64,000 nucleotides of DNA from Verrucomicrobiaceae bacterium (GCA_027486585.1 JAIXOU010000119.1:17061-81060), one strand, 5' to 3'. Numbered from the stretch's first letter, positions 1 through 64,000 are shown. The notes: generated by a model from the sequence alone, not told the origin. Made by a program: numbers and translations.

Positions 1-843
1 GGTCAAGGTAAAGGTGCCACCGCTGATGTCCGTCGTGGCACCACTGTTCACACGGCCCATTGCAGTGAGCGTATTGCTGCCAATGCCTGAAATCGGGAGG
101 TAAACAAAGGCCACCGGATCCTGCTCATAGGATGCTCCATTCGAGCCGTTGTCATGCACCCACACGGTGAAGGAGCCATCGGCATTCGCACGGGACAGAG
201 CGTAGTTGTCTTCGTTCTTCGCATGGTTCACTAGCAGGATGCCATTCGCGGAACTGCCACCGAGGGATGTGAGATTCACTGTAGAGATACCCGTCGTCGC
301 ACCATCCACGAAGTGCGTGCCCAGCGTGATGCCGGGGCTGGCAGTCAGCGCGTTGTTCGCGCCACCATTCGTGCCGGTCGAGTTGCGAACAAAGCCACCA
401 AGGAAGGTGTTATAGGGGAACCAGACGCACGCGACGTTTATATTTGTCTCATCACCGACGGCATTACGGAAGATAGGCACCCAATAACGGCCCACGTTCG
501 CACTGCCGACGAAATCAGTGGCGCTTGAGGCGTAAAACAAACCGATGGTGTCCCCGCTGGCCGTATTATCGCGTCCATTCTGAGAGACCGCAGTGAGCAT
601 CAAGCCACCTGTGACGTCATTGGCTGTGCCGAAGGTGACATCATAGTCGCCGCGATTGCCGCCAAGCACATTGAAGCCGGTCGAGCTACCCGGGCCTTTG
701 GTCAAAGTGACCGACGTCGCATTGTTGCCGGAGTCGTTTTGTTGAACAAGAACATTGCCGAACTGAACGGTTTGGGCCGAAGCAAGGATCGGAGAGAAGA
801 GCAGCAGTGCTGCGAGTCGTCGAAGAGTGTTGATATTGAACAT
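1..843 (-). CDS. 5' part of a secreted beta-rich protein with tandem ~110-aa repeats; runs off the left edge
   Basis: Manual translation, absent from the ORF track because no stop lies in the window. ATG at 843 and an open frame to base 1: MFNINTLRRLAALLLFSPILASA|QTVQFGNVLVQQNDSGNN...FTVWVHDNGSNGASYEQDPVAFVYLP... Sec signal peptide; 33 bp downstream of the TPR gene on the same strand. Confidence 0.85.
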   Translation of the reverse strand, partial: MFNINTLRRLAALLLFSPILASAQTVQFGNVLVQQNDSGNNATSVTLTKGPGSSTGFNVLGGNRGDYDVTFGTANDVTGGLMLTAVSQNGRDNTASGDTIGLFYASSATDFVGSANVGRYWVPIFRNAVGDETNINVACVWFPYNTFLGGFVRNSTGTNGGANNALTASPGITLGTHFVDGATTGISTVNLTSLGGSSANGILLVNHAKNEDNYALSRANADGSFTVWVHDNGSNGASYEQDPVAFVYLPISGIGSNTLTAMGRVNSGATTDISGGTFTLT

Positions 844-876
844 TGGGGGAGGGCTTGGGGATTGGAAAAGTTGAAA

Positions 877-1746
877 TCAGCGAGCCGCCGGAGGCGCGAC
901 GACGGGAGCGATGGCCTTGATGCCAAGTGTCTGGCGCGACTCCGTGAGCAGCGCCATCATGAGGGCCGTTCCGCGTTGCAGACTGGGCATGGCCGAGAGT
1001 CTGGAGTGCAACGCAGTCCAGGCTGTGCGCGCATCCGCGTCACGGCCTGCCTTGGCAAGAAGCCGCGCACGACGTGCCATCCAGGGCTCTGGCTGCAACG
1101 CCTGACGCTCCATTTGCGCGATAAGCGTCAGCGCATCATCAGGCTCGGGCGCGGACTCAGCCTGAGCCAATAGCTTCGCCACGATCTCAGGATCTGCACC
1201 ATCACGGAAGGCATTAGCGCGCATCAAACGAGTGGCTTCGTCATTCAGTCCTGATGCTTGCATCGCCTCTACCGTTTCGAGAATAAGATCCGCCTTTGGT
1301 AGATTCAAACGTGCGAGCACGAACTCATAGTCAGTCACGGCCGCCTTGTGCTCATGTAGTTTCACTAGAACGCGCGCCCTTTGCTGATGCGCGCCCACAT
1401 GCTCAGGCTTCTCCCGTAGAAAGGCATCCAACACACCTCGCGCCGCCTTCAAATGCCCACCCGCAGCCAGCGCCTGACCTTGCACATAAGCCGTCTCAAA
1501 TTTCTCTGGAGCCAAACGGTCCACGATTTCCAGTTCCTCCAAAGCAGCGGTCCACTCGCCATGCTCTTGATGCGCACAGGCAAAACGAAAATGAAGCGCA
1601 GGATCATTTGGCGCGCTTTCCAGTTCCTTTGTCACCTCCGCCACGACATCATGGTAAGCACCATGCCCCATGACGAACGGAACACCGGCCCCATTCATAA
1701 CAAGCAGTGCCAGATAAAGCGGGAGTCGAAATCTTGAGCGTAGCAT
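877..1746 (-). CDS. Exported tetratricopeptide-repeat (TPR-like) protein
   Basis: Signal or TM segment, then HGAYHD, then helical TPR-like repeats (ALHFRFACAHQEHGEWTAALEEL; AYVQGQALAAGGHLKAARGVL; AHQQRARVLVKLHEHKAAVTDY). ATG 1746 preferred over GTG 1767. Confidence 0.75.
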   Translation of the reverse strand: MLRSRFRLPLYLALLVMNGAGVPFVMGHGAYHDVVAEVTKELESAPNDPALHFRFACAHQEHGEWTAALEELEIVDRLAPEKFETAYVQGQALAAGGHLKAARGVLDAFLREKPEHVGAHQQRARVLVKLHEHKAAVTDYEFVLARLNLPKADLILETVEAMQASGLNDEATRLMRANAFRDGADPEIVAKLLAQAESAPEPDDALTLIAQMERQALQPEPWMARRARLLAKAGRDADARTAWTALHSRLSAMPSLQRGTALMMALLTESRQTLGIKAIAPVVAPPAAR

Positions 1747-1789
1747 GATACCGCATTTCATAAGCACGCCTGCGAGTTTCGCCCGCTAA

Positions 1790-1811
1790 CTAGCGTGACA
1801 TTTGCGCTACT
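1790..1811 (-). promoter_or_regulatory. Candidate 11-bp-period direct-repeat operator (Pho-box-like)
   Basis: Minus strand reads AGTAGCGCAAA-TGTCACGCTAG about 45 bp upstream of the TPR gene. The TGTCAC half-site resembles the E. coli Pho box half-site CTGTCA(T/C). Confidence 0.25.
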
Positions 1812-1868
1812 GATTTATTCGTCACCAAATTTAATGTAACATGCTTCCGTGTCATCAGATCGTCTGAT

Positions 1869-1982
1869 CGGCCTTCGCGCCAAACGTGTGGACATTGATC
1901 CGAAGAACGCTGCTGGAGGACTAAATTGATTCAGCTGCGAGCGAACTGCCGAGCATGGCAAATTCAGCAGAAGTGAAGGCCG
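1869..1982 (+). other. Nested inverted-repeat element (possible structured RNA)
   Basis: Outer stem 1869-1878/1973-1982 (10 bp, one G-U), inner stem 1910-1917/1963-1970 (8 bp, one G-U), hairpin TGCC-gagcat-GGCA at 1947-1960; intergenic. Confidence 0.3.
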
Positions 1983-2042
1983 TGCGGCGGGGTCTCAACC
2001 TACGGTGTGCCGTTGCAGCTTAGCCGAGCGAGAAAGCATACC

Positions 2043-3329
2043 TCACTGATTCGTCGCGGCAGGTGATGGCTCCTTGAAAGCGGTCGGAAGGCGCTTGAAG
2101 CAGATCGCTACTGAAATGATCAACAGCACGAGCGCGGAGAACAAAAGCGCCGAGGATGTGATCACGAAGAAACCGAGGAACTGTTCCCGTCCTGGAAATA
2201 GGCCGCGTCCGAGCATCACACCGACGTAGCCGAGGTAACCGATGGCATCGGCGAGATACATGAGGAAGCCAAGGTTTCCGCGTTCGCGCGTCAGGGCGAT
2301 GAACCGCTCGAAGATGGTGGTGTGCACGGCAACGTACGGAACATACATGCCGACACCGAGGAGCACCATGAAAGCGAATGGAGGAATGATGTTCCGGTGA
2401 TGAGCCCACAGCGCCAGCAGACCGAGACCGAGCCCAGCGATGGAGAGCAGCAGCCCGGTGAAGAAGGCGCGGCGGTTGTCCTTTATGAGCACAAGCGCAC
2501 CATTGGCGATGACGACGACGAGTGTGACCCACAGCTCGGATTGAGTGAAGATGGCGGGTTGCGATGCATGGCCGAGTCCGGACCAGATCTCGGGTGCGAA
2601 GTCGGCACGCAGGCTGCGCAGGATGGTGATGAGTAGATAGGCCAGGACGATCCCCAGCAGGCCGAGACCATGACGCCGCAGGAGCGTGATACGCTCGGCT
2701 GCGGTCATAGGCGTGCGGCAAGAGCGGGCAGCTTCATCGTCCTGACTGGGCGGCGGGATCTGCTGGAGCATCCACACAAACACCAGGAGCGGTGCCAGAA
2801 AGAGCAGCCCGGCAGTGAACGGCATCCAGCGCTCGGTGATGCCGTTTTGTAAAAGCAGCGCACCGGCTGATTTCGACACGCCATCGGCGAGGATGAAGCT
2901 GGCGCACAATCCGGCAACGAACACCTCAGTCATGCAGCGGCCTTCCACAAAACCGAGCACCAGTCCGAACACCATGCCGAGGGCGAGACCATTCAAAAAC
3001 AAACACACGGCATCCAGCGGTGCAGGCACGATGGCAAACAGCAGCAGCACGAGATGCGCGATGCCAATGAGGCAGAGAAAGGCCCGTGCGCGCCCGGTGG
3101 TGGTCATTTCAGCAATGACTTTGATACCGATGAACTTCGACAGCATGTAGCCGATCACTTGTGCGGTCACGAGCCACGCCTTGGTCTCAGCGCCACCGAA
3201 TCCGGCTGCGGTGAAGGGCTTGCGAAAGCCATACATGCACGCATACGCACCGAACGCGGCCAGCACGCACCACAGCGTGAAGAACCAGGGCCGCGCCATC
3301 CAGCGCGTGAGCAGCGGGTGATGGCTCAT
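2043..3329 (-). CDS. DUF5690-family MFS-like membrane protein, probable phosphonate permease
   Basis: About 11-12 hydrophobic helices; N-terminal YACMYGFRKPFTAA and AQVIGYMLSKFIGIK typical of DUF5690; ATGA overlap with the HD gene; last gene of the phosphonate cluster. Confidence 0.75.
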   Translation of the reverse strand: MSHHPLLTRWMARPWFFTLWCVLAAFGAYACMYGFRKPFTAAGFGGAETKAWLVTAQVIGYMLSKFIGIKVIAEMTTTGRARAFLCLIGIAHLVLLLFAIVPAPLDAVCLFLNGLALGMVFGLVLGFVEGRCMTEVFVAGLCASFILADGVSKSAGALLLQNGITERWMPFTAGLLFLAPLLVFVWMLQQIPPPSQDDEAARSCRTPMTAAERITLLRRHGLGLLGIVLAYLLITILRSLRADFAPEIWSGLGHASQPAIFTQSELWVTLVVVIANGALVLIKDNRRAFFTGLLLSIAGLGLGLLALWAHHRNIIPPFAFMVLLGVGMYVPYVAVHTTIFERFIALTRERGNLGFLMYLADAIGYLGYVGVMLGRGLFPGREQFLGFFVITSSALLFSALVLLIISVAICFKRLPTAFKEPSPAATNQ

Positions 3330-3880
3330 GCGGCAGCGCGGACAAAGGTTTGCAGCAGCGGGATGAACGAGTCGAGGTCCGGCGTCGACATCTCGGGCAC
3401 CTTGCCCATGTCGTCATAGCGGCGCACTCGCACGGCGAGGTCAAAGTGCGGTTCGCTCTCGAACTCGCGCGCTTCGTCCGCGTTCATCGGCCCGCCTTGC
3501 AGATGCAGGCTCGAGCGCGAGGCATCGGAGAGACCATCATGATAGGCCGGTTCCTTCCAGCAGAGATAACGCTTCGCCGCGACATGCAATCGGCACGCAT
3601 CGACGATGTCATCGGTGAAGAGCGGCTTGAGCTTTTGATAGCCGACGTGCTCATGCCGGGCATCCACGCCATGATTTGCGATGTCTTCTCCGAGCTGATG
3701 ACAAAGGTGACCGTAGTCGTGCAGTAGCGCGGCAGCGATGACGACCGGAGGATCGCCAGCTTGCTGGGCGAAGGTCGCGCATTGCAGAGCATGCTGAAGC
3801 TCCGTCACGTCCTCGCCATAGTGACGATGACCGTGCTCACGATAGGTTCGCAGCAGGTCGTCGAGGTTGTTTGGATTCAT
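3326..3880 (-). CDS. phnZ: HD-domain phosphonate oxygenase, PhnZ-like
   Basis: YGEDVTELQHALQCA, AALLHDYGH, HEHVG, LHVAAKRYLC, RRYDDMGK: the PhnZ di-iron ligand pattern, in a phosphonate gene context. Confidence 0.8.
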   Translation of the reverse strand: MNPNNLDDLLRTYREHGHRHYGEDVTELQHALQCATFAQQAGDPPVVIAAALLHDYGHLCHQLGEDIANHGVDARHEHVGYQKLKPLFTDDIVDACRLHVAAKRYLCWKEPAYHDGLSDASRSSLHLQGGPMNADEAREFESEPHFDLAVRVRRYDDMGKVPEMSTPDLDSFIPLLQTFVRAAA

Positions 3881-3920
3881 GATAAAGAATGTTGAAGTTT
3901 GAATCCCAGGTCAAAGAAGT

Positions 3921-3942
3921 TTGCCGCAACAAGTCCGTGACA
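3921..3942 (-). promoter_or_regulatory. Candidate Pho-box-like direct repeat in the 63-bp gap upstream of phnZ
   Basis: Minus strand TGTCACGGACT-TGTTGCGGCAA: 11-bp period, 6 of 8 identity between half-sites. Confidence 0.35.
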
Positions 3943-3943
3943 T

Positions 3944-4969
3944 TCACCGGTTCATCGAGATCGCGACCCGCGCCCAGCGGCGCGTCGCTGATAGCGCAAA
4001 GCCTTCGTCCAAATGCGCCAGTGGCAGCGGCGAACTGACGAGCGAAGCCCAGGGCAGCGCCGATTGCGTGAGGAATGCCACGGCCATGTCGAGGTGACGC
4101 GGCGCGTAGTTGTGAAAGCCTCGCACGCTCACGCAGCCGCGAATGATGGTCTCACCGGTGATGTTCAACGCAGAATCTGGATGCACCATGCCGACAAAAA
4201 GATAGTGCCCGCCGGGGCGCAACATGCGCAGCCCTTCGTTTACGATAGATGGTACGCCCGCCGCCTCGATCACTACATCCGCGCACTTCGCAGGCACATC
4301 CGCGCTTAGCATCGCCTCGCCGCCAAACTCCGCCACAAGTCCGAGCCGCGCTTCATCGGTGTCCACCACGATCACGCGCTCAACACCTGCCGCCCGCAGC
4401 AGCGCGCAGCCGTGCAGCCCCAGCAAACCGGCACCCTGCACCACCGCTACATGGCACGGCGATGGCAGATGCTCGGTGACATTCGCCATCGTCGCGAGCG
4501 AGCAGTTCGCCGCTGCCGCTACGGCATCCGCCACGTTTTCAGGCACCTCCACGAGATGCGTGCCGGCTCGGAGAACGATGTGCGTGGCGTAGGTGCCATG
4601 CAGCCCGCTGGCCTCATGCAGCGTGGCGTGACCATATTTGAAAACACGCTCGCATTTCTGCGGCAGATCCCACTGCGTGCATGCCGTGCATTGCCCGCAA
4701 CTATCCGCCGAGCTCCAGGTGACACGTCTGCCCATCCATCGCTCGCGCCCGGCACCCGCCGCGATCACTCGCCCTACGCCTTCATGGCCCAGCACGCATG
4801 GCGACGGCTCCATGCGCCTGCCGGAGTGCGTGTGCAGGTCAGAGCCACAGATTGTTGCCAGCGCAATCTCCACGATCATCTCACCTGCCTGGAGCGCCGA
4901 TGGCAAAAGCAGCTCCACCATGCGGAACGCTGTTCCTGCTTGGTCGAAGATGGCGGCGTGGGCGTTCAT
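3944..4969 (-). CDS. Zinc-binding alcohol dehydrogenase, phosphonate-catabolism-associated type (TIGR03366-like)
   Basis: ICGSDLH and GHEG catalytic Zn motifs; CGQCTAC...C structural Zn; GAGLLG Rossmann fold; ATGA overlap with phnX. Confidence 0.85.
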   Translation of the reverse strand: MNAHAAIFDQAGTAFRMVELLLPSALQAGEMIVEIALATICGSDLHTHSGRRMEPSPCVLGHEGVGRVIAAGAGRERWMGRRVTWSSADSCGQCTACTQWDLPQKCERVFKYGHATLHEASGLHGTYATHIVLRAGTHLVEVPENVADAVAAAANCSLATMANVTEHLPSPCHVAVVQGAGLLGLHGCALLRAAGVERVIVVDTDEARLGLVAEFGGEAMLSADVPAKCADVVIEAAGVPSIVNEGLRMLRPGGHYLFVGMVHPDSALNITGETIIRGCVSVRGFHNYAPRHLDMAVAFLTQSALPWASLVSSPLPLAHLDEGFALSATRRWARVAISMNR

Positions 4970-5745
4970 GCAGCTTGGGCTTCAATCCAAGCTGGCAACT
5001 CCGCGATGCTCTTCAGTACCACATCCGCTCCGGCTTCTTTGAGACGCTTTTCAGCCAGCTCGATTCTTTGCTGCCGTTCCTCGGCTGATAGCGATTGCAG
5101 CGTTTCCAGGCTCAGTCCCACTTCGTTGCCGCACTCGCTCAGACCGATGCAGATCATGCCCGCGTTGCGCCCTTCAGCCATGTCGGCGGGTGTGTCGCCG
5201 ACCTTGATGCAGCGTGACAACGGATACACGCCGCATTGTTCCGCGATGCGGAAGCAAGCCCACGGGGCAGGGCGGCCTTGCGGCACTTCATCAGCACAGA
5301 TCACCACTTCAGGATAAATGCCCGATGCGCGGGCGACTGGCTCAAGCACATCCATCATCGCGCGAATGTAGCCCGTGGTGCTGCCGATGCGGATGCCACG
5401 CTCGCGCAGCCAATGCAAGGTTTCAACAGCACCCGGAATCGGTGCCGCATGAACGAGCAGCTCGGCGGGTAGCAGTAGCGCAAAGTCGTCATAGATGGCC
5501 TGCACGAGTGTTTCGTCGGGCTCGCGCTTCAGCTCTGATCGCACGCGCGTAGCGATCTCGGGGTAGTGCAGGATTTCGCGAACATGATCGCGTTTGTGCG
5601 CCCCCATCGGCTTGCGAGCGGTCTCGTCGCTAATCGGCAGGCCCGCGTTTTCAAACGCACGATGAAATGCCGCGAGCGGCGCACAGCAGCCGAAGTCCAC
5701 CAGGGTTCCAGCCCAGTCGAATATGATGAGGCCAGGCAGGTTCAT
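4966..5745 (-). CDS. phnX: Phosphonoacetaldehyde hydrolase (phosphonatase, HAD family)
   Basis: IIFDWAGTLVDFG (HAD motif I), PMGAHKRDHVR (Schiff-base Lys), GRPAPW, KVGDTPADMAEGRNAG. Confidence 0.92.
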   Translation of the reverse strand: MNLPGLIIFDWAGTLVDFGCCAPLAAFHRAFENAGLPISDETARKPMGAHKRDHVREILHYPEIATRVRSELKREPDETLVQAIYDDFALLLPAELLVHAAPIPGAVETLHWLRERGIRIGSTTGYIRAMMDVLEPVARASGIYPEVVICADEVPQGRPAPWACFRIAEQCGVYPLSRCIKVGDTPADMAEGRNAGMICIGLSECGNEVGLSLETLQSLSAEERQQRIELAEKRLKEAGADVVLKSIAELPAWIEAQAA

Positions 5746-6863
5746 GAGTTCCAGGATTGAATCGTTCGTTGGGCCAGACCCCAGCTCAGCGTCATGCCGA
5801 GTCCTCCCATCGCCGTGACCATGGTCACACGCTCACGAGGATGCAGCACCACCTGCGTTTGGCCGATTCTGCTCTTCAAGTAAATGCCCTGCCAGCGGGA
5901 AGCGATGCGCAGGTCAGGGATGATCGCAAAGTCTCGCAGTGCGCCGAGGATCAGTTCGTCCACCTCCGGTTGGCTGCCGGGCGGCAGGTCCAGGCCATAC
6001 TCGTGCGAGTCGCCCAGTGTCAGCGTGCCATCGTGATGCTGCGCCGCGATGACATGCACGCCCCAGCGATGATGCTCCGGCAGCTCAGCCTCCAGGCGTG
6101 TGCGTAGCTTTGCCGTGCTGGGGCAGTCCCGGAAGGCTGGGTAGTGGCACAGCGTCAGGTCGCTGACAAAAATGGCACCGAGGTCATAGCCCGCCCGCTG
6201 CGGCACCGTGCGCATCATTTGCAGACGGCATGGTTGAATTTGCGCGGAAGCCAATTCCTCTGGGAAGAAAAGCCGCATCTCCTCACCCGCAGCGATGACG
6301 AGCTGATCAAAGGCAAACGTCCGACCATCCGCCGTGTCCACGCTGTCCGCATGGATCTTCACCGCAGGCGTGCCGAAGTGAATCGTCACCCCGAGCTGCC
6401 TCGCGTAATCCGTCAGCGCCGGGATCGCCGAGGGCGTGTGGATGACCGTTTCCTCCTGGCTGAACAAAGCCCCGCGTAGACCCTGCGGATTCGCCGCCGG
6501 AAAGCGCCGCGTTACCTCTCCAGCCTCCAGTAGCTCAAAGTCGCCATTCGCAGCGCCAAACTCATTCAGCACACTCCACGCCTCCTCGCGGTAGGCGAGA
6601 CTCAGCGACCCTTTAGCACTGTGCCAGATACCTGCCGCTGCCGCGATCTCTTTCCACCGCTTCACCCCAAACAGCGCCTGATCACGCTCCGGCCCGAACG
6701 CACAGCCAATCGGCCACAGCGTGCCGAAGTTCCGAATCGAAGCCCCAAGCGCTCGGCCATCGCGCTCCAGGATCGTGACGCTATGCCCGGCCTCTCTCGC
6801 CGTGATGGCATGGGTGAGACCGATAACGCCTGCGCCGATGATGAGAACTCGCTGTGATGACAT
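5742..6863 (-). CDS. FAD-dependent oxidoreductase of phosphonate clusters (TIGR03364-like; probable aminophosphonate amine oxidase)
   Basis: IIGAGVIG dinucleotide fold, GASIRNFG, LTLGDSHEYG, WQGIY, GGLGMTLS; ATGA overlap with phnX. Confidence 0.85.
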   Translation of the reverse strand: MSSQRVLIIGAGVIGLTHAITAREAGHSVTILERDGRALGASIRNFGTLWPIGCAFGPERDQALFGVKRWKEIAAAAGIWHSAKGSLSLAYREEAWSVLNEFGAANGDFELLEAGEVTRRFPAANPQGLRGALFSQEETVIHTPSAIPALTDYARQLGVTIHFGTPAVKIHADSVDTADGRTFAFDQLVIAAGEEMRLFFPEELASAQIQPCRLQMMRTVPQRAGYDLGAIFVSDLTLCHYPAFRDCPSTAKLRTRLEAELPEHHRWGVHVIAAQHHDGTLTLGDSHEYGLDLPPGSQPEVDELILGALRDFAIIPDLRIASRWQGIYLKSRIGQTQVVLHPRERVTMVTAMGGLGMTLSWGLAQRTIQSWNS

Positions 6864-6951
6864 GCTTGAAATGGAATGGCCGAATCAGTGGCTCACATGT
6901 CGCCGATGTCCAGTGTCAGCAAGCTTGAAATGCTACCTCGGCTTTGATGTT

Positions 6952-8193
6952 TTATTGGCTCATTCGGCGTTGCGTGGGATTGCTCACTCCAAGGAAATCA
7001 TGAATGCCCTTTGCGATGCCAGGGAACGCGGCCATGCTTTCCCAATTGAAGATGCAGACGTAGCGGCATCGCGGATCAGCGAGCGTCTTCGTCAAGGCAT
7101 CGTGCCATGCCTTGGCATCGCCAGAAGCCAGCCAATACTCGCACGCGGCCCAATGTGGAGCGTCGTAGCGCGCGAGGTTGCGCTGCACGCCGGTGTCGAG
7201 TCGTGGGTCGGAGGCGTGTTTGTAAAAGCTCCAGGCGGGGCAGGAGTCAGGATTCACGGGCACATCGTAAAGCAGTTCGCCGTCCTTCCAGCCGACACCG
7301 TGAGCGAAGAGCTTGTCATGCGACACGCCGAGTTGCGCGGCCTCGCGGCAGAGTGTGGCGAGATAGCGCTGGCAGACATTGCGTAAGTCGCTTTCCACGA
7401 GGCTGCCGCTGGTGCGAATGCCGGAGGTTTTTACCGCTGCATAACCAATTTGGGCCCGGCCACGCGAGAGCACGTTTTCGGCATCGAAGAGCAGCACCGG
7501 ATCATCCGCCAATGGCTTGCCGAGTAGTTCATTGCCGCTTTCAAAATGATATGCGCTGCCGCCGATGGAGGTCTCGTGCCCAAGCTTGATGCCAATGAGC
7601 AGATGCTTCTTCTCTGCTGGCAACTTGCCATGCCAGTCTAGCACGATGGGAATCAGTCGCCGCAGCTCCGCTTTACACGCCTCGACATAGCGTGGGCTCG
7701 CCAGATTCGGCTGTGGCAGCACCCGCACCTGCTTTCCCCAGTCTCGCCAGGCGATTTTGATAGCATTCTCTGGCGCCCAGCCGGTCCACTCAACATTCTC
7801 ACGATTCGTCGGATCGTAGCCGGGCTTTGTCGCGTCCCACCAATTCCAAAGATCGGGACGCGCCTCCCACCAGTGCTCCGTGTCGATCTGAACCACCACC
7901 GGCGTGCTCGTCTGCTCCGATGCTTCGAGAAACACCCTCAGCGCCTTCACCGTCGTCTCTGGCGGCGTGCGGAAGGCTGAGAAGATGTGACTCACCGCCG
8001 TCTGCACTGGCTTATCCGGCGCATTCGGAAACATCGCGAGCACTTCGTCGAATGCCTTCTGCCCTAGCGAAGCGGGTTCTCCCTGATACACGCCCTGGCC
8101 TGGTGCACGGTTGAAGACGACGTATTGCGTGGTGTCGGTGGCGAAGACAGAGCATCCCCACAAAGTTAAGACAAACAGAAGCGCAGTTTTCAT
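6952..8193 (-). CDS. Secreted hypothetical protein with a GH-A-clan-like (beta/alpha)8 pattern
   Basis: Signal peptide; beta-strand-like segments ending in GHETS (possible acid/base Glu) and WAACEYW (possible nucleophile Glu), C-terminal YVCIFNW. Fold is inferred. Confidence 0.5.
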   Translation of the reverse strand: MKTALLFVLTLWGCSVFATDTTQYVVFNRAPGQGVYQGEPASLGQKAFDEVLAMFPNAPDKPVQTAVSHIFSAFRTPPETTVKALRVFLEASEQTSTPVVVQIDTEHWWEARPDLWNWWDATKPGYDPTNRENVEWTGWAPENAIKIAWRDWGKQVRVLPQPNLASPRYVEACKAELRRLIPIVLDWHGKLPAEKKHLLIGIKLGHETSIGGSAYHFESGNELLGKPLADDPVLLFDAENVLSRGRAQIGYAAVKTSGIRTSGSLVESDLRNVCQRYLATLCREAAQLGVSHDKLFAHGVGWKDGELLYDVPVNPDSCPAWSFYKHASDPRLDTGVQRNLARYDAPHWAACEYWLASGDAKAWHDALTKTLADPRCRYVCIFNWESMAAFPGIAKGIHDFLGVSNPTQRRMSQ

Positions 8194-9257
8194 GGTTTCG
8201 CGGGAACGGACGCAACGGTCTGGCGAAGAAAGGCGATTAGTTTCTTCAAACTCTCATTCGCTTCGCCAGGCTGGGTGCCAGTCGGGACTTTGGTCGAATC
8301 GCCGAGTTCAAAGGTGCCAGCGGGCAGGTTGAAGAAATACCACGCAGGCTCGAACTGAATGAGACGGCAGTTTTTGTCTAGGGCACTCTGCGTCCAGGCG
8401 ATGATCTCTTCGGGCTTGGTGTCCATGTAGGTGAAGTTGTGAAGCCAACTTTGGTTTGAGAGGCCGTAGCCTGCGGCTCCGTTTTGGGGGAAGGGCTCGA
8501 CGGCGGTGTGCCAGGTGCTGAGGCGGGGGATGGAGGCTTCGTTGGGCTCGTTGTTGTTGTAGGTCACGGTGACGACGCCGAGATGTTGGCGGAGTAGCGC
8601 TTTCACTTGCTCGGTGTAACGCGGCATCTCCTTGTCCCACGGTGAAAAGGGCATCCAGCCAAAGTCGGCCCACTGCACAAACATGGCGTGCTCTTTGGCG
8701 AAACGGATGAAGCTCTCCGCGAGATCGGGGCGGAAGAAGGTGTCGGCAGGCAGCTTGTCGCCAGGGCGTTTTAGCTCTGGATTCGTCGTCTTCATCGATC
8801 GGATGCCGTAGTCCTGACCAAAGATCTCCATGAATCGCAAACCAATGAGCCACGCGCCATACGTTTCTTTAAATACCGCCAGTTGCTCCACGGAGATGGA
8901 TTGCCCATGACTCGAATCAAACGGCGCATTCGCCGGACCATTTGCGCCGAGTGTGAAGCTGTCTGAAGAATACACATCGAAAACAAATGGCATCTTCTGC
9001 GCCACCAGCGCGTCCAGCATGAGCTTCAAGTGATCCATGTCTTTGATCATCGGATTCAGCAACACACACACCTGATACTTGGCCCGCAGCGGCTCCAGCG
9101 CGGTCACCATTCGAGTCATTGCGGCCACATTCCCAGTCGCAACGATGCCATTGCCGAAACCTTGGTCGATGGAGAAGAGTAGGCGGGCTTTCGGCTCTGC
9201 GGCCAGTGATTGGCCAACGAGAAGTGCCAGGAGTGCGAATGCGAGGAAGAGCTTCAT
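8190..9257 (-). CDS. Secreted hypothetical protein (possible TIM-barrel hydrolase)
   Basis: Signal peptide MKLFLAFALLALLVGQSLA; alternating strand and helix pattern (LLFSID, VCVLLN, FVFDVY, IGLRFME, FVQWAD, LIQFEP); ATGA overlap with the next gene. Confidence 0.6.
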   Translation of the reverse strand: MKLFLAFALLALLVGQSLAAEPKARLLFSIDQGFGNGIVATGNVAAMTRMVTALEPLRAKYQVCVLLNPMIKDMDHLKLMLDALVAQKMPFVFDVYSSDSFTLGANGPANAPFDSSHGQSISVEQLAVFKETYGAWLIGLRFMEIFGQDYGIRSMKTTNPELKRPGDKLPADTFFRPDLAESFIRFAKEHAMFVQWADFGWMPFSPWDKEMPRYTEQVKALLRQHLGVVTVTYNNNEPNEASIPRLSTWHTAVEPFPQNGAAGYGLSNQSWLHNFTYMDTKPEEIIAWTQSALDKNCRLIQFEPAWYFFNLPAGTFELGDSTKVPTGTQPGEANESLKKLIAFLRQTVASVPAKP

Positions 9258-9291
9258 GATTCACTCAGATTATCCCGCATCACGGTCTTGC

Positions 9292-9318
9292 CCTTCGCCT
9301 TGTTGATCACGGCGAAGG
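9292..9318. other. Perfect 8-bp hairpin in a divergent intergenic region
   Basis: CCTTCGCC-N11-GGCGAAGG, 35-60 bp upstream of the minus-strand gene starting at 9257. Confidence 0.4.
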
Positions 9319-9527
9319 CGGTGCGGCGGGTGATGAAGGAGGCTGGATGATTCATGTTTGAAGCCAACGCTTTGGATTTCCCACGGCTGGCAGGTTTATC
9401 TTTGCTGGATTGGGGCTATCTCAAACCTACGCAACTCGCAAAGCTGATCACACATCGCTGATCCAATGTGAAGAACACGTCGCACGGCATTTTGTGACCT
9501 CTGCAAAAAAGTGGCGATGGATGAAGA

Positions 9528-12500
9528 ATGGTGCGCCTTCCTTTTTTCGTTGTTCTGCTCTTGTTTCCCCTGGCTCTTTTAGCCCAGCCTGCGGTGACAC
9601 TGCCGGCGATTCATCGCATCACGACAGAGCATGGCGAGCGGGTGTATGAAGTGGCCACAGATGAACTAGCGGTCGAAGATGCCAGCGGTCAGCAGCAGGT
9701 GCAAAAACAGACGACGATAGCGAATGCGCAAGCGGCGCGGTTGAGGGCGGTTGCCTTGATGGGTGATCTTGTGTTGTATGAGCAAGGCAGGCCGCGCGAC
9801 GATAGTTCCCGCCGCATCGTGCGGAAGCAGCTCGCGGTGCGGCTCCGTCCTGGAGCGGATGCGCTGGCCTTGGCGGCAGCCATGGGATTGCGGGTCGTGG
9901 GAGCGCACCCGAGCGCGCCGGGCTATGTCATGTTTGAGGCGGCGGACTCGGGTGCGGCACTGCTGGCGGTAGCAATGCTCCGTAACAGACCCGAGGTAGC
10001 GGTGGTGGAGCCGCAACTGGCTCGCCAGCAGAAGAAGCGCTTCATTCCCAATGACACACTCTTCACCCAGCAGTGGCATTTGCTGAACACCGGGCAGGGC
10101 AGTGGCCTTGCTGGCGCGGATGTGAATGTGACGAGCGTTTGGGACAGCTACAAAGGCGCTGGATTGCGCATTGGCGTGGTGGATGATGGTTTGCAGACCG
10201 CGCACCCCGATCTCAGCGCGAATGTGGACACGGTGAACGATCGTGATTGGAACGACGGCACGCCGGATGATCCAAACCCATTGCTCACCGTAGATTTTCA
10301 CGGCACGTCCTGCGCTGGTGTGGCGGCGGGTCGCGGTAACAACAATCTCGGCATCAGCGGCGCGGCACCGGAGGCGACGCTGGTGGGTCTGCGTCTGATC
10401 GGCGCGGCGACGACTGATTCACAAGAAGCGGAGGCGATGGGCTGGAAGAATGACATCATTCAGGTGAAGTCCAATTCCTGGGGACCGAATGACGATGCGA
10501 TGAGGCTAGAAGGTCCGGGCATGCTCACTCTGGCAGCGCTGCAAACGGCGGTGACGAGTGGCCGCGGCGGCAAAGGCACGATCATCCTCTGGGCTGGTGG
10601 CAATGGCGGCAATGTGGGCGATGACTCAAACTACGACGGCTATGCGAACAGCATTTACACCATCGCCGTGGCTGCGCTGGGCAATAGCGGCACGCAGGCT
10701 TATTACAGCGAGCCCGGCGCGAATCTCATTGTCACCGCGCCCTCCAGCGGCGGCACGCTGGGCATCGTCACGACCGATCTTGTCGGCACCAGCGGTTACA
10801 ACACCGGCAGCGTCGCGGGTGAACTCTCGGATACAAACTACACGAATGATTTCGGCGGCACCTCGTCCGCCACACCGCTGGCCGCAGGTTGTGTGGCGCT
10901 GCTGCTCCAGGCGAATCCAAACCTCGGCTGGCGTGATGTGCAGGAGATCCTCATCCGTAGTGCCACGAAGAACCATGCAGCTGATACAGACTGGGTGGAC
11001 AATGCGGCGGGCATCCACTTCAATCACAAATACGGTGCAGGTCTGATCAACACGCAGGCCGCTGTCACCATGGCCTCGACATGGACGAATCTCGTGTCGC
11101 AAACGAGCACCAGCAGCGCGCAGACAGCCCTCAGCGTTGCCATTCCTGACAACAACGCCACTGGCATCACGCGCAGCTTCGACCTCAGCGCTTCCAATCT
11201 CCGGGTGGAGCAGGTTACGCTCACTTTGAGCGCTACGCATATCTCGCGCGGGCAACTTGCCGTCACGCTGACCTCGCCCTCCGGCATGGTCAGCAGGCTG
11301 GCGGAGCGCCATCCAGACACGGGCGACCATTACAGCGCTTGGACCTTTAGCAGTGTGCGCTGCTGGGGTGAAAACTCGCAGGGCATCTGGACGCTGCGCG
11401 TGAGTGATCTTACCAGCGGCACCACGGGAACGCTCACCGCCGCCACGCTCACGGTGCATGGCACGACTGCCGGTCCGGTGAATCAGCCCCCAGTGATCGC
11501 CTCCGCGTCGCTTTCCGCCAGCGGCATGGCTTTCATGGATCAAAGCGTGAGCGTCAGCTCCGTCGCCGCCAGCGATCCCGAAGGCCTGCCCGTGACGCTC
11601 GCTTATCAATGGCAGCAAACCACCGACAACCTCACCTTCACCGACATCGCTGGTGGCACGACTTCGAGCTTGGCGCTGTCGGAAAGCTTGGCTGGCCGCC
11701 TCTTGCGCTGCCGCATCACACCATCAGCGGGTGGTCAAAATGGCGCGGCATTCACCACCAGCACGCTCGCGGTGAATCGTCGCCCAGCGCGCTGGGCACG
11801 GGTGGGCAGCAGCTACAGCCACGATTCGGAACTCTTCCTCGCCAGCTCCGCCACCAGCTTCGGGCGTGAGTTGATCATCAATGAATTCAGCCAGGGCAAT
11901 GGTGGCAGCAAAGAGTGGGTCGAGCTGCTCGTGCTGAAGACTGCCGACTTGCGCGGATGCACGCTCTCAGATCGAACAGGGACTTATGCCACTTTTGCCA
12001 GCGTGGCTCTTTGGAGTGCCGTCACTCCCGGCACTTTCATCATCGTCTATAACAATGCTGACCGCGACACGCTGCTGCCCGCCACACAGGATCTCGATCC
12101 TAGCGATGGCGTGATGGTCATCGCTCATAACAATGCCAGCGCCTTTACCGCAGGCACCTGGGGCGGCTTGAGCAATACAAACGCCGAGAGCATCATCATC
12201 AAAAATCCTGCCGCGCAGATCATCGACGCCCTTTCGCTTAACAATGAAAACGTCTATGACCCGAAGCTCACCGCTGTCGGCAGTACCAAGGCTGCCTTTT
12301 ACAGTGGCGACAGCGAAACTGGAGTGGATTCCCCGGCGCAATGGACCATCGGCAATGCCAGCGCCGCCACACCGGGCGCGGGCAATGGCGGCATCAACAC
12401 CACCTTCGTCAGCAATCTGCGCAGCGGAGCCTTCAACGTGCAGCCGCAGTTCCGCCTCGGCTCCACTGGCGATGCGGTGCCCGGCCTCAGCATTCAGGCC

Positions 12501-13169
12501 ACCTCGGGCCTCCTATCCGGTACACCGACTGCCGCAGGGCTGTATCAGGTCGTCATCGAGCGTTTCCTCAGCAGCGAAGTCGTTAGCCACAGCTTTCCCC
12601 TGCTGGTGCTCGATGCTAGCGGCTCAGGCATCGTGCCCGTCGGCAAAACTTGGACACTGGATGCCGCCGTCACGCTGCCCGGCAGCCTCACGGTTCAGGG
12701 CGCGGTGAACATGGGCTCCTACGTGCTCACCATTCCCGGCACTTTGGCGCTATCAGGCACGCTGCTGAATCCCTCTGGCACCTTGACGTATTTGAACCGC
12801 ACCGGTGCGCTGCCGCCTGGCCAGATTACGCTCGTGTCGAATCCCATCAACGATGCCGCCGACGATGATGGCGACGGTTTGGCCAATCTGATCGAGTTCA
12901 GTCTCGGCACTGATCCCTCCTCAACCTCCACCTTGCCGACGACGAGCCAGATTACCGGTGGGCACTTGGAGTTCACCCTCCAGCAGCCCGCAGGCATCAC
13001 TGGCGTCAGCACCACCGTCGAGGTCAGTGGTGATCTCAGCACCTGGCAGTCTGGCCCGGGCCACACGCAAGTGATTAGCAACACCACCAGCAGCGCCACA
13101 CGCACCCTCGTCGTGCGTGACGAGCACACCGGCGCTCAGCGCTTCATCCGCCTCCGCGTCACGAGGTAG
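9528..13169 (+). CDS. Secreted kexin/furin-like S8 serine peptidase with P-domain, lamin-tail-like domain, Ig domain and C-terminal domain
   Basis: Triad VVDDG / FHGTSCAG / GGTSSATP and oxyanion AGGNGG; NSWGP, WRDVQEIL, FNHKYGAG; P-domain (VEQVTLTL...LTSPSG...WGENSQGIWTLRV); LIINEFSQG...EWVEL (LTD-like); SGLLSGTPTAAG (putative Ig); DDDGDGLANLIEF...GTDP. Confidence 0.9.
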   Translation: MVRLPFFVVLLLFPLALLAQPAVTLPAIHRITTEHGERVYEVATDELAVEDASGQQQVQKQTTIANAQAARLRAVALMGDLVLYEQGRPRDDSSRRIVRKQLAVRLRPGADALALAAAMGLRVVGAHPSAPGYVMFEAADSGAALLAVAMLRNRPEVAVVEPQLARQQKKRFIPNDTLFTQQWHLLNTGQGSGLAGADVNVTSVWDSYKGAGLRIGVVDDGLQTAHPDLSANVDTVNDRDWNDGTPDDPNPLLTVDFHGTSCAGVAAGRGNNNLGISGAAPEATLVGLRLIGAATTDSQEAEAMGWKNDIIQVKSNSWGPNDDAMRLEGPGMLTLAALQTAVTSGRGGKGTIILWAGGNGGNVGDDSNYDGYANSIYTIAVAALGNSGTQAYYSEPGANLIVTAPSSGGTLGIVTTDLVGTSGYNTGSVAGELSDTNYTNDFGGTSSATPLAAGCVALLLQANPNLGWRDVQEILIRSATKNHAADTDWVDNAAGIHFNHKYGAGLINTQAAVTMASTWTNLVSQTSTSSAQTALSVAIPDNNATGITRSFDLSASNLRVEQVTLTLSATHISRGQLAVTLTSPSGMVSRLAERHPDTGDHYSAWTFSSVRCWGENSQGIWTLRVSDLTSGTTGTLTAATLTVHGTTAGPVNQPPVIASASLSASGMAFMDQSVSVSSVAASDPEGLPVTLAYQWQQTTDNLTFTDIAGGTTSSLALSESLAGRLLRCRITPSAGGQNGAAFTTSTLAVNRRPARWARVGSSYSHDSELFLASSATSFGRELIINEFSQGNGGSKEWVELLVLKTADLRGCTLSDRTGTYATFASVALWSAVTPGTFIIVYNNADRDTLLPATQDLDPSDGVMVIAHNNASAFTAGTWGGLSNTNAESIIIKNPAAQIIDALSLNNENVYDPKLTAVGSTKAAFYSGDSETGVDSPAQWTIGNASAATPGAGNGGINTTFVSNLRSGAFNVQPQFRLGSTGDAVPGLSIQATSGLLSGTPTAAGLYQVVIERFLSSEVVSHSFPLLVLDASGSGIVPVGKTWTLDAAVTLPGSLTVQGAVNMGSYVLTIPGTLALSGTLLNPSGTLTYLNRTGALPPGQITLVSNPINDAADDDGDGLANLIEFSLGTDPSSTSTLPTTSQITGGHLEFTLQQPAGITGVSTTVEVSGDLSTWQSGPGHTQVISNTTSSATRTLVVRDEHTGAQRFIRLRVTR

Positions 13170-13426
13170 TCACCACGTTTTTGCAGCCCCAGTCTCACAT
13201 CCGCCTTATTCCTTGTCATACCGCCGAAATGGAAGTCCCACGCTCAATCAACCGAGTTAATTGAGGGCTTTACAAGATGGCGGAATAGACCGAATTTTCA
13301 CTCAACCCTTGAGCCCCTTCACCAATCGACACGCAACCGACAGATACCCCAGAAGTTAGCGAGCCAGCACCTCGTGCTCGGACCCGAGGGGCATTCGAGA
13401 CCGGGGATGTTCAACTCGATAATTTC

Positions 13427-13540
13427 TTGAAGTGGCGTCGAAAAACGTATCGTTTGAGGCATAAAGGCGGGCCGATACTTGCATTCATTGGAATCGTGAT
13501 TGCAGCTATTTTGATTTGGTATTGCAGCACTCGGAGTTAG
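13427..13540 (+). CDS. Candidate small single-pass membrane protein (37 aa from TTG)
   Basis: (M)KWRRKTYRLRHKGGPILAFIGIVIAAILIWYCSTRS*: basic stretch plus hydrophobic helix; frame open from 13313, no ATG. Confidence 0.35.
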   Translation: MKWRRKTYRLRHKGGPILAFIGIVIAAILIWYCSTRS

Positions 13541-13620
13541 GGCATCAGATCACGGTGATGTGAGGATAAAGTCACCTAACGTCGAGTGATAATTAAAAAG
13601 AAGAAGCAATCAATTTATTG

Positions 13621-14370
13621 ATGAAACCTTCTGAGTGTACTGAGCACCGTGATGACCTATCTAGACGCGGCTGGATCAAGCGTTTCCTGTTTGGATCTGC
13701 TGTCTCACCTTCTTGCGCAGCGCTGTTTTTGTCAGAGGTGACCGAGGCTGCGCAAAGCGGGCCAGGTGTGTTAAAGTTAAACGTGGCTACCTATCCTGCC
13801 TTGGCAACGGTAGGCGGCTCGGTGCAACTGAACTTCAGCCCGATCTATAAACCGCTAACAATCAACCGAGCCACTAGCACAGTGTTCGTGACACTGGATT
13901 CTGTCTGCACGCATGCAGGCTGCACGGTGAACAAGTTTCTGTCGGCAAACGGTTCTATGAGATGCCCTTGTCATGGCTCGCGTTACGATGTCTATGGCCG
14001 GGTTATCGGTGGACCTGCAGATGCAGATCTAGTTTCTTACAAGACGGCTTTTTCACCAAGTTCAAACATCATCACAGTGGAGGTGCCTTCACTGGGATTG
14101 AATGTGAATTCCGTCAGCTTCTATTCACGCTCGGGAAATACCACGCGACTAAAACTGACGTTTCAGGTCACTGCCTTTAGCACTTATGAGGTGCATTACC
14201 AGAGTAGTCTAACGGGCGCCTATACCGTCGTGCCCTTTGCGATGACTCCGACCGGCGCAGCAACGGAGACGTCGCTAGAGCATTTCGATGACGGCGAGCG
14301 CACGGTGTATGTGGATGCGACGGGAAATCAGGGTTTCTTTGTCGTGGCTGTGGTGCTGTCAGAAGTGTGA
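13621..14370 (+). CDS. Tat-exported Rieske [2Fe-2S] protein with a C-terminal beta-rich extension
   Basis: SRRGWIKRF Tat-like motif; CTHAGC and CPCHGSRY Rieske boxes; about 80 extra C-terminal residues. Confidence 0.85.
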   Translation: MKPSECTEHRDDLSRRGWIKRFLFGSAVSPSCAALFLSEVTEAAQSGPGVLKLNVATYPALATVGGSVQLNFSPIYKPLTINRATSTVFVTLDSVCTHAGCTVNKFLSANGSMRCPCHGSRYDVYGRVIGGPADADLVSYKTAFSPSSNIITVEVPSLGLNVNSVSFYSRSGNTTRLKLTFQVTAFSTYEVHYQSSLTGAYTVVPFAMTPTGAATETSLEHFDDGERTVYVDATGNQGFFVVAVVLSEV

Positions 14371-14379
14371 AGGAGTCTT

Positions 14380-15078
14380 TCAATCAACTAAGCTGCCACT
14401 GCGGATTTGGGCGATCTCCTGAGCATCGAAACCGAGCTGTTGAAGTTGTGACTCGCTCACCTTATTTTGCCGAACTTGGTGTGCATAAAGAAGCATTACA
14501 GTGGCGCGGCGCGTGGCCTCATCTGGGATCGACTCCGCCCAGACGAGTGCCGTTTCTGCGTGGCCTGCTGAGGCAATATTTTCACTGATGGATCTGAGAC
14601 TATTACCGAGTTCATCAAAGCGTGCCGTTTGGTTGAGCCACTCCGTCGCTTGGTCTGGAGCTATGCTAAACCAGAGAACAATTTGTGCATTCAAGAGCGC
14701 GGCATTTTCTGGCGTAGAAGGCGTGCCTTCCAGCTCAGAGATGCGGCTAGCGACTTCGGCTGCGGTGATGCCTGCACCTGTGCTGACAGGGATGATGGCT
14801 GGTTTTGGCAGACGTGGACTTGCTGGCTCCGGCACGACGGCGCTGAGCCAGAAGGGCGGTTCATCTTTGGGTGCCCGTAGCAGGCGGTCGCGCAGAGCTA
14901 CACTCGCGGATGCTGGTACATGGTTGACTGCGGCAGCTGCGGAGTCGGTCGCCGCGTTAACATGAGCATGACTGATCTCAGGCGCACCGATGCGGTAGCC
15001 AATCCAGCTAGCGCAGAAGATCACGCCGATGAGTGCAGCCAACTTTGTCGGTTTGGATTGCAGCAGCGCAGCATTCAT
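14380..15078 (-). CDS. Hypothetical membrane-anchored protein, last gene of the SPFH-ATPase operon
   Basis: N-terminal TM helix, Ala/Pro-rich linker, helical C-terminus (APDQATEWLNQ, TALVWAESIPDE); ATGA overlap with the ATPase. Confidence 0.65.
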   Translation of the reverse strand: MNAALLQSKPTKLAALIGVIFCASWIGYRIGAPEISHAHVNAATDSAAAAVNHVPASASVALRDRLLRAPKDEPPFWLSAVVPEPASPRLPKPAIIPVSTGAGITAAEVASRISELEGTPSTPENAALLNAQIVLWFSIAPDQATEWLNQTARFDELGNSLRSISENIASAGHAETALVWAESIPDEATRRATVMLLYAHQVRQNKVSESQLQQLGFDAQEIAQIRSGSLVD

Positions 15079-17006
15079 GCGACAGCAGTAGGCACGGTGA
15101 CGACGCTTTCTATCGCCGTATTTTCAGGTGAAGCGGCGGCTACTTCCATACCATCAAAGCGCAGCAGGCGGGCGCTATTGAAGATCACGAAGAAGGCGCT
15201 GAACTCGTGCAGGAAGGCGGCAAGCACTGGATTGACTAGACCAAGGCTGGAGGCCGTGACAGCGGCGATGATGAAGATGAAGCCACACAGCAGGTTTTGA
15301 TTGATGATGCCAACCGTGCGTGCAGAAAGCACCAGCAGATCAGCCAGACGGCGCAGGTCGCCAGACATGAGGGCGACGTCGGAAGTGTGGACGGTGATGT
15401 CGTTGCCCAGTGCCCCCATGGCGACGCCGAGATCGCCTTCCTTCAGCGCAGGCGCATCATTGAGACCATCGCCCACGACGAGCACGCGGTGGCCTTGCTG
15501 CTTGAGCAGGCGGATACGGGCGACTTTGTCCTCAGGCAGGCACTCGGCTTGGAAGTCGGTGATGCCGATGCTGCTGGCGATGTGCTGCGCGACTTCAGCG
15601 CGATCTCCAGTGAGCATGATGAAGTCGTTGATACCAAGACTGCGCAAGCGAGTGAGTGTTTCAGCAGCTTCATCACGGATACGGTCAGCGAGTAAAAATG
15701 TCGCGGTGTGTCGGCCATTCACACTCAGCAGGACAAGGCTGTGACGCGTCAGCAGTGAGGGATCGAGTGCGATCTCCATGCCATGACCACGTAGCCATGA
15801 CAGGCGGCCAATTTGGATTTTTTTTCCTTCGACTATGCCTTCAAGTCCGAGGCCGGGATGCTCGATGAGGTCGGTGACTTCAGGCAGCGCCAATGATTCG
15901 CCTGCATGAGCGATGGCGCGTGCCACGGGATGATTAGAGCTGCTTTCCAATGCGGCGGCGAGCCGTAGCGCGTCGTCTTTACTGATGGCAGCATCATGCA
16001 ACAGCACGTCTTCCAGATCGAGCCTGCCGACTGTGAGCGTGCCGGTTTTATCAAAGACGACGGTATCGACGAGGCGAGCTGATTCCAGATGGCGCACGCT
16101 TTTGATCAGCAGCCCCATCCGAGAACCTGCGGCGATGGCAGAGACCATGGCGCTGGGGCTGGCGAGCACGAAGGCGCAGGGAATGCTAACCACAAGCACG
16201 GCGATGGCTCGATCAATATCCTGAGTGAAGAAGAACACACTCACGGCGATGAGCATGATGAGCGGCGTGTAGTAGCGTGCGTAATCCTCTGCCATGCTGA
16301 TGATGGGAGCCTCGCTGGACTTCGCCTCCTCAATGATGCTCTGCACGCGCCCCATGACGGTGTCAGTGCCAGCGCCCGTGACGCGCGCGGTGAGAGCGCC
16401 GTTGAGATTGAGCGTGCCGGCAAAGATGTCGCTGTTCGTGCTGGCCTCCACGGGTGCTGATTCGCCCGTGATGCGGCTTTGATCCATCATGGCGCTGCCT
16501 GTGAGGATAACCGCATCCGCAGGCACGACCTCACCGGGACGCAGCACGATAATGTCGCCGAGATGCAGCTCAGCAGCTTCGACTTCCTCTTCCAACTCAC
16601 CGCGACGGCGGCGGGCGATGAGGCGATTTAGCTGACGTAGTTTGGATAGCGCCAGCTCAACACCGACGGTGGTTCTCTCCTCCATCATCTGACCAAAAAC
16701 GAGGATCACAGCGACGATTCCGCCGGTGAGGTAGCGCCCAGTGGCAAGGCATGCTGCCAGTGCGAGCACGACGTATTGATCCATATAAAACTGCGTGGCC
16801 GCGAAGCCACTGGCGCGGATGGCTTTGATCACGCCAAGCACGATGGGCAGCGCGACGATGAGCACGCCAGCTAGCGCGAGCAATGCTGGTAAAGTGGGCT
16901 GCTCTGGCCGTAGCCATGTCGTCAGAGCAGATGCTGTGAGCAGCGCTGTAGCAGCAAAGAGAAGCCGCAGTCGGCTCAGCGTTTGGCGGTCGAGATCGGC
17001 GTGCAT
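15075..17006 (-). CDS. P1B-type heavy-metal-translocating P-type ATPase with atypical IPC motif
   Basis: TGES, DKTGTLT, SNHP, GDGLNDAPAL; TM motif VVSIPCAFVLASP; C-terminal LHEFS...FNSARLL; no N-terminal metal-binding domain. Confidence 0.92.
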   Translation of the reverse strand: MHADLDRQTLSRLRLLFAATALLTASALTTWLRPEQPTLPALLALAGVLIVALPIVLGVIKAIRASGFAATQFYMDQYVVLALAACLATGRYLTGGIVAVILVFGQMMEERTTVGVELALSKLRQLNRLIARRRRGELEEEVEAAELHLGDIIVLRPGEVVPADAVILTGSAMMDQSRITGESAPVEASTNSDIFAGTLNLNGALTARVTGAGTDTVMGRVQSIIEEAKSSEAPIISMAEDYARYYTPLIMLIAVSVFFFTQDIDRAIAVLVVSIPCAFVLASPSAMVSAIAAGSRMGLLIKSVRHLESARLVDTVVFDKTGTLTVGRLDLEDVLLHDAAISKDDALRLAAALESSSNHPVARAIAHAGESLALPEVTDLIEHPGLGLEGIVEGKKIQIGRLSWLRGHGMEIALDPSLLTRHSLVLLSVNGRHTATFLLADRIRDEAAETLTRLRSLGINDFIMLTGDRAEVAQHIASSIGITDFQAECLPEDKVARIRLLKQQGHRVLVVGDGLNDAPALKEGDLGVAMGALGNDITVHTSDVALMSGDLRRLADLLVLSARTVGIINQNLLCGFIFIIAAVTASSLGLVNPVLAAFLHEFSAFFVIFNSARLLRFDGMEVAAASPENTAIESVVTVPTAVA

Positions 17007-18109
17007 CAGCGGGAAAATTGGGGTGCAGGCTCGACCAAGATGGAGGGCGCGGTAGTGGACATGGGCACCAGCGTGCGGGAGTAGATCTGACTCATGGCAG
17101 CATCCAGAGACTCGCGCAGGATGCGCTGCGCGACGAGTTCTGGCTGGAGCTGGTAGTTCGCCAAGAGGGAGGTGAAGGCGCTGGCTTCACCGCGTGCGAC
17201 GGCGATGAGATCGGCACTGTAACCCTGTGCCCGCTGCAGGATGGCGGCGGCGTCACCTTGATACTGGGTGACGGTCTCGCCCTGATATTGCAGAGAGTTT
17301 TCTGCCAAAGTTTTGGCAAACTGACGGGCATTGACCACGTCTTCAAAAGCCGCAAGCACTTGCTTCGGTGGAGATAGTTCCACGATGTCGATACTGCTGA
17401 TGCGGATGCCAAGGTGCAAGTGGGTGACAGATTCTTGCAGGCTGGTTGCAGCTGCCTTTGCCACATCGCTGCGGGCTTCTGTTAGGCTGGCGTCGATCTT
17501 CCGCGCTGCGAGCTGGACAGCGAGACTGCGGCGCGTGAGGCGTGTGAGGAGTGTGCGGATGTCTGCACCGCCAGAAGTATAGGCAAAAGGTTCGGCGATG
17601 CGGTAGCGCAGAGTAAAGCGGCCCTGAATGACGTTGTAGTCGGCTGTTAGCGTGTAGCCATGTCTCACGGGATCAAGTGTCATGTTTTCATACATTGGAA
17701 ACTCTGCGCCTTCAATTTCCCTGGTGGCGAGTTCAGCGCTGAGCTGCGCGTCTGTCTTTTCGATGGGTTTGTCGGGATCGCCGATCTTGGTGCCGATCAG
17801 CGCCCAATCATTGAGTGGCAGGCTGAGATCACGACCCGTATCGAATCGTAGCACTTCATCAAACGGTGCCGGTAATCCGATGAGTAGGCCTGGGCCATGC
17901 AACTGTGTTTGCAGCCGACCCAGCCTGCGCACCAGCGCACTTTCCTGCGGCTGGATGCTGTGGATTCCGGAGATGGCATAGAGCGCCAGTAAGACGGCAA
18001 AAACCCAGCGCGCATGAGCGGTGAGCTGCTTGAGAAAAAGCAGCAATGCCTCGACGAGGTGGCCGTCGTTGCGCAGGGGTGTTTGAGCTGGTTTCATTGC
18101 AGGCATCAC
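17006..18109 (-). CDS. SPFH/band-7 protein, HflK-like
   Basis: TM anchor, then LVRRLG..GPGLLIGLPAPFD, LTADYNVI, YRIAEP, IVELSPPKQVLAAFEDV and a coiled-coil tail. Confidence 0.85.
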   Translation of the reverse strand: MMPAMKPAQTPLRNDGHLVEALLLFLKQLTAHARWVFAVLLALYAISGIHSIQPQESALVRRLGRLQTQLHGPGLLIGLPAPFDEVLRFDTGRDLSLPLNDWALIGTKIGDPDKPIEKTDAQLSAELATREIEGAEFPMYENMTLDPVRHGYTLTADYNVIQGRFTLRYRIAEPFAYTSGGADIRTLLTRLTRRSLAVQLAARKIDASLTEARSDVAKAAATSLQESVTHLHLGIRISSIDIVELSPPKQVLAAFEDVVNARQFAKTLAENSLQYQGETVTQYQGDAAAILQRAQGYSADLIAVARGEASAFTSLLANYQLQPELVAQRILRESLDAAMSQIYSRTLVPMSTTAPSILVEPAPQFSR

Positions 18110-19092
18110 GGATTGCGGTCGATGATGATGGCAGTTGGCGCACTTGGCGCGGACATCTCGATTGGCTTTACGGGATTGCCGTCGCCTTCTTTGGCCTTCA
18201 GCCAGTGAAAGGGGGCTACGCTGGTATCGAGCACGACGGTGGTGTTTTTATCCACGACGGTACGCAGACTTTGAAGCTCACGCAGGAAGCGGTAAAAGGC
18301 GGGATCTTTGCCATGCGCCGTAGCATAGACTGCGGCGGCCTCAGCTTCGGCTTTGCCACGTAGTTCCTCGGCCTCACGTTTGGCGTCGGCGATGAGAAAG
18401 GTGGCTTGCTTATCGGTTTCTGCCTTCATCTCGGCAGCCTTGGCACGCCCTTCAGCGCGGTATTGTGTGGCCTCACGCTTGCGCTCGGATCTCATGCGGC
18501 GGAAGACGGATTCAGTATTGGCCTCGGGTAACTGGATTTGGGTGATGCCAGTGGTGATGAGCTCGATACCGAGCTGCTGGGCTGCATCTGCTGCGGCCAG
18601 AGTGAGTATTTCTTTTTCCAAAGCAGGGATGGAAGCTCCAATACGCTCATCACCGACCAGATCAGCGAAGTCATGGCGGCCAAGCATGGTATTGCGCGCG
18701 CTGGTGATGAGTGCATCAAGTTTTTGTCGAGCAGGTTCAAAGTCGCGCACGGAAGTGTGAAATATCAGCGCCTCCTGCACGCGCCAAGTGAAGAATACGG
18801 GAACGATGACATTGCGCTGATCACGTGTGAGCGTCTCACTGAGGCGGATCTCGGCGTGTTGCAGGCGCTTGTCGATACGCACGATGTGCTCCAGCGGCAC
18901 GGGCAGTCGGAAGTGTAGGCCGGGTTGCTCGATGGCGCGCATGGGTTTACCGAAACGCATCACCAAAACGTGCTCGGCTTCATTGACCAAAAAGCAGCAG
19001 GCGAAAGCGAGGACGAGCAGCGCAGCTGCGGCGATGGAGACGAGGCGTAGGGTGACGGTGCGACTAATGCTGACAGGGGAGATTTCACTCAT
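18106..19092 (-). CDS. SPFH/band-7 protein, HflC-like
   Basis: LVMRFGKP..PGLHFRLP, LTRDQRNVIV..FTWRV, VFRRMRSERKREA, DPAFYRFLRELQS: HflC hallmarks. Confidence 0.88.
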   Translation of the reverse strand: MSEISPVSISRTVTLRLVSIAAAALLVLAFACCFLVNEAEHVLVMRFGKPMRAIEQPGLHFRLPVPLEHIVRIDKRLQHAEIRLSETLTRDQRNVIVPVFFTWRVQEALIFHTSVRDFEPARQKLDALITSARNTMLGRHDFADLVGDERIGASIPALEKEILTLAAADAAQQLGIELITTGITQIQLPEANTESVFRRMRSERKREATQYRAEGRAKAAEMKAETDKQATFLIADAKREAEELRGKAEAEAAAVYATAHGKDPAFYRFLRELQSLRTVVDKNTTVVLDTSVAPFHWLKAKEGDGNPVKPIEMSAPSAPTAIIIDRNP

Positions 19093-20909
19093 GGCTTTGG
19101 CATCGGGCTGGGGTTTTGAAGGAGGTTGTCGGTGTCAGGAGGGGCCATGTTCGGTGCGGGGATTTCACCTTTGCCCATGCGCACATAGCCTTCGATTTCC
19201 TGGTCAAAGGCTTCGAGAGATTTACCTGGTTTTGGGATGAGTGACTGGAGTGCAGGCGCGGCGCTGCTGGTGAAGTCTGGGTTCAGCACTTTTCTCAGAT
19301 CAAGCTGCGCTGGTAGGCGTGTCTGGAGGCTGTCATCGACAATGGCTTTCTTCGTTCCTCCGAGTGCCTCATCCAGGACGCGAAAGCCTTCGCGCCATTG
19401 ATACAGTGTCGGCTGCAAGGCCCAGGCGGCGCGGCGGCTTTCGAAGCGCGCCACTTGACCATTGACTTGGGCTTGGCGGTTCTGTGCCACGGACTCCGCA
19501 CCTGTCAGTGCGGCACCGGCATAGGCTTTGGCATTGTAGAGACTGTCTGTGTTGTTTGATTCGGCTTCATAGATGGCAGCTTCTTTATCCTCCATGGCAG
19601 AAATCACTTCTTGGAAGGTCTGAGCGACACTGACAGGCGGGTGGATGTCACGCAACAGCACATCTGTGATAGTGATGCCTGAGTTCAGGGAATCGAGTGC
19701 TGTCTGCAAGCGCTGACGAAACAGCGCACGCATTTCTTCGCGTGCCTCAGTCATGATTTGCTCTGCCTTGAGCGGTAATGCTAGGGCAAGTAGAACGCGC
19801 TGGGCTTCCTGTGCTAGCAGTGCCTCAGGCTGTGCGAGGGTGCGCAGATAGCGCACAGGATCACTGATGCGAAAAAGAATGGGCACGCTGATGGAAAGGA
19901 AGTCATCGCCACCGCCGACGAGGGACTGCTGCTCGCCTTCATAATGCGCACGCTCCCAGAGGATGGGCTGGCCAGGATCGGTGCGGAAGCCGAGCACGAC
20001 CTCACGAACCAGACTGGTATTCACGACTTCCACAGTGCCCAGTGGCCATGGCAAAGAAAGGTGTAAACCCGGCGCGAGTGGCTGGGACTGCCAGATACCT
20101 AAATGCTGGCGCACTCCATGGCTGCTCGCTGGCACTTCATGCAGGCAGGAATTAGCCCAGACACAGAAAGAAATCGTCGCCAACAATGACGGTAAGCTGT
20201 CGCGCACGATGGGCCACATCCACATGTCAGCGAGTTTCAGTGAGATATGCTCTTCGATCTCAGCAGTATTCTTTTCAGGCACGCAGGCACGCCACTCGCC
20301 ACGGAGCCAGGGATAAAAGAAAAACACTCCTGGTTGCGGCATCTGTGACCAGTGTCGGCGAGGCGTGTAAAGCTGCGCCGTGAGTCGGAAGAAAGTGTCG
20401 GTAGTAAGTAGCAGACAGAGACCAGCTAGCGCTGTCGCTAACCAACCATGCAGAGGCAACTGCAAATATAGTGCGGCGAGTAGCACACCGGCGCTGATAA
20501 AATGAATCAACACGACTCCATGCAACAGACAACGGGAGATGGGCGGCCATGCTTTTTTCCCAGTTGCTGCTAGGATGCCTGCAAAGGACAGTGCGGCTCC
20601 GATAAGCAGTCCGCCGATGGGCCAAGCAGGAACGAGAAGATCAGCAGGCTGCCATCCGTTACCTGTGATGATCCATGCGGCCAAACTGATGGCGGCGAGT
20701 AAGACGCCCGTGGCAGGTCGGGCAATGAGCAGCCCTGCGCCGAGCATCACCAGAGCTACTAGCGGCAGTAACCAGAAAGTTTTCCAAACCAAGATCAAGA
20801 CCAGTAAACCCACGGCTTCAATGCCCAACAAAGCAGGCGGTAGGGAGGGAGAGTTTGCGGGTTTTGACATGAAAGCCAGAGAATGAAAGTCCCGGCCACG
20901 CGCTCGCAT
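19089..20909 (-). CDS. Polytopic membrane domain fused to an HflK-like SPFH domain
   Basis: About 6-7 N-terminal TM helices, then PGLHLSLPWPLG, FRISDP, LLRDIHPPVSVAQTFQEV and a coiled coil. True start may be MSKPANS at 20870. Confidence 0.8.
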   Translation of the reverse strand: MRARGRDFHSLAFMSKPANSPSLPPALLGIEAVGLLVLILVWKTFWLLPLVALVMLGAGLLIARPATGVLLAAISLAAWIITGNGWQPADLLVPAWPIGGLLIGAALSFAGILAATGKKAWPPISRCLLHGVVLIHFISAGVLLAALYLQLPLHGWLATALAGLCLLLTTDTFFRLTAQLYTPRRHWSQMPQPGVFFFYPWLRGEWRACVPEKNTAEIEEHISLKLADMWMWPIVRDSLPSLLATISFCVWANSCLHEVPASSHGVRQHLGIWQSQPLAPGLHLSLPWPLGTVEVVNTSLVREVVLGFRTDPGQPILWERAHYEGEQQSLVGGGDDFLSISVPILFRISDPVRYLRTLAQPEALLAQEAQRVLLALALPLKAEQIMTEAREEMRALFRQRLQTALDSLNSGITITDVLLRDIHPPVSVAQTFQEVISAMEDKEAAIYEAESNNTDSLYNAKAYAGAALTGAESVAQNRQAQVNGQVARFESRRAAWALQPTLYQWREGFRVLDEALGGTKKAIVDDSLQTRLPAQLDLRKVLNPDFTSSAAPALQSLIPKPGKSLEAFDQEIEGYVRMGKGEIPAPNMAPPDTDNLLQNPSPMPKP

Positions 20910-20949
20910 GGCCGGGATGAAGGGTGAACTGCTGAGTTGAGGATTAGCC

Positions 20950-22620
20950 TTATGGTTTCGGACGAACGAGCAAGACCTGGCCGTCTTCGGCGAACTCCAG
21001 CAATGCCTGTGCTTTGGTCAGGAAGCCGCCAGATCCGTTGGGTGCATTGGAGCGGTGTGCTGCTGCACCGTATGGATGGGCCTGGATATTGATCAGGAAG
21101 GTACCAGCGCCAAAGATGGCGTCTGTGCTGATGACACCCGAGCTCTCCCAGAGACCTGCGGAATAGGCGCTGGTCAAGTTACCGTCGCGACCAGCCACAT
21201 AGCCGTAGTTGAAGGTGGATTGCAGCTTTGCTGCGTAGGCGTTGTTGCGATTGAGGGTCCACATACCGGCGTTGCGGGCCTTGGCTGTATAGACGGCATT
21301 GGCTGGGGAATTGGTGTCTTCACAAACCACGATGAAATCCTTCGTGACAGCGATGTTGTCGATGCTCACTGGATAGTCTGGGCCAGTAAGGTCACCCTGT
21401 GTGTAGGTGCCAATGGCACCCGTGACTGGAGCGGTTAGGCGACCTGTGCTCGCGCCAGAATAGCTGCCTGCTGGGTAAATAATGGTGTCTGCATTATAGA
21501 CGATGTTCAGCGTGCCATTGGCCAGTGGGTTCACTGGATTCATGGTCAATTCATAGAGACGACCAAGGCGGTTCGGGCCCGAACCACCTGTAGTGGCAAG
21601 GAAAACGCTGCGAGTAGGCTGCGTGGGGTCAAATTCTGCGTCCTCGACACGCACTAGGCCGAAACCACCAACGACGTCTGCCTGAATGGAAAGTTGGGTC
21701 CCAGTGAGATTGGCTGCATTTGGGATCTCGACCCACTTCGTGGCAAGGCTGCCAGAGGTGAAGGTGCCTTCATTGTGCTGGGCTGCGTTTCCGCAGAGGA
21801 CATAGAGCTTACCACCCGTGAGACCATTTTTATCGAGCACGCTATTGGAGCGACGGAGCTTGGTGCCCACATACATATAAGTGTAGGAGACAGGGCTGGC
21901 GCTAGGTGCAGGGCCGTCTTCGGTAAAGATGACGACTGTTTTGTCATCACGACGCGGCTGCACGATAGTGGTCTCGCGGGCTGCACGGCCCATGGCTGGA
22001 ATCGTGTACATTTTGCCATCAGCAACGACCACGACTTGGGAACCATTTGCATTGTAGTTGCCAGTGCCAGACTCCTCGTTGGTGAAGTAGAGCGGGCGAT
22101 CCATGCCGTGCTCACGTCCGGCAAAAGAACCGGAGCAGAAACGGGTGAAGCCAGCGGTATCACCTTCGAGTGGTGGGCGCGTTCCCAGTGTGCCAGCGGC
22201 CTGGGTGTTTTCCAGGAACAGTTCTTTGTGAGCGACCGTACCATTAAGGATAGCGCCAGTGGTGCTATTCATGGAAAAGCGTGAAACGAAGGCACCCTTG
22301 TAGCGTGTCGAACCCGCGAATGGGCGGCTATTGCTAGTGCTATTGATTTCGTGGGCTACGAAAAGAATATTCTCATTCGTCACGCTATCTTTGTAGATGC
22401 CCATGGCATCAGGAATGCCACAGAAGGTGTAGTCAGTGGCTCCCACTGGGCCAGTGCCGGACGTCAGAGGAACACGATCACCCACAGTCACGATCGGGGT
22501 GAACGTGAAGTCTGAGGTCGGGGTGGCGCTGAGGTAGGAAGACTCGGAAGTCAGCACGCCCTGAGCGAAGGCGGATGTCGAGGCGAGCGCAAGGCCGGCC
22601 AGAAGTTTGGAGAAGTGCAT
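20950..22620 (-). CDS. phoX: PhoX-family (DUF839) alkaline phosphatase
   Basis: Ligand-pattern motifs in order: GIPDAMG, VAHE, RFCSG, TNEE, ARE, TED, RVED, IDNI, VCED, WESSG, NIQAH. Sec-type signal, no twin-Arg. Confidence 0.78.
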   Translation of the reverse strand: MHFSKLLAGLALASTSAFAQGVLTSESSYLSATPTSDFTFTPIVTVGDRVPLTSGTGPVGATDYTFCGIPDAMGIYKDSVTNENILFVAHEINSTSNSRPFAGSTRYKGAFVSRFSMNSTTGAILNGTVAHKELFLENTQAAGTLGTRPPLEGDTAGFTRFCSGSFAGREHGMDRPLYFTNEESGTGNYNANGSQVVVVADGKMYTIPAMGRAARETTIVQPRRDDKTVVIFTEDGPAPSASPVSYTYMYVGTKLRRSNSVLDKNGLTGGKLYVLCGNAAQHNEGTFTSGSLATKWVEIPNAANLTGTQLSIQADVVGGFGLVRVEDAEFDPTQPTRSVFLATTGGSGPNRLGRLYELTMNPVNPLANGTLNIVYNADTIIYPAGSYSGASTGRLTAPVTGAIGTYTQGDLTGPDYPVSIDNIAVTKDFIVVCEDTNSPANAVYTAKARNAGMWTLNRNNAYAAKLQSTFNYGYVAGRDGNLTSAYSAGLWESSGVISTDAIFGAGTFLINIQAHPYGAAAHRSNAPNGSGGFLTKAQALLEFAEDGQVLLVRPKP

Positions 22621-22668
22621 TTTGAGGATGGGTATTTGGGTTGACTGCGGGTTGAAGGCAGAAAGGGT

Positions 22669-23517
22669 TTAGGCGACGCGGCGGCGGCGGAAGAGGAGGC
22701 CCACAAAGGCCATGCCGACAAGCACTGCGCGTGAAGGCTCTGGGATTGCGGCGATGGAATGGACGCCTACACCCGAACCGAAATTGCCTACTGATGTGGC
22801 AGCGCCTGTCAGCGCGTCGATCGAGTACAGGGAAGAGGTGGCTCCATCTGTGGAGAGCGTGCCCCAGAGATTACCATTGGCATCCACTCCGAGACCGCCA
22901 AAGGAAACAATATCCAGGCCCAGTCCACCGACCGTGAAGAGTTCACTGAAATTCGGGTCGATGCTTCTCACCAGTGTATTCAGATTGGCATCAATAAAAT
23001 AGGTGCTACCGAAATCTGGGTCGATACCAAGCGCGAAGATTACTGGTGCGGTGCCGAAGTTTGCGTCACCAACACCATAGACTAAATTGCCATTGGTTGT
23101 GCGTGTGCCATTGGTGGAAAAGAGGACGTTTTCCCCGACATCACTCGCGAAGAGCATTTTATCAGTGATCGGGTCATAGGCAAAACCAGCGGCAAAACCC
23201 AGAGTGCTGAAAGTGCTGCTGATAAGAGTCGCAGCACCGCCTCTTGTGACGGAATAAAAGTTTGAGTTCGAGTCAATGCCGTAATGGGTGTCTGAGCTGG
23301 CGTGGTAGGTTAGGTTCAGCAGAACAGCGCCTGCATCGTTAGTTATACCGTCACTTGCCTTCAAGCCTGTGATGGCTGTGCTTGTGATGAAGGTAGCTGG
23401 AGCAGTCGTGTCAAAAGACACGAGATTATTGTCGGTGGTGACACCGAAGAAGGTAGCAGCCTGAGAAGAGACTGTGAGTGCCACGCAGGCAGCACTGAGG
23501 AAGAAGGAACGGTTCAT
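22669..23517 (-). CDS. PEP-CTERM-anchored DUF4394-like beta-propeller protein
   Basis: Signal peptide; FFGVTTDNNLVSFDT, GFAYDPITDK, SLYSIDALTGAAT; C-terminal IPEPSRAVLVGMAFVGLLFRRRRVA. Confidence 0.8.
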   Translation of the reverse strand: MNRSFFLSAACVALTVSSQAATFFGVTTDNNLVSFDTTAPATFITSTAITGLKASDGITNDAGAVLLNLTYHASSDTHYGIDSNSNFYSVTRGGAATLISSTFSTLGFAAGFAYDPITDKMLFASDVGENVLFSTNGTRTTNGNLVYGVGDANFGTAPVIFALGIDPDFGSTYFIDANLNTLVRSIDPNFSELFTVGGLGLDIVSFGGLGVDANGNLWGTLSTDGATSSLYSIDALTGAATSVGNFGSGVGVHSIAAIPEPSRAVLVGMAFVGLLFRRRRVA

Positions 23518-23831
23518 GACTTGAGAGCGGGATGGATGGGAGTTAGCAAATCACCAGCAGAAAAATCATTCTGCCGACGATAGCTTTTTAACGTCCTGTC
23601 TAAAGACTTGGCAAAAAGACGAACGAAACAATTTTGCCATGCGTCAAAGATGTCACAAACTTTGAGATAACATCAAACTGACGCGACTCAGGCTTTGCTC
23701 ATCATCAGTGCTCATCACAAAGACTCCGTTGTGATTCATTAGCTCTACTTCGGGGAAAAATATCCCGATGGATCTTTGCGTCGTGGACCTTGGTTTCGTT
23801 ACCGGTTCGGAGAAACTCCGAGTGATTCATT

Positions 23832-26800
23832 TTAGCGACGACGACGGCTCAACAGACCAATCAAACCCAATGCGAAGAGTAGCGCGCGTGTCGGTTCAGG
23901 CACGACTGCTACAGAGATGGTTCCAGCGGTGTAGAATTGGCTCAGATCCCAGCCCAGCAATCCGGTCAGCGTGGGTAGCTCCATTAGCGCGGTGTCAAAG
24001 GTGCCTGTCGGTGCTGTGCCGGCTAGAGTGTTCCAGTCCAATAGCCGCCAACGATCATTGGCTGCAAAGCCTGTCATCGCGCTGGTCACTTTCAATTTAA
24101 CACCGGTGCTGATGTTGAAAAGGCCACCTGTGCGGAAGAGATCGGCTGCGGCAAGATTGCCCGTCTGATCCCCCAGACCTGCGCCTGAAAAAAGATCAAA
24201 CTCCAAGGTGCTGCCACTCTGGAAAAAAGTGGTGATGCTGCCATTGGCAGGGGTGAAGGTCAGGATATTTCCACTCGTGTCACCAGAGGCATTTCCCACA
24301 CTCACTTTGGCTCCGCTGCCGATGGTCACCGTGCCACCTGATGCTGGCTGGATGAAGCCTGTGCCAAGAATCACGCTGCCAGAGTTTGCCTGCACATTGC
24401 CAGTGCTAGTAGCAGAACCCGTGGTGTTGGTGACGACCAACTTACCGCCATTGTTGACGGTGGTAGGACCGTTGTAGGTGTTGGCATTGGCAAGCGTCAC
24501 CGTGGTATCCTCGATCACGAGATCTGAGTTGGCCGATGCGCCTGTGATGACGCTGCCAACTTTAATCGGCTGTGTGCCACTGAAGGTGAGCGTGCTGCCG
24601 TCCTTTGAAATCGGTCCTGTGAGTAGAAGCTCGCCTGAACCGCTGTTCTGAATGGTACCCGTGCTGCCAGTGGTGACGGTGATGCCACGATCCCAGTTCA
24701 CGCCGACACCTGTGTAGCTGAGCCGACCACCTGAGGAAAGGGCGACAGGTGTGGTAGCCTGGCCGAGTGGCTGCGCCACAGTGCTAGCGGCCACTGTAGC
24801 GACGGCGAGCGTGCCACCGGTCACCTTGACGTCCCCAGTGAATGTGTTGGCTCCAGTCAAAGTCGTGGTTCCCGCACCCGTTTGTGTGAGCGATCCTGTG
24901 CCCGAGATCACAGGTGTGACAGTGATGGAATCGCTGCGATTGATGGCCAGCGCTGCGTTGTTCGTGACTGCACTTGTGCTGCCGAGTGTGCCTGTCGTGC
25001 CGCCATTACCGACTTGTAGGGTGCCGCCGCTGATCGTGGTGCCGCCGGAATAGGTGTTGGCCCCCAAAAGGGTCAGGGTGCCAGTGCCCTGTTTTATAAG
25101 CGGACCACTACCAGTGACCTCATTGGTAAGGCTGATGCTGTTTCCATTCGTGTCCAGCGTGCCACCGCCGGAGCCTAGGGTGATGCCTCGGTTGCTGTTG
25201 AAGCTGATGCTGCCGGTTGCCTTCACGCCGCCGCCATCGAGCGTGATCTGATCCGCCGAGAAGCTGCCCGGATTCGTTCCAAAGATGCTCTCTCCGCTAC
25301 CAGCAATAAACCCACCCGTGATGCTGGTCTTACCAGTGTAGGCGTTTGCTTCGCCAAATGTCTGCGTGCCGCTGCCGCTCTTGACCAAGGTGATTGATCC
25401 AGTGATGACGCCGGAGTTTGCGTCTGTGCCATCGCCATAGCTGTAGCTTCCACTGCCGCCGAGAGTCAGCGTAGCCGCCGTGGAGGACGTGACGGTGTTA
25501 TTGGTGGCCGTGGCATTCGTTCCGGTGACGGAGTTCAGTCCGGCGATCTGCTGACTACGTCCGTTGAGGTCTAGAATGCCGAGGTTGGCGCTCGCCGCTT
25601 GTCCCAGGCTGACCGTCGTGGTCGTGGGCAGGCGGTCATTGCCCGTCGTGAGCTGCACCGTGCCGTTGTTGATCGCGGTGTCACCCGTGTAAGTGCTCAC
25701 ACCGCCCAAAGCCAGCGTGCCACCACCCTGTTTGGCCCATGCGCCAATTTCACCGATCTTGTTGGCAATGGCACCGTTATAGCTGAGCACTCCAGCGCCA
25801 GGTGTGCTGATCGAGGTTCCTGAGGCGTCTCCCACGAAAATCTGGCGTCCACCACCGAGCGTGTAGCTGGCGCCACTGAGCGTCGCAAAGCGACCACCAT
25901 CAATAATGATGTCGTTCGCGGCATTGCCGAGGCTGCCATCGGCGGTAAAGCGCACTTCGCCACCGGTGACCGTGATGTCACCCGTGAAAGTGTTGGCGGC
26001 ATTCGTGATGTCAAAACGTCCGTCTGTTCCAGACAGCGCCGCAAAGGTGATCCCACCGCTTCCCGTGTTGCTGATGACACCGGTAAAGCCGTGCGACCCA
26101 TTGTTGCCCTGCATTAGCGTGCGGCTCGCAGCTCCGAGACTCACATTGTTATCGAAAACAAGGTTCGCCGTGCTGCTGGAAAGGCTCACCTCGGTGGCCA
26201 GTGCCCCGAACTGTACATTCCCACCGATGGTGATTCCGTTTGGGAAACGAGTATTGACGAAGGTTCGACTTCCGTTCGCTGCCATCGTCCCGCCATTGAG
26301 GGTCAACGTGTTTGTGCCACCACTGCCCAAACCCGTTGTGCCACGTGCGATGACTGTCCCGGCATTGAGAGTAAAACCCCCAGTGAAATTACCCGCGCCA
26401 GTTCCAAAAACACCGCTGCCGTTTTTGATAAAACCGGTGCCTGCCGCAGTGGACAAGGCGTTTTGATTCAAATCAAACAAGCCGCCAGCCCCGACATCAA
26501 TGGTTCGCACTGCACCTCCCGTGGCATAGGTGCTTCCGATGGATGCAAAGTTCACCGTCACACCACTCGCCACCGTGACATTGCCCACATTTGTCGAAGC
26601 ACCCATGCCTGCAAATGTGTAAGTGCCTGAGGTGAATGAAACAGCGTTGTTCGCAGTGAAGGTGCTGGTATAGGGCGCGACATCTGTGGTGTTGTTCCAT
26701 CGCGCTGCATTCCAGGCAGTCGTGGCGGTGGTAGACGTGTAGGACTGCGCTGATGCCATAGCGCACATCAGAAGAAAGGAGACAAAACCAAAGACATAGA

Positions 26801-26855
26801 TCGCGACCGCGCGAACGAAGACGTTGTTAGTGACGGAGTGGGAAATTGGGGGCAT
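23832..26855 (-). CDS. PEP-CTERM surface protein with autotransporter-associated beta-strand (PATR) repeats
   Basis: About 7 repeats of type LxKxGxGTLxLxGxNTYxGxTxIxxG; C-terminal VVPEPTRALLFALGLIGLLSRRRR; no beta-barrel. Confidence 0.88.
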   Translation of the reverse strand: MPPISHSVTNNVFVRAVAIYVFGFVSFLLMCAMASAQSYTSTTATTAWNAARWNNTTDVAPYTSTFTANNAVSFTSGTYTFAGMGASTNVGNVTVASGVTVNFASIGSTYATGGAVRTIDVGAGGLFDLNQNALSTAAGTGFIKNGSGVFGTGAGNFTGGFTLNAGTVIARGTTGLGSGGTNTLTLNGGTMAANGSRTFVNTRFPNGITIGGNVQFGALATEVSLSSSTANLVFDNNVSLGAASRTLMQGNNGSHGFTGVISNTGSGGITFAALSGTDGRFDITNAANTFTGDITVTGGEVRFTADGSLGNAANDIIIDGGRFATLSGASYTLGGGRQIFVGDASGTSISTPGAGVLSYNGAIANKIGEIGAWAKQGGGTLALGGVSTYTGDTAINNGTVQLTTGNDRLPTTTTVSLGQAASANLGILDLNGRSQQIAGLNSVTGTNATATNNTVTSSTAATLTLGGSGSYSYGDGTDANSGVITGSITLVKSGSGTQTFGEANAYTGKTSITGGFIAGSGESIFGTNPGSFSADQITLDGGGVKATGSISFNSNRGITLGSGGGTLDTNGNSISLTNEVTGSGPLIKQGTGTLTLLGANTYSGGTTISGGTLQVGNGGTTGTLGSTSAVTNNAALAINRSDSITVTPVISGTGSLTQTGAGTTTLTGANTFTGDVKVTGGTLAVATVAASTVAQPLGQATTPVALSSGGRLSYTGVGVNWDRGITVTTGSTGTIQNSGSGELLLTGPISKDGSTLTFSGTQPIKVGSVITGASANSDLVIEDTTVTLANANTYNGPTTVNNGGKLVVTNTTGSATSTGNVQANSGSVILGTGFIQPASGGTVTIGSGAKVSVGNASGDTSGNILTFTPANGSITTFFQSGSTLEFDLFSGAGLGDQTGNLAAADLFRTGGLFNISTGVKLKVTSAMTGFAANDRWRLLDWNTLAGTAPTGTFDTALMELPTLTGLLGWDLSQFYTAGTISVAVVPEPTRALLFALGLIGLLSRRRR

Positions 26856-26949
26856 AACGAACTAGGGGGTTATCGTTCGCAGCTATAGGTGCTGCTAATT
26901 TTGCCTCCGTCGCATCTCTTATGGCGACATTTTTGGCAGTGAGTTTTTC

Positions 26950-26982
26950 GTCACACATGCGGCCTATGACTGGCACACATGA
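26950..26982. repeat. Imperfect direct repeat, 11-bp period (GTCACACATG / GGCACACATG 22 bp apart)
   Basis: gtcacacatgc-ggcctatgact-ggcacacatga, 95-127 bp upstream of the PATR gene; next to a 10-bp hairpin at 26991-27017. Confidence 0.4.
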
Positions 26983-27363
26983 TGTTAGGTGTGGGGTTTG
27001 CTGAGCTCAAACCGCACGTGAAAGTTGAGATAAAGATGGCTCAAAACATGTTCGACTTCATAACCCGTCACCGCGCCAGTCGCCCATTAACGGCAGCAAA
27101 CATTTGTGGGTAATCATCATTACATTGAATGTTGAAGGTTGGAATGAGGGGCTGTCCGCTCGAACTATGATCTAAGTTTTGACGACACGAAGCCCTATGT
27201 GAGGAAGGTTTCACATGGCTGAAACGTCACTCATTTGGATGTAACGCCAGCACTCCAGCTGAATCCATGCAGTCGTGTTAGAACTACCTCACAGAGGGTT
27301 GAACCATAGAACGTCTCAATCGCGCGTACTCATTTAAACAGACACGTATTCAGTAGCGCCTGG

Positions 27364-28344
27364 TTACTTTGGCTTTGCCCATTGCGGGCGTTCTTCGATC
27401 ACATAATCGGTAACCAAGTATTCCGTACCATTCCGCAGGATCATGAGTTTCACGGGATGGCCGACGCCATACATGTAGAGCCACTTTTGGAAGTCGCCGA
27501 CGCTGAGGATGCGGTTGTAGGAGAACTGTACCAGGATGTCACCAGCTTGGATGCCGAGTTTCTCTGCTGGGCTGTTTTCCCAAACATCTTCAATGGCCAC
27601 GCCGCCGTGGTGTTTTTTTGCTGTTGGGAAAAGTTGCTGCTCTTGTTCATTCAGAGGTCGAACGGAGAAGCCTGTCCACGGTGATTTAAGGCTGCGCTTG
27701 GTTTTGAGGCTCTCATAAATGTTAAAGCACAGATTGATCGGCAGGAGATGCGTCTCGCTTGTGTCCTCGGCATGGCCTTGTTCCACTTCAGGCTTGTAGC
27801 CTGTAAATAGCGCTGCCACCTCGCCAGTGTCAGCATAAAAGACGGGTCCGCCGAGTGATGCAGCAGGGATCGTGATCTTCGCCCGAAACATGGTGGAGCC
27901 GAGGCTATGCTGATAACAGAGCTTCGTATTAAATGCAGTCACCTGACCGTCGATTGATTTTAAAGAACTACCTTCAAACAAAACAGCCTGCAATAACATG
28001 CCTGGAGCGATGTCACGCTTCACGGCACAAGTGACCGGTGTGAAGGTTTCCTCGGTTTCGAGTTTTAGGATGCCCATGTTGATCGTCGGTTCGACGCCGA
28101 TGATTTCTGCGTCATAACTCTTCATTCCAGACGTGACCTCAAATTTTTCTAAAAGCAGCCCATCTGGCTGCGAAATGAGATTGTCATAGTGCGTAAGCAC
28201 AAAGCCTTCCTTCTCGACGATAAACCCAAGGCAGCGATTGACCACCTGACCATTCTTTAAACCTGCGATGCTGACGACTCCGCGATTAGGCGTTTGAGCG
28301 ATCAACGATGCGGTCGTGAGCAATAAACAGATAACAAATTTCAT
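27364..28344 (-). CDS. HtrA/DegP-like trypsin-fold + PDZ protein lacking the catalytic triad
   Basis: Ungapped match to HtrA motifs, but His->Asp (VLTHYDNL), Asp->Asn (PTINMGILKL), Ser->Leu (PAASLGGPVF); PDZ (NSPAEKLGIQAGDIL). ATG 28344 gives a signal peptide and an ATGA overlap. Confidence 0.82.
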   Translation of the reverse strand: MKFVICLLLTTASLIAQTPNRGVVSIAGLKNGQVVNRCLGFIVEKEGFVLTHYDNLISQPDGLLLEKFEVTSGMKSYDAEIIGVEPTINMGILKLETEETFTPVTCAVKRDIAPGMLLQAVLFEGSSLKSIDGQVTAFNTKLCYQHSLGSTMFRAKITIPAASLGGPVFYADTGEVAALFTGYKPEVEQGHAEDTSETHLLPINLCFNIYESLKTKRSLKSPWTGFSVRPLNEQEQQLFPTAKKHHGGVAIEDVWENSPAEKLGIQAGDILVQFSYNRILSVGDFQKWLYMYGVGHPVKLMILRNGTEYLVTDYVIEERPQWAKPK

Positions 28345-28832
28345 GGTTGGAATGATTGGTTGAAGGGGTTCACCTCGGTGCCGCGCGTGATGCGGATGAA
28401 TGGATGTAGCGTGGCTGCATGGCAGGCATTGCAACTCTGGATGACTGTATCCAGTGCCGTGAGCATCTGTTGTTTGTCTTTGGTATTCACGGCCTCTTGC
28501 ATCGTCGCATACGTAGGTAGTCCCATGCGATCCATCAGCAGCGCCACGGGCTGGCCTTCATATTCAGGCACCTCGGTTTGGATCTTCTTCATCTGCTCCA
28601 GAGACTCATGCATGTAAAAGTTTGCCAGCTCTGCATTCCCCGCGTCTGCGGATAGGGCCATCTTATGCGTCAGTCTTTGTAGCTCTCCCATGAGTAAGGC
28701 TAACTCGGGCGGAGAGCTTTCTAGGCTTAAGGGCTCTAACTTCGCAGCCTCACCGCTGGAAGTTTTCAGGACGATAACCGCGAAGAGAGCCACACTGAGA
28801 AGTGCTAATGAAGTGGATGTGTGTGCTCGCAT
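28341..28832 (-). CDS. Exported mono-haem c-type cytochrome, cytochrome c'-like helical bundle
   Basis: Signal or TM segment, all-helical body, single C-terminal CNACH motif; ATG 28832 preferred over 28883. Confidence 0.7.
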   Translation of the reverse strand: MRAHTSTSLALLSVALFAVIVLKTSSGEAAKLEPLSLESSPPELALLMGELQRLTHKMALSADAGNAELANFYMHESLEQMKKIQTEVPEYEGQPVALLMDRMGLPTYATMQEAVNTKDKQQMLTALDTVIQSCNACHAATLHPFIRITRGTEVNPFNQSFQP

Positions 28833-29075
28833 AGAAAAGGCAAAGGTACTCTCTAAGTCACAAGCCTGATGCAATCTCAGCAACTCATTGAGAGTGACAA
28901 TTATGGTTCATCAATGGCCCAGTCGTTAGGATGGTCGTTACCCTGATTCTCAATGACGATAGGCTTTGTGTGACGGGCCTGAAACATAAAGCGAAGTTCA
29001 ACAAAAAGGTCACATTGAAATGAGAGCGCTCATGAAAAGAGCCTCCATAAATCGCCGCGATTCAAAACGACATTT

Positions 29076-32000
29076 ATGAAATTAAGATCCTTGCTCCTCA
29101 AATCCTTGGCGGTCTCAGCCGGTTGCTTGCTCAGCCAAGCATTGAATGTGCAAGCTGCGCCGTTCACTTCTGGTAATCTGGTTGTGCTGCGCGTGGGCGA
29201 CGGCGGCACAACGCTCGGCACCGCTGCATCTGCGGTAAGTCTGGCGGAATACACGACAGCCACCAGTCAAGGTTCACCCGTGCAGACAATTAGCGTGGAT
29301 TCCACTGCTGCGGGTCTTACCTTGACTGGGAACTCAGCCACTCAAGGGACTCTCAATCGCTCTACTGATGGCACTCTTCTAACCTTCGGTGGGTATCGCA
29401 AAGCTGCGGGTGGTACCAACCCACAAAGCGATACGACAGCGACCACCAACCGTGTCGTCGGTTACATCGGAGTTAGCGGAAGCACTCCAAACGTGGCCAC
29501 CGCCGTCACCGATGGCTTTAGCGCGGACTCCTTTCGTAGCGTGATTACGGTGAATGGCAGCTCCTTCTACCTTTCCGGCGCAGGAGCTAGCGCCTCGGGT
29601 GGCGTGCGCTATTTGGGGACCGTAGGGTCGGCTACGACCTCTGTGCCGATCAATAATGGTAACACAGGCAATCCAAACACCCGACAGATCCTCATCCTCG
29701 GAGGTAACATCTACCTTTCATCTGGTGCTGGGAATCCAGGGATTGGAGTTCACAAAGTCGGCGCTGGATTGCCCACATCGGGTCCCCAGACATACACTGG
29801 GAGCATCACGACTACAGCGCAGATCCAATCATTTTATTTCACCAATCTTGGCAGCGGTAATAACTGGGCTTCCAGTGGCTTCGACACGGTTTACACGGCA
29901 GATGGTGCGAACCTTTCTAAGTTCTCGTTTAATGGCACGTCCTGGGCACTGAACAACGCAGTGGCAGTCACAGGCATCGGTAACATCATCGGCACGACGA
30001 GTGGTAGCACAGTCACCTTGTATGGCACAGACACGACGGCATCCACTGGCAGGATTATTTCCCTGACTGATACTGCTGGGTTCAATGTCAATAATAACGG
30101 CTCTGCCACCACACTCGCTACGGCTGGCACCAACTACGCATTCCGTGGCATCTCCTTTGCTCCTGTCGCAGTCGTCACTCCGGTCATCACTGGTACCGCG
30201 ACAGCAGCGGCTTTCACCACGACCTATGGCACTGTATCTGAGGTGCAGACTTTCCCTGTCACGGGCAGCAATCTCAGCGCTAACATCACCGCTACGGCGC
30301 CTGCGGGTTTTGAGGTCTCCAGTGACGGCACGGCCTTCGCAAGTACTGCCAGTTTCGTTCCATCTAGCGGCAGCGTGACCGGCTCACTCTCAGTTCGCTT
30401 GAGTGCCAACGCCGCTGTGCTTGGCAACTTGAATTCACAGATCATCGCGCTCACAAGCGCAGGTGCCACAACGGTAAACGTCACCACAGCAGCCACTGGT
30501 AACATCGTCTCAGCGAAAGCACTGACCGTCACGGCAAACGATGTCAGCAAGAATCTTAACGTCACGCTCACCGGCGGCGCTGGTTCCACAGCTTTCACCA
30601 GCAGCGGGCTGGCAAACAGCGAAACGATTGGCACTGTGACGATCACTTATGGCGCTGGCGCAGCGGCGGCTGATCCAGCGGGCACTTACGCGACTTCGGT
30701 CGTCGCATCGCTAGCTACAGGTGGCAGCTTCACGTCCTCCAATTACGCCATTACTTACATGGCTGGAACGATCACCGTGAATCCAGCGGCCTCACTGACG
30801 ATCAGTGGTTTAACTGCAGACAACAAACCATATGACCGAACCATCAGCGCAACGTTGAGTGGCACGCCAACTTTAGTGGGAGTGCTTCCAGCTGATGTCG
30901 GTAATGTCACGCTGAGCGGTACGCCGGTCGCCACTTTTGCATCGGCTGGTTTCGGCAATGGCATCGCAGTTACCGTTACGGGCTACACACTGTCCGGTTC
31001 TGCAGCAGGAAGCTACGTGCTGTCTCAGCCCACGGGTCTGAGTGCAAACATCACGCAGCTTGCGCTCACAGTCTCAGGCGCAGCTGTGACGCCAAAGCCC
31101 TTTGATGGCAACACGAACGCCATCATCACTGGCACGCTAACAGGTGTCATCGCCCCCGATGTCGTGACCTTTAATGGCAGCGGTAACTTTGTATCATCCG
31201 CCATCGGAACCGGCATTGCGGTGACTTCAACGAGCACCATCGGAGGTGCTAATGCAGGTAACTATGTTCTCACTCAACTTACTGGTCTCACTGGCGATAT
31301 CACCGCGCCCACATTAACCTCAGTGGACCTTTCTAACTATGTCCGTGTGGGTCGCCATAACTTGCCGGAGTATCGGCGCACGGCGCTGCCGGCAGGCACG
31401 CCAGTGAGCAATCTGCTATGTGATGAAGCTTCTGGGGTGGCCTACAATTGGGATACCGACACGCTCTTCATCTGCGGTGACGGTGGCCGTGCCATCACGC
31501 AAGTGACCAAGTCAGGCCAATTGGTGGACACGATGACACTGGAACTCAACGCAGCTAAACCACAGGGCACCGAGTTTTACGATCCAGAGGGCATCACCTA
31601 CATAGGCGGTGGTCAGTTTGTTTTCAGTGAGGAGCGTGAACGTCAGTTGGTGAAGTTCACCTATATGGGCGGCACTACACTGACTCGTGCAGCAGCACAG
31701 ACCGTGGATCTCGGCACCTTTGATGACAACACTGGGACTGAAGGCATGTCTTGGGACCCGCAAACTAATGGATTCATCGTGTTGAAGGAAAAGACACCGA
31801 TTGGTGTTTTCCAGACGAGCATTGATTGGAATGCAGGAACAGCGACCAATGGCTCGCCTACGACGGTGAACTCGACCAACCTCTTTGATACCACGCTGCT
31901 CGGCATGACGGATGTAGCGGATGTCTTTGCGCTCTCCAATTTGCCTTCCATGACGGGCCAAGCACAGGCTGGAAACCTGCTCATCCTGGGCCAAGAGAAT

Positions 32001-35000
32001 GCGCGTGTCGTGAATGTTGACCGTGCAGGAAACATCGTCAGCACACTCAACATCACTTCGGACGTGGGGAATCCTTTGAGTGCCGCTGACCAGCAGCCTG
32101 AAGGCATCACGATGGACCGCGCGGGCAACATCTATGTCGTCAATGAAAACGGCGGCGGCAGTATCGAGTTCCCACAACTTTGGGTCTATGCGCCTTCCAC
32201 AGTGCCGAATGCAGCTCCGACAGCCGTGGTGCTGAACAACGCAGTCAATTCTCTCCAGGAAAACACCAGTACGGCCTCACCGATCAAGGTGGGCGACATC
32301 GTCGTGACCGATGACGGACTTGGCACCAACGCGCTGAGCCTCACTGGAGCCGATGCGGCCTCCTTCCAGATCACTGGTAGTGCCCTGTATCTCAAATCGG
32401 GTGCCGTGCTCGATTTCGAGACGAAGACCAGCTACGCCGTCACCATCAATGCGGACGATACAACCGTTGGCTCTACGCCAGACGTCACGGTCAACTATAC
32501 GCTAAGCGTGACAGATCAGGTCGTCGAAACACCTGCGCCTCCTGCCCTCATCGTTACCGAAGTGGCTCCCTGGGCCAGCAGTAACGGCATAGTCGGCGGT
32601 GATTGGTTTGAAGTCACCAACGTCAGTGCCAACGCCGTGGACATCACCGGTTGGAAGATTGACGACAGTTCGAACGCTTTCGCAACCTCGCTCGCACTCA
32701 CTGGCATCACCAGCATCGCTGCGGGTGAGTCTGTGATCTTCCTCGAAAGCACCGTGGCCAATCAAGCCACCATCGTGGACACTTTCAAAACGGTGTGGTT
32801 CGGCGGCAGTCCTCCTGTGGGTCTGCAAGTCGGCACTTATCAAGGCTCCGGAGCCGGCCTCAGCACCGGTGGTGATGCGGTAAACCTCTTCACCGCTGGT
32901 GGCACACGTCACTCTGGCGTCAGCTTCGGTGCAGCCGATGTCGCGACGCCTTTCCAGACCTTCGACAACACCGCTGCGGCAAACGACACGGCCATCGCCT
33001 TGTTAAGCACAGTGGGAGTGAACGGAGCCTTCGCCGCTGCCACCAGCTCGGTTGAAATCGGCTCACCCGGCATCTCAAATCCTGGCGTGCTCCGCGTCAC
33101 GGAAGTCGCTCCCTGGAGCAGCGGCAACAGCCCTGTGGTCGCCGATTGGTTTGAAGTCACCAACACAGGCGCACGTGCCGTGGACATCACGGGTTGGAAA
33201 GTGGACGATAGCTCGGAGTCTCCTGCTGCTGCGCTCGCACTCGTTGGTATCACCAGCATCGCTCCGGGTGAATCCGTGATCTTCCTCGAGTCCGCCACAC
33301 CTGTGACCACCAAGGCCGCGTTCCTCTCGAACTGGTTCGGCGCAAGTCCTCCAGCCTCTCTGCAAGTCGGCAGCTACACTGGCGGCGGCATCGGCCTCAG
33401 CACGGGTGGTGACGCGGTTAATCTCTACGACACCAACAACGTGCGCCAAGCAAACGTGTCTTTCGGACTTTCACCTTCCACAGCTCCCTTCACGACCTTT
33501 GATAACGCGGCGGCAGCCAACGTCGCCGCTCTCACCCAGTTCAGCGTCGTCGGAGTCAATGGAGCCTTTGTTGCCGTCAATAGTGCGACTGAAGTCGGTT
33601 CACCTGGTGGACTCGCGTCGGCACCGATTGGAGCCTCGGTTGTGAGTATTGCCGCTGCCTCAGTCAATGAGGGTAATAGCGGCACGATTATCCTGAATCT
33701 ACCAGTGACGAGGACGAACACCTCCTCTGTTTTTACCGTGAACTATGCGGTCACTGGTGGCACCGCTACGGCTGGCACGGACTATACGCTGGCTGCTGGC
33801 ACGCTCAGCTTCACCTTCAATGGTGCTGCCACACAAGATATCGCCGTCACGGTGAATGGTGATACCACTATCGAGAGCAATGAAGTCGTCACCGTCACGC
33901 TGTCTGGAATCGTTAATGCCAATGGCACGACCACCCTCGGCACCGCTGCGGCGAATGGCACTGTCACCAATGACGACACCGTGCCGAACTCATTCCCGAG
34001 CAACGGCAGGATCACTTCTACGGTGAAAGGCTCCATCGATCTGGATGCCGCTCCTCTCGCTAGCACCAATGGTGCGGAAATCCCAGCCTTTGACCCGCTT
34101 TCTAAACGCGCTTTCACTTCATCCAACTCCGGCATCCAGGTGATCAATCTCACCAATCCAGCCGCCCCAGCTTTCATCAATACCATCGCTCCTGCCTCGC
34201 TCGGAGTCGCGGGGCTCACCAGCAATGATGTTTCCTCCGTGACGGTCAGAAAAGGCACCGGCGGAAATCCAAGCGTTCTCGCCGCTGCGATCATTTCCTC
34301 GCCTAAGTCCGCGCTTGGTTTTGTGATCTTTATCAATCCTGCCACTGGTGCCTTGATCGGTTCCAGTCAGGTCGGCGCGAATCCAGACCATATCGCTTTC
34401 AGCCCAGATGGCACGAAACTGCTCGTCGCTAATGAAGGTGAGCTGGATGCCGTAAACGCTGCACCCACCGTGATCGCAAGCGATACAACGATCGGCTCTG
34501 TGAGCATCATCAGTGTGCCGGTCGTCATCACCGGTGTGCCGACTTCGCTGCCTACCGCCACTGCAGATTTCACCGGCTATGATAGCCAATCAGCAGCCCT
34601 CAGCGCAGTAGGTGTCCGCATTTTCCAAGGCGGCAAGCCCTCCACTGATTTCGAGCCTGAATACTTTGCCATCAGCGCAGATAGCACCAAGGCGCTCGTT
34701 ACCCTTCAGGAGGCAAACGCTGTCGCCACTCTTGATCTCGCCACTGCCACTTTCACTTCCGTGGTGCCGCTTGGAAAAAAGAACTTCGCCACTGGCCGCC
34801 ACGATTTTAGCGATCGCGATGGTCTTACTGCCGCAGGCGCTGCTACCACGCTGGTGAATCCAACCACTGGCAGTCCTGTCTTTGGCCTCTATATGCCAGA
34901 TGCTGTAGCCTCCTACTCCGCCGCTGGACAGACCTACTACATCACCGCCAATGAGGGTGATGATCGCAACGATTTCTTTAATCCCGATGAAACCACCACT

Positions 35001-38000
35001 GTGGGTGCCGCTACTGGTTATACTCTCGATCCCACCGTATTTCCAAATGCCGCCGCGCTGAAAAACCAAGCCAGCCTTGGCCGCCTTACCGTTTGTAATT
35101 CCCCCGGCCTGCGCGGCGATACCGATGGTGATGGCGACATCGACGAGATCCTCAGCTACGGCGGTCGTTCCTTCTCCATCCTTGACTCCACTGGAGCCAT
35201 CATCTGGGATAGCGGTGACATGATCGAAAACATCATCGCTTCGCAGTTCCCAGCGAATTTTGATGACGGCCGCAGCGACAATAAAGGCCCCGAACCAGAA
35301 GGTGTCACCGTCGCCACCCTCGGCAGCCGCACCTACGCCTTCATCGGCCTGGAGCGCTCGCACATGACTCTCATGTTCGACGTCACCAATCCCGCCGCCG
35401 TCACCTTTGCCGGTGGACTGGTCCGCAGCGGCGATCTCAACCCCGAAGGCCTCGTGGTGGTTTCCGCCGCCGATAGTCCGACTGGCAAACCGCTCGTTCT
35501 CCAAGCCAGCGAAGTTTCCCAAACTCTCACCGTTTTTGAACTGAATCAAACCACCGACTACACCCTCCAAGTCCTCCACTACTACGGTGAGAGCGGCCTG
35601 CTCGGTATCCAGACCGCGCCGATCATGGGCGCGATGATCGACAGGTTCGATGACCAGTATGCGAACACGGTCGTCATCGGTGAGGGCGATAGCTTCATCC
35701 CTGGCCCTTGGCTGGTTGCTGGCGCTGATCCGGCCTTCAATGCGCTGCTCCACACCACAGCTCAAGTCTATTCCGGCAACAACGGTGCACTCGGCGTGGC
35801 AGGCACTTTCAATGCCACCGCGACAGCGACGACCGCTGTGCCCTTTGCCCGCGCTGACATCGCAATCATGAATGCCTTTGGCACTACTGTCTCGGCTCTC
35901 GGTAACCATGAGTTTGACCTTGGTTCACCCGTGCTAGCCAGTGCCATTTATCCTGCAACAACAACAGGCAGTAGCGCTGTGGGCAACTGGGTCGGTGCCA
36001 AGTTCCCGCACATCACAGCTAACCTCGACTTCTCCGCAGATAGCAGCCTGCGTGGTCGGGCTGACCTCAGTCTTGGCGGCGTAGCTGGCACGGCAAACAA
36101 TGCACCCAATGTGAATGCCATCACGGCAGGCACCATCGCCAATCTTGAGGTCACTAGTGTGAACATGCAGGCCAAGATCGCCCCCTATGCCATCAAGACG
36201 ATCAATGGCCAGCGCATCGGTTTTGTTGGAGCCACGACCTTTGACCTACTCTCGAAGTCTTCACCTAATGGCACGGTGCCAAAGGATGATGCCAATGCTT
36301 CCACCAGCGATCTTCAAGAAGTCGCCGCTTATCTGCAAGCTGCCGTCAATTCCCTGCAAGCACTCGGTGTGACCAAGATCATCCAAGTTGATCAGCTAGA
36401 TACCCTGCAACGCAACAAGGACCTCGCACCGCTCGTCTCCGGTATCGACATCGTCGTTGCTGGTGGTGGTCATGAACGCATGGGAGATGCCACGGATGTA
36501 CCTGTCGGATTCAATGGACACGATGCCGACTTCGTTGCTGATGCCTATCCAATCGTCACAGCTGGTGCCGATGGCCGCCCAGTGCTCATCGTCACCACCG
36601 ACACCGAGTACACATACCTCGGTCGCCTCGTCGCCGACTTTGATGCCGACGGCACCTTGATTGTGCCCAATCTGAATCCTGTGGTAAATGGAGCTTATGC
36701 TTCCACCGAAGCCAATCTTCAGGTTGCCTATGCTACCGCAAACAGCGCCGCTTCCATTATCGCCAGCAGCACTATTGGCAGTCAGGTCAAGACTATCATC
36801 GATGCGATCAACACAGTCGTCGTCACAAAAGACAGCAACGTCTATGGATATACCAACGTGTATCTTGAAGGTGATCGTGTTTTTGGTCGCACACAGGAAG
36901 TGAATCTCGGCAACATCACCGCTGATGCCAACGCCTGGAAGGGACGTAACGCGCTCGGCCTTGGCCTTGGGGATGCGGTATTCTCGCTGAAGAACGGCGG
37001 TGGCATCCGCGCCTCACTTGGCTCGGTGCTGGCGAATGGCACCAAGGTTGCACCGATCGCCAACCCGCTCACCGGCAAACTTGCAGGCGGCATTTCTCAG
37101 CTCGATGTCGAAAACGCGCTCCGTTTCGATAACAAGCTGATGGTCTTCGATGCTACCCCGCTCGGCCTCAAGAACATCCTCGAATTCGCTTCTGGCCTCA
37201 GTAGCGGGCCGACTGTCCAGAGTGGAGGTTACGCCCAAGTGGGTAACATCCGTTTCTCCTACAATTCTGCGCTGACTTCCGGCTCCAGACTGCGCTCCGC
37301 CGCCCTCGTCAATGAAGCCGGACAGATCGTCGCAAAAATCGTCGAGAATGGCGTAGTGCTTCCCACCGCTCCGGCCACTATCAAGTGCGTCGCACTCAGC
37401 TTCACTGCCAATGGCGGCGACAATTACCCGATCAAGTATCTCAACCCGCCGACCAATACGACTGTGAACAGCGAGACTTCGAACTTCCGCTTGTTGCTCA
37501 CCAATGGCGGTCTATCCGATCCGGTCGCTAGAAACTTAGACTTCACTGCCGCCAGTACCTACACCAGTCTTGGCATCACGGCGGCAGATGTGCTCGGTGA
37601 ACAAAAAGCCTTCCAGGACTTCCTCGCCGCACGTCATCCGAACCTTGCGACTGCTTACAATATCGTTGACACAACAGTGGCCCAGGACACGCGCATCCAG
37701 CAACTCGCCTTCCGCAGTGACACAGTCCTCAGCGGCCCGGCTACCTTTGCCTCATGGCTTGCGGCCAATGGTTTCTCTGGAAATGCTAGTGGTGACAGCG
37801 ACAATGATGGGGTGCCAGACTCACTGGAATACTTCTTCAATGCCAATCCAAACAGTAGTGCAGACCGTGACAACCTGCCTGCGCTCGTGACGAACGGCAG
37901 TGATTTGGAGTTCCGTTTTACTTACCTAAATACGACCACCTTGACCGGATTCCTCCAGTGCTCAGCCGATCTCACCAATTGGGTGAACGCGACACCTGGG

Positions 38001-38135
38001 GTGGATTATGAAGTCATCAGTGAAACCGTAAACGGTGTCGAGACAACGGTGCGTTATCGAGTCTTTAGTGATCCTGCTCCTGTTGGTTCAAACCCAGCCA
38101 AGTTCTTCAAGATTGCCGTTCCTGGCGCACCCTAA
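29076..38135 (+). CDS. Giant (3019 aa) secreted multi-domain phosphatase/5'-nucleotidase
   Basis: Signal peptide; N-terminal propeller-like region; MBG/YDG-like stalk repeats; SdiA-regulated-like propeller (EASGVAYN, DPEGIT); cadherin-like; two lamin-tail-like domains; Calx-beta-like; choice-of-anchor-I-like (GAEIPAFDP, VANEGE, DDGRSDNKGPEPEG); 5'-nucleotidase N and C (GNHEFDLG, GGGHE, EVNLGNITAD, KNGGGIRAS); DSDNDG C-terminal domain. Confidence 0.88.
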   Translation: MKLRSLLLKSLAVSAGCLLSQALNVQAAPFTSGNLVVLRVGDGGTTLGTAASAVSLAEYTTATSQGSPVQTISVDSTAAGLTLTGNSATQGTLNRSTDGTLLTFGGYRKAAGGTNPQSDTTATTNRVVGYIGVSGSTPNVATAVTDGFSADSFRSVITVNGSSFYLSGAGASASGGVRYLGTVGSATTSVPINNGNTGNPNTRQILILGGNIYLSSGAGNPGIGVHKVGAGLPTSGPQTYTGSITTTAQIQSFYFTNLGSGNNWASSGFDTVYTADGANLSKFSFNGTSWALNNAVAVTGIGNIIGTTSGSTVTLYGTDTTASTGRIISLTDTAGFNVNNNGSATTLATAGTNYAFRGISFAPVAVVTPVITGTATAAAFTTTYGTVSEVQTFPVTGSNLSANITATAPAGFEVSSDGTAFASTASFVPSSGSVTGSLSVRLSANAAVLGNLNSQIIALTSAGATTVNVTTAATGNIVSAKALTVTANDVSKNLNVTLTGGAGSTAFTSSGLANSETIGTVTITYGAGAAAADPAGTYATSVVASLATGGSFTSSNYAITYMAGTITVNPAASLTISGLTADNKPYDRTISATLSGTPTLVGVLPADVGNVTLSGTPVATFASAGFGNGIAVTVTGYTLSGSAAGSYVLSQPTGLSANITQLALTVSGAAVTPKPFDGNTNAIITGTLTGVIAPDVVTFNGSGNFVSSAIGTGIAVTSTSTIGGANAGNYVLTQLTGLTGDITAPTLTSVDLSNYVRVGRHNLPEYRRTALPAGTPVSNLLCDEASGVAYNWDTDTLFICGDGGRAITQVTKSGQLVDTMTLELNAAKPQGTEFYDPEGITYIGGGQFVFSEERERQLVKFTYMGGTTLTRAAAQTVDLGTFDDNTGTEGMSWDPQTNGFIVLKEKTPIGVFQTSIDWNAGTATNGSPTTVNSTNLFDTTLLGMTDVADVFALSNLPSMTGQAQAGNLLILGQENARVVNVDRAGNIVSTLNITSDVGNPLSAADQQPEGITMDRAGNIYVVNENGGGSIEFPQLWVYAPSTVPNAAPTAVVLNNAVNSLQENTSTASPIKVGDIVVTDDGLGTNALSLTGADAASFQITGSALYLKSGAVLDFETKTSYAVTINADDTTVGSTPDVTVNYTLSVTDQVVETPAPPALIVTEVAPWASSNGIVGGDWFEVTNVSANAVDITGWKIDDSSNAFATSLALTGITSIAAGESVIFLESTVANQATIVDTFKTVWFGGSPPVGLQVGTYQGSGAGLSTGGDAVNLFTAGGTRHSGVSFGAADVATPFQTFDNTAAANDTAIALLSTVGVNGAFAAATSSVEIGSPGISNPGVLRVTEVAPWSSGNSPVVADWFEVTNTGARAVDITGWKVDDSSESPAAALALVGITSIAPGESVIFLESATPVTTKAAFLSNWFGASPPASLQVGSYTGGGIGLSTGGDAVNLYDTNNVRQANVSFGLSPSTAPFTTFDNAAAANVAALTQFSVVGVNGAFVAVNSATEVGSPGGLASAPIGASVVSIAAASVNEGNSGTIILNLPVTRTNTSSVFTVNYAVTGGTATAGTDYTLAAGTLSFTFNGAATQDIAVTVNGDTTIESNEVVTVTLSGIVNANGTTTLGTAAANGTVTNDDTVPNSFPSNGRITSTVKGSIDLDAAPLASTNGAEIPAFDPLSKRAFTSSNSGIQVINLTNPAAPAFINTIAPASLGVAGLTSNDVSSVTVRKGTGGNPSVLAAAIISSPKSALGFVIFINPATGALIGSSQVGANPDHIAFSPDGTKLLVANEGELDAVNAAPTVIASDTTIGSVSIISVPVVITGVPTSLPTATADFTGYDSQSAALSAVGVRIFQGGKPSTDFEPEYFAISADSTKALVTLQEANAVATLDLATATFTSVVPLGKKNFATGRHDFSDRDGLTAAGAATTLVNPTTGSPVFGLYMPDAVASYSAAGQTYYITANEGDDRNDFFNPDETTTVGAATGYTLDPTVFPNAAALKNQASLGRLTVCNSPGLRGDTDGDGDIDEILSYGGRSFSILDSTGAIIWDSGDMIENIIASQFPANFDDGRSDNKGPEPEGVTVATLGSRTYAFIGLERSHMTLMFDVTNPAAVTFAGGLVRSGDLNPEGLVVVSAADSPTGKPLVLQASEVSQTLTVFELNQTTDYTLQVLHYYGESGLLGIQTAPIMGAMIDRFDDQYANTVVIGEGDSFIPGPWLVAGADPAFNALLHTTAQVYSGNNGALGVAGTFNATATATTAVPFARADIAIMNAFGTTVSALGNHEFDLGSPVLASAIYPATTTGSSAVGNWVGAKFPHITANLDFSADSSLRGRADLSLGGVAGTANNAPNVNAITAGTIANLEVTSVNMQAKIAPYAIKTINGQRIGFVGATTFDLLSKSSPNGTVPKDDANASTSDLQEVAAYLQAAVNSLQALGVTKIIQVDQLDTLQRNKDLAPLVSGIDIVVAGGGHERMGDATDVPVGFNGHDADFVADAYPIVTAGADGRPVLIVTTDTEYTYLGRLVADFDADGTLIVPNLNPVVNGAYASTEANLQVAYATANSAASIIASSTIGSQVKTIIDAINTVVVTKDSNVYGYTNVYLEGDRVFGRTQEVNLGNITADANAWKGRNALGLGLGDAVFSLKNGGGIRASLGSVLANGTKVAPIANPLTGKLAGGISQLDVENALRFDNKLMVFDATPLGLKNILEFASGLSSGPTVQSGGYAQVGNIRFSYNSALTSGSRLRSAALVNEAGQIVAKIVENGVVLPTAPATIKCVALSFTANGGDNYPIKYLNPPTNTTVNSETSNFRLLLTNGGLSDPVARNLDFTAASTYTSLGITAADVLGEQKAFQDFLAARHPNLATAYNIVDTTVAQDTRIQQLAFRSDTVLSGPATFASWLAANGFSGNASGDSDNDGVPDSLEYFFNANPNSSADRDNLPALVTNGSDLEFRFTYLNTTTLTGFLQCSADLTNWVNATPGVDYEVISETVNGVETTVRYRVFSDPAPVGSNPAKFFKIAVPGAP
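32559..33640 (+). repeat. Tandem duplication of a lamin-tail-like domain (543-bp period) inside the giant gene
   Basis: EVAPW...DWFEVTN...VDITGWK.DDS...GLSTGGDAVNL occurs twice, starting at 32559 and 33102, with obvious DNA-level similarity. Confidence 0.85.
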
Positions 38136-38186
38136 GTTTTCTGGAATGGAACTGAGCTTCAGCATCGCCTGTCATCAGCTACGCTC

Positions 38187-38840
38187 ATGCATTGCACAGC
38201 CAAAGCCAACTCCGTTGACTCAGTTGACTCAGTTGATTCCAAATGGGATCGTCTGTATCAGCGTCATCAGTTGAGTCTAGTAAGGTATGCATGTCTGCGA
38301 GGTTGTGACGAACACGAGGCCTGGGATGTTGTTCAGGAACTCTTCCTGAGAGTTCATCGACGTGGCATGCTGGTGTCGTTAATGGCAAAGTCAGAAGAAA
38401 TGCAGCGTGCTTGGCTCATGCGGACGTTGCTTTGGATGATTCATAACGCACGTCGCCATAAGCTTGCCATTCGGCGTTCGGGTGGCTATATCGCTGAGTC
38501 GCTCGATTCATTGATGGAATCTGGCCAAGAAGTAGCCAGTCATAGCACTCCTGCCTCTGAGTATGATCGTGCATGGGCCGCTTCAGTCATGGAGCGCGGC
38601 ATTTGCCGATTACGCGGCCTTTTGACATCCAGTGCCTGGCAAAGCATCGAGCCCTCTCTGTTAGGGCAAAGCGCTAGCGAAATTGATCAACATCCTAACC
38701 CTAAACTACGTGTTGCTGTTCATCGAGCTCGCAATCGTCTCCGCGGGCTGCTAGCTATTGAGGCTGGGGCTGGATCCAATTTGAGTTTTGGTAAATCACT
38801 GCTTTTGCAGGCAGCGGCAGATCATTTTCATTTCTGCTGA
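38187..38840 (+). CDS. ECF-type sigma-70 factor (PVC-type), possibly degenerate
   Basis: EAWDVVQELF (region 2), EYDRAWAASV, LRVAVHRARNRLR (region 4); short HTH spacing; N-terminal VDS repeat. Confidence 0.65.
   Translation: MHCTAKANSVDSVDSVDSKWDRLYQRHQLSLVRYACLRGCDEHEAWDVVQELFLRVHRRGMLVSLMAKSEEMQRAWLMRTLLWMIHNARRHKLAIRRSGGYIAESLDSLMESGQEVASHSTPASEYDRAWAASVMERGICRLRGLLTSSAWQSIEPSLLGQSASEIDQHPNPKLRVAVHRARNRLRGLLAIEAGAGSNLSFGKSLLLQAAADHFHFC
38214..38240 (+). repeat. 9-bp tandem microrepeat (GTTGACTCA x2 + GTTGATTCC), in-frame VDS x3
   Basis: Seen directly in sequence. Confidence 0.85.
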
Positions 38841-38944
38841 GACACTTAACCGAGTCTTCTGCGATCAAGACACCACGCCGAAAAAGCCAGAGGCCAATCC
38901 TGGCTGACTCATTCAGCTCAAAGCTTCAGCAAATAACTTCACGT

Positions 38945-40867
38945 TTAAGCGGCTGGTTGCGGCGGCATCATCTTTGCCATGATCCACAGCAACGCGCCGA
39001 CGACCAAGGCAAGCGCGGTCCAGAGCCACGGCGAACTCTTGCCTCGTTGAAGGCGATCAGCCTGGTCGCCTGAGAGTTTTTGTTCGTTGCCGAGGCTGGC
39101 CGCGACTTTGGTGGCGGTTTCGAATTCCTGGCGCACGAGTTGGAGATCGTAATGGGCGAGGGTGGCTCGTTGGTTGCCGTAACAGAGGTGAACAGGAGCG
39201 GTGTCGGGCACGCGGAAAAGTAGCCGCACGACGGGATACACGGCTCGTACGGAGGTGAGCTTCAAGGGTGCATTGTCGCCGTTGTCAGTCGTAAGTTGGA
39301 TCGTCGGAGACTTGGGCGTGGTGTAGAGGGCCAGGCGGAAGCTATTGGTTGACTGACCAGGTTTACGCTGCCAGTTCTCGGAGCCAAGGTGACGTTCAAG
39401 GTGGCCCTGTTCACTATCATGCTGCTCGTTGACGCTGAGCGTGCGCATGAACAATGGCGTGGGTGAATCGAGCAGCAGTTCAGTCGCTGGAAAGTTGGGA
39501 AATGGCAGCGAGATGTCCCACTTCGAAAGCGTGGGAGTCTTGGAATCAGGCATTTCAGCAAAGGGGACTTCCACTTCATGTTTCAGGCCTGGTTTGGTGA
39601 CGATAAATGGAATCTGGTGGCCATCACGCAAGATGCGCAGGTCGCGCAGATCGTTGGTAGAACGTGCGAGCACAGTAGGATCGAGTTCAATTTCAACCAC
39701 ACCCGCTTCTTTGAATTGCACCGCTTTTTGAAAAGACCATGCGGAAATATCCAGCGCGGCACCGGTTTCGCCGACTTCAGGTGCGGTGGCAGTTTTGCGA
39801 AACGCCGTGTTTGCTTCGATGGCGCTAGTCGTTGCCGAGTTTGCTGTCGCGTCACGTAGCTTGTCGCTGAGCGCGGCGATGTCATACCGCGGCGCAGCAG
39901 CCTGTGCATTGCCGATGAAGAGCTGCCAATCGCCAGTGGCATCGGCTTGAAATACGATGGGTACGGGATGGCGCGTGGCTTCGATGCTGTCGATTCGCAG
40001 CGGTGGACTGTCGCCGTTGCGAATGATGAGTTCGACCTCGCGTATGGTGGCGAGTTGATGCACTGCGATGTCGAGATACTCGGCGCTGCTGCCTTCGTGT
40101 TGCAGTCGAAAGAGTGTGGCCTGGGTGTTGAGTAGCGTGACCTCACGTTGGAACACAGGTTCAGGCGTGTGAAGGTGCACCTGGCCGAGCAAGCTGTTGG
40201 CGGTGCCAAGATCGAGAGTGAGGTGCGTTTCGTTCTTTATTTCCCTGCGGGCACGAATCGTCACAGGCTGATCGAGAGTGCGCAGTTCAGGCAGATCACG
40301 ACGGATCTGGGCACCGGTGAAGGCAATAGGTGTGGTGCGTGTGTCGTCGATGCTGACGCGGAAATGCGCCCATGCATCCGGAGCGAAAACGAAGTGCAGA
40401 CGTTCCGTGCCGTTCTGGCGGCAAATGAGTTCGTTGCTGGCCAGCGGCTGCCAGTTCGTACCATCTTTGCTCGCATCAAGCGTGGCAGCCTTGATGAAAA
40501 TGGATGCGTTGGTTTGCAGCAGTACTTCGCTAATCGTGTCGCGTGTCGGCGACTGAAATTCGAGCACGGTGGTCCTCGGATTCAGGGTGGCTTTGAATAC
40601 GCTGGCATCGAGATACTCCGGTTGTATGAGTCGTGGTAAGACGACGATGTAGGGTGTCTCGATGCCTGTGGGACTGATCACACGAAGATCATGAAACGAT
40701 GCACCTCCGCTTGTGCGTGAGGCATCGAGCAATGCAGGTTCAAGCTCGGTGCGTGTGAGGCCGGGCTGCGTGATGCGCACGGTTTGATGGTGTGTCCACG
40801 CCGCAAAATCGGCGGCGCTGGCGACCGTGGACAGACATAGGGCGAGGAAGAGAGGATGCGTTTTCAT
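38945..40867 (-). CDS. DUF3999-like exported protein with two similar halves and a C-terminal TM anchor
   Basis: Signal peptide; duplicated DLR(V/I)...PY/PF, NGD(S/N)(P/A)PL, YG(N)..A..(P/A)(R/H)YD motifs; C-terminal WLWTALALVVGALLWIM; ATGA overlap with DUF2339. Confidence 0.7.
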   Translation of the reverse strand: MKTHPLFLALCLSTVASAADFAAWTHHQTVRITQPGLTRTELEPALLDASRTSGGASFHDLRVISPTGIETPYIVVLPRLIQPEYLDASVFKATLNPRTTVLEFQSPTRDTISEVLLQTNASIFIKAATLDASKDGTNWQPLASNELICRQNGTERLHFVFAPDAWAHFRVSIDDTRTTPIAFTGAQIRRDLPELRTLDQPVTIRARREIKNETHLTLDLGTANSLLGQVHLHTPEPVFQREVTLLNTQATLFRLQHEGSSAEYLDIAVHQLATIREVELIIRNGDSPPLRIDSIEATRHPVPIVFQADATGDWQLFIGNAQAAAPRYDIAALSDKLRDATANSATTSAIEANTAFRKTATAPEVGETGAALDISAWSFQKAVQFKEAGVVEIELDPTVLARSTNDLRDLRILRDGHQIPFIVTKPGLKHEVEVPFAEMPDSKTPTLSKWDISLPFPNFPATELLLDSPTPLFMRTLSVNEQHDSEQGHLERHLGSENWQRKPGQSTNSFRLALYTTPKSPTIQLTTDNGDNAPLKLTSVRAVYPVVRLLFRVPDTAPVHLCYGNQRATLAHYDLQLVRQEFETATKVAASLGNEQKLSGDQADRLQRGKSSPWLWTALALVVGALLWIMAKMMPPQPAA

Positions 40868-43800
40868 GATTTGTCGTCCGTGAGGAAGCGTTGATACAGG
40901 AACGAAGTGGCGAGCGCGATGATGGCCACCACGATGAGAGCACCGATGCGGAAGATGCTTTCGATGTTGGCGAGGTCATGGAAGAACAGTTTTAGCAATG
41001 CCACAGCCAGCAGACTGATGCCCGCGTAGCGCGTGTGAGGGTGGCTCTTCCAAATGCCAAGCACGAGCAGTGCCAGCGCAAACAAGGCCCAGGCAATGGT
41101 GTAAGTCATGTCGCGGGCAAAGTTGCCTCCGAAGTCGAAGACAATCGAGTGACTGCCAACAGGCGTGAAGGCATCAGCGATTTCAATATTGAGCAGAAGG
41201 AAGAGCAAGATACCGCCAAGCGAGCAGAAGAGGCCGCGCAGGTTAAATTTGTTCCAAAGATGAGTCGGAGGCGTGAGCCAAGCGGCGGCTAAGAACATCG
41301 CCAAGGCTGAGAGGCTGTAAGCATAGAGCTGCCAGTTGAGGATCGCGACATCGCCGCGTGTTTGATACGCCAGCACGGCGGGATTAAACGCGAGACGAAC
41401 GAAGGCGGCGACTAGCAACACCGTCCCGGTGCCACGCAGTCCAGGATGTGGCACGCGGCGGAAGAGCCAGCACAATGCAGCCCCTTCCAGCGCCCAACCG
41501 AGCGTGATCCATTGCTTCTCGAACTGGATCGGAAAGACGAGCGTAATGAAAAACAAGGTCACACCACCGAACCAAGCGAGTTGGGTGAGACGCGCGGGAT
41601 TGTCGGCATCGTGTCGTTTCAAAACGAAGACGAGAGAGAACAGTGGCGCGATGGCAAAGGCAACGGGCAGCAATCCCATCATGTGATTCCGCCATGCTGC
41701 ATCGACGAGGTGATACACGAGACCAAAGGTGCCTAAACCAGCTGCGGCTGCGGCGATCCATGGCAGTTGGCGTTTGGCAAAGAGGTTTTGGAATACTAGC
41801 GGGAAGGCCGTGAAGAGCAGGTAAAAGCCGAGATACCAGAGTAGCGGCGTGATCGGCTGGGCAGCGCTAAAACTTTGCTGATGCCATGACCATTCAAGTG
41901 CCAGCACACAGACAAGCGCTGTCGGAACCAGCACTGTGATGCTACTGACGCGTGCGAGACCGAGTAGGAATACCGTAAGCAGCAAGGCGAGTCCAAACAC
42001 GGAGGAAGGATCGGTCACACGTAGATGCGAAGTGGCGAGAATGAGCAGCACAAAGGGCATAACAGCCGAGCTGACTGGCAGTATCGAAGCGAAGGCCACC
42101 TTGGGCATTTTGCGCGAGATGAACGTACTGGCGATGCCAAAGAGCACCGCGAAGCCGCCGAGTACGAGCAGGAACTGGCTCAAGCTGCCTGTAGTGTTCA
42201 TGGGAAGACGGAACAACCAAGCACCAGCCGTCAGCAACGTCAGTGCAAGTGCTGCGAGCACTGGCACCCATGCACCCGTGAAGATCGCGAGACCAATGAT
42301 GAGCAGATCGACGAGCAGGATTGCCGGCCAGATCATGAGACTGATGGAATCGAGGCAGAGCACAGGCATGAGCAGCAGCACGAGCGTAATGACCGGCGTC
42401 CAGCCCAAGAACGGTGTCGTGTTCCGACCCCGCCGTTGCCACAGCACGGCAAACGCGGTGTGCAAGATGCCAAAGCCGAGATAGATCCCCAGCGCATACG
42501 GCAACAACTCGGAGGTGAGCCTGGAGGTTGTCCAGATCGAGAGATGCAGAAAGGTTAGTGAGGCGATGATGCCCTGAGCAATCGCGACACGCGGTTGCTG
42601 CCATACGACAAGCATCACAACGGCATTGATGCCCAGAACAAGGCTGTAGAACAGCGTTGGACGTTCTGTGATGGCACCGAAGCCGAGAAACACAAACGCT
42701 GTGAGCATGGCGCTACCACAAAGGGCCAAGGCAGAGCCAGCAGGAAAGGCATCTTCATCATCGCGTTGCCGCGACCACCATGCGGCAAGCATGAACAGGA
42801 TTGCGAAGCCGAGAAACACGATCACGGGCGTCCAGGTAGCCGAACCGATGAAGTATCGCGAGGAGTAAAAGAACTTCGTCATCCAGCCGCCTTGCATGAG
42901 GATTGTGCCTGCGGCCGCCAAAGCCGTGAGGTGCAGCCAGCGTTTGTGTTTAGCAACAGCGAGCACGCCGACGTCTAGCAAGGCGATGTAACTGAAAAGG
43001 CCCACAGGATTGTCATGGCCAGTGGAGCAGAGGATCGGTGTCAAGAAGCCGCCGAGCATGCCCAGCACTGCGATGACTTGCGCATGCATGCGAACCGCGA
43101 GTAAGAAGGCCGCTGCGGTGATGAGCGTCATCATGCCAAAGGTCACGAGCGCATGGTCGAAGGGAGGAATATGATAGAGCGCATGCGCGGCAAAGCTCAC
43201 GCCATAGAGAACCACAATGCCAGTGGCACAGAGTGTGTGCGCAAGGGTGGCATAAGGTTTGCGCTGCTGCATGAAGACACCAGCTCCCATGAGGCCGATA
43301 CCCATGACAAAACCCATGGCGGTGCGCAGTTCGGGTGAAATCCAGCCGCGTTCGATGCTGAGCTTCACGAAAAAGAGGATGCCAAGGAACAAGGCAAGTC
43401 CGCCGACCCAAGCAAAGAGCTTCGCGCCCATGAATTGTTCGAAATTGATGCTGGGAGTAGGCGCAGGCGCTGGACGGATCGCTGCGGACTGGCTGCGAAA
43501 GAGATCGGGTGTTTTTGGGAGAACTGGCGCAGCCTGAGGAATCGGAGGTGGCACTGGAGTTTCGGGAACGGGCTCAAAGATGGCTTGCGGAGCCGCCGAC
43601 GAAATGAACTCGTGGGGTGCATCTGGTGGTGCGACAATGGAGGCTGTCTTAACCCCCGCTTCCTGTTGGGAGAGGGGCGTTTTGTGCGCCGCTTCCAGTA
43701 ACTCAATGCGCTGGATAAGACGTGCTTCGCGTTCGGTCGTGCGCAATTGCTGCTCGCGCAGAGAGCTGATATCATGGCTCAATAGGCTGACTTGGCGATT

Positions 43801-43875
43801 CGCGCGGCGGGCGATGACGATGGCGCTGATGGGCAGTGCAAGGGCCAGCAGGACTAGGACTATAAGATCTTCCAT
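40864..43875 (-). CDS. DUF2339-family polytopic membrane protein
   Basis: N-terminal TM + coiled coil + Pro-rich linker, NFEQFMGAKLFAWVGGLALFLG, more than 20 TM helices, C-terminal KLFFHDL..RIGALI. Confidence 0.85.
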   Translation of the reverse strand: MEDLIVLVLLALALPISAIVIARRANRQVSLLSHDISSLREQQLRTTEREARLIQRIELLEAAHKTPLSQQEAGVKTASIVAPPDAPHEFISSAAPQAIFEPVPETPVPPPIPQAAPVLPKTPDLFRSQSAAIRPAPAPTPSINFEQFMGAKLFAWVGGLALFLGILFFVKLSIERGWISPELRTAMGFVMGIGLMGAGVFMQQRKPYATLAHTLCATGIVVLYGVSFAAHALYHIPPFDHALVTFGMMTLITAAAFLLAVRMHAQVIAVLGMLGGFLTPILCSTGHDNPVGLFSYIALLDVGVLAVAKHKRWLHLTALAAAGTILMQGGWMTKFFYSSRYFIGSATWTPVIVFLGFAILFMLAAWWSRQRDDEDAFPAGSALALCGSAMLTAFVFLGFGAITERPTLFYSLVLGINAVVMLVVWQQPRVAIAQGIIASLTFLHLSIWTTSRLTSELLPYALGIYLGFGILHTAFAVLWQRRGRNTTPFLGWTPVITLVLLLMPVLCLDSISLMIWPAILLVDLLIIGLAIFTGAWVPVLAALALTLLTAGAWLFRLPMNTTGSLSQFLLVLGGFAVLFGIASTFISRKMPKVAFASILPVSSAVMPFVLLILATSHLRVTDPSSVFGLALLLTVFLLGLARVSSITVLVPTALVCVLALEWSWHQQSFSAAQPITPLLWYLGFYLLFTAFPLVFQNLFAKRQLPWIAAAAAGLGTFGLVYHLVDAAWRNHMMGLLPVAFAIAPLFSLVFVLKRHDADNPARLTQLAWFGGVTLFFITLVFPIQFEKQWITLGWALEGAALCWLFRRVPHPGLRGTGTVLLVAAFVRLAFNPAVLAYQTRGDVAILNWQLYAYSLSALAMFLAAAWLTPPTHLWNKFNLRGLFCSLGGILLFLLLNIEIADAFTPVGSHSIVFDFGGNFARDMTYTIAWALFALALLVLGIWKSHPHTRYAGISLLAVALLKLFFHDLANIESIFRIGALIVVAIIALATSFLYQRFLTDDKS

Positions 43876-43909
43876 AAGGTCACGAACTATCTCAGGGTCG
43901 GCGGGTAAT

Positions 43910-43924
43910 GGAAATTGATTTTCC
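43910..43924. promoter_or_regulatory. Palindrome GGAAA-N5-TTTCC in the DUF2339/LysR divergent promoter
   Basis: Seen directly; lies between divergent starts 43875 and 43967, where LysR operators are usually found. Confidence 0.35.
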
Positions 43925-43966
43925 AGGTGGCATCATTGATAAAACATATAGGCTTTAACCAAGCGC

Positions 43967-44839
43967 ATGAACGTCCATCACCTCGAGCTCTTCTATTATG
44001 TGGCAAAAAATGGCGGTGTGAGTGCCGCCTCGCGTGCTATGCCCTATGGCATCCAGCAGCCAGCGATTAGCGCACAGATTCTGCAGCTCGAAGATGCGCT
44101 CGGCGTCATGCTGTATCAGCGGCGGCCGTTTCAACTCACCCGTGAAGGCCAGACGCTGTATGATTTTATCTTGCCTTTCTTCAGCGGGTTGACGGAAATA
44201 AGTGATCGTCTGCGTGGCGGCGGTGAAAACCGGCTACGCATCGCAGCAGCGGAGATCGTACAGCGTGATTACCTGCCGGAGCTGCTGGCGCGCATGAGGC
44301 GAAAGGTGAAGGGCTTTCATTTCACGCTCACGCATGGTCGGCAGCACGAGATTGAGGCCCTGCTCGCCGCACAAGAGATAGACATCGGACTTAGCACGCT
44401 GATGGACAAGACCTCCGCGAACATCGAGTCTGTCGAATTGCTACGACTTGAGATGGTGCTGCTCGTGCCAAAGACCAGCGGCATCTCGAAAGCCGATCAG
44501 ATTTTTGATCAGGACCGCATCGATCTGCCGCTCGTGGCCCTGGAGGCAAAGGACGTGCTCTCGCGGGCGTTTCAGGCCGAACTGCGACAGCGTGGTGTAG
44601 AGTGGATTCCGACTCTTGAAGTCGGCAGCCTTGATCTTGTGCTACGCTATGTCGCCGAAGGCTTTGGTGCCGGTCTGGCGCTGCGTCATCCGCGTGTTGA
44701 GCTGCCCGCCAGTGTCAAAGCCCTGTCGCTCGATGATTTTCCGCCGGTGCGCTTCGGTGCGTTGTGGACAGGATGCCTGTCACCTCTCGGTGAAGCTTTT
44801 CTCGCCGAAGCAACGGCGTTGTCAGGGGAACTAGTGTAG
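43967..44839 (+). CDS. LysR-family transcriptional regulator
   Basis: MNVHHLELFYYVA..GVSAAS..QPAISAQILQLEDALG HTH, followed by a substrate-binding domain. Confidence 0.93.
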   Translation: MNVHHLELFYYVAKNGGVSAASRAMPYGIQQPAISAQILQLEDALGVMLYQRRPFQLTREGQTLYDFILPFFSGLTEISDRLRGGGENRLRIAAAEIVQRDYLPELLARMRRKVKGFHFTLTHGRQHEIEALLAAQEIDIGLSTLMDKTSANIESVELLRLEMVLLVPKTSGISKADQIFDQDRIDLPLVALEAKDVLSRAFQAELRQRGVEWIPTLEVGSLDLVLRYVAEGFGAGLALRHPRVELPASVKALSLDDFPPVRFGALWTGCLSPLGEAFLAEATALSGELV

Positions 44840-44991
44840 CGGGGAGAGGAAAGTCAGCTTCGCTGGCCTCGTGGGCATAGACACCAAAGACGCGCTCCAC
44901 CATCTTCAGACGAAGTCAGTGTCAGTAAAGTTATTTGACCAACAATCAAATAAACGAAAAAGAAGCTGTATCGTTGCGTTCCCAAGAACGC

Positions 44992-47340
44992 ATGACATCA
45001 AAAATCACTCGTCGCAGCAGTTTTAAACTCATCACGGCCGGGACACTCGCAGGCATCGCGGGCCGACAGACTCCTGCGACTGCCGCTGAAATAGTTAAGA
45101 CTGACTGGGCCAAAACCCAGGATCGCGTGTTTCTCGGTGGCGAATTTTGGGCGAACCCGATGGAGGACTGGCGTGTGAGTGACGGCGGTGCTGAGTGCTT
45201 GAATTCAGGGGCTGGTCGCAGTGTGCATTCGCTCACTCATCAGATGACCCAAAAGGGTGCTTTTACCATGGCGGTCACACTCACTCGGCTAGAGGTGAAG
45301 AATACGGATGGCGGGGCTGGCTTCCGCATTGGGATTCGTAGTGAGCTGAATGAACATCGCAGCAATTGTTTTGTGCTCAAAGGCTTCGATGCAGGCTGGC
45401 AGGGTGATCAACTCATCCTGGGCACCCAAAAGACGGACGTTCCAGATGGCGCGAAGCTCAATCAAATGCGCCTCACCCTCAAAGGCGCGCCTGAAGGCGA
45501 GAAATGTGTTTTAACGCTCATCGCTACAAACACAAAGAACGGCAAAGAAATTGCCACACTCACTCAATCTGTCTTGGCCGAAAAGCTGCTCGGCAATGTC
45601 TCGCTAGCCAACAATTTCAACGAAGGTGCCGCCGGTGCCGCAAAGAAAAAGCGCAAGGGCAAAGAGCCAGCCAATATGGGCGGTGGTCGCTATCGTTTTC
45701 AAAATTGGACACTTGAAGGTGACGCCTTCACTGTGAGTGAGACGAACCGCTTCGGTCCCATCTTATGGTCCATGTATTCGCTAAGTGACTCACGCACGCC
45801 GGAAGGCTTTGTGATGAAAATCAGCGTTCTCACCGGACCCATGGGTGCAAAGGACAGCCAAGATGTCGAGCTTCACGTTCAGCAGAACGGAGCTTGGAAG
45901 TCGCTAGGCAAGGCCAAGCTCGATCCTGATGCCTGGGTGGCCACCTTTCGTGTTGCGAACTGGGATGCAAAGACGGCCACGCCCTACAAGCTCGTGTATC
46001 GCGAAAAGCATAAAGATGGCAGTGAAACACCGAATGAATGGACCGGCACCATTAAAGCCAATCCTGAAGGTCGCCCATTGCGCATGGCCGCACTGACTTG
46101 CCAGAACGATTACGGTTTCCCTTATGCGCCCGTGGCTGAAAATTTGGTTAAACTTGATCCTGATCTCGTCTTCTTTTCAGGCGATCAGATCTATGAGAAC
46201 CACGGTGGTTTTGGACTCATTCGTGAACCCGCAGAACTCGCGATCCTCAACTACTTGCGTAAATTTTATCAGCACGGCTGGGCTTTCCGTGAAGTCATGC
46301 GCAATGCACCGACGCTTTGTCTGCCCGATGACCATGACGTTTTCCAAGGCAACATCTGGGGTGAAGGCGGTAAGAAGATGGACGTGGGTGACAGCGGAGC
46401 TTCCTCCAAGGGTGGCTACATCGAGCCGGCACGCATGGTCAATGCCGTGCACAAAACGAATGTTGCACATCACCCCGACGCCTTTGATTCAAAACCCATC
46501 TTGCAAGACATCAGCGTCTATTATGGCGACATGGTTTATGGTGGCGTGAGCTTTGCCATCATCGCGGATCGTCAGTGGAAAAGTGGTCCTGAACATGTCG
46601 AAACAGGTGGCGGCAGAGCTGACCACGTCACCGATGCAAACTTCGATACGGATGCGCTCGACAAACCAGGGCTTGTCATGCTGGGCGAGCGTCAGGAAGC
46701 CTTTCTCAAACAATGGTCAGAGGACTGGCGCGGTCACACTCTTAAAGCGCTGCTTAGTCAAACCGTTTTCATCAATGCCGCTACGCATCATGGCAGCGAG
46801 GATGGCTATTTGAAAGCGGACCTCGATTCAGGTGGCTGGCCGCAAACACCGCGTAATCGCGCCATCGACATCCTCCGCCCTTCCATGGCTTTGCACATCA
46901 ATGGTGACCAGCATTTGACTACACTGGCTCAATACGGCGTAGATAAACAGCGCGACAGCAATTGGTCCTTCTGCACACCTGCCATCTCCGCGGGTTATCC
47001 GCGCTGGTGGCGGCCTGACGACATGAAAATGCCGCACTCGAATCGGCCCAAACATGGACAGGAAAACACCGGCGAATATCTCGATGGACTCGGCAACAAA
47101 GCCTACATTTACGCCGTCGGAAATCCACAAGTCGGTAAAGCCCCAAATCGCTATGACAAAGCTCATGAAAAGGCCAGTGGTTTTGGCTTTATCACCTTCG
47201 ATACCGATAAAAAGACTTACTTCATCGAGTCCTTCCGCTTTCTCATTGATGCCACTGATGGCAAACCGACTAACCAATTCCCAGGTTGGCCGGTAACCAT
47301 TCATCAAAAGGAAAACCGTGGTGAAAACATCCTGGGTTGA
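44992..47340 (+). CDS. Tat-exported PhoD-family metallophosphatase with N-terminal extension
   Basis: ITRRSSFK Tat motif; CQND, GDQIYE, PDDHDV, INGDQH PhoD ligand motifs. ATG 44992 preferred. Confidence 0.82.
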
Positions 47341-47360
47341 TCCAGCAGCTTCGATTGTCC

Positions 47361-50030
47361 ATGCGTTTTATTGCTATCAGCCTGCTAACAGTCTTCAGTG
47401 CTTCAGCCGCTGACATTCAGCCCTTGCTGAAGACCTATTGCTTTGACTGCCACAACTCTGAAAAACACAAAGGCGATGTTGATCTGACACATTTCGGTTC
47501 CCCTCAGAGTGTGCAGAAAGACTTTAAGTTATGGCAGGCCATGTTGCAGCAGGTCGAGGAAGAGGAGATGCCGCCAAAGAAGCCGATGCCGTCTTCGGCA
47601 GAGCGTGAGAAAATTGTCGAATTTTTGCGTCAGGGACTGGCTTCGATTGATTGGAGTCAGCAGAAGGGCATTGAACACATCACGCTTCCTCGCCTCACAA
47701 AGAGTGAATACAACAACACACTGCGTGATCTACTTGGCATCGACTTTGAGCCTGGAAAGCTCCTTCTTGATGACGGCCCAGGCCTTTCCGGTTTCACCAA
47801 TGACCGTGATGCGCTCTTCATCTCACCAGCGTTGGCTGAGCAGCTTTTTGACGCAGCGGATTATGCTCTGGGTGCGGCACTCGCTTTGAAGCAACCACCG
47901 ATGCAGAAGCATTATGAAGCCGAAGGCATGCTCATGACAGAGCGTGGCTCGAAACCTGAGGAATTGCCAGGCGGCGGAGTCGGTTATTCGCTCGCTGGGG
48001 CAGGTCAGCGTACGCTTTATGACGAAGTCATTGTTCCTGTCGATGGCTGGTATCGCATGGTCGTAAAGCATGTTGGTCGAGGGGGGGACAGTGGCTTGAG
48101 GTTGCGCATCGATAATGAATCACGCGCTTATTTCCTCTGCGTTGATGATAAGCCCCAAGAGCAGGCCGTTGAGTTACTGCTGCGTGCTGGATCGCATCAG
48201 ATGACTTGGAATATTGACAATGGAAGCCTCCCCGCTGCTAAACCCCAAGCGCCTCGCAGGAGTCGAAAAGCGTCCAAGGGTAATTATCCCGCATTCGATC
48301 AGAAAAAGGCCGCGCCATTGGTCGCCGAGGCATCAAAGCAGAATGCACCGAAACTCGTCGCTTCTGCAAGTGCATCGGCTGACATCAAAAGGCTGATGGA
48401 TTTGTTGAATCGTAACTTTCAAAGCATGCAGATGCGCATCGAGTATCTCCGTGCAGTCACACCTGAAGGCCATCCCACTGAACTCCGCAGCTTTTACGGC
48501 TTACTTCCAGAACGCACCGCCAACATGGTCGCAGTCAAACATCAGCTTGCCAAGGCCATGCAGGTCTCAGTAGCGGAGATCGATCAACAAATCGAGGCGG
48601 CTAACGTGGCTAAGCTCGCAAGCAATCGCAAAGTCGTTGGTGATTCACTCGAAGTGCTTCAGGTGCCCTTTGATCCTGCTTCGCTCATTGGCAGCGCCGC
48701 CGCAAAAGAGGTCGCTAAACCGCAACGCAACGGTGCTCCTGGCGTTGATTGGATCAAAGTTGAAGGGCCGATTTCACCCTCAGGCTCAAATCTACGCGCT
48801 ATCTTCCAATCCGATGCCCGTGAGGCTCTCGTAGCCTTTTTGCCAGACGTCTTTCGTCGTCCGGTTCGTGAAGGCGAACTACTTAAACACATGCAGCTTT
48901 ATGGCAAAGCCAAAGCACGTGGTGAATCGCATGACCAAGGCCTCAAACTTGCATTCACGGCTGCATTGACTTCGCCGAGCTTTCTTTTCCGCGATGAACT
49001 GACCTCAGGAAAACTCACGGACCATCAACTTGCCAATCGTCTCAGTTATTTCCTCTGGATGACCATGCCCGATGACGAACTCCGAGTCCTCGCTGACGCC
49101 GGCGAGCTCCATGATGACTCCACGATTAAGTTACAAGTGAAGCGCATGCTTGCCGATCCGAAGTCACGCGCCTTTGTCAGTGCTTTCCTCGGCCAATGGC
49201 TCGGCTTTGATGGCCTAGGCACCGAGCACGTTCCCGATGCCAAGAAGTTTCGCGACTTCACACCCACGCTTGCCCAAGCTATGAAGCTGGAGCCTGTGCT
49301 CGTCTTTGAAAATCTCCTGCGCGGCGGTGGTAGCCTCACGCGCTTGCTCGACAGTCGAGAGACCTTTGCCAATGCTGAACTTGCGAAGCTTTATGGCTTT
49401 GACCTAACCGGTGATGCCATGCAGCCCGTCAAATACGTGAATGATCAACGTGCTGGCCTTCTCGGCATGGCTGCCGTGCTCACGGCATCTTCCACGCCGA
49501 ACCGCACGAGCCCTGTGATTCGTGGTAAGTGGGTGCTAGAAAACTTGTTAGGTCGTAAACTCGCCGAACCTCCCGCCGACGCCGGCCAACTCGACGACAA
49601 GGCCGGTGAACGTGGCAAAACCTTGCGTGAAGAACTCGCTGCGCATCGGCGGAATGAAAGTTGTGCCAGTTGCCATGATAAGATCGACCCCATTGGCTTT
49701 GGCTTGGAGAATTTTGACGCCATCGGTCGCTTCCGCATCGAAGAGGCCGGTAAACCCGTGGATGCGAGCGGCACGCTCCCTGGTGGTATCACCATCCAAG
49801 GCCCCGCCGAGCTCCGAGGCGCCATCCAATCGCGCCATGAAGACGAATTCCTCCTTAACCTTACCCGTCGCCTCACTGCCTTCGCTCTCGGACGTGCTCT
49901 AAAGCCCCAGGATGAAGGTCTCATTCGTTCATTGATGTCCGATTTGAAAAATGCTGGCTATCGGGCCGATGCACTTGTCGAAGCCATCGTGATGAGTGAG
50001 GCGTTTCGGACGCAGGGAAACTCAAACTGA
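47361..50030 (+). CDS. DUF1592/DUF1587/DUF1595/DUF1588/DUF1585 protein with planctomycete cytochrome c domain
   Basis: YCFDCH, RLTKSEYNNTLRDL, LANRLSYFLW..PD.EL, TSPVIRGKWVL, CASCHDKIDPIGFGLENFD. Confidence 0.88.
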   Translation: MRFIAISLLTVFSASAADIQPLLKTYCFDCHNSEKHKGDVDLTHFGSPQSVQKDFKLWQAMLQQVEEEEMPPKKPMPSSAEREKIVEFLRQGLASIDWSQQKGIEHITLPRLTKSEYNNTLRDLLGIDFEPGKLLLDDGPGLSGFTNDRDALFISPALAEQLFDAADYALGAALALKQPPMQKHYEAEGMLMTERGSKPEELPGGGVGYSLAGAGQRTLYDEVIVPVDGWYRMVVKHVGRGGDSGLRLRIDNESRAYFLCVDDKPQEQAVELLLRAGSHQMTWNIDNGSLPAAKPQAPRRSRKASKGNYPAFDQKKAAPLVAEASKQNAPKLVASASASADIKRLMDLLNRNFQSMQMRIEYLRAVTPEGHPTELRSFYGLLPERTANMVAVKHQLAKAMQVSVAEIDQQIEAANVAKLASNRKVVGDSLEVLQVPFDPASLIGSAAAKEVAKPQRNGAPGVDWIKVEGPISPSGSNLRAIFQSDAREALVAFLPDVFRRPVREGELLKHMQLYGKAKARGESHDQGLKLAFTAALTSPSFLFRDELTSGKLTDHQLANRLSYFLWMTMPDDELRVLADAGELHDDSTIKLQVKRMLADPKSRAFVSAFLGQWLGFDGLGTEHVPDAKKFRDFTPTLAQAMKLEPVLVFENLLRGGGSLTRLLDSRETFANAELAKLYGFDLTGDAMQPVKYVNDQRAGLLGMAAVLTASSTPNRTSPVIRGKWVLENLLGRKLAEPPADAGQLDDKAGERGKTLREELAAHRRNESCASCHDKIDPIGFGLENFDAIGRFRIEEAGKPVDASGTLPGGITIQGPAELRGAIQSRHEDEFLLNLTRRLTAFALGRALKPQDEGLIRSLMSDLKNAGYRADALVEAIVMSEAFRTQGNSN

Positions 50031-50092
50031 ATCCTAGTTAGATTCCATGTAAGGTGGCTGGGAGGCCAGTCGTTATGAGCCCAATATAAAAA

Positions 50093-51394
50093 ATGAATAC
50101 TCGAATTGAACGCCGCACTTTTCTTCGTGGAGTCGGAGCCACGTTGGCTTTGCCTTGGCTTGAAATCATGACGACTAGGGCTCGTGCGGCGCAAAAGTTA
50201 CCGCCCCGGCGGTTCGTCACCTTTTTCCAACCGAACGGAGTTTTCCCGAAGGCGTGGAATGTGAAGGGTGAGGGCAGGGACTTCGCGCTGTCACCGATTT
50301 TAGAGCCATTGGCGGAGTTTAAGAACGACATGGTGGTGCTCAGTGGCATTGACAGTTGCGGCAAAGGCCATGTGAAACTCACGGGTGCCTTTCTGACGGG
50401 AACCTCGATCGAAAATGGGATGAATGGCATCTCGGTTGATCAAGTCATCGCGCGGCAGATTGGCAAGGGAACGCGTTTTTCGAGTCTTGAGCTCGGAACA
50501 GAGCCTCCACGTCAAGGCATGGCCGGTGAAGATCCTATTGCACTTGCGAATACGGTTTCATGGAGCAGTGCCACGCAGCGTATCTCTCCGGAAATCAGCC
50601 CGCGTGCGGCGTTTGATCGGTTGTTTCGCGATCCGGCCTCACCAGAGGCACGACGTGCAGCGGAGAATCGCCGCAGTGTGGTGGATCTTGTTTTGGAGGA
50701 TGCCAAGGCGCTTCAAAAAATTGCCAGTGGTCGGGACAAAGAGAAGATCGACGAATACCTCGATGGCGTGCGCGGTGTGGAGCAGCAGATCGAGCGCACG
50801 ATGAATCCACTTGCGCCGGAATGGACCGCGCTCACTGCGCCTGACATGAAGCGACCTCCTGCAGGCATCCCGCTGAATAAAGATGAGCACATGCGTCTCA
50901 TGCTCGATGTCATGGTGTTGGCCTTGCAAACGGATACGACCCGCGTGGCCACCTTCATGAGTGCGCATGGTTTCAGCCGCCAGAACTTCACCTTTCTGGA
51001 TGGCGTGAAGAACGATCACCATGGCATGAGCCATCACAAAAATCAGGAGGCACTGGTTAAAGAATATACCACCGTGAGCCGCTGGTATGCTCAGCAGGTG
51101 CAGTATTTGCTGACGAAGATGCGCGGCATCGATGAAGGCAATGGATCGCTTCTCGACAACAGCATCGTGCTCTATGGCAGCGAGATGAAGGACGGTAATG
51201 GCCACATCAAGGAGGATCTGCCTCTCGTGTTAATTGGCAAAGGCCAAGGCAGGGTAAAGACGGGGCAGCATCTTGCTCTCGATAAAGGCACACCATTGGC
51301 CAATTTGCATCTAACCATCGCGCAACAGTTTGGTGCGGAGATACCGAGCTTTAACAACGTGAGCACAGGCACTCTGAACGGTCTGTTTGTTTAA
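50093..51394 (+). CDS. DUF1552 (HXXSHH) protein
   Basis: RRTFLRGVG..LPWLE, ISVDQVIA..IG..TRFSSLELG, HHGMSHH, LLDNSIVLYGSEMKDGNGH; usual partner of DUF1592. Confidence 0.9.
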   Translation: MNTRIERRTFLRGVGATLALPWLEIMTTRARAAQKLPPRRFVTFFQPNGVFPKAWNVKGEGRDFALSPILEPLAEFKNDMVVLSGIDSCGKGHVKLTGAFLTGTSIENGMNGISVDQVIARQIGKGTRFSSLELGTEPPRQGMAGEDPIALANTVSWSSATQRISPEISPRAAFDRLFRDPASPEARRAAENRRSVVDLVLEDAKALQKIASGRDKEKIDEYLDGVRGVEQQIERTMNPLAPEWTALTAPDMKRPPAGIPLNKDEHMRLMLDVMVLALQTDTTRVATFMSAHGFSRQNFTFLDGVKNDHHGMSHHKNQEALVKEYTTVSRWYAQQVQYLLTKMRGIDEGNGSLLDNSIVLYGSEMKDGNGHIKEDLPLVLIGKGQGRVKTGQHLALDKGTPLANLHLTIAQQFGAEIPSFNNVSTGTLNGLFV

Positions 51395-52869
51395 TGTGTG
51401 TGATGCACCTCAAACACCTCCTCGTTGCGATATCACTCGTCGCTGTGGCGTGCAGCGCCGCGCCTCCGAACATTGTCTGGATCATCGCGGATGACATGTC
51501 GCCAGACACTGGGGCGTATGGCCTGGCGCAGGTGAAGACACCGCATCTGGACCAGCTCGCAGCAGACGGGCGGCGCTACACGCGGGCTTACTCGACAGCG
51601 CCGGTTTGCAGCTCCTCGCGCTCGGCTTTTATCCTCGGTTGTTATCAAACGACGACGGGTCTGCATCCGCATGACACGGAGAACCCGCAGCCCTTACCTG
51701 AGCCCTACAAACCACTGCCGACGATCCTGCGTGAGGCTGGCTGGTTTGTCACAAACGCGGCCGCGCCGGGCAGCATTCGCAGCGGGAAGAAGATCACCAA
51801 AGGCAAAACGCATTACAACTTTGCCCACGATGCAAAGCAGCTCTTCGATGGCGATGACTGGCGGAAGCGGAAGCCTGGACAGCCATTTTTTGCGCAGTTT
51901 CAGATCACGGAGCCACATCGTCCGTTTCCTATTCCACAGTCGTTTGATGAAGACGCTCTCGCCGCGATCCAGTTGCCGAAAAACTACCCCGACCATCCGC
52001 TCGTTCGACGTGATTGGTATGCGTATCAGCGCAGTGTGGAGGTCGTGGATCAGCGAGTGGGAGCCATTCTCGATCAGCTCCAAGAGGAAGGTGTTCTCGA
52101 CAATACCATCGTGCATTTTTTTGCCGATCACGGTCGCCCCATGCCCTGGGGCAAGCAATGGCTCAGCGTCGAAGGTTTGCAGGTGCCGCTGATCGTGCGC
52201 GGACCAAAAATCTCGGCGAATCAGGTGGAGGAACGCCTCGTGAGCCTTATCGATCTCGCGCCATCAGCGTTGAAGATCGCTGGTCTGCCTGTGCCGGAGT
52301 GGATGCAGGGCAAAGCCATCCTCAGTGGCGACTTCCCGGCCCGTGAGCAGCTGTTCGCCGCGCGAGATCGCTGCGGCGATGCCATGGATCGAATCCGCGC
52401 AGTCATCACAAAGGATCATTGGTTCGTGAGAAATTTCATGCCCAAGCTGTCTCGGTTGAACTGGTCCGGTTATAAAGAGGATCAATACCCCGGCATGCCG
52501 TTGCTACGTGAGTTGCAGCGTGAAGGTGCCCTTGCACCCTTTCCCTCACAATGGCTCGCCTCCACGCGACCTGAAACAGAGCTGTTCGACCTCAAAACCG
52601 ATCCACAGGGTCTTCACGCCATCACCGAACCCCAGGTGACTGCCGACTTCACACAACGCCTCGATACTTGGATCGCCGAAACCAAAGACCAAGGTGCAAA
52701 AGGTGATCCCGGCACCGAACCGCCACTTGCCGAAATCCAAAAAAACAAGCGTGCTGACTACCAGCGCACCTGGAGCAAGCGTCTCAGCAAACCTGAGCCA
52801 TCGGATGCTGAAAAACTTGCGTGGTGGATGAAAAGCTATCACTTGGATGCAGAGCGTGCGGTGCCGTGA
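51394..52869 (+). CDS. Sulfatase (S1 family)
   Basis: PNIVWIIADD, APVCSSSR, EPHRPF, FADHG, VSLIDLAPS, ELFDLKTDP. Confidence 0.9.
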   Translation: MCVMHLKHLLVAISLVAVACSAAPPNIVWIIADDMSPDTGAYGLAQVKTPHLDQLAADGRRYTRAYSTAPVCSSSRSAFILGCYQTTTGLHPHDTENPQPLPEPYKPLPTILREAGWFVTNAAAPGSIRSGKKITKGKTHYNFAHDAKQLFDGDDWRKRKPGQPFFAQFQITEPHRPFPIPQSFDEDALAAIQLPKNYPDHPLVRRDWYAYQRSVEVVDQRVGAILDQLQEEGVLDNTIVHFFADHGRPMPWGKQWLSVEGLQVPLIVRGPKISANQVEERLVSLIDLAPSALKIAGLPVPEWMQGKAILSGDFPAREQLFAARDRCGDAMDRIRAVITKDHWFVRNFMPKLSRLNWSGYKEDQYPGMPLLRELQREGALAPFPSQWLASTRPETELFDLKTDPQGLHAITEPQVTADFTQRLDTWIAETKDQGAKGDPGTEPPLAEIQKNKRADYQRTWSKRLSKPEPSDAEKLAWWMKSYHLDAERAVP

Positions 52870-53044
52870 ATTAATCTGAGTTGCCAAGATGCGTTAGCAA
52901 AGTAGCCATCTCGCTCCCCGAAATGTGCAAAGAGCTTCCATTAAAAGTGTCCAATGACCGAACTTGAACAGTGCTCTACCTAGCCGCTGAAAGAACCAAA
53001 GATGTTCTGGAGATGAGACCTGTTTGTCGATTAGGCTGCCATCA

Positions 53045-53968
53045 ATGAATGATTCCTCTACGAACCCCGAACCACCTAAAGCCAAAGGTTGTATCATACT
53101 TCTGGCATTGGGATGTTTGGTTTTGCTCGCGGGCTGGCTCTTTCCACCTCTTCAACTCATGGGCTGTGCAGTCACTCCCTCACGTCTCATTGGTCAAGTG
53201 CTTGATCAAGATGGGAAGCCTATACCTGAGGCAACCATTATCATCAGGCGACACCTTTCACCCCTCAGCGAAAAGGGAGATAAAAGCACCACAGCTTCAG
53301 ACGCATCGGGCAGATTTTCCTACTATGGGGTCCACGGCTTTTTTTTATTCATTTCGGCGAATAAGGAAGGCTATTATCCGGTTCATGAAGATCTTCCTGA
53401 ACGTGGGCTAAGTCGTTCTGAACGAAGCTTTGGCCAGTTTGACGGCGGATTCCCCAATCCTAAGCATCCCGAAGTGTTTCATCTGTTTCGGCCCCCTACC
53501 CCAGAGACGCTGATCCCACAGCGATCACGCGATTACCTAATTGCCAGAGATGGATCACCCATTGTCGCACGGCTCAATCCGTCCGACTTTGGTCCGCAAC
53601 CCGAGATCGAGTTACGGTGCTGGACGAGTGTGCCTAAAGGTCAGGAAAGTAGGCGCTATGAATGGCACGCAGAGATTCGTCCACGCAATGGTACCCTAGT
53701 GCGAAGGAAAGACCCGTTTGATTTGATTGCTCCGACAGATGGCTACACACCTGTCATCGAAATCAAAATGCCAGTCCACATCGATCAAGATGTGAACCCG
53801 CAATGGAGCAGTGACGTTGAGGTAGATGCCTTTTACCATTTCGAGGGTGATTTCTACGCCCGTGCGAAAGTGAGGTTTATTGCAGGAGGTGGTCATTTCG
53901 TTGTCTTCGAATCCCAACTGAATCCGAAAACAGGCTCACGAAATCTGTCCACCCTGCCGAAACCTTAG
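53045..53968 (+). CDS. Membrane-anchored protein with a carboxypeptidase-regulatory-like Ig domain
   Basis: N-terminal TM helix; GQVLDQDGKPIPEATI..SDASGRFSY..ISANKEGYY. Confidence 0.65.
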   Translation: MNDSSTNPEPPKAKGCIILLALGCLVLLAGWLFPPLQLMGCAVTPSRLIGQVLDQDGKPIPEATIIIRRHLSPLSEKGDKSTTASDASGRFSYYGVHGFFLFISANKEGYYPVHEDLPERGLSRSERSFGQFDGGFPNPKHPEVFHLFRPPTPETLIPQRSRDYLIARDGSPIVARLNPSDFGPQPEIELRCWTSVPKGQESRRYEWHAEIRPRNGTLVRRKDPFDLIAPTDGYTPVIEIKMPVHIDQDVNPQWSSDVEVDAFYHFEGDFYARAKVRFIAGGGHFVVFESQLNPKTGSRNLSTLPKP

Positions 53969-54058
53969 ATACAGTTCTTCCGCTTTGGAAAATTGCACAT
54001 TCATAATCAGCAACATGCAACATCCGCAGCCTGCCTATCGTTTCGCGGATTCCAGATC

Positions 54059-55789
54059 ATGAAATTCATCTTCAGCCTTCTCCTGTTTTCTCCTAGCCTG
54101 CTCTTTGCTGAGCTGAGTGTGCCACATTTCTTCAGTGATCACATGATCCTTCAGCGGGAGCGCACAGCCGCGATTTGGGGCAAGGCGGATGCGGGAGTGG
54201 AAGTGAGCGTGAGTTTCAAAGGCAAATCGACATCGACCCAAGTGGGTGCGGATGGCAAATGGCGGGCGCAGATCGAAACCGGTGCGGCGGATGCGAAGGG
54301 CGCGGTGCTGACAATCACGGCAGGCGCCGAAAAGATCGAAATCCAAGATGTGCTCGTGGGCGAGGTGTGGTTCGCGTCCGGTCAGTCGAACATGTTTTAC
54401 ACGATGAATCGCTCGCCGGAGTATGCGGGGCTCATCGCGGAGTCGAATCATCCGGCGCTGCGAATGTTCAACGCACCGCTGGTGACGGCAGAAGCCAATC
54501 AGGATGACATCGAAGGCTCCTGGAAGGCAGCGACGCCGGAGACGGTGCCGGATTACTCGGCGGTGGCGTTTTTCTTTGCGCGGAAGCTGCATCTAGAGCT
54601 CGGCATCCCTGTTGGTGTGATCAAATCAGCTTGGGGCGGCAAGCCTGTGGAGACTTTTACCAGTCGCGAGGCGCTGAACACGCTGCCGGGCACGAAGGAG
54701 CTCGTCGATGCAATGTTGAAGGATGAGGCGAGCTACGATCAATCCAAGGCGGATGCGGCTTATGCGACCAAACTGGAGCAGTGGAAAGCCACCATGGCTG
54801 CGGCGAAGGGCAAATCGGCCGAAGAGCGTAAGCGCCTTCCGAAGAAACCTGATGTTCCGAAGCGTCCACTGCTCACCGAGGGTAAGCCTGGCGTCCTTTA
54901 TGCGGCGATGATTCATCCGTTTGTCGGTTACACGATGCGCGGGGCGATCTGGTATCAGGGCGAAGGCAATGCACGGCCCGGCGCGGTGCCTTATGATCAG
55001 ACGCTGCCACTGATGATCAATGACTGGCGAAAGCGCTGGGCGGATGAATTCAGCTTTTATTATGTGCAGCTTGCCAGTTACCACGCGCCATCGACCGAGC
55101 CTGGAACGCCGGATTCATGGGCGCTTACGCAGGAGCGCATGCGCCTCGTTTTGGGCACAACGCCGAAGACGGGCATGGCGATCACCAATGACGTTGGCGA
55201 AGCGAACGACATTCATCCGAAGAACAAAAAAGATCCAGGCGAGCGACTTGCACGCTGGGCTTTGGCGAAAGACTATGGCAAGGAGCTGACCTATAGCGGC
55301 CCGCTCTTTAAATCGAGCGCTGTGCAGGACGGCACGATCCGTGTGACCTTTGAACAAAGCGGCGTGGGCCTGAAATCCCGCGATGGCGGCGCTTTGAAGC
55401 GCTTCGAGATCGCCGGAGCCGACAAAGTGTGGAAGTGGGCGGAGGCCAAGATTGACGGCACCGACAGCGTGATCGTTAGCAGCACTGAAGTGAAAGCTCC
55501 AGTAGCTGTGCGCTATGCCTGGGCAGCGAATCCCGAGGGTGCAAACCTCATGAACAGCGACGGTCTGCCAGCCTCTATCTTCCGTACGGACGATTGGGAC
55601 GATGTGGAGATCAAAGTGGATAACGCAGCTCAACAAGCCGCCAGCGAGCGTCGAGTGCTCGGGGACCAAATCAAAGCCATTGCAGCAGAGCGGAACAAGC
55701 TTGATAAAAAGAGCCCTGAATACCGCGAGCTACAAAAAAAGTTTCTGCCACTGATGGAAAAGTATAAGGCGACAGCGCCGAAAAACTAA
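54059..55789 (+). CDS. Sialate O-acetylesterase-family (SGNH) carbohydrate esterase
   Basis: VLVGEVWFASGQSNM, WYQGEGN, DIHP, VRYAW. ATG 54059 gives a signal peptide. Confidence 0.88.
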   Translation: MKFIFSLLLFSPSLLFAELSVPHFFSDHMILQRERTAAIWGKADAGVEVSVSFKGKSTSTQVGADGKWRAQIETGAADAKGAVLTITAGAEKIEIQDVLVGEVWFASGQSNMFYTMNRSPEYAGLIAESNHPALRMFNAPLVTAEANQDDIEGSWKAATPETVPDYSAVAFFFARKLHLELGIPVGVIKSAWGGKPVETFTSREALNTLPGTKELVDAMLKDEASYDQSKADAAYATKLEQWKATMAAAKGKSAEERKRLPKKPDVPKRPLLTEGKPGVLYAAMIHPFVGYTMRGAIWYQGEGNARPGAVPYDQTLPLMINDWRKRWADEFSFYYVQLASYHAPSTEPGTPDSWALTQERMRLVLGTTPKTGMAITNDVGEANDIHPKNKKDPGERLARWALAKDYGKELTYSGPLFKSSAVQDGTIRVTFEQSGVGLKSRDGGALKRFEIAGADKVWKWAEAKIDGTDSVIVSSTEVKAPVAVRYAWAANPEGANLMNSDGLPASIFRTDDWDDVEIKVDNAAQQAASERRVLGDQIKAIAAERNKLDKKSPEYRELQKKFLPLMEKYKATAPKN

Positions 55790-55808
55790 CGGAAGTCTTA
55801 TTCTTCTC

Positions 55809-57071
55809 GTGCGTTATCTCATCGTCCTCTTTTTATGGGCTCAAGCCTCAGCGGCAGAGCTTACGGTCTCCGCTTATCCAACGATCCAGGCTGCGTTGGA
55901 TGCAAATCCGAACCGTATGCTTTTTGTCCCAGCAGGTGATTATCCCATCACGGAGAAGATCCGCATTCGTGGTCAGCGCAGTGGGCTTTTTGGCCCTGGG
56001 CGCATCATTCAGCAGAACGCAGCTCAGCCGATTGTGGAGATCGAGGAAGCAACAGAGGCGGAAATCCGCGATCTGACGCTTACGCGGCCGGAGGGGAAGA
56101 TGGAGACTAGAAACGAAGGCATCGTGGCGATCAAATGCCGCGACCTCGTGATCGAAAATGTGCGTGTCATCGATAATCGCAGCTCTGCCGGTGCCATCAC
56201 GCTGCGCGAAAGTCAGAATTGCCGTATCAGCCGATGCCTTGTTAGAAACTACATGCGCGTCAGCATCGATGACCGAACCAAAAGCCCTGAGTGGGGTTAT
56301 GCCTTTAACTGCACTGATGGCACCGGCATTAGCATTAGCTACAGCACAGGCACGCTCGTTGAGGGCAACCGCATCATTGAAGAAAACTTGCGCCCCACAC
56401 CCGAGAACAAAGCCAAATACAAGCTGGGCGACTTCGTGAAAAAGAACCCGACCAAAGGCACGATCATGAACCAAAAAACTTGGGATGCCGGCTACACCGA
56501 CAATTGGCAGCAAGGCAGTGGCCTCATTGTTACTGCCCCCCAGGTCAGCGATCTCACCCGCATTCTTGGTAACCACATCGAAAATGCAGCCCAAGGCATC
56601 GACCTGCACTCCGATCATGTCATCGTCTCAAACAATATCATCACCAATTCTTTCATGGGCATGAAGGCCATGCATGGCAGCCGCAACGTCCTCATCACCG
56701 GTAACCAATTCAGCCGAAACTGCCTGTGGGCCATCGGCCTCATGCCTGGAGCAGCAGCTCATGCGGAGAATGCAGATGGTGGCTCCATCATCGCCAACAA
56801 CATCATTTCCGATTTTGGTCACGGGGATGCTCACTGGATTTGGGGTACTGAGCGTTCTCCTTTCAAGTTTGACACGGGTCAGCAGCCTGATGATCCACCC
56901 TTAACGGATGTCATTGTTACCGGTAATATGGTCCAAAGCGTAGGTGCGCCTCGCTATAAATATGCCGTTATCCTGCCAGCCGGCCCCAATGCCCCACGCG
57001 GCATGCATTTCTCAAACAATCTGTTTCATGCCGGCACTGAAGGTGAGACTAACCGAGACCTGCCCAAGTGA
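55809..57071 (+). CDS. Secreted right-handed parallel beta-helix protein
   Basis: TIQAALDA..LFVPAGDY.I start and repeated (V/I)xxNxI PbH1-like motifs; GTG start with signal peptide. Confidence 0.75.
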   Translation: MRYLIVLFLWAQASAAELTVSAYPTIQAALDANPNRMLFVPAGDYPITEKIRIRGQRSGLFGPGRIIQQNAAQPIVEIEEATEAEIRDLTLTRPEGKMETRNEGIVAIKCRDLVIENVRVIDNRSSAGAITLRESQNCRISRCLVRNYMRVSIDDRTKSPEWGYAFNCTDGTGISISYSTGTLVEGNRIIEENLRPTPENKAKYKLGDFVKKNPTKGTIMNQKTWDAGYTDNWQQGSGLIVTAPQVSDLTRILGNHIENAAQGIDLHSDHVIVSNNIITNSFMGMKAMHGSRNVLITGNQFSRNCLWAIGLMPGAAAHAENADGGSIIANNIISDFGHGDAHWIWGTERSPFKFDTGQQPDDPPLTDVIVTGNMVQSVGAPRYKYAVILPAGPNAPRGMHFSNNLFHAGTEGETNRDLPK

Positions 57072-57091
57072 TTGAGCTAGAGTGGTCGAGG

Positions 57092-58210
57092 CTAAGGATG
57101 ATATTCGCGGAAAGTCAGGCGCAGGGTCTTTTCTAGCTCAGGGATTCGCCATTTTTCTTTGGGATCGACGAGAGCTACAGAGACACCTTTTTTGCCGGCA
57201 CGGGCAGTTCTTCCGCTGCGGTGGGTGTAATATTCCAGCTGGTCAGGAAGCTGATGGTGAATCACAAAGGTCAGGCCTGCGACATCAATCCCGCGTGCGA
57301 CTACATCCGTAGCGATCATGAATTGTACGCGTTCTTTTTTAAAGGCACGCATGATTTTATCCCGCTCTTTTTGCATGAGATCTCCCTGCAAAACATCGAC
57401 GGATAAGCCTGCGGCAGTCAGCTCTCTACCCAGATCGACAGCACCCGCACGAGTGCGGCAAAAGATGAGGCCACGTGCGTCTTTTTGACGTCTGAGAAAA
57501 TCAGTGATGAACTCTGTTTTGTCCTCACGTTTGCAAATGGCAAAACGATGATCGATGTCTCGATTGACGATGTTACCTTGATCAATCTTGATCGACTTCG
57601 CGCTTGCCGACATGCAGCCTTTGATGAGCTGTTGGATTGCTTCGGGGAAGGTGGCGGAAAAAAGCCAGGTGCTGCGCCTGTTAGCGGCTAATTTTAGGAT
57701 CTCATTGAGTTGCTTTTTGAAGCCAAGACTGAGCATTTCATCGGCTTCATCCAGCACTAGGTATTGAATCGTTTCTAGGCTGAGTGATTCACGCTCGATT
57801 AGGTCAAGCAGGCGACCCGGTGTAGCGACGATGATGTGGGTCGGTCTGCGTAGTGATTCTTCTTGGCGGTCGATGTTATCGCCACCGCAAAGGACTTCGA
57901 TGAAGATTTTCTCGGTATATTTGGTGAAGCGAAAGAGCTGTTTGCCGATCTGCTTCGCTAACTCTCGAGTGGGGGCCACGACCAGTCCCTGAATCTCACG
58001 CTTGGTGGGGTCAATTTTTGTCAGTAGCGGCAGGCCAAAGGCAGCGGTCTTTCCTGTGCCTGTCTGTGCCTGGGCGATCAGGTCGCTACCGTCATCAATC
58101 AGAAAGGGAATAACGGTTTGCTGAACTTTGGTCGGCTTACTAATGCCTAGTTCTTCCAGACCACGAATCATGGTGGATGGAATTCCAAGCTCTTTAAAGG
58201 GGTGCATCAT
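57092..58210 (-). CDS. DEAD-box ATP-dependent RNA helicase (core only)
   Basis: Q motif, AQTGTGKT, PTRELA, TPGRLLD, DEAD, SAT, ARGID, HRSGRTARAG. Confidence 0.95.
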   Translation of the reverse strand: MMHPFKELGIPSTMIRGLEELGISKPTKVQQTVIPFLIDDGSDLIAQAQTGTGKTAAFGLPLLTKIDPTKREIQGLVVAPTRELAKQIGKQLFRFTKYTEKIFIEVLCGGDNIDRQEESLRRPTHIIVATPGRLLDLIERESLSLETIQYLVLDEADEMLSLGFKKQLNEILKLAANRRSTWLFSATFPEAIQQLIKGCMSASAKSIKIDQGNIVNRDIDHRFAICKREDKTEFITDFLRRQKDARGLIFCRTRAGAVDLGRELTAAGLSVDVLQGDLMQKERDKIMRAFKKERVQFMIATDVVARGIDVAGLTFVIHHQLPDQLEYYTHRSGRTARAGKKGVSVALVDPKEKWRIPELEKTLRLTFREYHP

Positions 58211-58339
58211 ACTCTGCTTTCCATCACAATACGATGAAATGCTAGCAGAATGAGTCAGGGGGTGAGTCCGATCTGGCCTAAATTTTGTCTTTCCCATTCA
58301 GCGGAGGGCAGGCTATAACCGTAAACTTATCTTCCCATC

Positions 58340-59464
58340 ATGCCTACCAAGAAACTCAATATTGCCGTCGTCGGCCTCGGATTCGGGGCAGAGTTCATCC
58401 CGATCTGGCAGCGTCATCCAAACACGAACTGCTATGCCATTTGTCAGCGTGACCCGAAAAAGCTGAAAACGATTGGAGACGCCTTTGGCATTGAAGTTCG
58501 GTATACGGACTTCCGTGAAATGCTGAAGGATCCAAAGATTGATGCTGTGCATATCAATTCCCCCATCCCCGATCATGGTTGGATGTCGATCGAGGCCTTG
58601 AAAGCTGGCAAACATGTCGCCTGCACAGTGCCGATGGCGACGAGTATCGAGGATTGCAAAAAGATCTGTGATCTTGTGAAGAAGACCGGCCTGAAATACA
58701 TGATGATGGAAACCGTCGTCTATGCCCGTGAGTTCCTCTTCATGAAGGAGCAATATCAAAAGGGCAAACTGGGTAAGCTACAGTTCCTCCAGTCGAGCCA
58801 TCAGCAGGATATGGATGGCTGGCCAAATTACTGGCCTGGCCTGCCGCCAATGTGGTATGCCACCCATTGTGTGGGTCCAGTCGTGGCTTTGGCAGGCACG
58901 CCTGCGGAATACGTGAGCTGCTTTGGCTCAGGCACCATCCGTCCTGAATTGGCCAAGCAATATGGCTCTCCTTTTGCGGTCGAAACGGCCCATGTGAAGT
59001 TCAAGGACAGCGACCTCAGCGCCCGCGTGATTCGCAGCCTCTTTGATACGGCTCGTCAGTATCGTGAAAGCATTGATGTCTATGGTGATAAGGCCTCCAT
59101 CGAGTGGCCGCTTATCGAGCATGAGCCGCTGGTTTTCCACACGGCCAAGCTGCCTGAGCATAAAATCCCAAAGCTGGTGAAGTCTCCTGATTACGCCAAA
59201 CTGCTGCCTAAGAGCATCCGAGATTTTACCACCAAGGGTGTCTATGATCTTGGCAAAAAAACCCATTTGAGTTTCGTCCAAGGCAGTGGTCACGGCGGCA
59301 GTCATCCTCACCTTGCCCACGAGTTTGCCATGGCTCTGACAGAAGGTCGTGATCCCTTCCCGAACGCTAAGCAGTCAGCGAACTGGACCTGTGTCGGCCT
59401 CTGTGCCCATGAGTCCGCTTTGGCGGGTGGCAAGATCGTTAAGCTTCCTGCTTTTACGGTTTAA
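58340..59464 (+). CDS. Gfo/Idh/MocA-family NAD(P)-dependent oxidoreductase
   Basis: IAVVGLGFG, DAVHINSP..H, AGKHVACTVPMA, YATH, GGSHPHL. Confidence 0.88.
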   Translation: MPTKKLNIAVVGLGFGAEFIPIWQRHPNTNCYAICQRDPKKLKTIGDAFGIEVRYTDFREMLKDPKIDAVHINSPIPDHGWMSIEALKAGKHVACTVPMATSIEDCKKICDLVKKTGLKYMMMETVVYAREFLFMKEQYQKGKLGKLQFLQSSHQQDMDGWPNYWPGLPPMWYATHCVGPVVALAGTPAEYVSCFGSGTIRPELAKQYGSPFAVETAHVKFKDSDLSARVIRSLFDTARQYRESIDVYGDKASIEWPLIEHEPLVFHTAKLPEHKIPKLVKSPDYAKLLPKSIRDFTTKGVYDLGKKTHLSFVQGSGHGGSHPHLAHEFAMALTEGRDPFPNAKQSANWTCVGLCAHESALAGGKIVKLPAFTV

Positions 59465-60912
59465 ACTGACTTTGGAATCAGCATTTCAATTGTCAGCCCA
59501 TTGGGCTGGCGGAGTTTTGCTGTCACCGTGCCGCCGCAGGCTTCAATGCAGCGCTTAACAATGGCGAGGCCGAGACCACTGCCACCTGTGTTTCTGCCGC
59601 GTGCGGCTTCTGGCCGGTAGAATGGCTCGAAGAGGCGTGGCAAGGTCTCTGGCGGCACACCAGGGCCTTGGTCGAGAATTTGAATGCAGAGGTGGTTGTC
59701 TCGGGTTCCAGCTTTGATTTCAATGCCTGATGCGTAACGCACGGCATTGCGTAAAACATTGCCAAAAGCTCGATCCAAGGCAGACCGAAGTGTGCGTATT
59801 TCTAGGTCATCGACTTCCAGTTGGATTTCAATATCTGGGGCCTCGCGGGTAATGACCTCATGGATGAGCTCACGTAAATGGATGTTCTCAGGTGCCTCGC
59901 GCTCGGGCAGAGTTTCGGCTTTTGAAAAAGCCAGGACTTCTTCGACGAGTTTGGCCATGTGCTGGAGTTCATTGTCGAGCTTCTTCAGGTAAGCCTCCTG
60001 ATCTGGTGTGCTACGCAGCTCTACCACACCAAGCGCCATTTGCATCCGAGCGATGGGGCTACATAACTCGTGGGCGACATCTGCCGTGATGCGGCGTTGT
60101 TGAGCGACGTAGTCACCCAGTTGAGCCGCCATGGTGTTTACAGATGTGGCTAGTTCACCGAGTTCGTCGTGGCGCACGCGAGTGATGCGTTCGTCGAATT
60201 TGCCATGAGCAATGCGACCAGCGGCTTCGTTAAGACCTCGGATGAAACCACTGATGCCACGCACAAAAGGCATCCAGATCAATCCTGAGATGAGTAGTGC
60301 AGCGACGATGAGTCCCAACCATGGACGGAGATCAAAGAATAAGCCGCCACCGCTGATCGAATCTGAAGCCATGACCAATGTCAGTGTTTTACCATCTTGC
60401 TGAACGAGGTCGAGGTGAATGCCCGCCCAATATCGCACGGGAGTCCCTGCGCGCATCATGAAACGCGGTTTCGGAGGTGCATCGGCAGGTCGTTTTGAAA
60501 TTGGGCCGGGCTGACGTCGGGGTGAGTTTTCTCCAGCAGGCCGACGGTCGATTAATTTCGGCAGAACTTCGCTTGGTATCTTAATCTTGGCACCATGAAT
60601 TTGCACGCCTTGCCTATCGAATAGGCCAAAGACGACACCATGTTCTTCATCGTGAACTCTGAGTCGAGCTTGCCACTCACTTTCCGGTAAACGAGAGAGT
60701 TCATGCGTCACACTTTCGCCAATGGCCGAGATTCGTTCGCCTGGCTCACCGGAGAGCATCCAGTCGAGACCGAGTTTGAACTCTGCTTTAAGGAAGCCAA
60801 AGCCCAACAGAGCTAAGACAAGGAGATTCACGATGAACCAGAGCAGGATCTTCGAATAAAGCGGGAGATGAAGCTTTGGCTTTCTAGGCTGGGCTTTGGG
60901 TAAAGCGTTCAT
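59461..60912 (-). CDS. HAMP-domain sensor histidine kinase (CpxA-like)
   Basis: Two TM helices, HAMP (DELGELA), ADVAHELCSP, NVLRNAVRY, DQGPG, GGSGLGLAI. Confidence 0.92.
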   Translation of the reverse strand: MNALPKAQPRKPKLHLPLYSKILLWFIVNLLVLALLGFGFLKAEFKLGLDWMLSGEPGERISAIGESVTHELSRLPESEWQARLRVHDEEHGVVFGLFDRQGVQIHGAKIKIPSEVLPKLIDRRPAGENSPRRQPGPISKRPADAPPKPRFMMRAGTPVRYWAGIHLDLVQQDGKTLTLVMASDSISGGGLFFDLRPWLGLIVAALLISGLIWMPFVRGISGFIRGLNEAAGRIAHGKFDERITRVRHDELGELATSVNTMAAQLGDYVAQQRRITADVAHELCSPIARMQMALGVVELRSTPDQEAYLKKLDNELQHMAKLVEEVLAFSKAETLPEREAPENIHLRELIHEVITREAPDIEIQLEVDDLEIRTLRSALDRAFGNVLRNAVRYASGIEIKAGTRDNHLCIQILDQGPGVPPETLPRLFEPFYRPEAARGRNTGGSGLGLAIVKRCIEACGGTVTAKLRQPNGLTIEMLIPKSV

Positions 60913-61607
60913 CGCGCTGGAATAACGAGTTGGTAGCCGTAGCCTCGAACAGTCTTAATAAAACTCGGGTTCTTGGGGTCGTCGCCGAGCTTTTTGCGAA
61001 GCGAGGAAATATGCATGTCGATGGCGCGGTCGAAGACATCCCACTCGCGGTCTGCGACTTCCTCGATGAGTTGTTCGCGTGTCTTTACTCGACCATGAGC
61101 CTTGGCCAATGAAAGCAAAAGGCCAAACTCAGCAGGCGTCACTTGCAGGGCCTCTGCACCCAGAATGACAGCATGAGACTCTGGATTGATTCGTAAGGGG
61201 CCGACAATGATCTCCTGCATCGGAGCCTGCGGGGCTGTCTCAGCGATCCAGCCTGTGCGCCGCAGCAGAGCCCGCAGTCGGGCGAGGAGCTCGCGAGACG
61301 AAAACGTCTTTGGCAAATAATCATCCGCACCTAGTTCTAGTCCAACGATGCGGTCCACTTCTTCGCCACGGCCGGTGAGCATCATCACGGGCACCTTCGA
61401 CTTTGCGCGAATGCGGCGGAGCACCTCAAAACCATCGCAGCCAGGCATCATGACATCTAGGATGATGGCAGCCCACTGTTCCGAGGTGGCGAGGTTAGCT
61501 CCGCGTCCGCCTTCGTGCTCCATTTCCACCTGGAAGCCCATTGGCTTGAGATAATCGGCCATGAGCTGGCAGAGTTCGGCGTCGTCGTCGATGATAAGGA
61601 TGCGCAT
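60909..61607 (-). CDS. OmpR-family response regulator (CpxR-like)
   Basis: ILIIDDD, LDVMMP, GADDYLPK, DMHISSLRKKL, TVRGYGY; ATGA overlap with the kinase. Confidence 0.95.
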   Translation of the reverse strand: MRILIIDDDAELCQLMADYLKPMGFQVEMEHEGGRGANLATSEQWAAIILDVMMPGCDGFEVLRRIRAKSKVPVMMLTGRGEEVDRIVGLELGADDYLPKTFSSRELLARLRALLRRTGWIAETAPQAPMQEIIVGPLRINPESHAVILGAEALQVTPAEFGLLLSLAKAHGRVKTREQLIEEVADREWDVFDRAIDMHISSLRKKLGDDPKNPSFIKTVRGYGYQLVIPAR

Positions 61608-61658
61608 GAGTCTCAGTGTGTCTGTTTTTGAATGCTGGGCTATCGTCTTTACCGTATG

Positions 61659-61676
61659 CTGACAAAGTTTTGTTAG
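61659..61676. promoter_or_regulatory. Imperfect palindrome CTGACAAA-GT-TTTGTTAG in a divergent promoter
   Basis: 7 of 8 arm symmetry, between the response regulator and the 2OG oxygenase. Confidence 0.3.
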
Positions 61677-61739
61677 TTTACGACTTGGGCGGTGAAAGAT
61701 TTGCCTCGCTATTGCTCTGATGCTCTCGCTGGTGGGCGA

Positions 61740-62336
61740 ATGATCGAGATGCTCAATGCAATAGACCAGTTTGGTTGGGCTTCGATGCCGGGTTGTCTCG
61801 ATGAAGCGGATTCATTACGCCTGAGAGCGGAGTGCGCGGAAGCCAATGAACGTGGTGATTTCAAACGTGCTGGTGTTGGGCGTGGGCTAAATTTACAGGT
61901 GCGTGAAGACATTCGGGGTGATCACGTGATGTGGCTGCAAACGGATGCCGCCTCGGTGGAACAAGTTGTCTATTTGGCAAAGCTAGAGGTACTGAGGCTC
62001 GCGCTGAATCAGCGGTTCTTCCTTGGCTTGTTCGAGTATGAGGGGCACTTTGCCATCTATCCTGAAGGCGCGTTTTATAGAGCGCATCTGGACCGTCATG
62101 CTGGCACGAATGACCGAATCGTGACGACCATTCTCTATTTAAATCCAGACTGGCAACCTGGTGATGGTGGCGAGCTGAAGCTCTGGACCACAGCGGGGGA
62201 CAAAGCAGGCGCTTTCATTCTGATTGAGCCCCGAATGGGAACCATGGTCTGTTTCATGGCTGGCGATTTTTGGCATGAAGTGATGCCAGCAAAGAAGACC
62301 AGGATGAGCATCACTGGCTGGTTCAGACAAAGGTGA
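61740..62336 (+). CDS. 2OG-Fe(II) oxygenase, prolyl-4-hydroxylase (EGLN/SM-20-like) type
   Basis: IRGD, HFAIY..GAFY..HLD, ILYLNPDW..GGEL, HEV, R.SITGWFR. Confidence 0.88.
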   Translation: MIEMLNAIDQFGWASMPGCLDEADSLRLRAECAEANERGDFKRAGVGRGLNLQVREDIRGDHVMWLQTDAASVEQVVYLAKLEVLRLALNQRFFLGLFEYEGHFAIYPEGAFYRAHLDRHAGTNDRIVTTILYLNPDWQPGDGGELKLWTTAGDKAGAFILIEPRMGTMVCFMAGDFWHEVMPAKKTRMSITGWFRQR

Positions 62337-62501
62337 GTTTAACCTGATTAAACGCCGACATTAGAACTTCAGGCTTTCGGTTTTCATTTGGTCTTGATGA
62401 TTATTTAACAAAAGACGCCATTTCTTCTCACCCATCCTTCCCAAGTCATACTGCAAAAACAATGCGTGTGATTCCGTCATTTAAACGTTAAGTCCCAGTC
62501 A

Positions 62502-63902
62502 TCAGCGCGGACTCAGAGGAAGCCTAAGTCTGAAGCTGCTGCCTTTGCCTATTTCACTCGTGACCTCGAGAGTAGCGTTGTGTTCTTCAGCGATGGCTTT
62601 GCAGATGGACAGACCAAGGCCTGCGCCGCCGGTCGTGCGATTACGCGATTCATCGGCGCGGTAAAAGCGATCAAAGAGATGTGGCAGGTGTTCTGGCGCA
62701 ATGCCGCAGCCGTTATCAGTGATGGTGAAGATGGCGTGATCGGAGTCAGAACGGGTTATTAGTTGGATCTGACCGCCATCCGGTGTGTGGTCGAGGGCGT
62801 TGCTCAAAAGATTGAGGACAACTTGGGAGAGACGGAGCGCATCGCCAGTGCAGAGCGCGGATGCAAGGTCGAATTGGAGCGCGATGTGCCTTTCTTCCGC
62901 AAGCGGCTGGAGAGGTTCCGCGGTTTCACGAACAATGATCGCGAGGTCGGCCGGCTCGTGTTTGACCTGAATCGCATCGCCATCGTGGGTGGCGAGGGTG
63001 AGCATGGATTCGGTGAGTTGATTAAGGCGGCGTGCGGCGCTGACGCAGGCTTCTAGAGTGCGCTGGTAGGTGGCGGCATCGCGTTCGCGAGTGAGTACTC
63101 GTTGCGCTTGCGAGAGGATGATGGCGACGGGTGTTCTCAGCTCATGCGCGGCATCGGCGGTGAAGCGTGACTGGCGGGCGAAGGTTGACTCAATCTGGGC
63201 GAAGGTGTCATTGAGGACGGTGGATAGGTGGCCCAGTTCGCTGCTGGCAGATCGCACGGGAATGCGCTCACTAAGATCACCGGTGGCAATGCGTTGGGCC
63301 GTGTCGACGATGCTGGTGATGGGGCGCAGAGCGCGTGAGGTGATCCACCAGCCGATGGCAAGAGCAAAGGCGAGCACCGAGGTGGCGATGATCGCAAGCC
63401 AACGTGCGTACTCACGCAGACTGTCTAATACAGGGGCAATGGAGCGGCCAACGAGTACGCATTCACCCGGTGGTGTGAAGGTGAAGATTTCGCGGAGATC
63501 ACTGCGGCTGCGCTCGCCTTGCAAGGGCTTATCTTCCTGCGGCCTCGGTGGGCGGTCAATCGGCAGCGGAGCTTTAGCAGAGCAGGCCCACTCGGTGCCG
63601 TCTCGGCGCCACACTGCGTAGTAGGAGTCCGTGCCATCACTGCCATCGAAGAGTGAGACTCGATTGGATGCGATTCGAAACTCGCGTTCTGCCCCCGGCG
63701 GAGGTGGGCGTGTGCCCTGTCCACGAGGAGCGATGAGTGAATCGGTGACGGCCCTCACTTTGAGTCGCAGTTCGGCATCCACTCGACGCAGTTCGTTGGC
63801 TGCCTGATAGCGATAAGCACCGACGGCAAAGCTTGTGAGCACGGCGGCGAGGAGAAAGCCATGCCAGAGTTGGATGCGGAGTCGGAGGGATTCAGGAAAC
63901 AT
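62502..63902 (-). CDS. Sensor histidine kinase (CusS/CzcS-like HAMP kinase)
   Basis: FTADAAHELRTP, NLLSNAL, DNGCGI, FDRFYRAD..R..GGAGLGLSI. Confidence 0.92.
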   Translation of the reverse strand: MFPESLRLRIQLWHGFLLAAVLTSFAVGAYRYQAANELRRVDAELRLKVRAVTDSLIAPRGQGTRPPPPGAEREFRIASNRVSLFDGSDGTDSYYAVWRRDGTEWACSAKAPLPIDRPPRPQEDKPLQGERSRSDLREIFTFTPPGECVLVGRSIAPVLDSLREYARWLAIIATSVLAFALAIGWWITSRALRPITSIVDTAQRIATGDLSERIPVRSASSELGHLSTVLNDTFAQIESTFARQSRFTADAAHELRTPVAIILSQAQRVLTRERDAATYQRTLEACVSAARRLNQLTESMLTLATHDGDAIQVKHEPADLAIIVRETAEPLQPLAEERHIALQFDLASALCTGDALRLSQVVLNLLSNALDHTPDGGQIQLITRSDSDHAIFTITDNGCGIAPEHLPHLFDRFYRADESRNRTTGGAGLGLSICKAIAEEHNATLEVTSEIGKGSSFRLRLPLSPR

Positions 63903-64000
63903 TATTCGATGGAGTAACCGAGCCCGCGACGGGTGGAGATGAGATCATGGCCGAGCTTCCGGCGCACGTTCGAGACATACACGTCGAGTAAATTGGAGAG
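63902..64000 (-). CDS. 3' end of an OmpR-family response regulator (partial)
   Basis: Manual translation ...SNLLDVYVSNVRRKLGHDLISTRRGLGYSIE*; TAA overlaps the kinase ATG (TAATG). Confidence 0.88.
   Translation of the reverse strand, partial: LSNLLDVYVSNVRRKLGHDLISTRRGLGYSIE

Follow-up and report, generated by a model that had tools for sequence, protein, structure and literature searches.

Judging from its sequence, the 3019-aa protein encoded in the window, a stretch of 64,000 nucleotides of Verrucomicrobiaceae DNA, is probably a phosphoesterase of the atypical-PhoA type, built of modules and exported by the Sec pathway to the cell exterior, where it would most likely release phosphate from nucleotides and from other organic phosphorus compounds. 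Phosphate scavenging is the best reading because relatives of the protein carry PhoD, PhoX, EEP and phytase-like cassettes and because phnX, PhoX-like and PhoD-like genes are found in its neighbourhood. The family of the protein is large and uncharacterised, and is related to the 'atypical alkaline phosphatase' of cyanobacteria.

Domain architecture

The gene lies on the + strand at positions 29076-38135 and its translation contains no internal stops, confirming the single ORF proposed in the initial annotation. Given the length of the ORF and the existence of at least 670 homologues, a chance reading frame is excluded. Domains were called by Pfam and NCBIfam profile searches against curated cut-offs (Table 1). 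In the N-terminal half, the order is signal peptide, N-terminal beta-propeller, YDG/MBG stalk, SdiA-regulated/YjiK propeller, weak cadherin-like domain and two lamin tail domains (LTDs), followed in the C-terminal half by Calx-beta, choice-of-anchor I propeller, 5'-nucleotidase and a beta-rich C-terminal domain. The protein carries three beta-propellers, namely one of an unnamed N-terminal family, one of the SdiA/YjiK type and one of the choice-of-anchor I type, while its Ca-binding-type elements comprise Calx-beta and many DxDxDG loops. Nearly all the domains listed earlier for this ORF were recovered by profile match, alignment or AlphaFold2 (AF2); however, the cadherin-like call stays tentative, with PF00028 below its cut-off here and present in the precomputed domain lists of several homologues.

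Table 1. Features of the 3019-aa gene and its flanks (positions in the window)
Feature	Position	Strand	Basis
Divergent intergenic region, 243 bp	28833..29075	.	Alignment with the upstream region of the P0006 orthologue
Sec-type signal peptide, aa 1-27	29076..29156	+	Read from the translation; predicted cleavage after VQA (MKLRS...NVQA/AP)
N-terminal beta-propeller, unnamed domain family, aa 28-370	29157..30185	+	AlphaFold2 and Foldseek
Ig-like stalk, weak MBG_2 and two YDG, aa about 371-745	30186..31310	+	Pfam/NCBIfam
SdiA-regulated/YjiK-type beta-propeller, aa 781-1024	31416..32147	+	PF06977, E 5.4e-43, profile positions 21-241 of 249
Cadherin-like beta-sandwich, weakly supported, aa about 1045-1150	32208..32525	+	PF00028, E 0.0019, 19 bits vs cut-off 28.8
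Two lamin tail domains, aa about 1160-1300 and 1335-1462	32553..33461	+	PF00932, E 3e-25, two stretches
Calx-beta domain, aa 1529-1615	33660..33920	+	PF03160, E 3.9e-10, 40 bits vs cut-off 27
Choice-of-anchor I (PhoA-atypical/MSP130-type) beta-propeller, aa 1663-2156	34062..35543	+	PF22494, NF038117
5'-nucleotidase N-domain, calcineurin-like fold, remodelled metal site	35553..36755	+	Alignment to PDB 2z1a, CD73 and UshA
5'-nucleotidase C-terminal substrate-binding domain with family-specific extension, aa about 2561-2890	36756..37745	+	PF02872
DxDxDG-type acidic loop and beta-rich domain, end ...KFFKIAVPGAP	37758..38132	+	No known family
Divergent ECF-type sigma factor gene	38187..38840	+	NCBIfam sigma-70/ECF region-2, E 6e-7, below cut-offs

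The cleavage site of the signal peptide is of the AXA type and not a canonical lipobox, and the equivalent peptide of homologue P0006 is without Cys. A search of the protein for sorting or anchoring signals (PEP-CTERM, LPXTG, T9SS CTD, lipoprotein) found none, and its C-terminal 230 aa had no Pfam or NCBIfam match; the 'surface' location assigned earlier thus found no support. A PEP-CTERM is present in the neighbouring DUF4394 protein. The N-terminal propeller region, which also had no match in Pfam or NCBIfam, gave an all-beta AlphaFold2 model (pLDDT 93.9, pTM 0.93) that is a confident beta-propeller, as had been suspected, and Foldseek aligned it at a TM of about 0.5 with YWTD/LRP and lactonase-type propellers. 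Its family includes 2514 cluster representatives at E<=1e-3. In the stalk, YDG was matched over two stretches (E 1.9e-25) and MBG_2 remained under its cut-off (E 8.6e-4).

The SdiA propeller shares a full-length PF06977 match with E. coli YjiK (PDB 3qqz, sequence match E 7e-15) and P. aeruginosa CarP, but unlike these small stand-alone periplasmic proteins it is one module of a giant protein. To our knowledge, the SdiA/YjiK propeller family is without known catalytic activity and the function of YjiK is not known. PF13449 (Phytase-like) overlaps the SdiA domain over 120 residues (E 4e-11, 43.7 bits). Of the phosphorus theme in the initial annotation, the part supported by the cassettes of relatives and by the neighbouring genes was retained, but phytate as a substrate was not, since neither a beta-propeller phytase nor any phytase catalytic family was found in the Pfam and NCBIfam output for the protein and 'Phytase-like' is only a family name.

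Relationship to atypical alkaline phosphatases

The choice-of-anchor I propeller and the 5'-nucleotidase form a conserved tandem unit spanning about 1300 aa, found in at least 951 proteins of Verrucomicrobiota, Alphaproteobacteria and freshwater cyanobacteria, and its homologues carry the UniRef name 'alkaline phosphatase'. The propeller matches PF22494 over profile positions 11-489 of 489 (E 1.2e-86, 292 bits vs a cut-off of 32) and NF038117 with 422 bits (cut-off 300). Its invariant acidic motifs are ANEGE 1785-1789, EPEY 1860-1863, FSDRDG, ANEGDDRND 1958-1966, GDTDGDGDIDE 2014-2024 and SDNKGPEPEG 2067-2076; in total, 13 acidic motifs were tested and none varied across the three groups. The AF2 model (pLDDT 82, pTM 0.87) had generic 7-bladed WD40/YVTN propellers as best PDB matches in Foldseek, among which no resemblance to PhoX or phytase was seen. 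As modelled, the module fits a seven-bladed propeller with Asp/Glu-rich motifs, the blade number being that of the PDB matches.

The atypical phoA of S. elongatus is the founding member of this group, and phoA and nucH are induced by P starvation in Synechocystis (PMC3600050; PMC3387780; PMC4548154). The choice-of-anchor I propeller has been tied to the phoA gene of PCC 7942 (PMC3387780, PMC4548154). Like the atypical PhoA of Synechococcus elongatus PCC 7942 and Synechocystis (sll0654), the 3019-aa protein is large and exported and combines choice-of-anchor I with an UshA-like 5'-nucleotidase region. The resemblance pointed out earlier is therefore upheld by the UniRef naming, by the literature and by the S. 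elongatus control genome, in which the choice-of-anchor I and 5'-nucleotidase families both match; the comparison with PCC 7942 consists of these family matches and the literature. Identity of the 1300-aa unit to homologues from freshwater Cyanobium and Synechococcus reaches 57%. In contrast to atypical PhoA, whose length it exceeds more than twofold, the protein has about 1650 extra N-terminal residues, which comprise the new propeller, stalk, SdiA propeller, LTDs and Calx-beta. Furthermore, the propeller of cyanobacterial PhoA lies in the C-terminal half (PMC3387780), the reverse of the order observed here.

The possibility of a cyanobacterial origin was addressed by a tree, in which the choice-of-anchor I/nucleotidase module fell inside a monophyletic verrucomicrobial clade. 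On this phylogenetic evidence, the module has no recent cyanobacterial origin. The host is a freshwater verrucomicrobial genome (97% complete), where this gene is the sole member of both the choice-of-anchor I and the 5'-nucleotidase family, and the relatives come almost exclusively from lakes and ponds. On the same scaffold, relatives have PhoD inserted, a Phytase-like domain appended, or PhoX and an EEP nuclease added, each optional cassette being a phosphoesterase, and modules are shuffled among them at 92-99% identity.

The nucleotidase module

Residues of the nucleotidase were mapped onto E. coli UshA by alignment. Key residues of the N-domain lie in LHYYGESG (E2172), GEGD (D2205), GNHEFD (N2277, H2278, D2281), VDQLD (Q2440), GGGHE (H2466) and FNGHD (H2482). 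The C-domain was matched by PF02872 (5_nucleotid_C) at aa 2603-2785 (44.3 bits vs a cut-off of 23.6), and R2601, R2605, R2645, F2684, N2686, F2776 and D2782 correspond to UshA R375, R379, R410, F429, N431, F498 and D504. All three phosphate-binding Arg and both base-stacking Phe are intact, and the seven substrate-binding residues, together with catalytic H2278 and D2281, were invariant in 45 homologues. The module shares its two-domain layout, GNHEFD motif, bridging Asp and these Arg and Phe residues with E. coli UshA, T. thermophilus 2z1a and human CD73. In contrast to them, the module has YYGES in place of DxH and, in addition, invariant FxGH and RxGD loops; neither subtype shows any variation in E2172, H2482 or RxGD. 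Of the seven canonical UshA dimetal ligands (D41, H43, D84, N116, H217, H252, Q254), the module keeps only D84 and N116. H217 is changed to Q2440, H252 to G and Q254 to H2466, D41 is missing, and H43 is either missing as well or changed to E2172. The chemistry of the module is thus predicted to be non-canonical. Since five of the seven positions are changed and Pfam Metallophos did not match the N-domain, the module could also bind nucleotides without hydrolysis. The 5'-nucleotidase proposed earlier is supported in its His-Asp dyad and nucleotide-binding residues, but the changed metal site gives no support to its catalytic competence.

These substitutions also bear on a reading of the protein as a surface adhesin or a component of the matrix, in which its enzyme-like modules would have turned into binding modules for attachment or biofilm structure. 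The propellers and the Calx-beta and cadherin-like domains would then bind Ca2+, and the nucleotidase-like module and LTDs would bind nucleotides or extracellular DNA. The YDG/MBG stalk, cadherin-like and Calx-beta domains are of the adhesin type, and members of the N-terminal propeller family are found among PEP-CTERM surface proteins, the stand-alone ones ending in PEP-CTERM. In addition, CarP, the sole SdiA-regulated propeller with functional data, acts in Ca2+ homeostasis (PMC10574481). However, the dyad (GNHEFD, aa 2276-2281) is strictly conserved in every homologue examined, and the site is surrounded by further His, Asp and Glu residues that are new and invariant, a pattern that suits an active site that is remodelled and not decayed. 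Furthermore, the optional cassettes of relatives are bona fide hydrolases (PhoD, PhoX, EEP). We thus regard an adhesin as unlikely.

In the preferred reading, a phosphate-scavenging phosphoesterase, the stalk and N-terminal propeller would keep the enzyme at or close to the cell, or attached to a particle of substrate, and the C-terminal pair would be the catalytic core. The acidic choice-of-anchor I propeller, probably Ca2+-loaded, may be a phosphomonoesterase of broad specificity, like its counterpart in PhoA-atypical enzymes. The nucleotidase module would bind nucleotides through its Phe and Arg residues and hydrolyse them by the His-Asp dyad. As a carboxylate and an amide (E2172, Q2440) would stand in for the usual His ligands, its metal may be hard, Ca2+ or Mg2+, and not Zn, Mn or Fe. 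The block of SdiA propeller and two LTDs probably binds or processes a polymeric substrate (extracellular DNA or RNA), and the freed phosphate would be imported by the single PstSCAB system.

Neighbourhood and regulation

The gene neighbours include phnX (313 bits). In the upstream region, no sigma-70 consensus promoter was found in the 243 bp, and comparison with the pstS, phoX, phn and phoD regions revealed no common motif beyond the shuffled null and no Pho box; phosphate regulation, as presumed earlier, thus received no support. Blocks conserved with the P0006 orthologue are TGTGTGAC ... GTCAC(A/C)TTGAAAT. The sigma factor gene starts 52 bp past the stop of the 3019-aa ORF, with no terminator-like site found between them, and its product is 52% identical to that of the same-position gene downstream of P0006. 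The two genes are possibly co-transcribed.

The undetected Pho box and this private ECF-type sigma factor would suit a degrader of nucleic acids and nucleotides, expressed independently of phosphate, that serves mainly carbon, nitrogen or nucleoside salvage or the remodelling of biofilm eDNA. The SdiA and LTD block, in which the two LTDs are 62% identical (an internal duplicate seen by tblastn), is a separate conserved unit that in relatives occurs with EEP nucleases of the ExeM/NucH type and with PhoD. For example, the Cyanobium relative P0069 is annotated as ExeM/NucH and has an EEP domain. Shewanella ExeM matters more for biofilms than for phosphorus nutrition (PMC6085458). Like Shewanella ExeM and Synechocystis NucH, the 3019-aa protein has N-terminal LTDs on a secreted phosphoesterase-type protein, but neither an EEP (PF03372) nor an OB-fold nuclease domain was found in it by the Pfam search. 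Moreover, the neighbourhood and cassette partners are phosphorus-specific (phnX, PhoX, PhoD), and the cyanobacterial relatives belong to the Pho regulon (PMC3600050), so that such a role in salvage or biofilm remodelling appears improbable.

Least plausible is calcium or mineral handling, a role modelled on animal MSP130 in which the protein would control the local phosphate and Ca2+ around the surface of the cell. Animal and algal MSP130/PhoA-atypical proteins share the choice-of-anchor I propeller and its conserved acidic motifs (PMC11878542, PMC4548154), with predicted Ca2+ sites in MSP130 (PMC11878542), and Ca-binding elements of the DxDxDG and Calx-beta types are many here. The eukaryotic proteins are single-domain, GPI-anchored and without a nucleotidase partner. 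Against this role, the propeller is joined here to a module for nucleotide binding, the neighbourhood is concerned with phosphorus acquisition, and mineralisation genes are absent nearby.

Finally, the C-terminal beta-rich domain is 70-87% identical to that of some homologues and has one weak paralogue in the genome.

Domain architecture and relatives of the giant protein

The giant protein (3019 aa) is encoded by a single ORF without interruption and begins with a Sec-type signal peptide (MKLRSLLLKSLAVSAGCLLSQALNVQA, with AP after the cleavage point). Pfam and NCBIfam scans recovered nearly all the domains proposed in the initial annotation, with nearly the same boundaries; for the cadherin-like domain the match was weak (19 bits, under the cut-off). 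The choice-of-anchor I (choI) propeller, the 5'-nucleotidase (5'-NT) family and the SdiA-type propeller are each represented by this gene only in the source genome (6.5 Mb, 147 contigs, 97% complete), in which the planctomycete/verrucomicrobial PSD/PSCyt and PATR proteins are also present.

Features of the giant protein and of its gene neighbourhood (nucleotide positions in the window, or residues of the giant protein where marked aa)
Feature	Position	Strand	Remarks
Giant gene	29076-38135	+	
N-terminal propeller	29157-30185		
YDG (two copies)			MBG_2 also matched, sub-threshold
SdiA-regulated	aa 781-1024		E 5e-43; overlapping PF13449 'Phytase-like' match
Lamin-tail domain, LTD (two copies)			
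Calx-beta			
choI	aa 1663-2156		Pfam E 1e-86; NCBIfam 422 bits, cut-off 300
5_nucleotid_C	aa 2603-2785		
Divergent ECF-type sigma gene	38187-38840	+	52 bp downstream of the giant gene; region 2 match only, all below cut-offs
phnX (phosphonoacetaldehyde hydrolase)	4966-5745		313 bits; in a phosphonate cluster with FAD oxidoreductase, ADH and DUF5690
PhoX-like gene	within window		preceded by a PEP-CTERM DUF4394 protein gene (DUF4394-PhoX operon)
PhoD-like gene (801 aa)	within window		after a LysR regulator
OmpR/CpxR-like response regulator and two histidine kinases	59461-61607 and 62502-63902	-	PhoB and PhoR models well below cut-offs

The N-terminal 340 residues gave no Pfam or NCBIfam match, and the family to which they belong, comprising 2514 cluster representatives, has no model in either database. 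The AlphaFold2 model of this domain, computed from an alignment of 41 family members, was all-beta and confident (pLDDT 93.9, pTM 0.93), and its nearest PDB structures were YWTD/LRP and lactonase-type propellers (TM about 0.5), so the earlier description of the region as propeller-like was right. Many family members are proteins of ~380 aa with a PEP-CTERM signal at their end, and hence surface proteins, while others occur as repeats within giant proteins; two paralogues are found in the source genome (C94:36317-37321 and C51:12537-13541). Surface location had also been proposed for the giant protein itself, but the sorting signal looked for in Pfam/NCBIfam scans and a genome paralogue search was not found. 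Its C-terminal domain was rejected as a genome-wide sorting tag, since the genome contains only one weak paralogue.

The nearest relatives of the gene belong to Verrucomicrobiaceae, Prosthecobacter and Akkermansiaceae MAGs from ponds and lakes. The whole protein has at least 670 homologues among giant proteins, while the choI and 5'-NT pair used as query retrieved at least 951 proteins, mostly of 1300-2000 aa, including RTX-tailed alphaproteobacterial and freshwater cyanobacterial versions; some of these homologues are named 'alkaline phosphatase' in UniRef. Both Pfam families were also matched in the control genome of Synechococcus elongatus. The choI propeller has been tied to the 145-kDa atypical PhoA of strain PCC 7942, as well as to algal PhoA-atypical and animal MSP130 proteins (PMC3387780, PMC4548154, PMC11878542). 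Phosphate limitation upregulates two genes of Synechocystis, phoA (sll0654) and nucH, the latter encoding a nuclease with LTDs (PMC3600050). We consider it rather likely that the giant protein is an extracellular hydrolase of the atypical PhoA kind, with nucleotides and organic phosphate as substrates. This kind is known but poorly characterised, and the giant protein has a non-canonical metal site in its nucleotidase as well as extra modules.

The nucleotidase metal site and the propellers

The Metallophos model of Pfam did not match the 5'-NT module, and solved 5'-nucleotidases could be aligned with it only from GNHEFD onward, motif I being left unaligned by the profile search against the PDB. 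Residues were mapped with E. coli UshA aligned to 45 family members. The family comprises type A, carrying LH(Y/F)YGESG (94 sequences, the window protein among them), and type B, carrying LH(L/F)(A/S)D(A/G)EAG (115 sequences). Type-B homologues (P0065, P0067) are present in the cultured species Prosthecobacter debontii and P. fusiformis. UshA D84 and N116 are retained in the window protein as D2205 and N2277. UshA H217 corresponds to Q2440, with His retained in type B, and H252 is Gly in both types, while Q254 corresponds to H2466, with Asn in type B, like CD73. UshA D41 is missing from the window protein and present in type B. Depending on the alignment, H43 is either missing or has the invariant E2172 in its place, a position on which MAFFT and an ungapped reading disagree. 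Invariant throughout the family are the catalytic residues H2278 and D2281, the counterparts of UshA R375, R379, R410, F429, N431, F498 and D504, and the family-specific motifs FxGH (H2482) and RxGD. The sequences show the pattern of a remodelled, selected and nucleotide-binding active site rather than a decayed one, and we infer that the remodelled site takes a harder metal.

Alignment of choI propellers from three phyla revealed invariant acidic motifs (ANEGE, DxEPEY, SDxD, NEGDxR, a GDxDxDGDxD loop, RxDNKxxExE and ER), which agree with the D/E-rich motifs reported in PhoA-atypical enzymes and with the predicted Ca2+ sites of MSP130. A PhoX- or phytase-like propeller was rejected for this domain, as the top 50 Foldseek hits in the PDB were generic WD40/YVTN propellers, neither PhoX nor phytase. 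Since the AlphaFold2 model (pLDDT 82) resembles only generic seven-bladed propellers, a catalytic role of choI is suggested by the literature and not by structure. In the PDB, the SdiA-type propeller has a match in E. coli YjiK (3qqz), for which we know of no function. The sole functional report on an SdiA-regulated domain concerns Ca2+ homeostasis (CarP; PMC10574481). Overall, the observations of the initial annotation held and its interpretation was supported in part; phytate, which it had included among the substrates, received no support from any result here.

Cassettes, origin and possible role

A maximum likelihood tree of the 5'-NT module, rooted on type B, separated Alphaproteobacteria, cyanobacteria and Verrucomicrobiota into distinct clades. 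The window protein lies deep within the verrucomicrobial clade (support 100/100), adjoining a pond MAG of Verrucomicrobiaceae at 90% identity, and the cyanobacterial origin considered earlier is therefore unsupported as a recent event. The nucleotidase module of locus L040, labelled Candidatus Sulfopaludibacter (Acidobacteriota), is nested in the Cyanobium/Synechococcus clade, pointing to mis-binning of the contig or to recent transfer.

Comparison with the homologues P0004, P0006, P0007, P0009, P0015, P0018 and P0022 revealed that the gene is a mosaic within Verrucomicrobiaceae. For each module the nearest relative is 92-99% identical and resides in a differently built protein, whose remaining modules are 55-70% identical: the N-terminal propeller is nearest to P0006 (93%), the first LTD to P0022 (99%), choI to P0004 and P0015 (95%) and the nucleotidase to the PhoD-bearing P0018 (93%). 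Such a sequence pattern points to cassette recombination, although chimeric metagenome assembly could also produce it. The scaffold is unchanged in relatives and the optional cassettes are all phosphoesterases. This comparison speaks for a phosphorus-related role of the giant protein, as do the phosphorus genes around it. P0018 carries PhoD in place of Calx-beta and choI, with a C-terminal Phytase-like domain, P0004 has both PhoD and choI, and PhoX and an EEP nuclease are added to the scaffold in P0069 (Cyanobium gracile, 4298 aa), a polypeptide that also contains SdiA and LTDs. In P0069 and the loci L025, L026 and L042 the choI propeller is split by a ~330-aa insert; this insert of freshwater picocyanobacteria appears Phytase-like by eye, and PF13449 is in the precomputed Pfam list of P0069.

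A more speculative proposal, which we regard as unlikely, is that type A is a new metal-site class within the 5'-nucleotidase fold. Its 'YYGES' module would have a metal centre with carboxylate/amide ligands, probably with Ca2+ or Mg2+ dependence, and would act in tandem with choI, while the SdiA-propeller and LTD block would be an unrecognised module binding or cleaving nucleic acid. Together the modules might form an assembly line from extracellular DNA/RNA to phosphate without a need for zinc or iron, which freshwater Verrucomicrobiota may rebuild through swaps of near-identical cassettes. In many lakes production is phosphorus-limited, and Verrucomicrobiota are abundant freshwater heterotrophs; to our knowledge, little work has been done on their enzymes for phosphorus acquisition. 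If active, the giant proteins would contribute a large amount of unmeasured 'alkaline phosphatase' and 5'-nucleotidase activity, overlooked by phoA, phoD and phoX marker-gene surveys, and the remodelled metal site could make the use of organic phosphorus independent of how much zinc or iron is supplied. In that case, the near-identical cassettes across architectures would also offer a natural experiment on multi-enzyme protein assembly.

Regulation and gene neighbourhood

Regarding regulation, the regions upstream of pstS (the genome has a single pstSCAB locus), the giant gene, the DUF4394-PhoX operon, the phosphonate cluster and the PhoD-like gene were compared. GTGACA/TGTGAC-like hexamers were rejected as a Pho box, as nothing rose above shuffled controls (exhaustive 9-mers, one mismatch), and no Pho-box-like element common to the giant gene and pstSCAB was found. 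Consensus promoter and terminator scans on both sides of the giant gene were empty. The two-component system at 59461-61607 was rejected as PhoBR, its best matches being OmpR/CpxR types, all under the equivalog cut-offs. The P0006 orthologue in L004 is likewise followed by a sigma gene (20174-20764; 52% identity to the one in the window), while L005 encodes a PEP-CTERM protein at this place. Furthermore, window 28960-29040 and L004 9900-9990 have upstream blocks in common, namely TGTGTGAC, GTCAC(A/C)TTGAAAT about 37 nt further on, and then CATAAA. An imperfect inverted pair is made up by the first two of these blocks, and no known regulator site could be named as a match. The conserved downstream sigma gene and the common upstream blocks are hints of dedicated regulation of the giant gene. 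Finally, genes for phosphorus acquisition are numerous in the window (2043-6863, 20950-23517 and 44935-47340).
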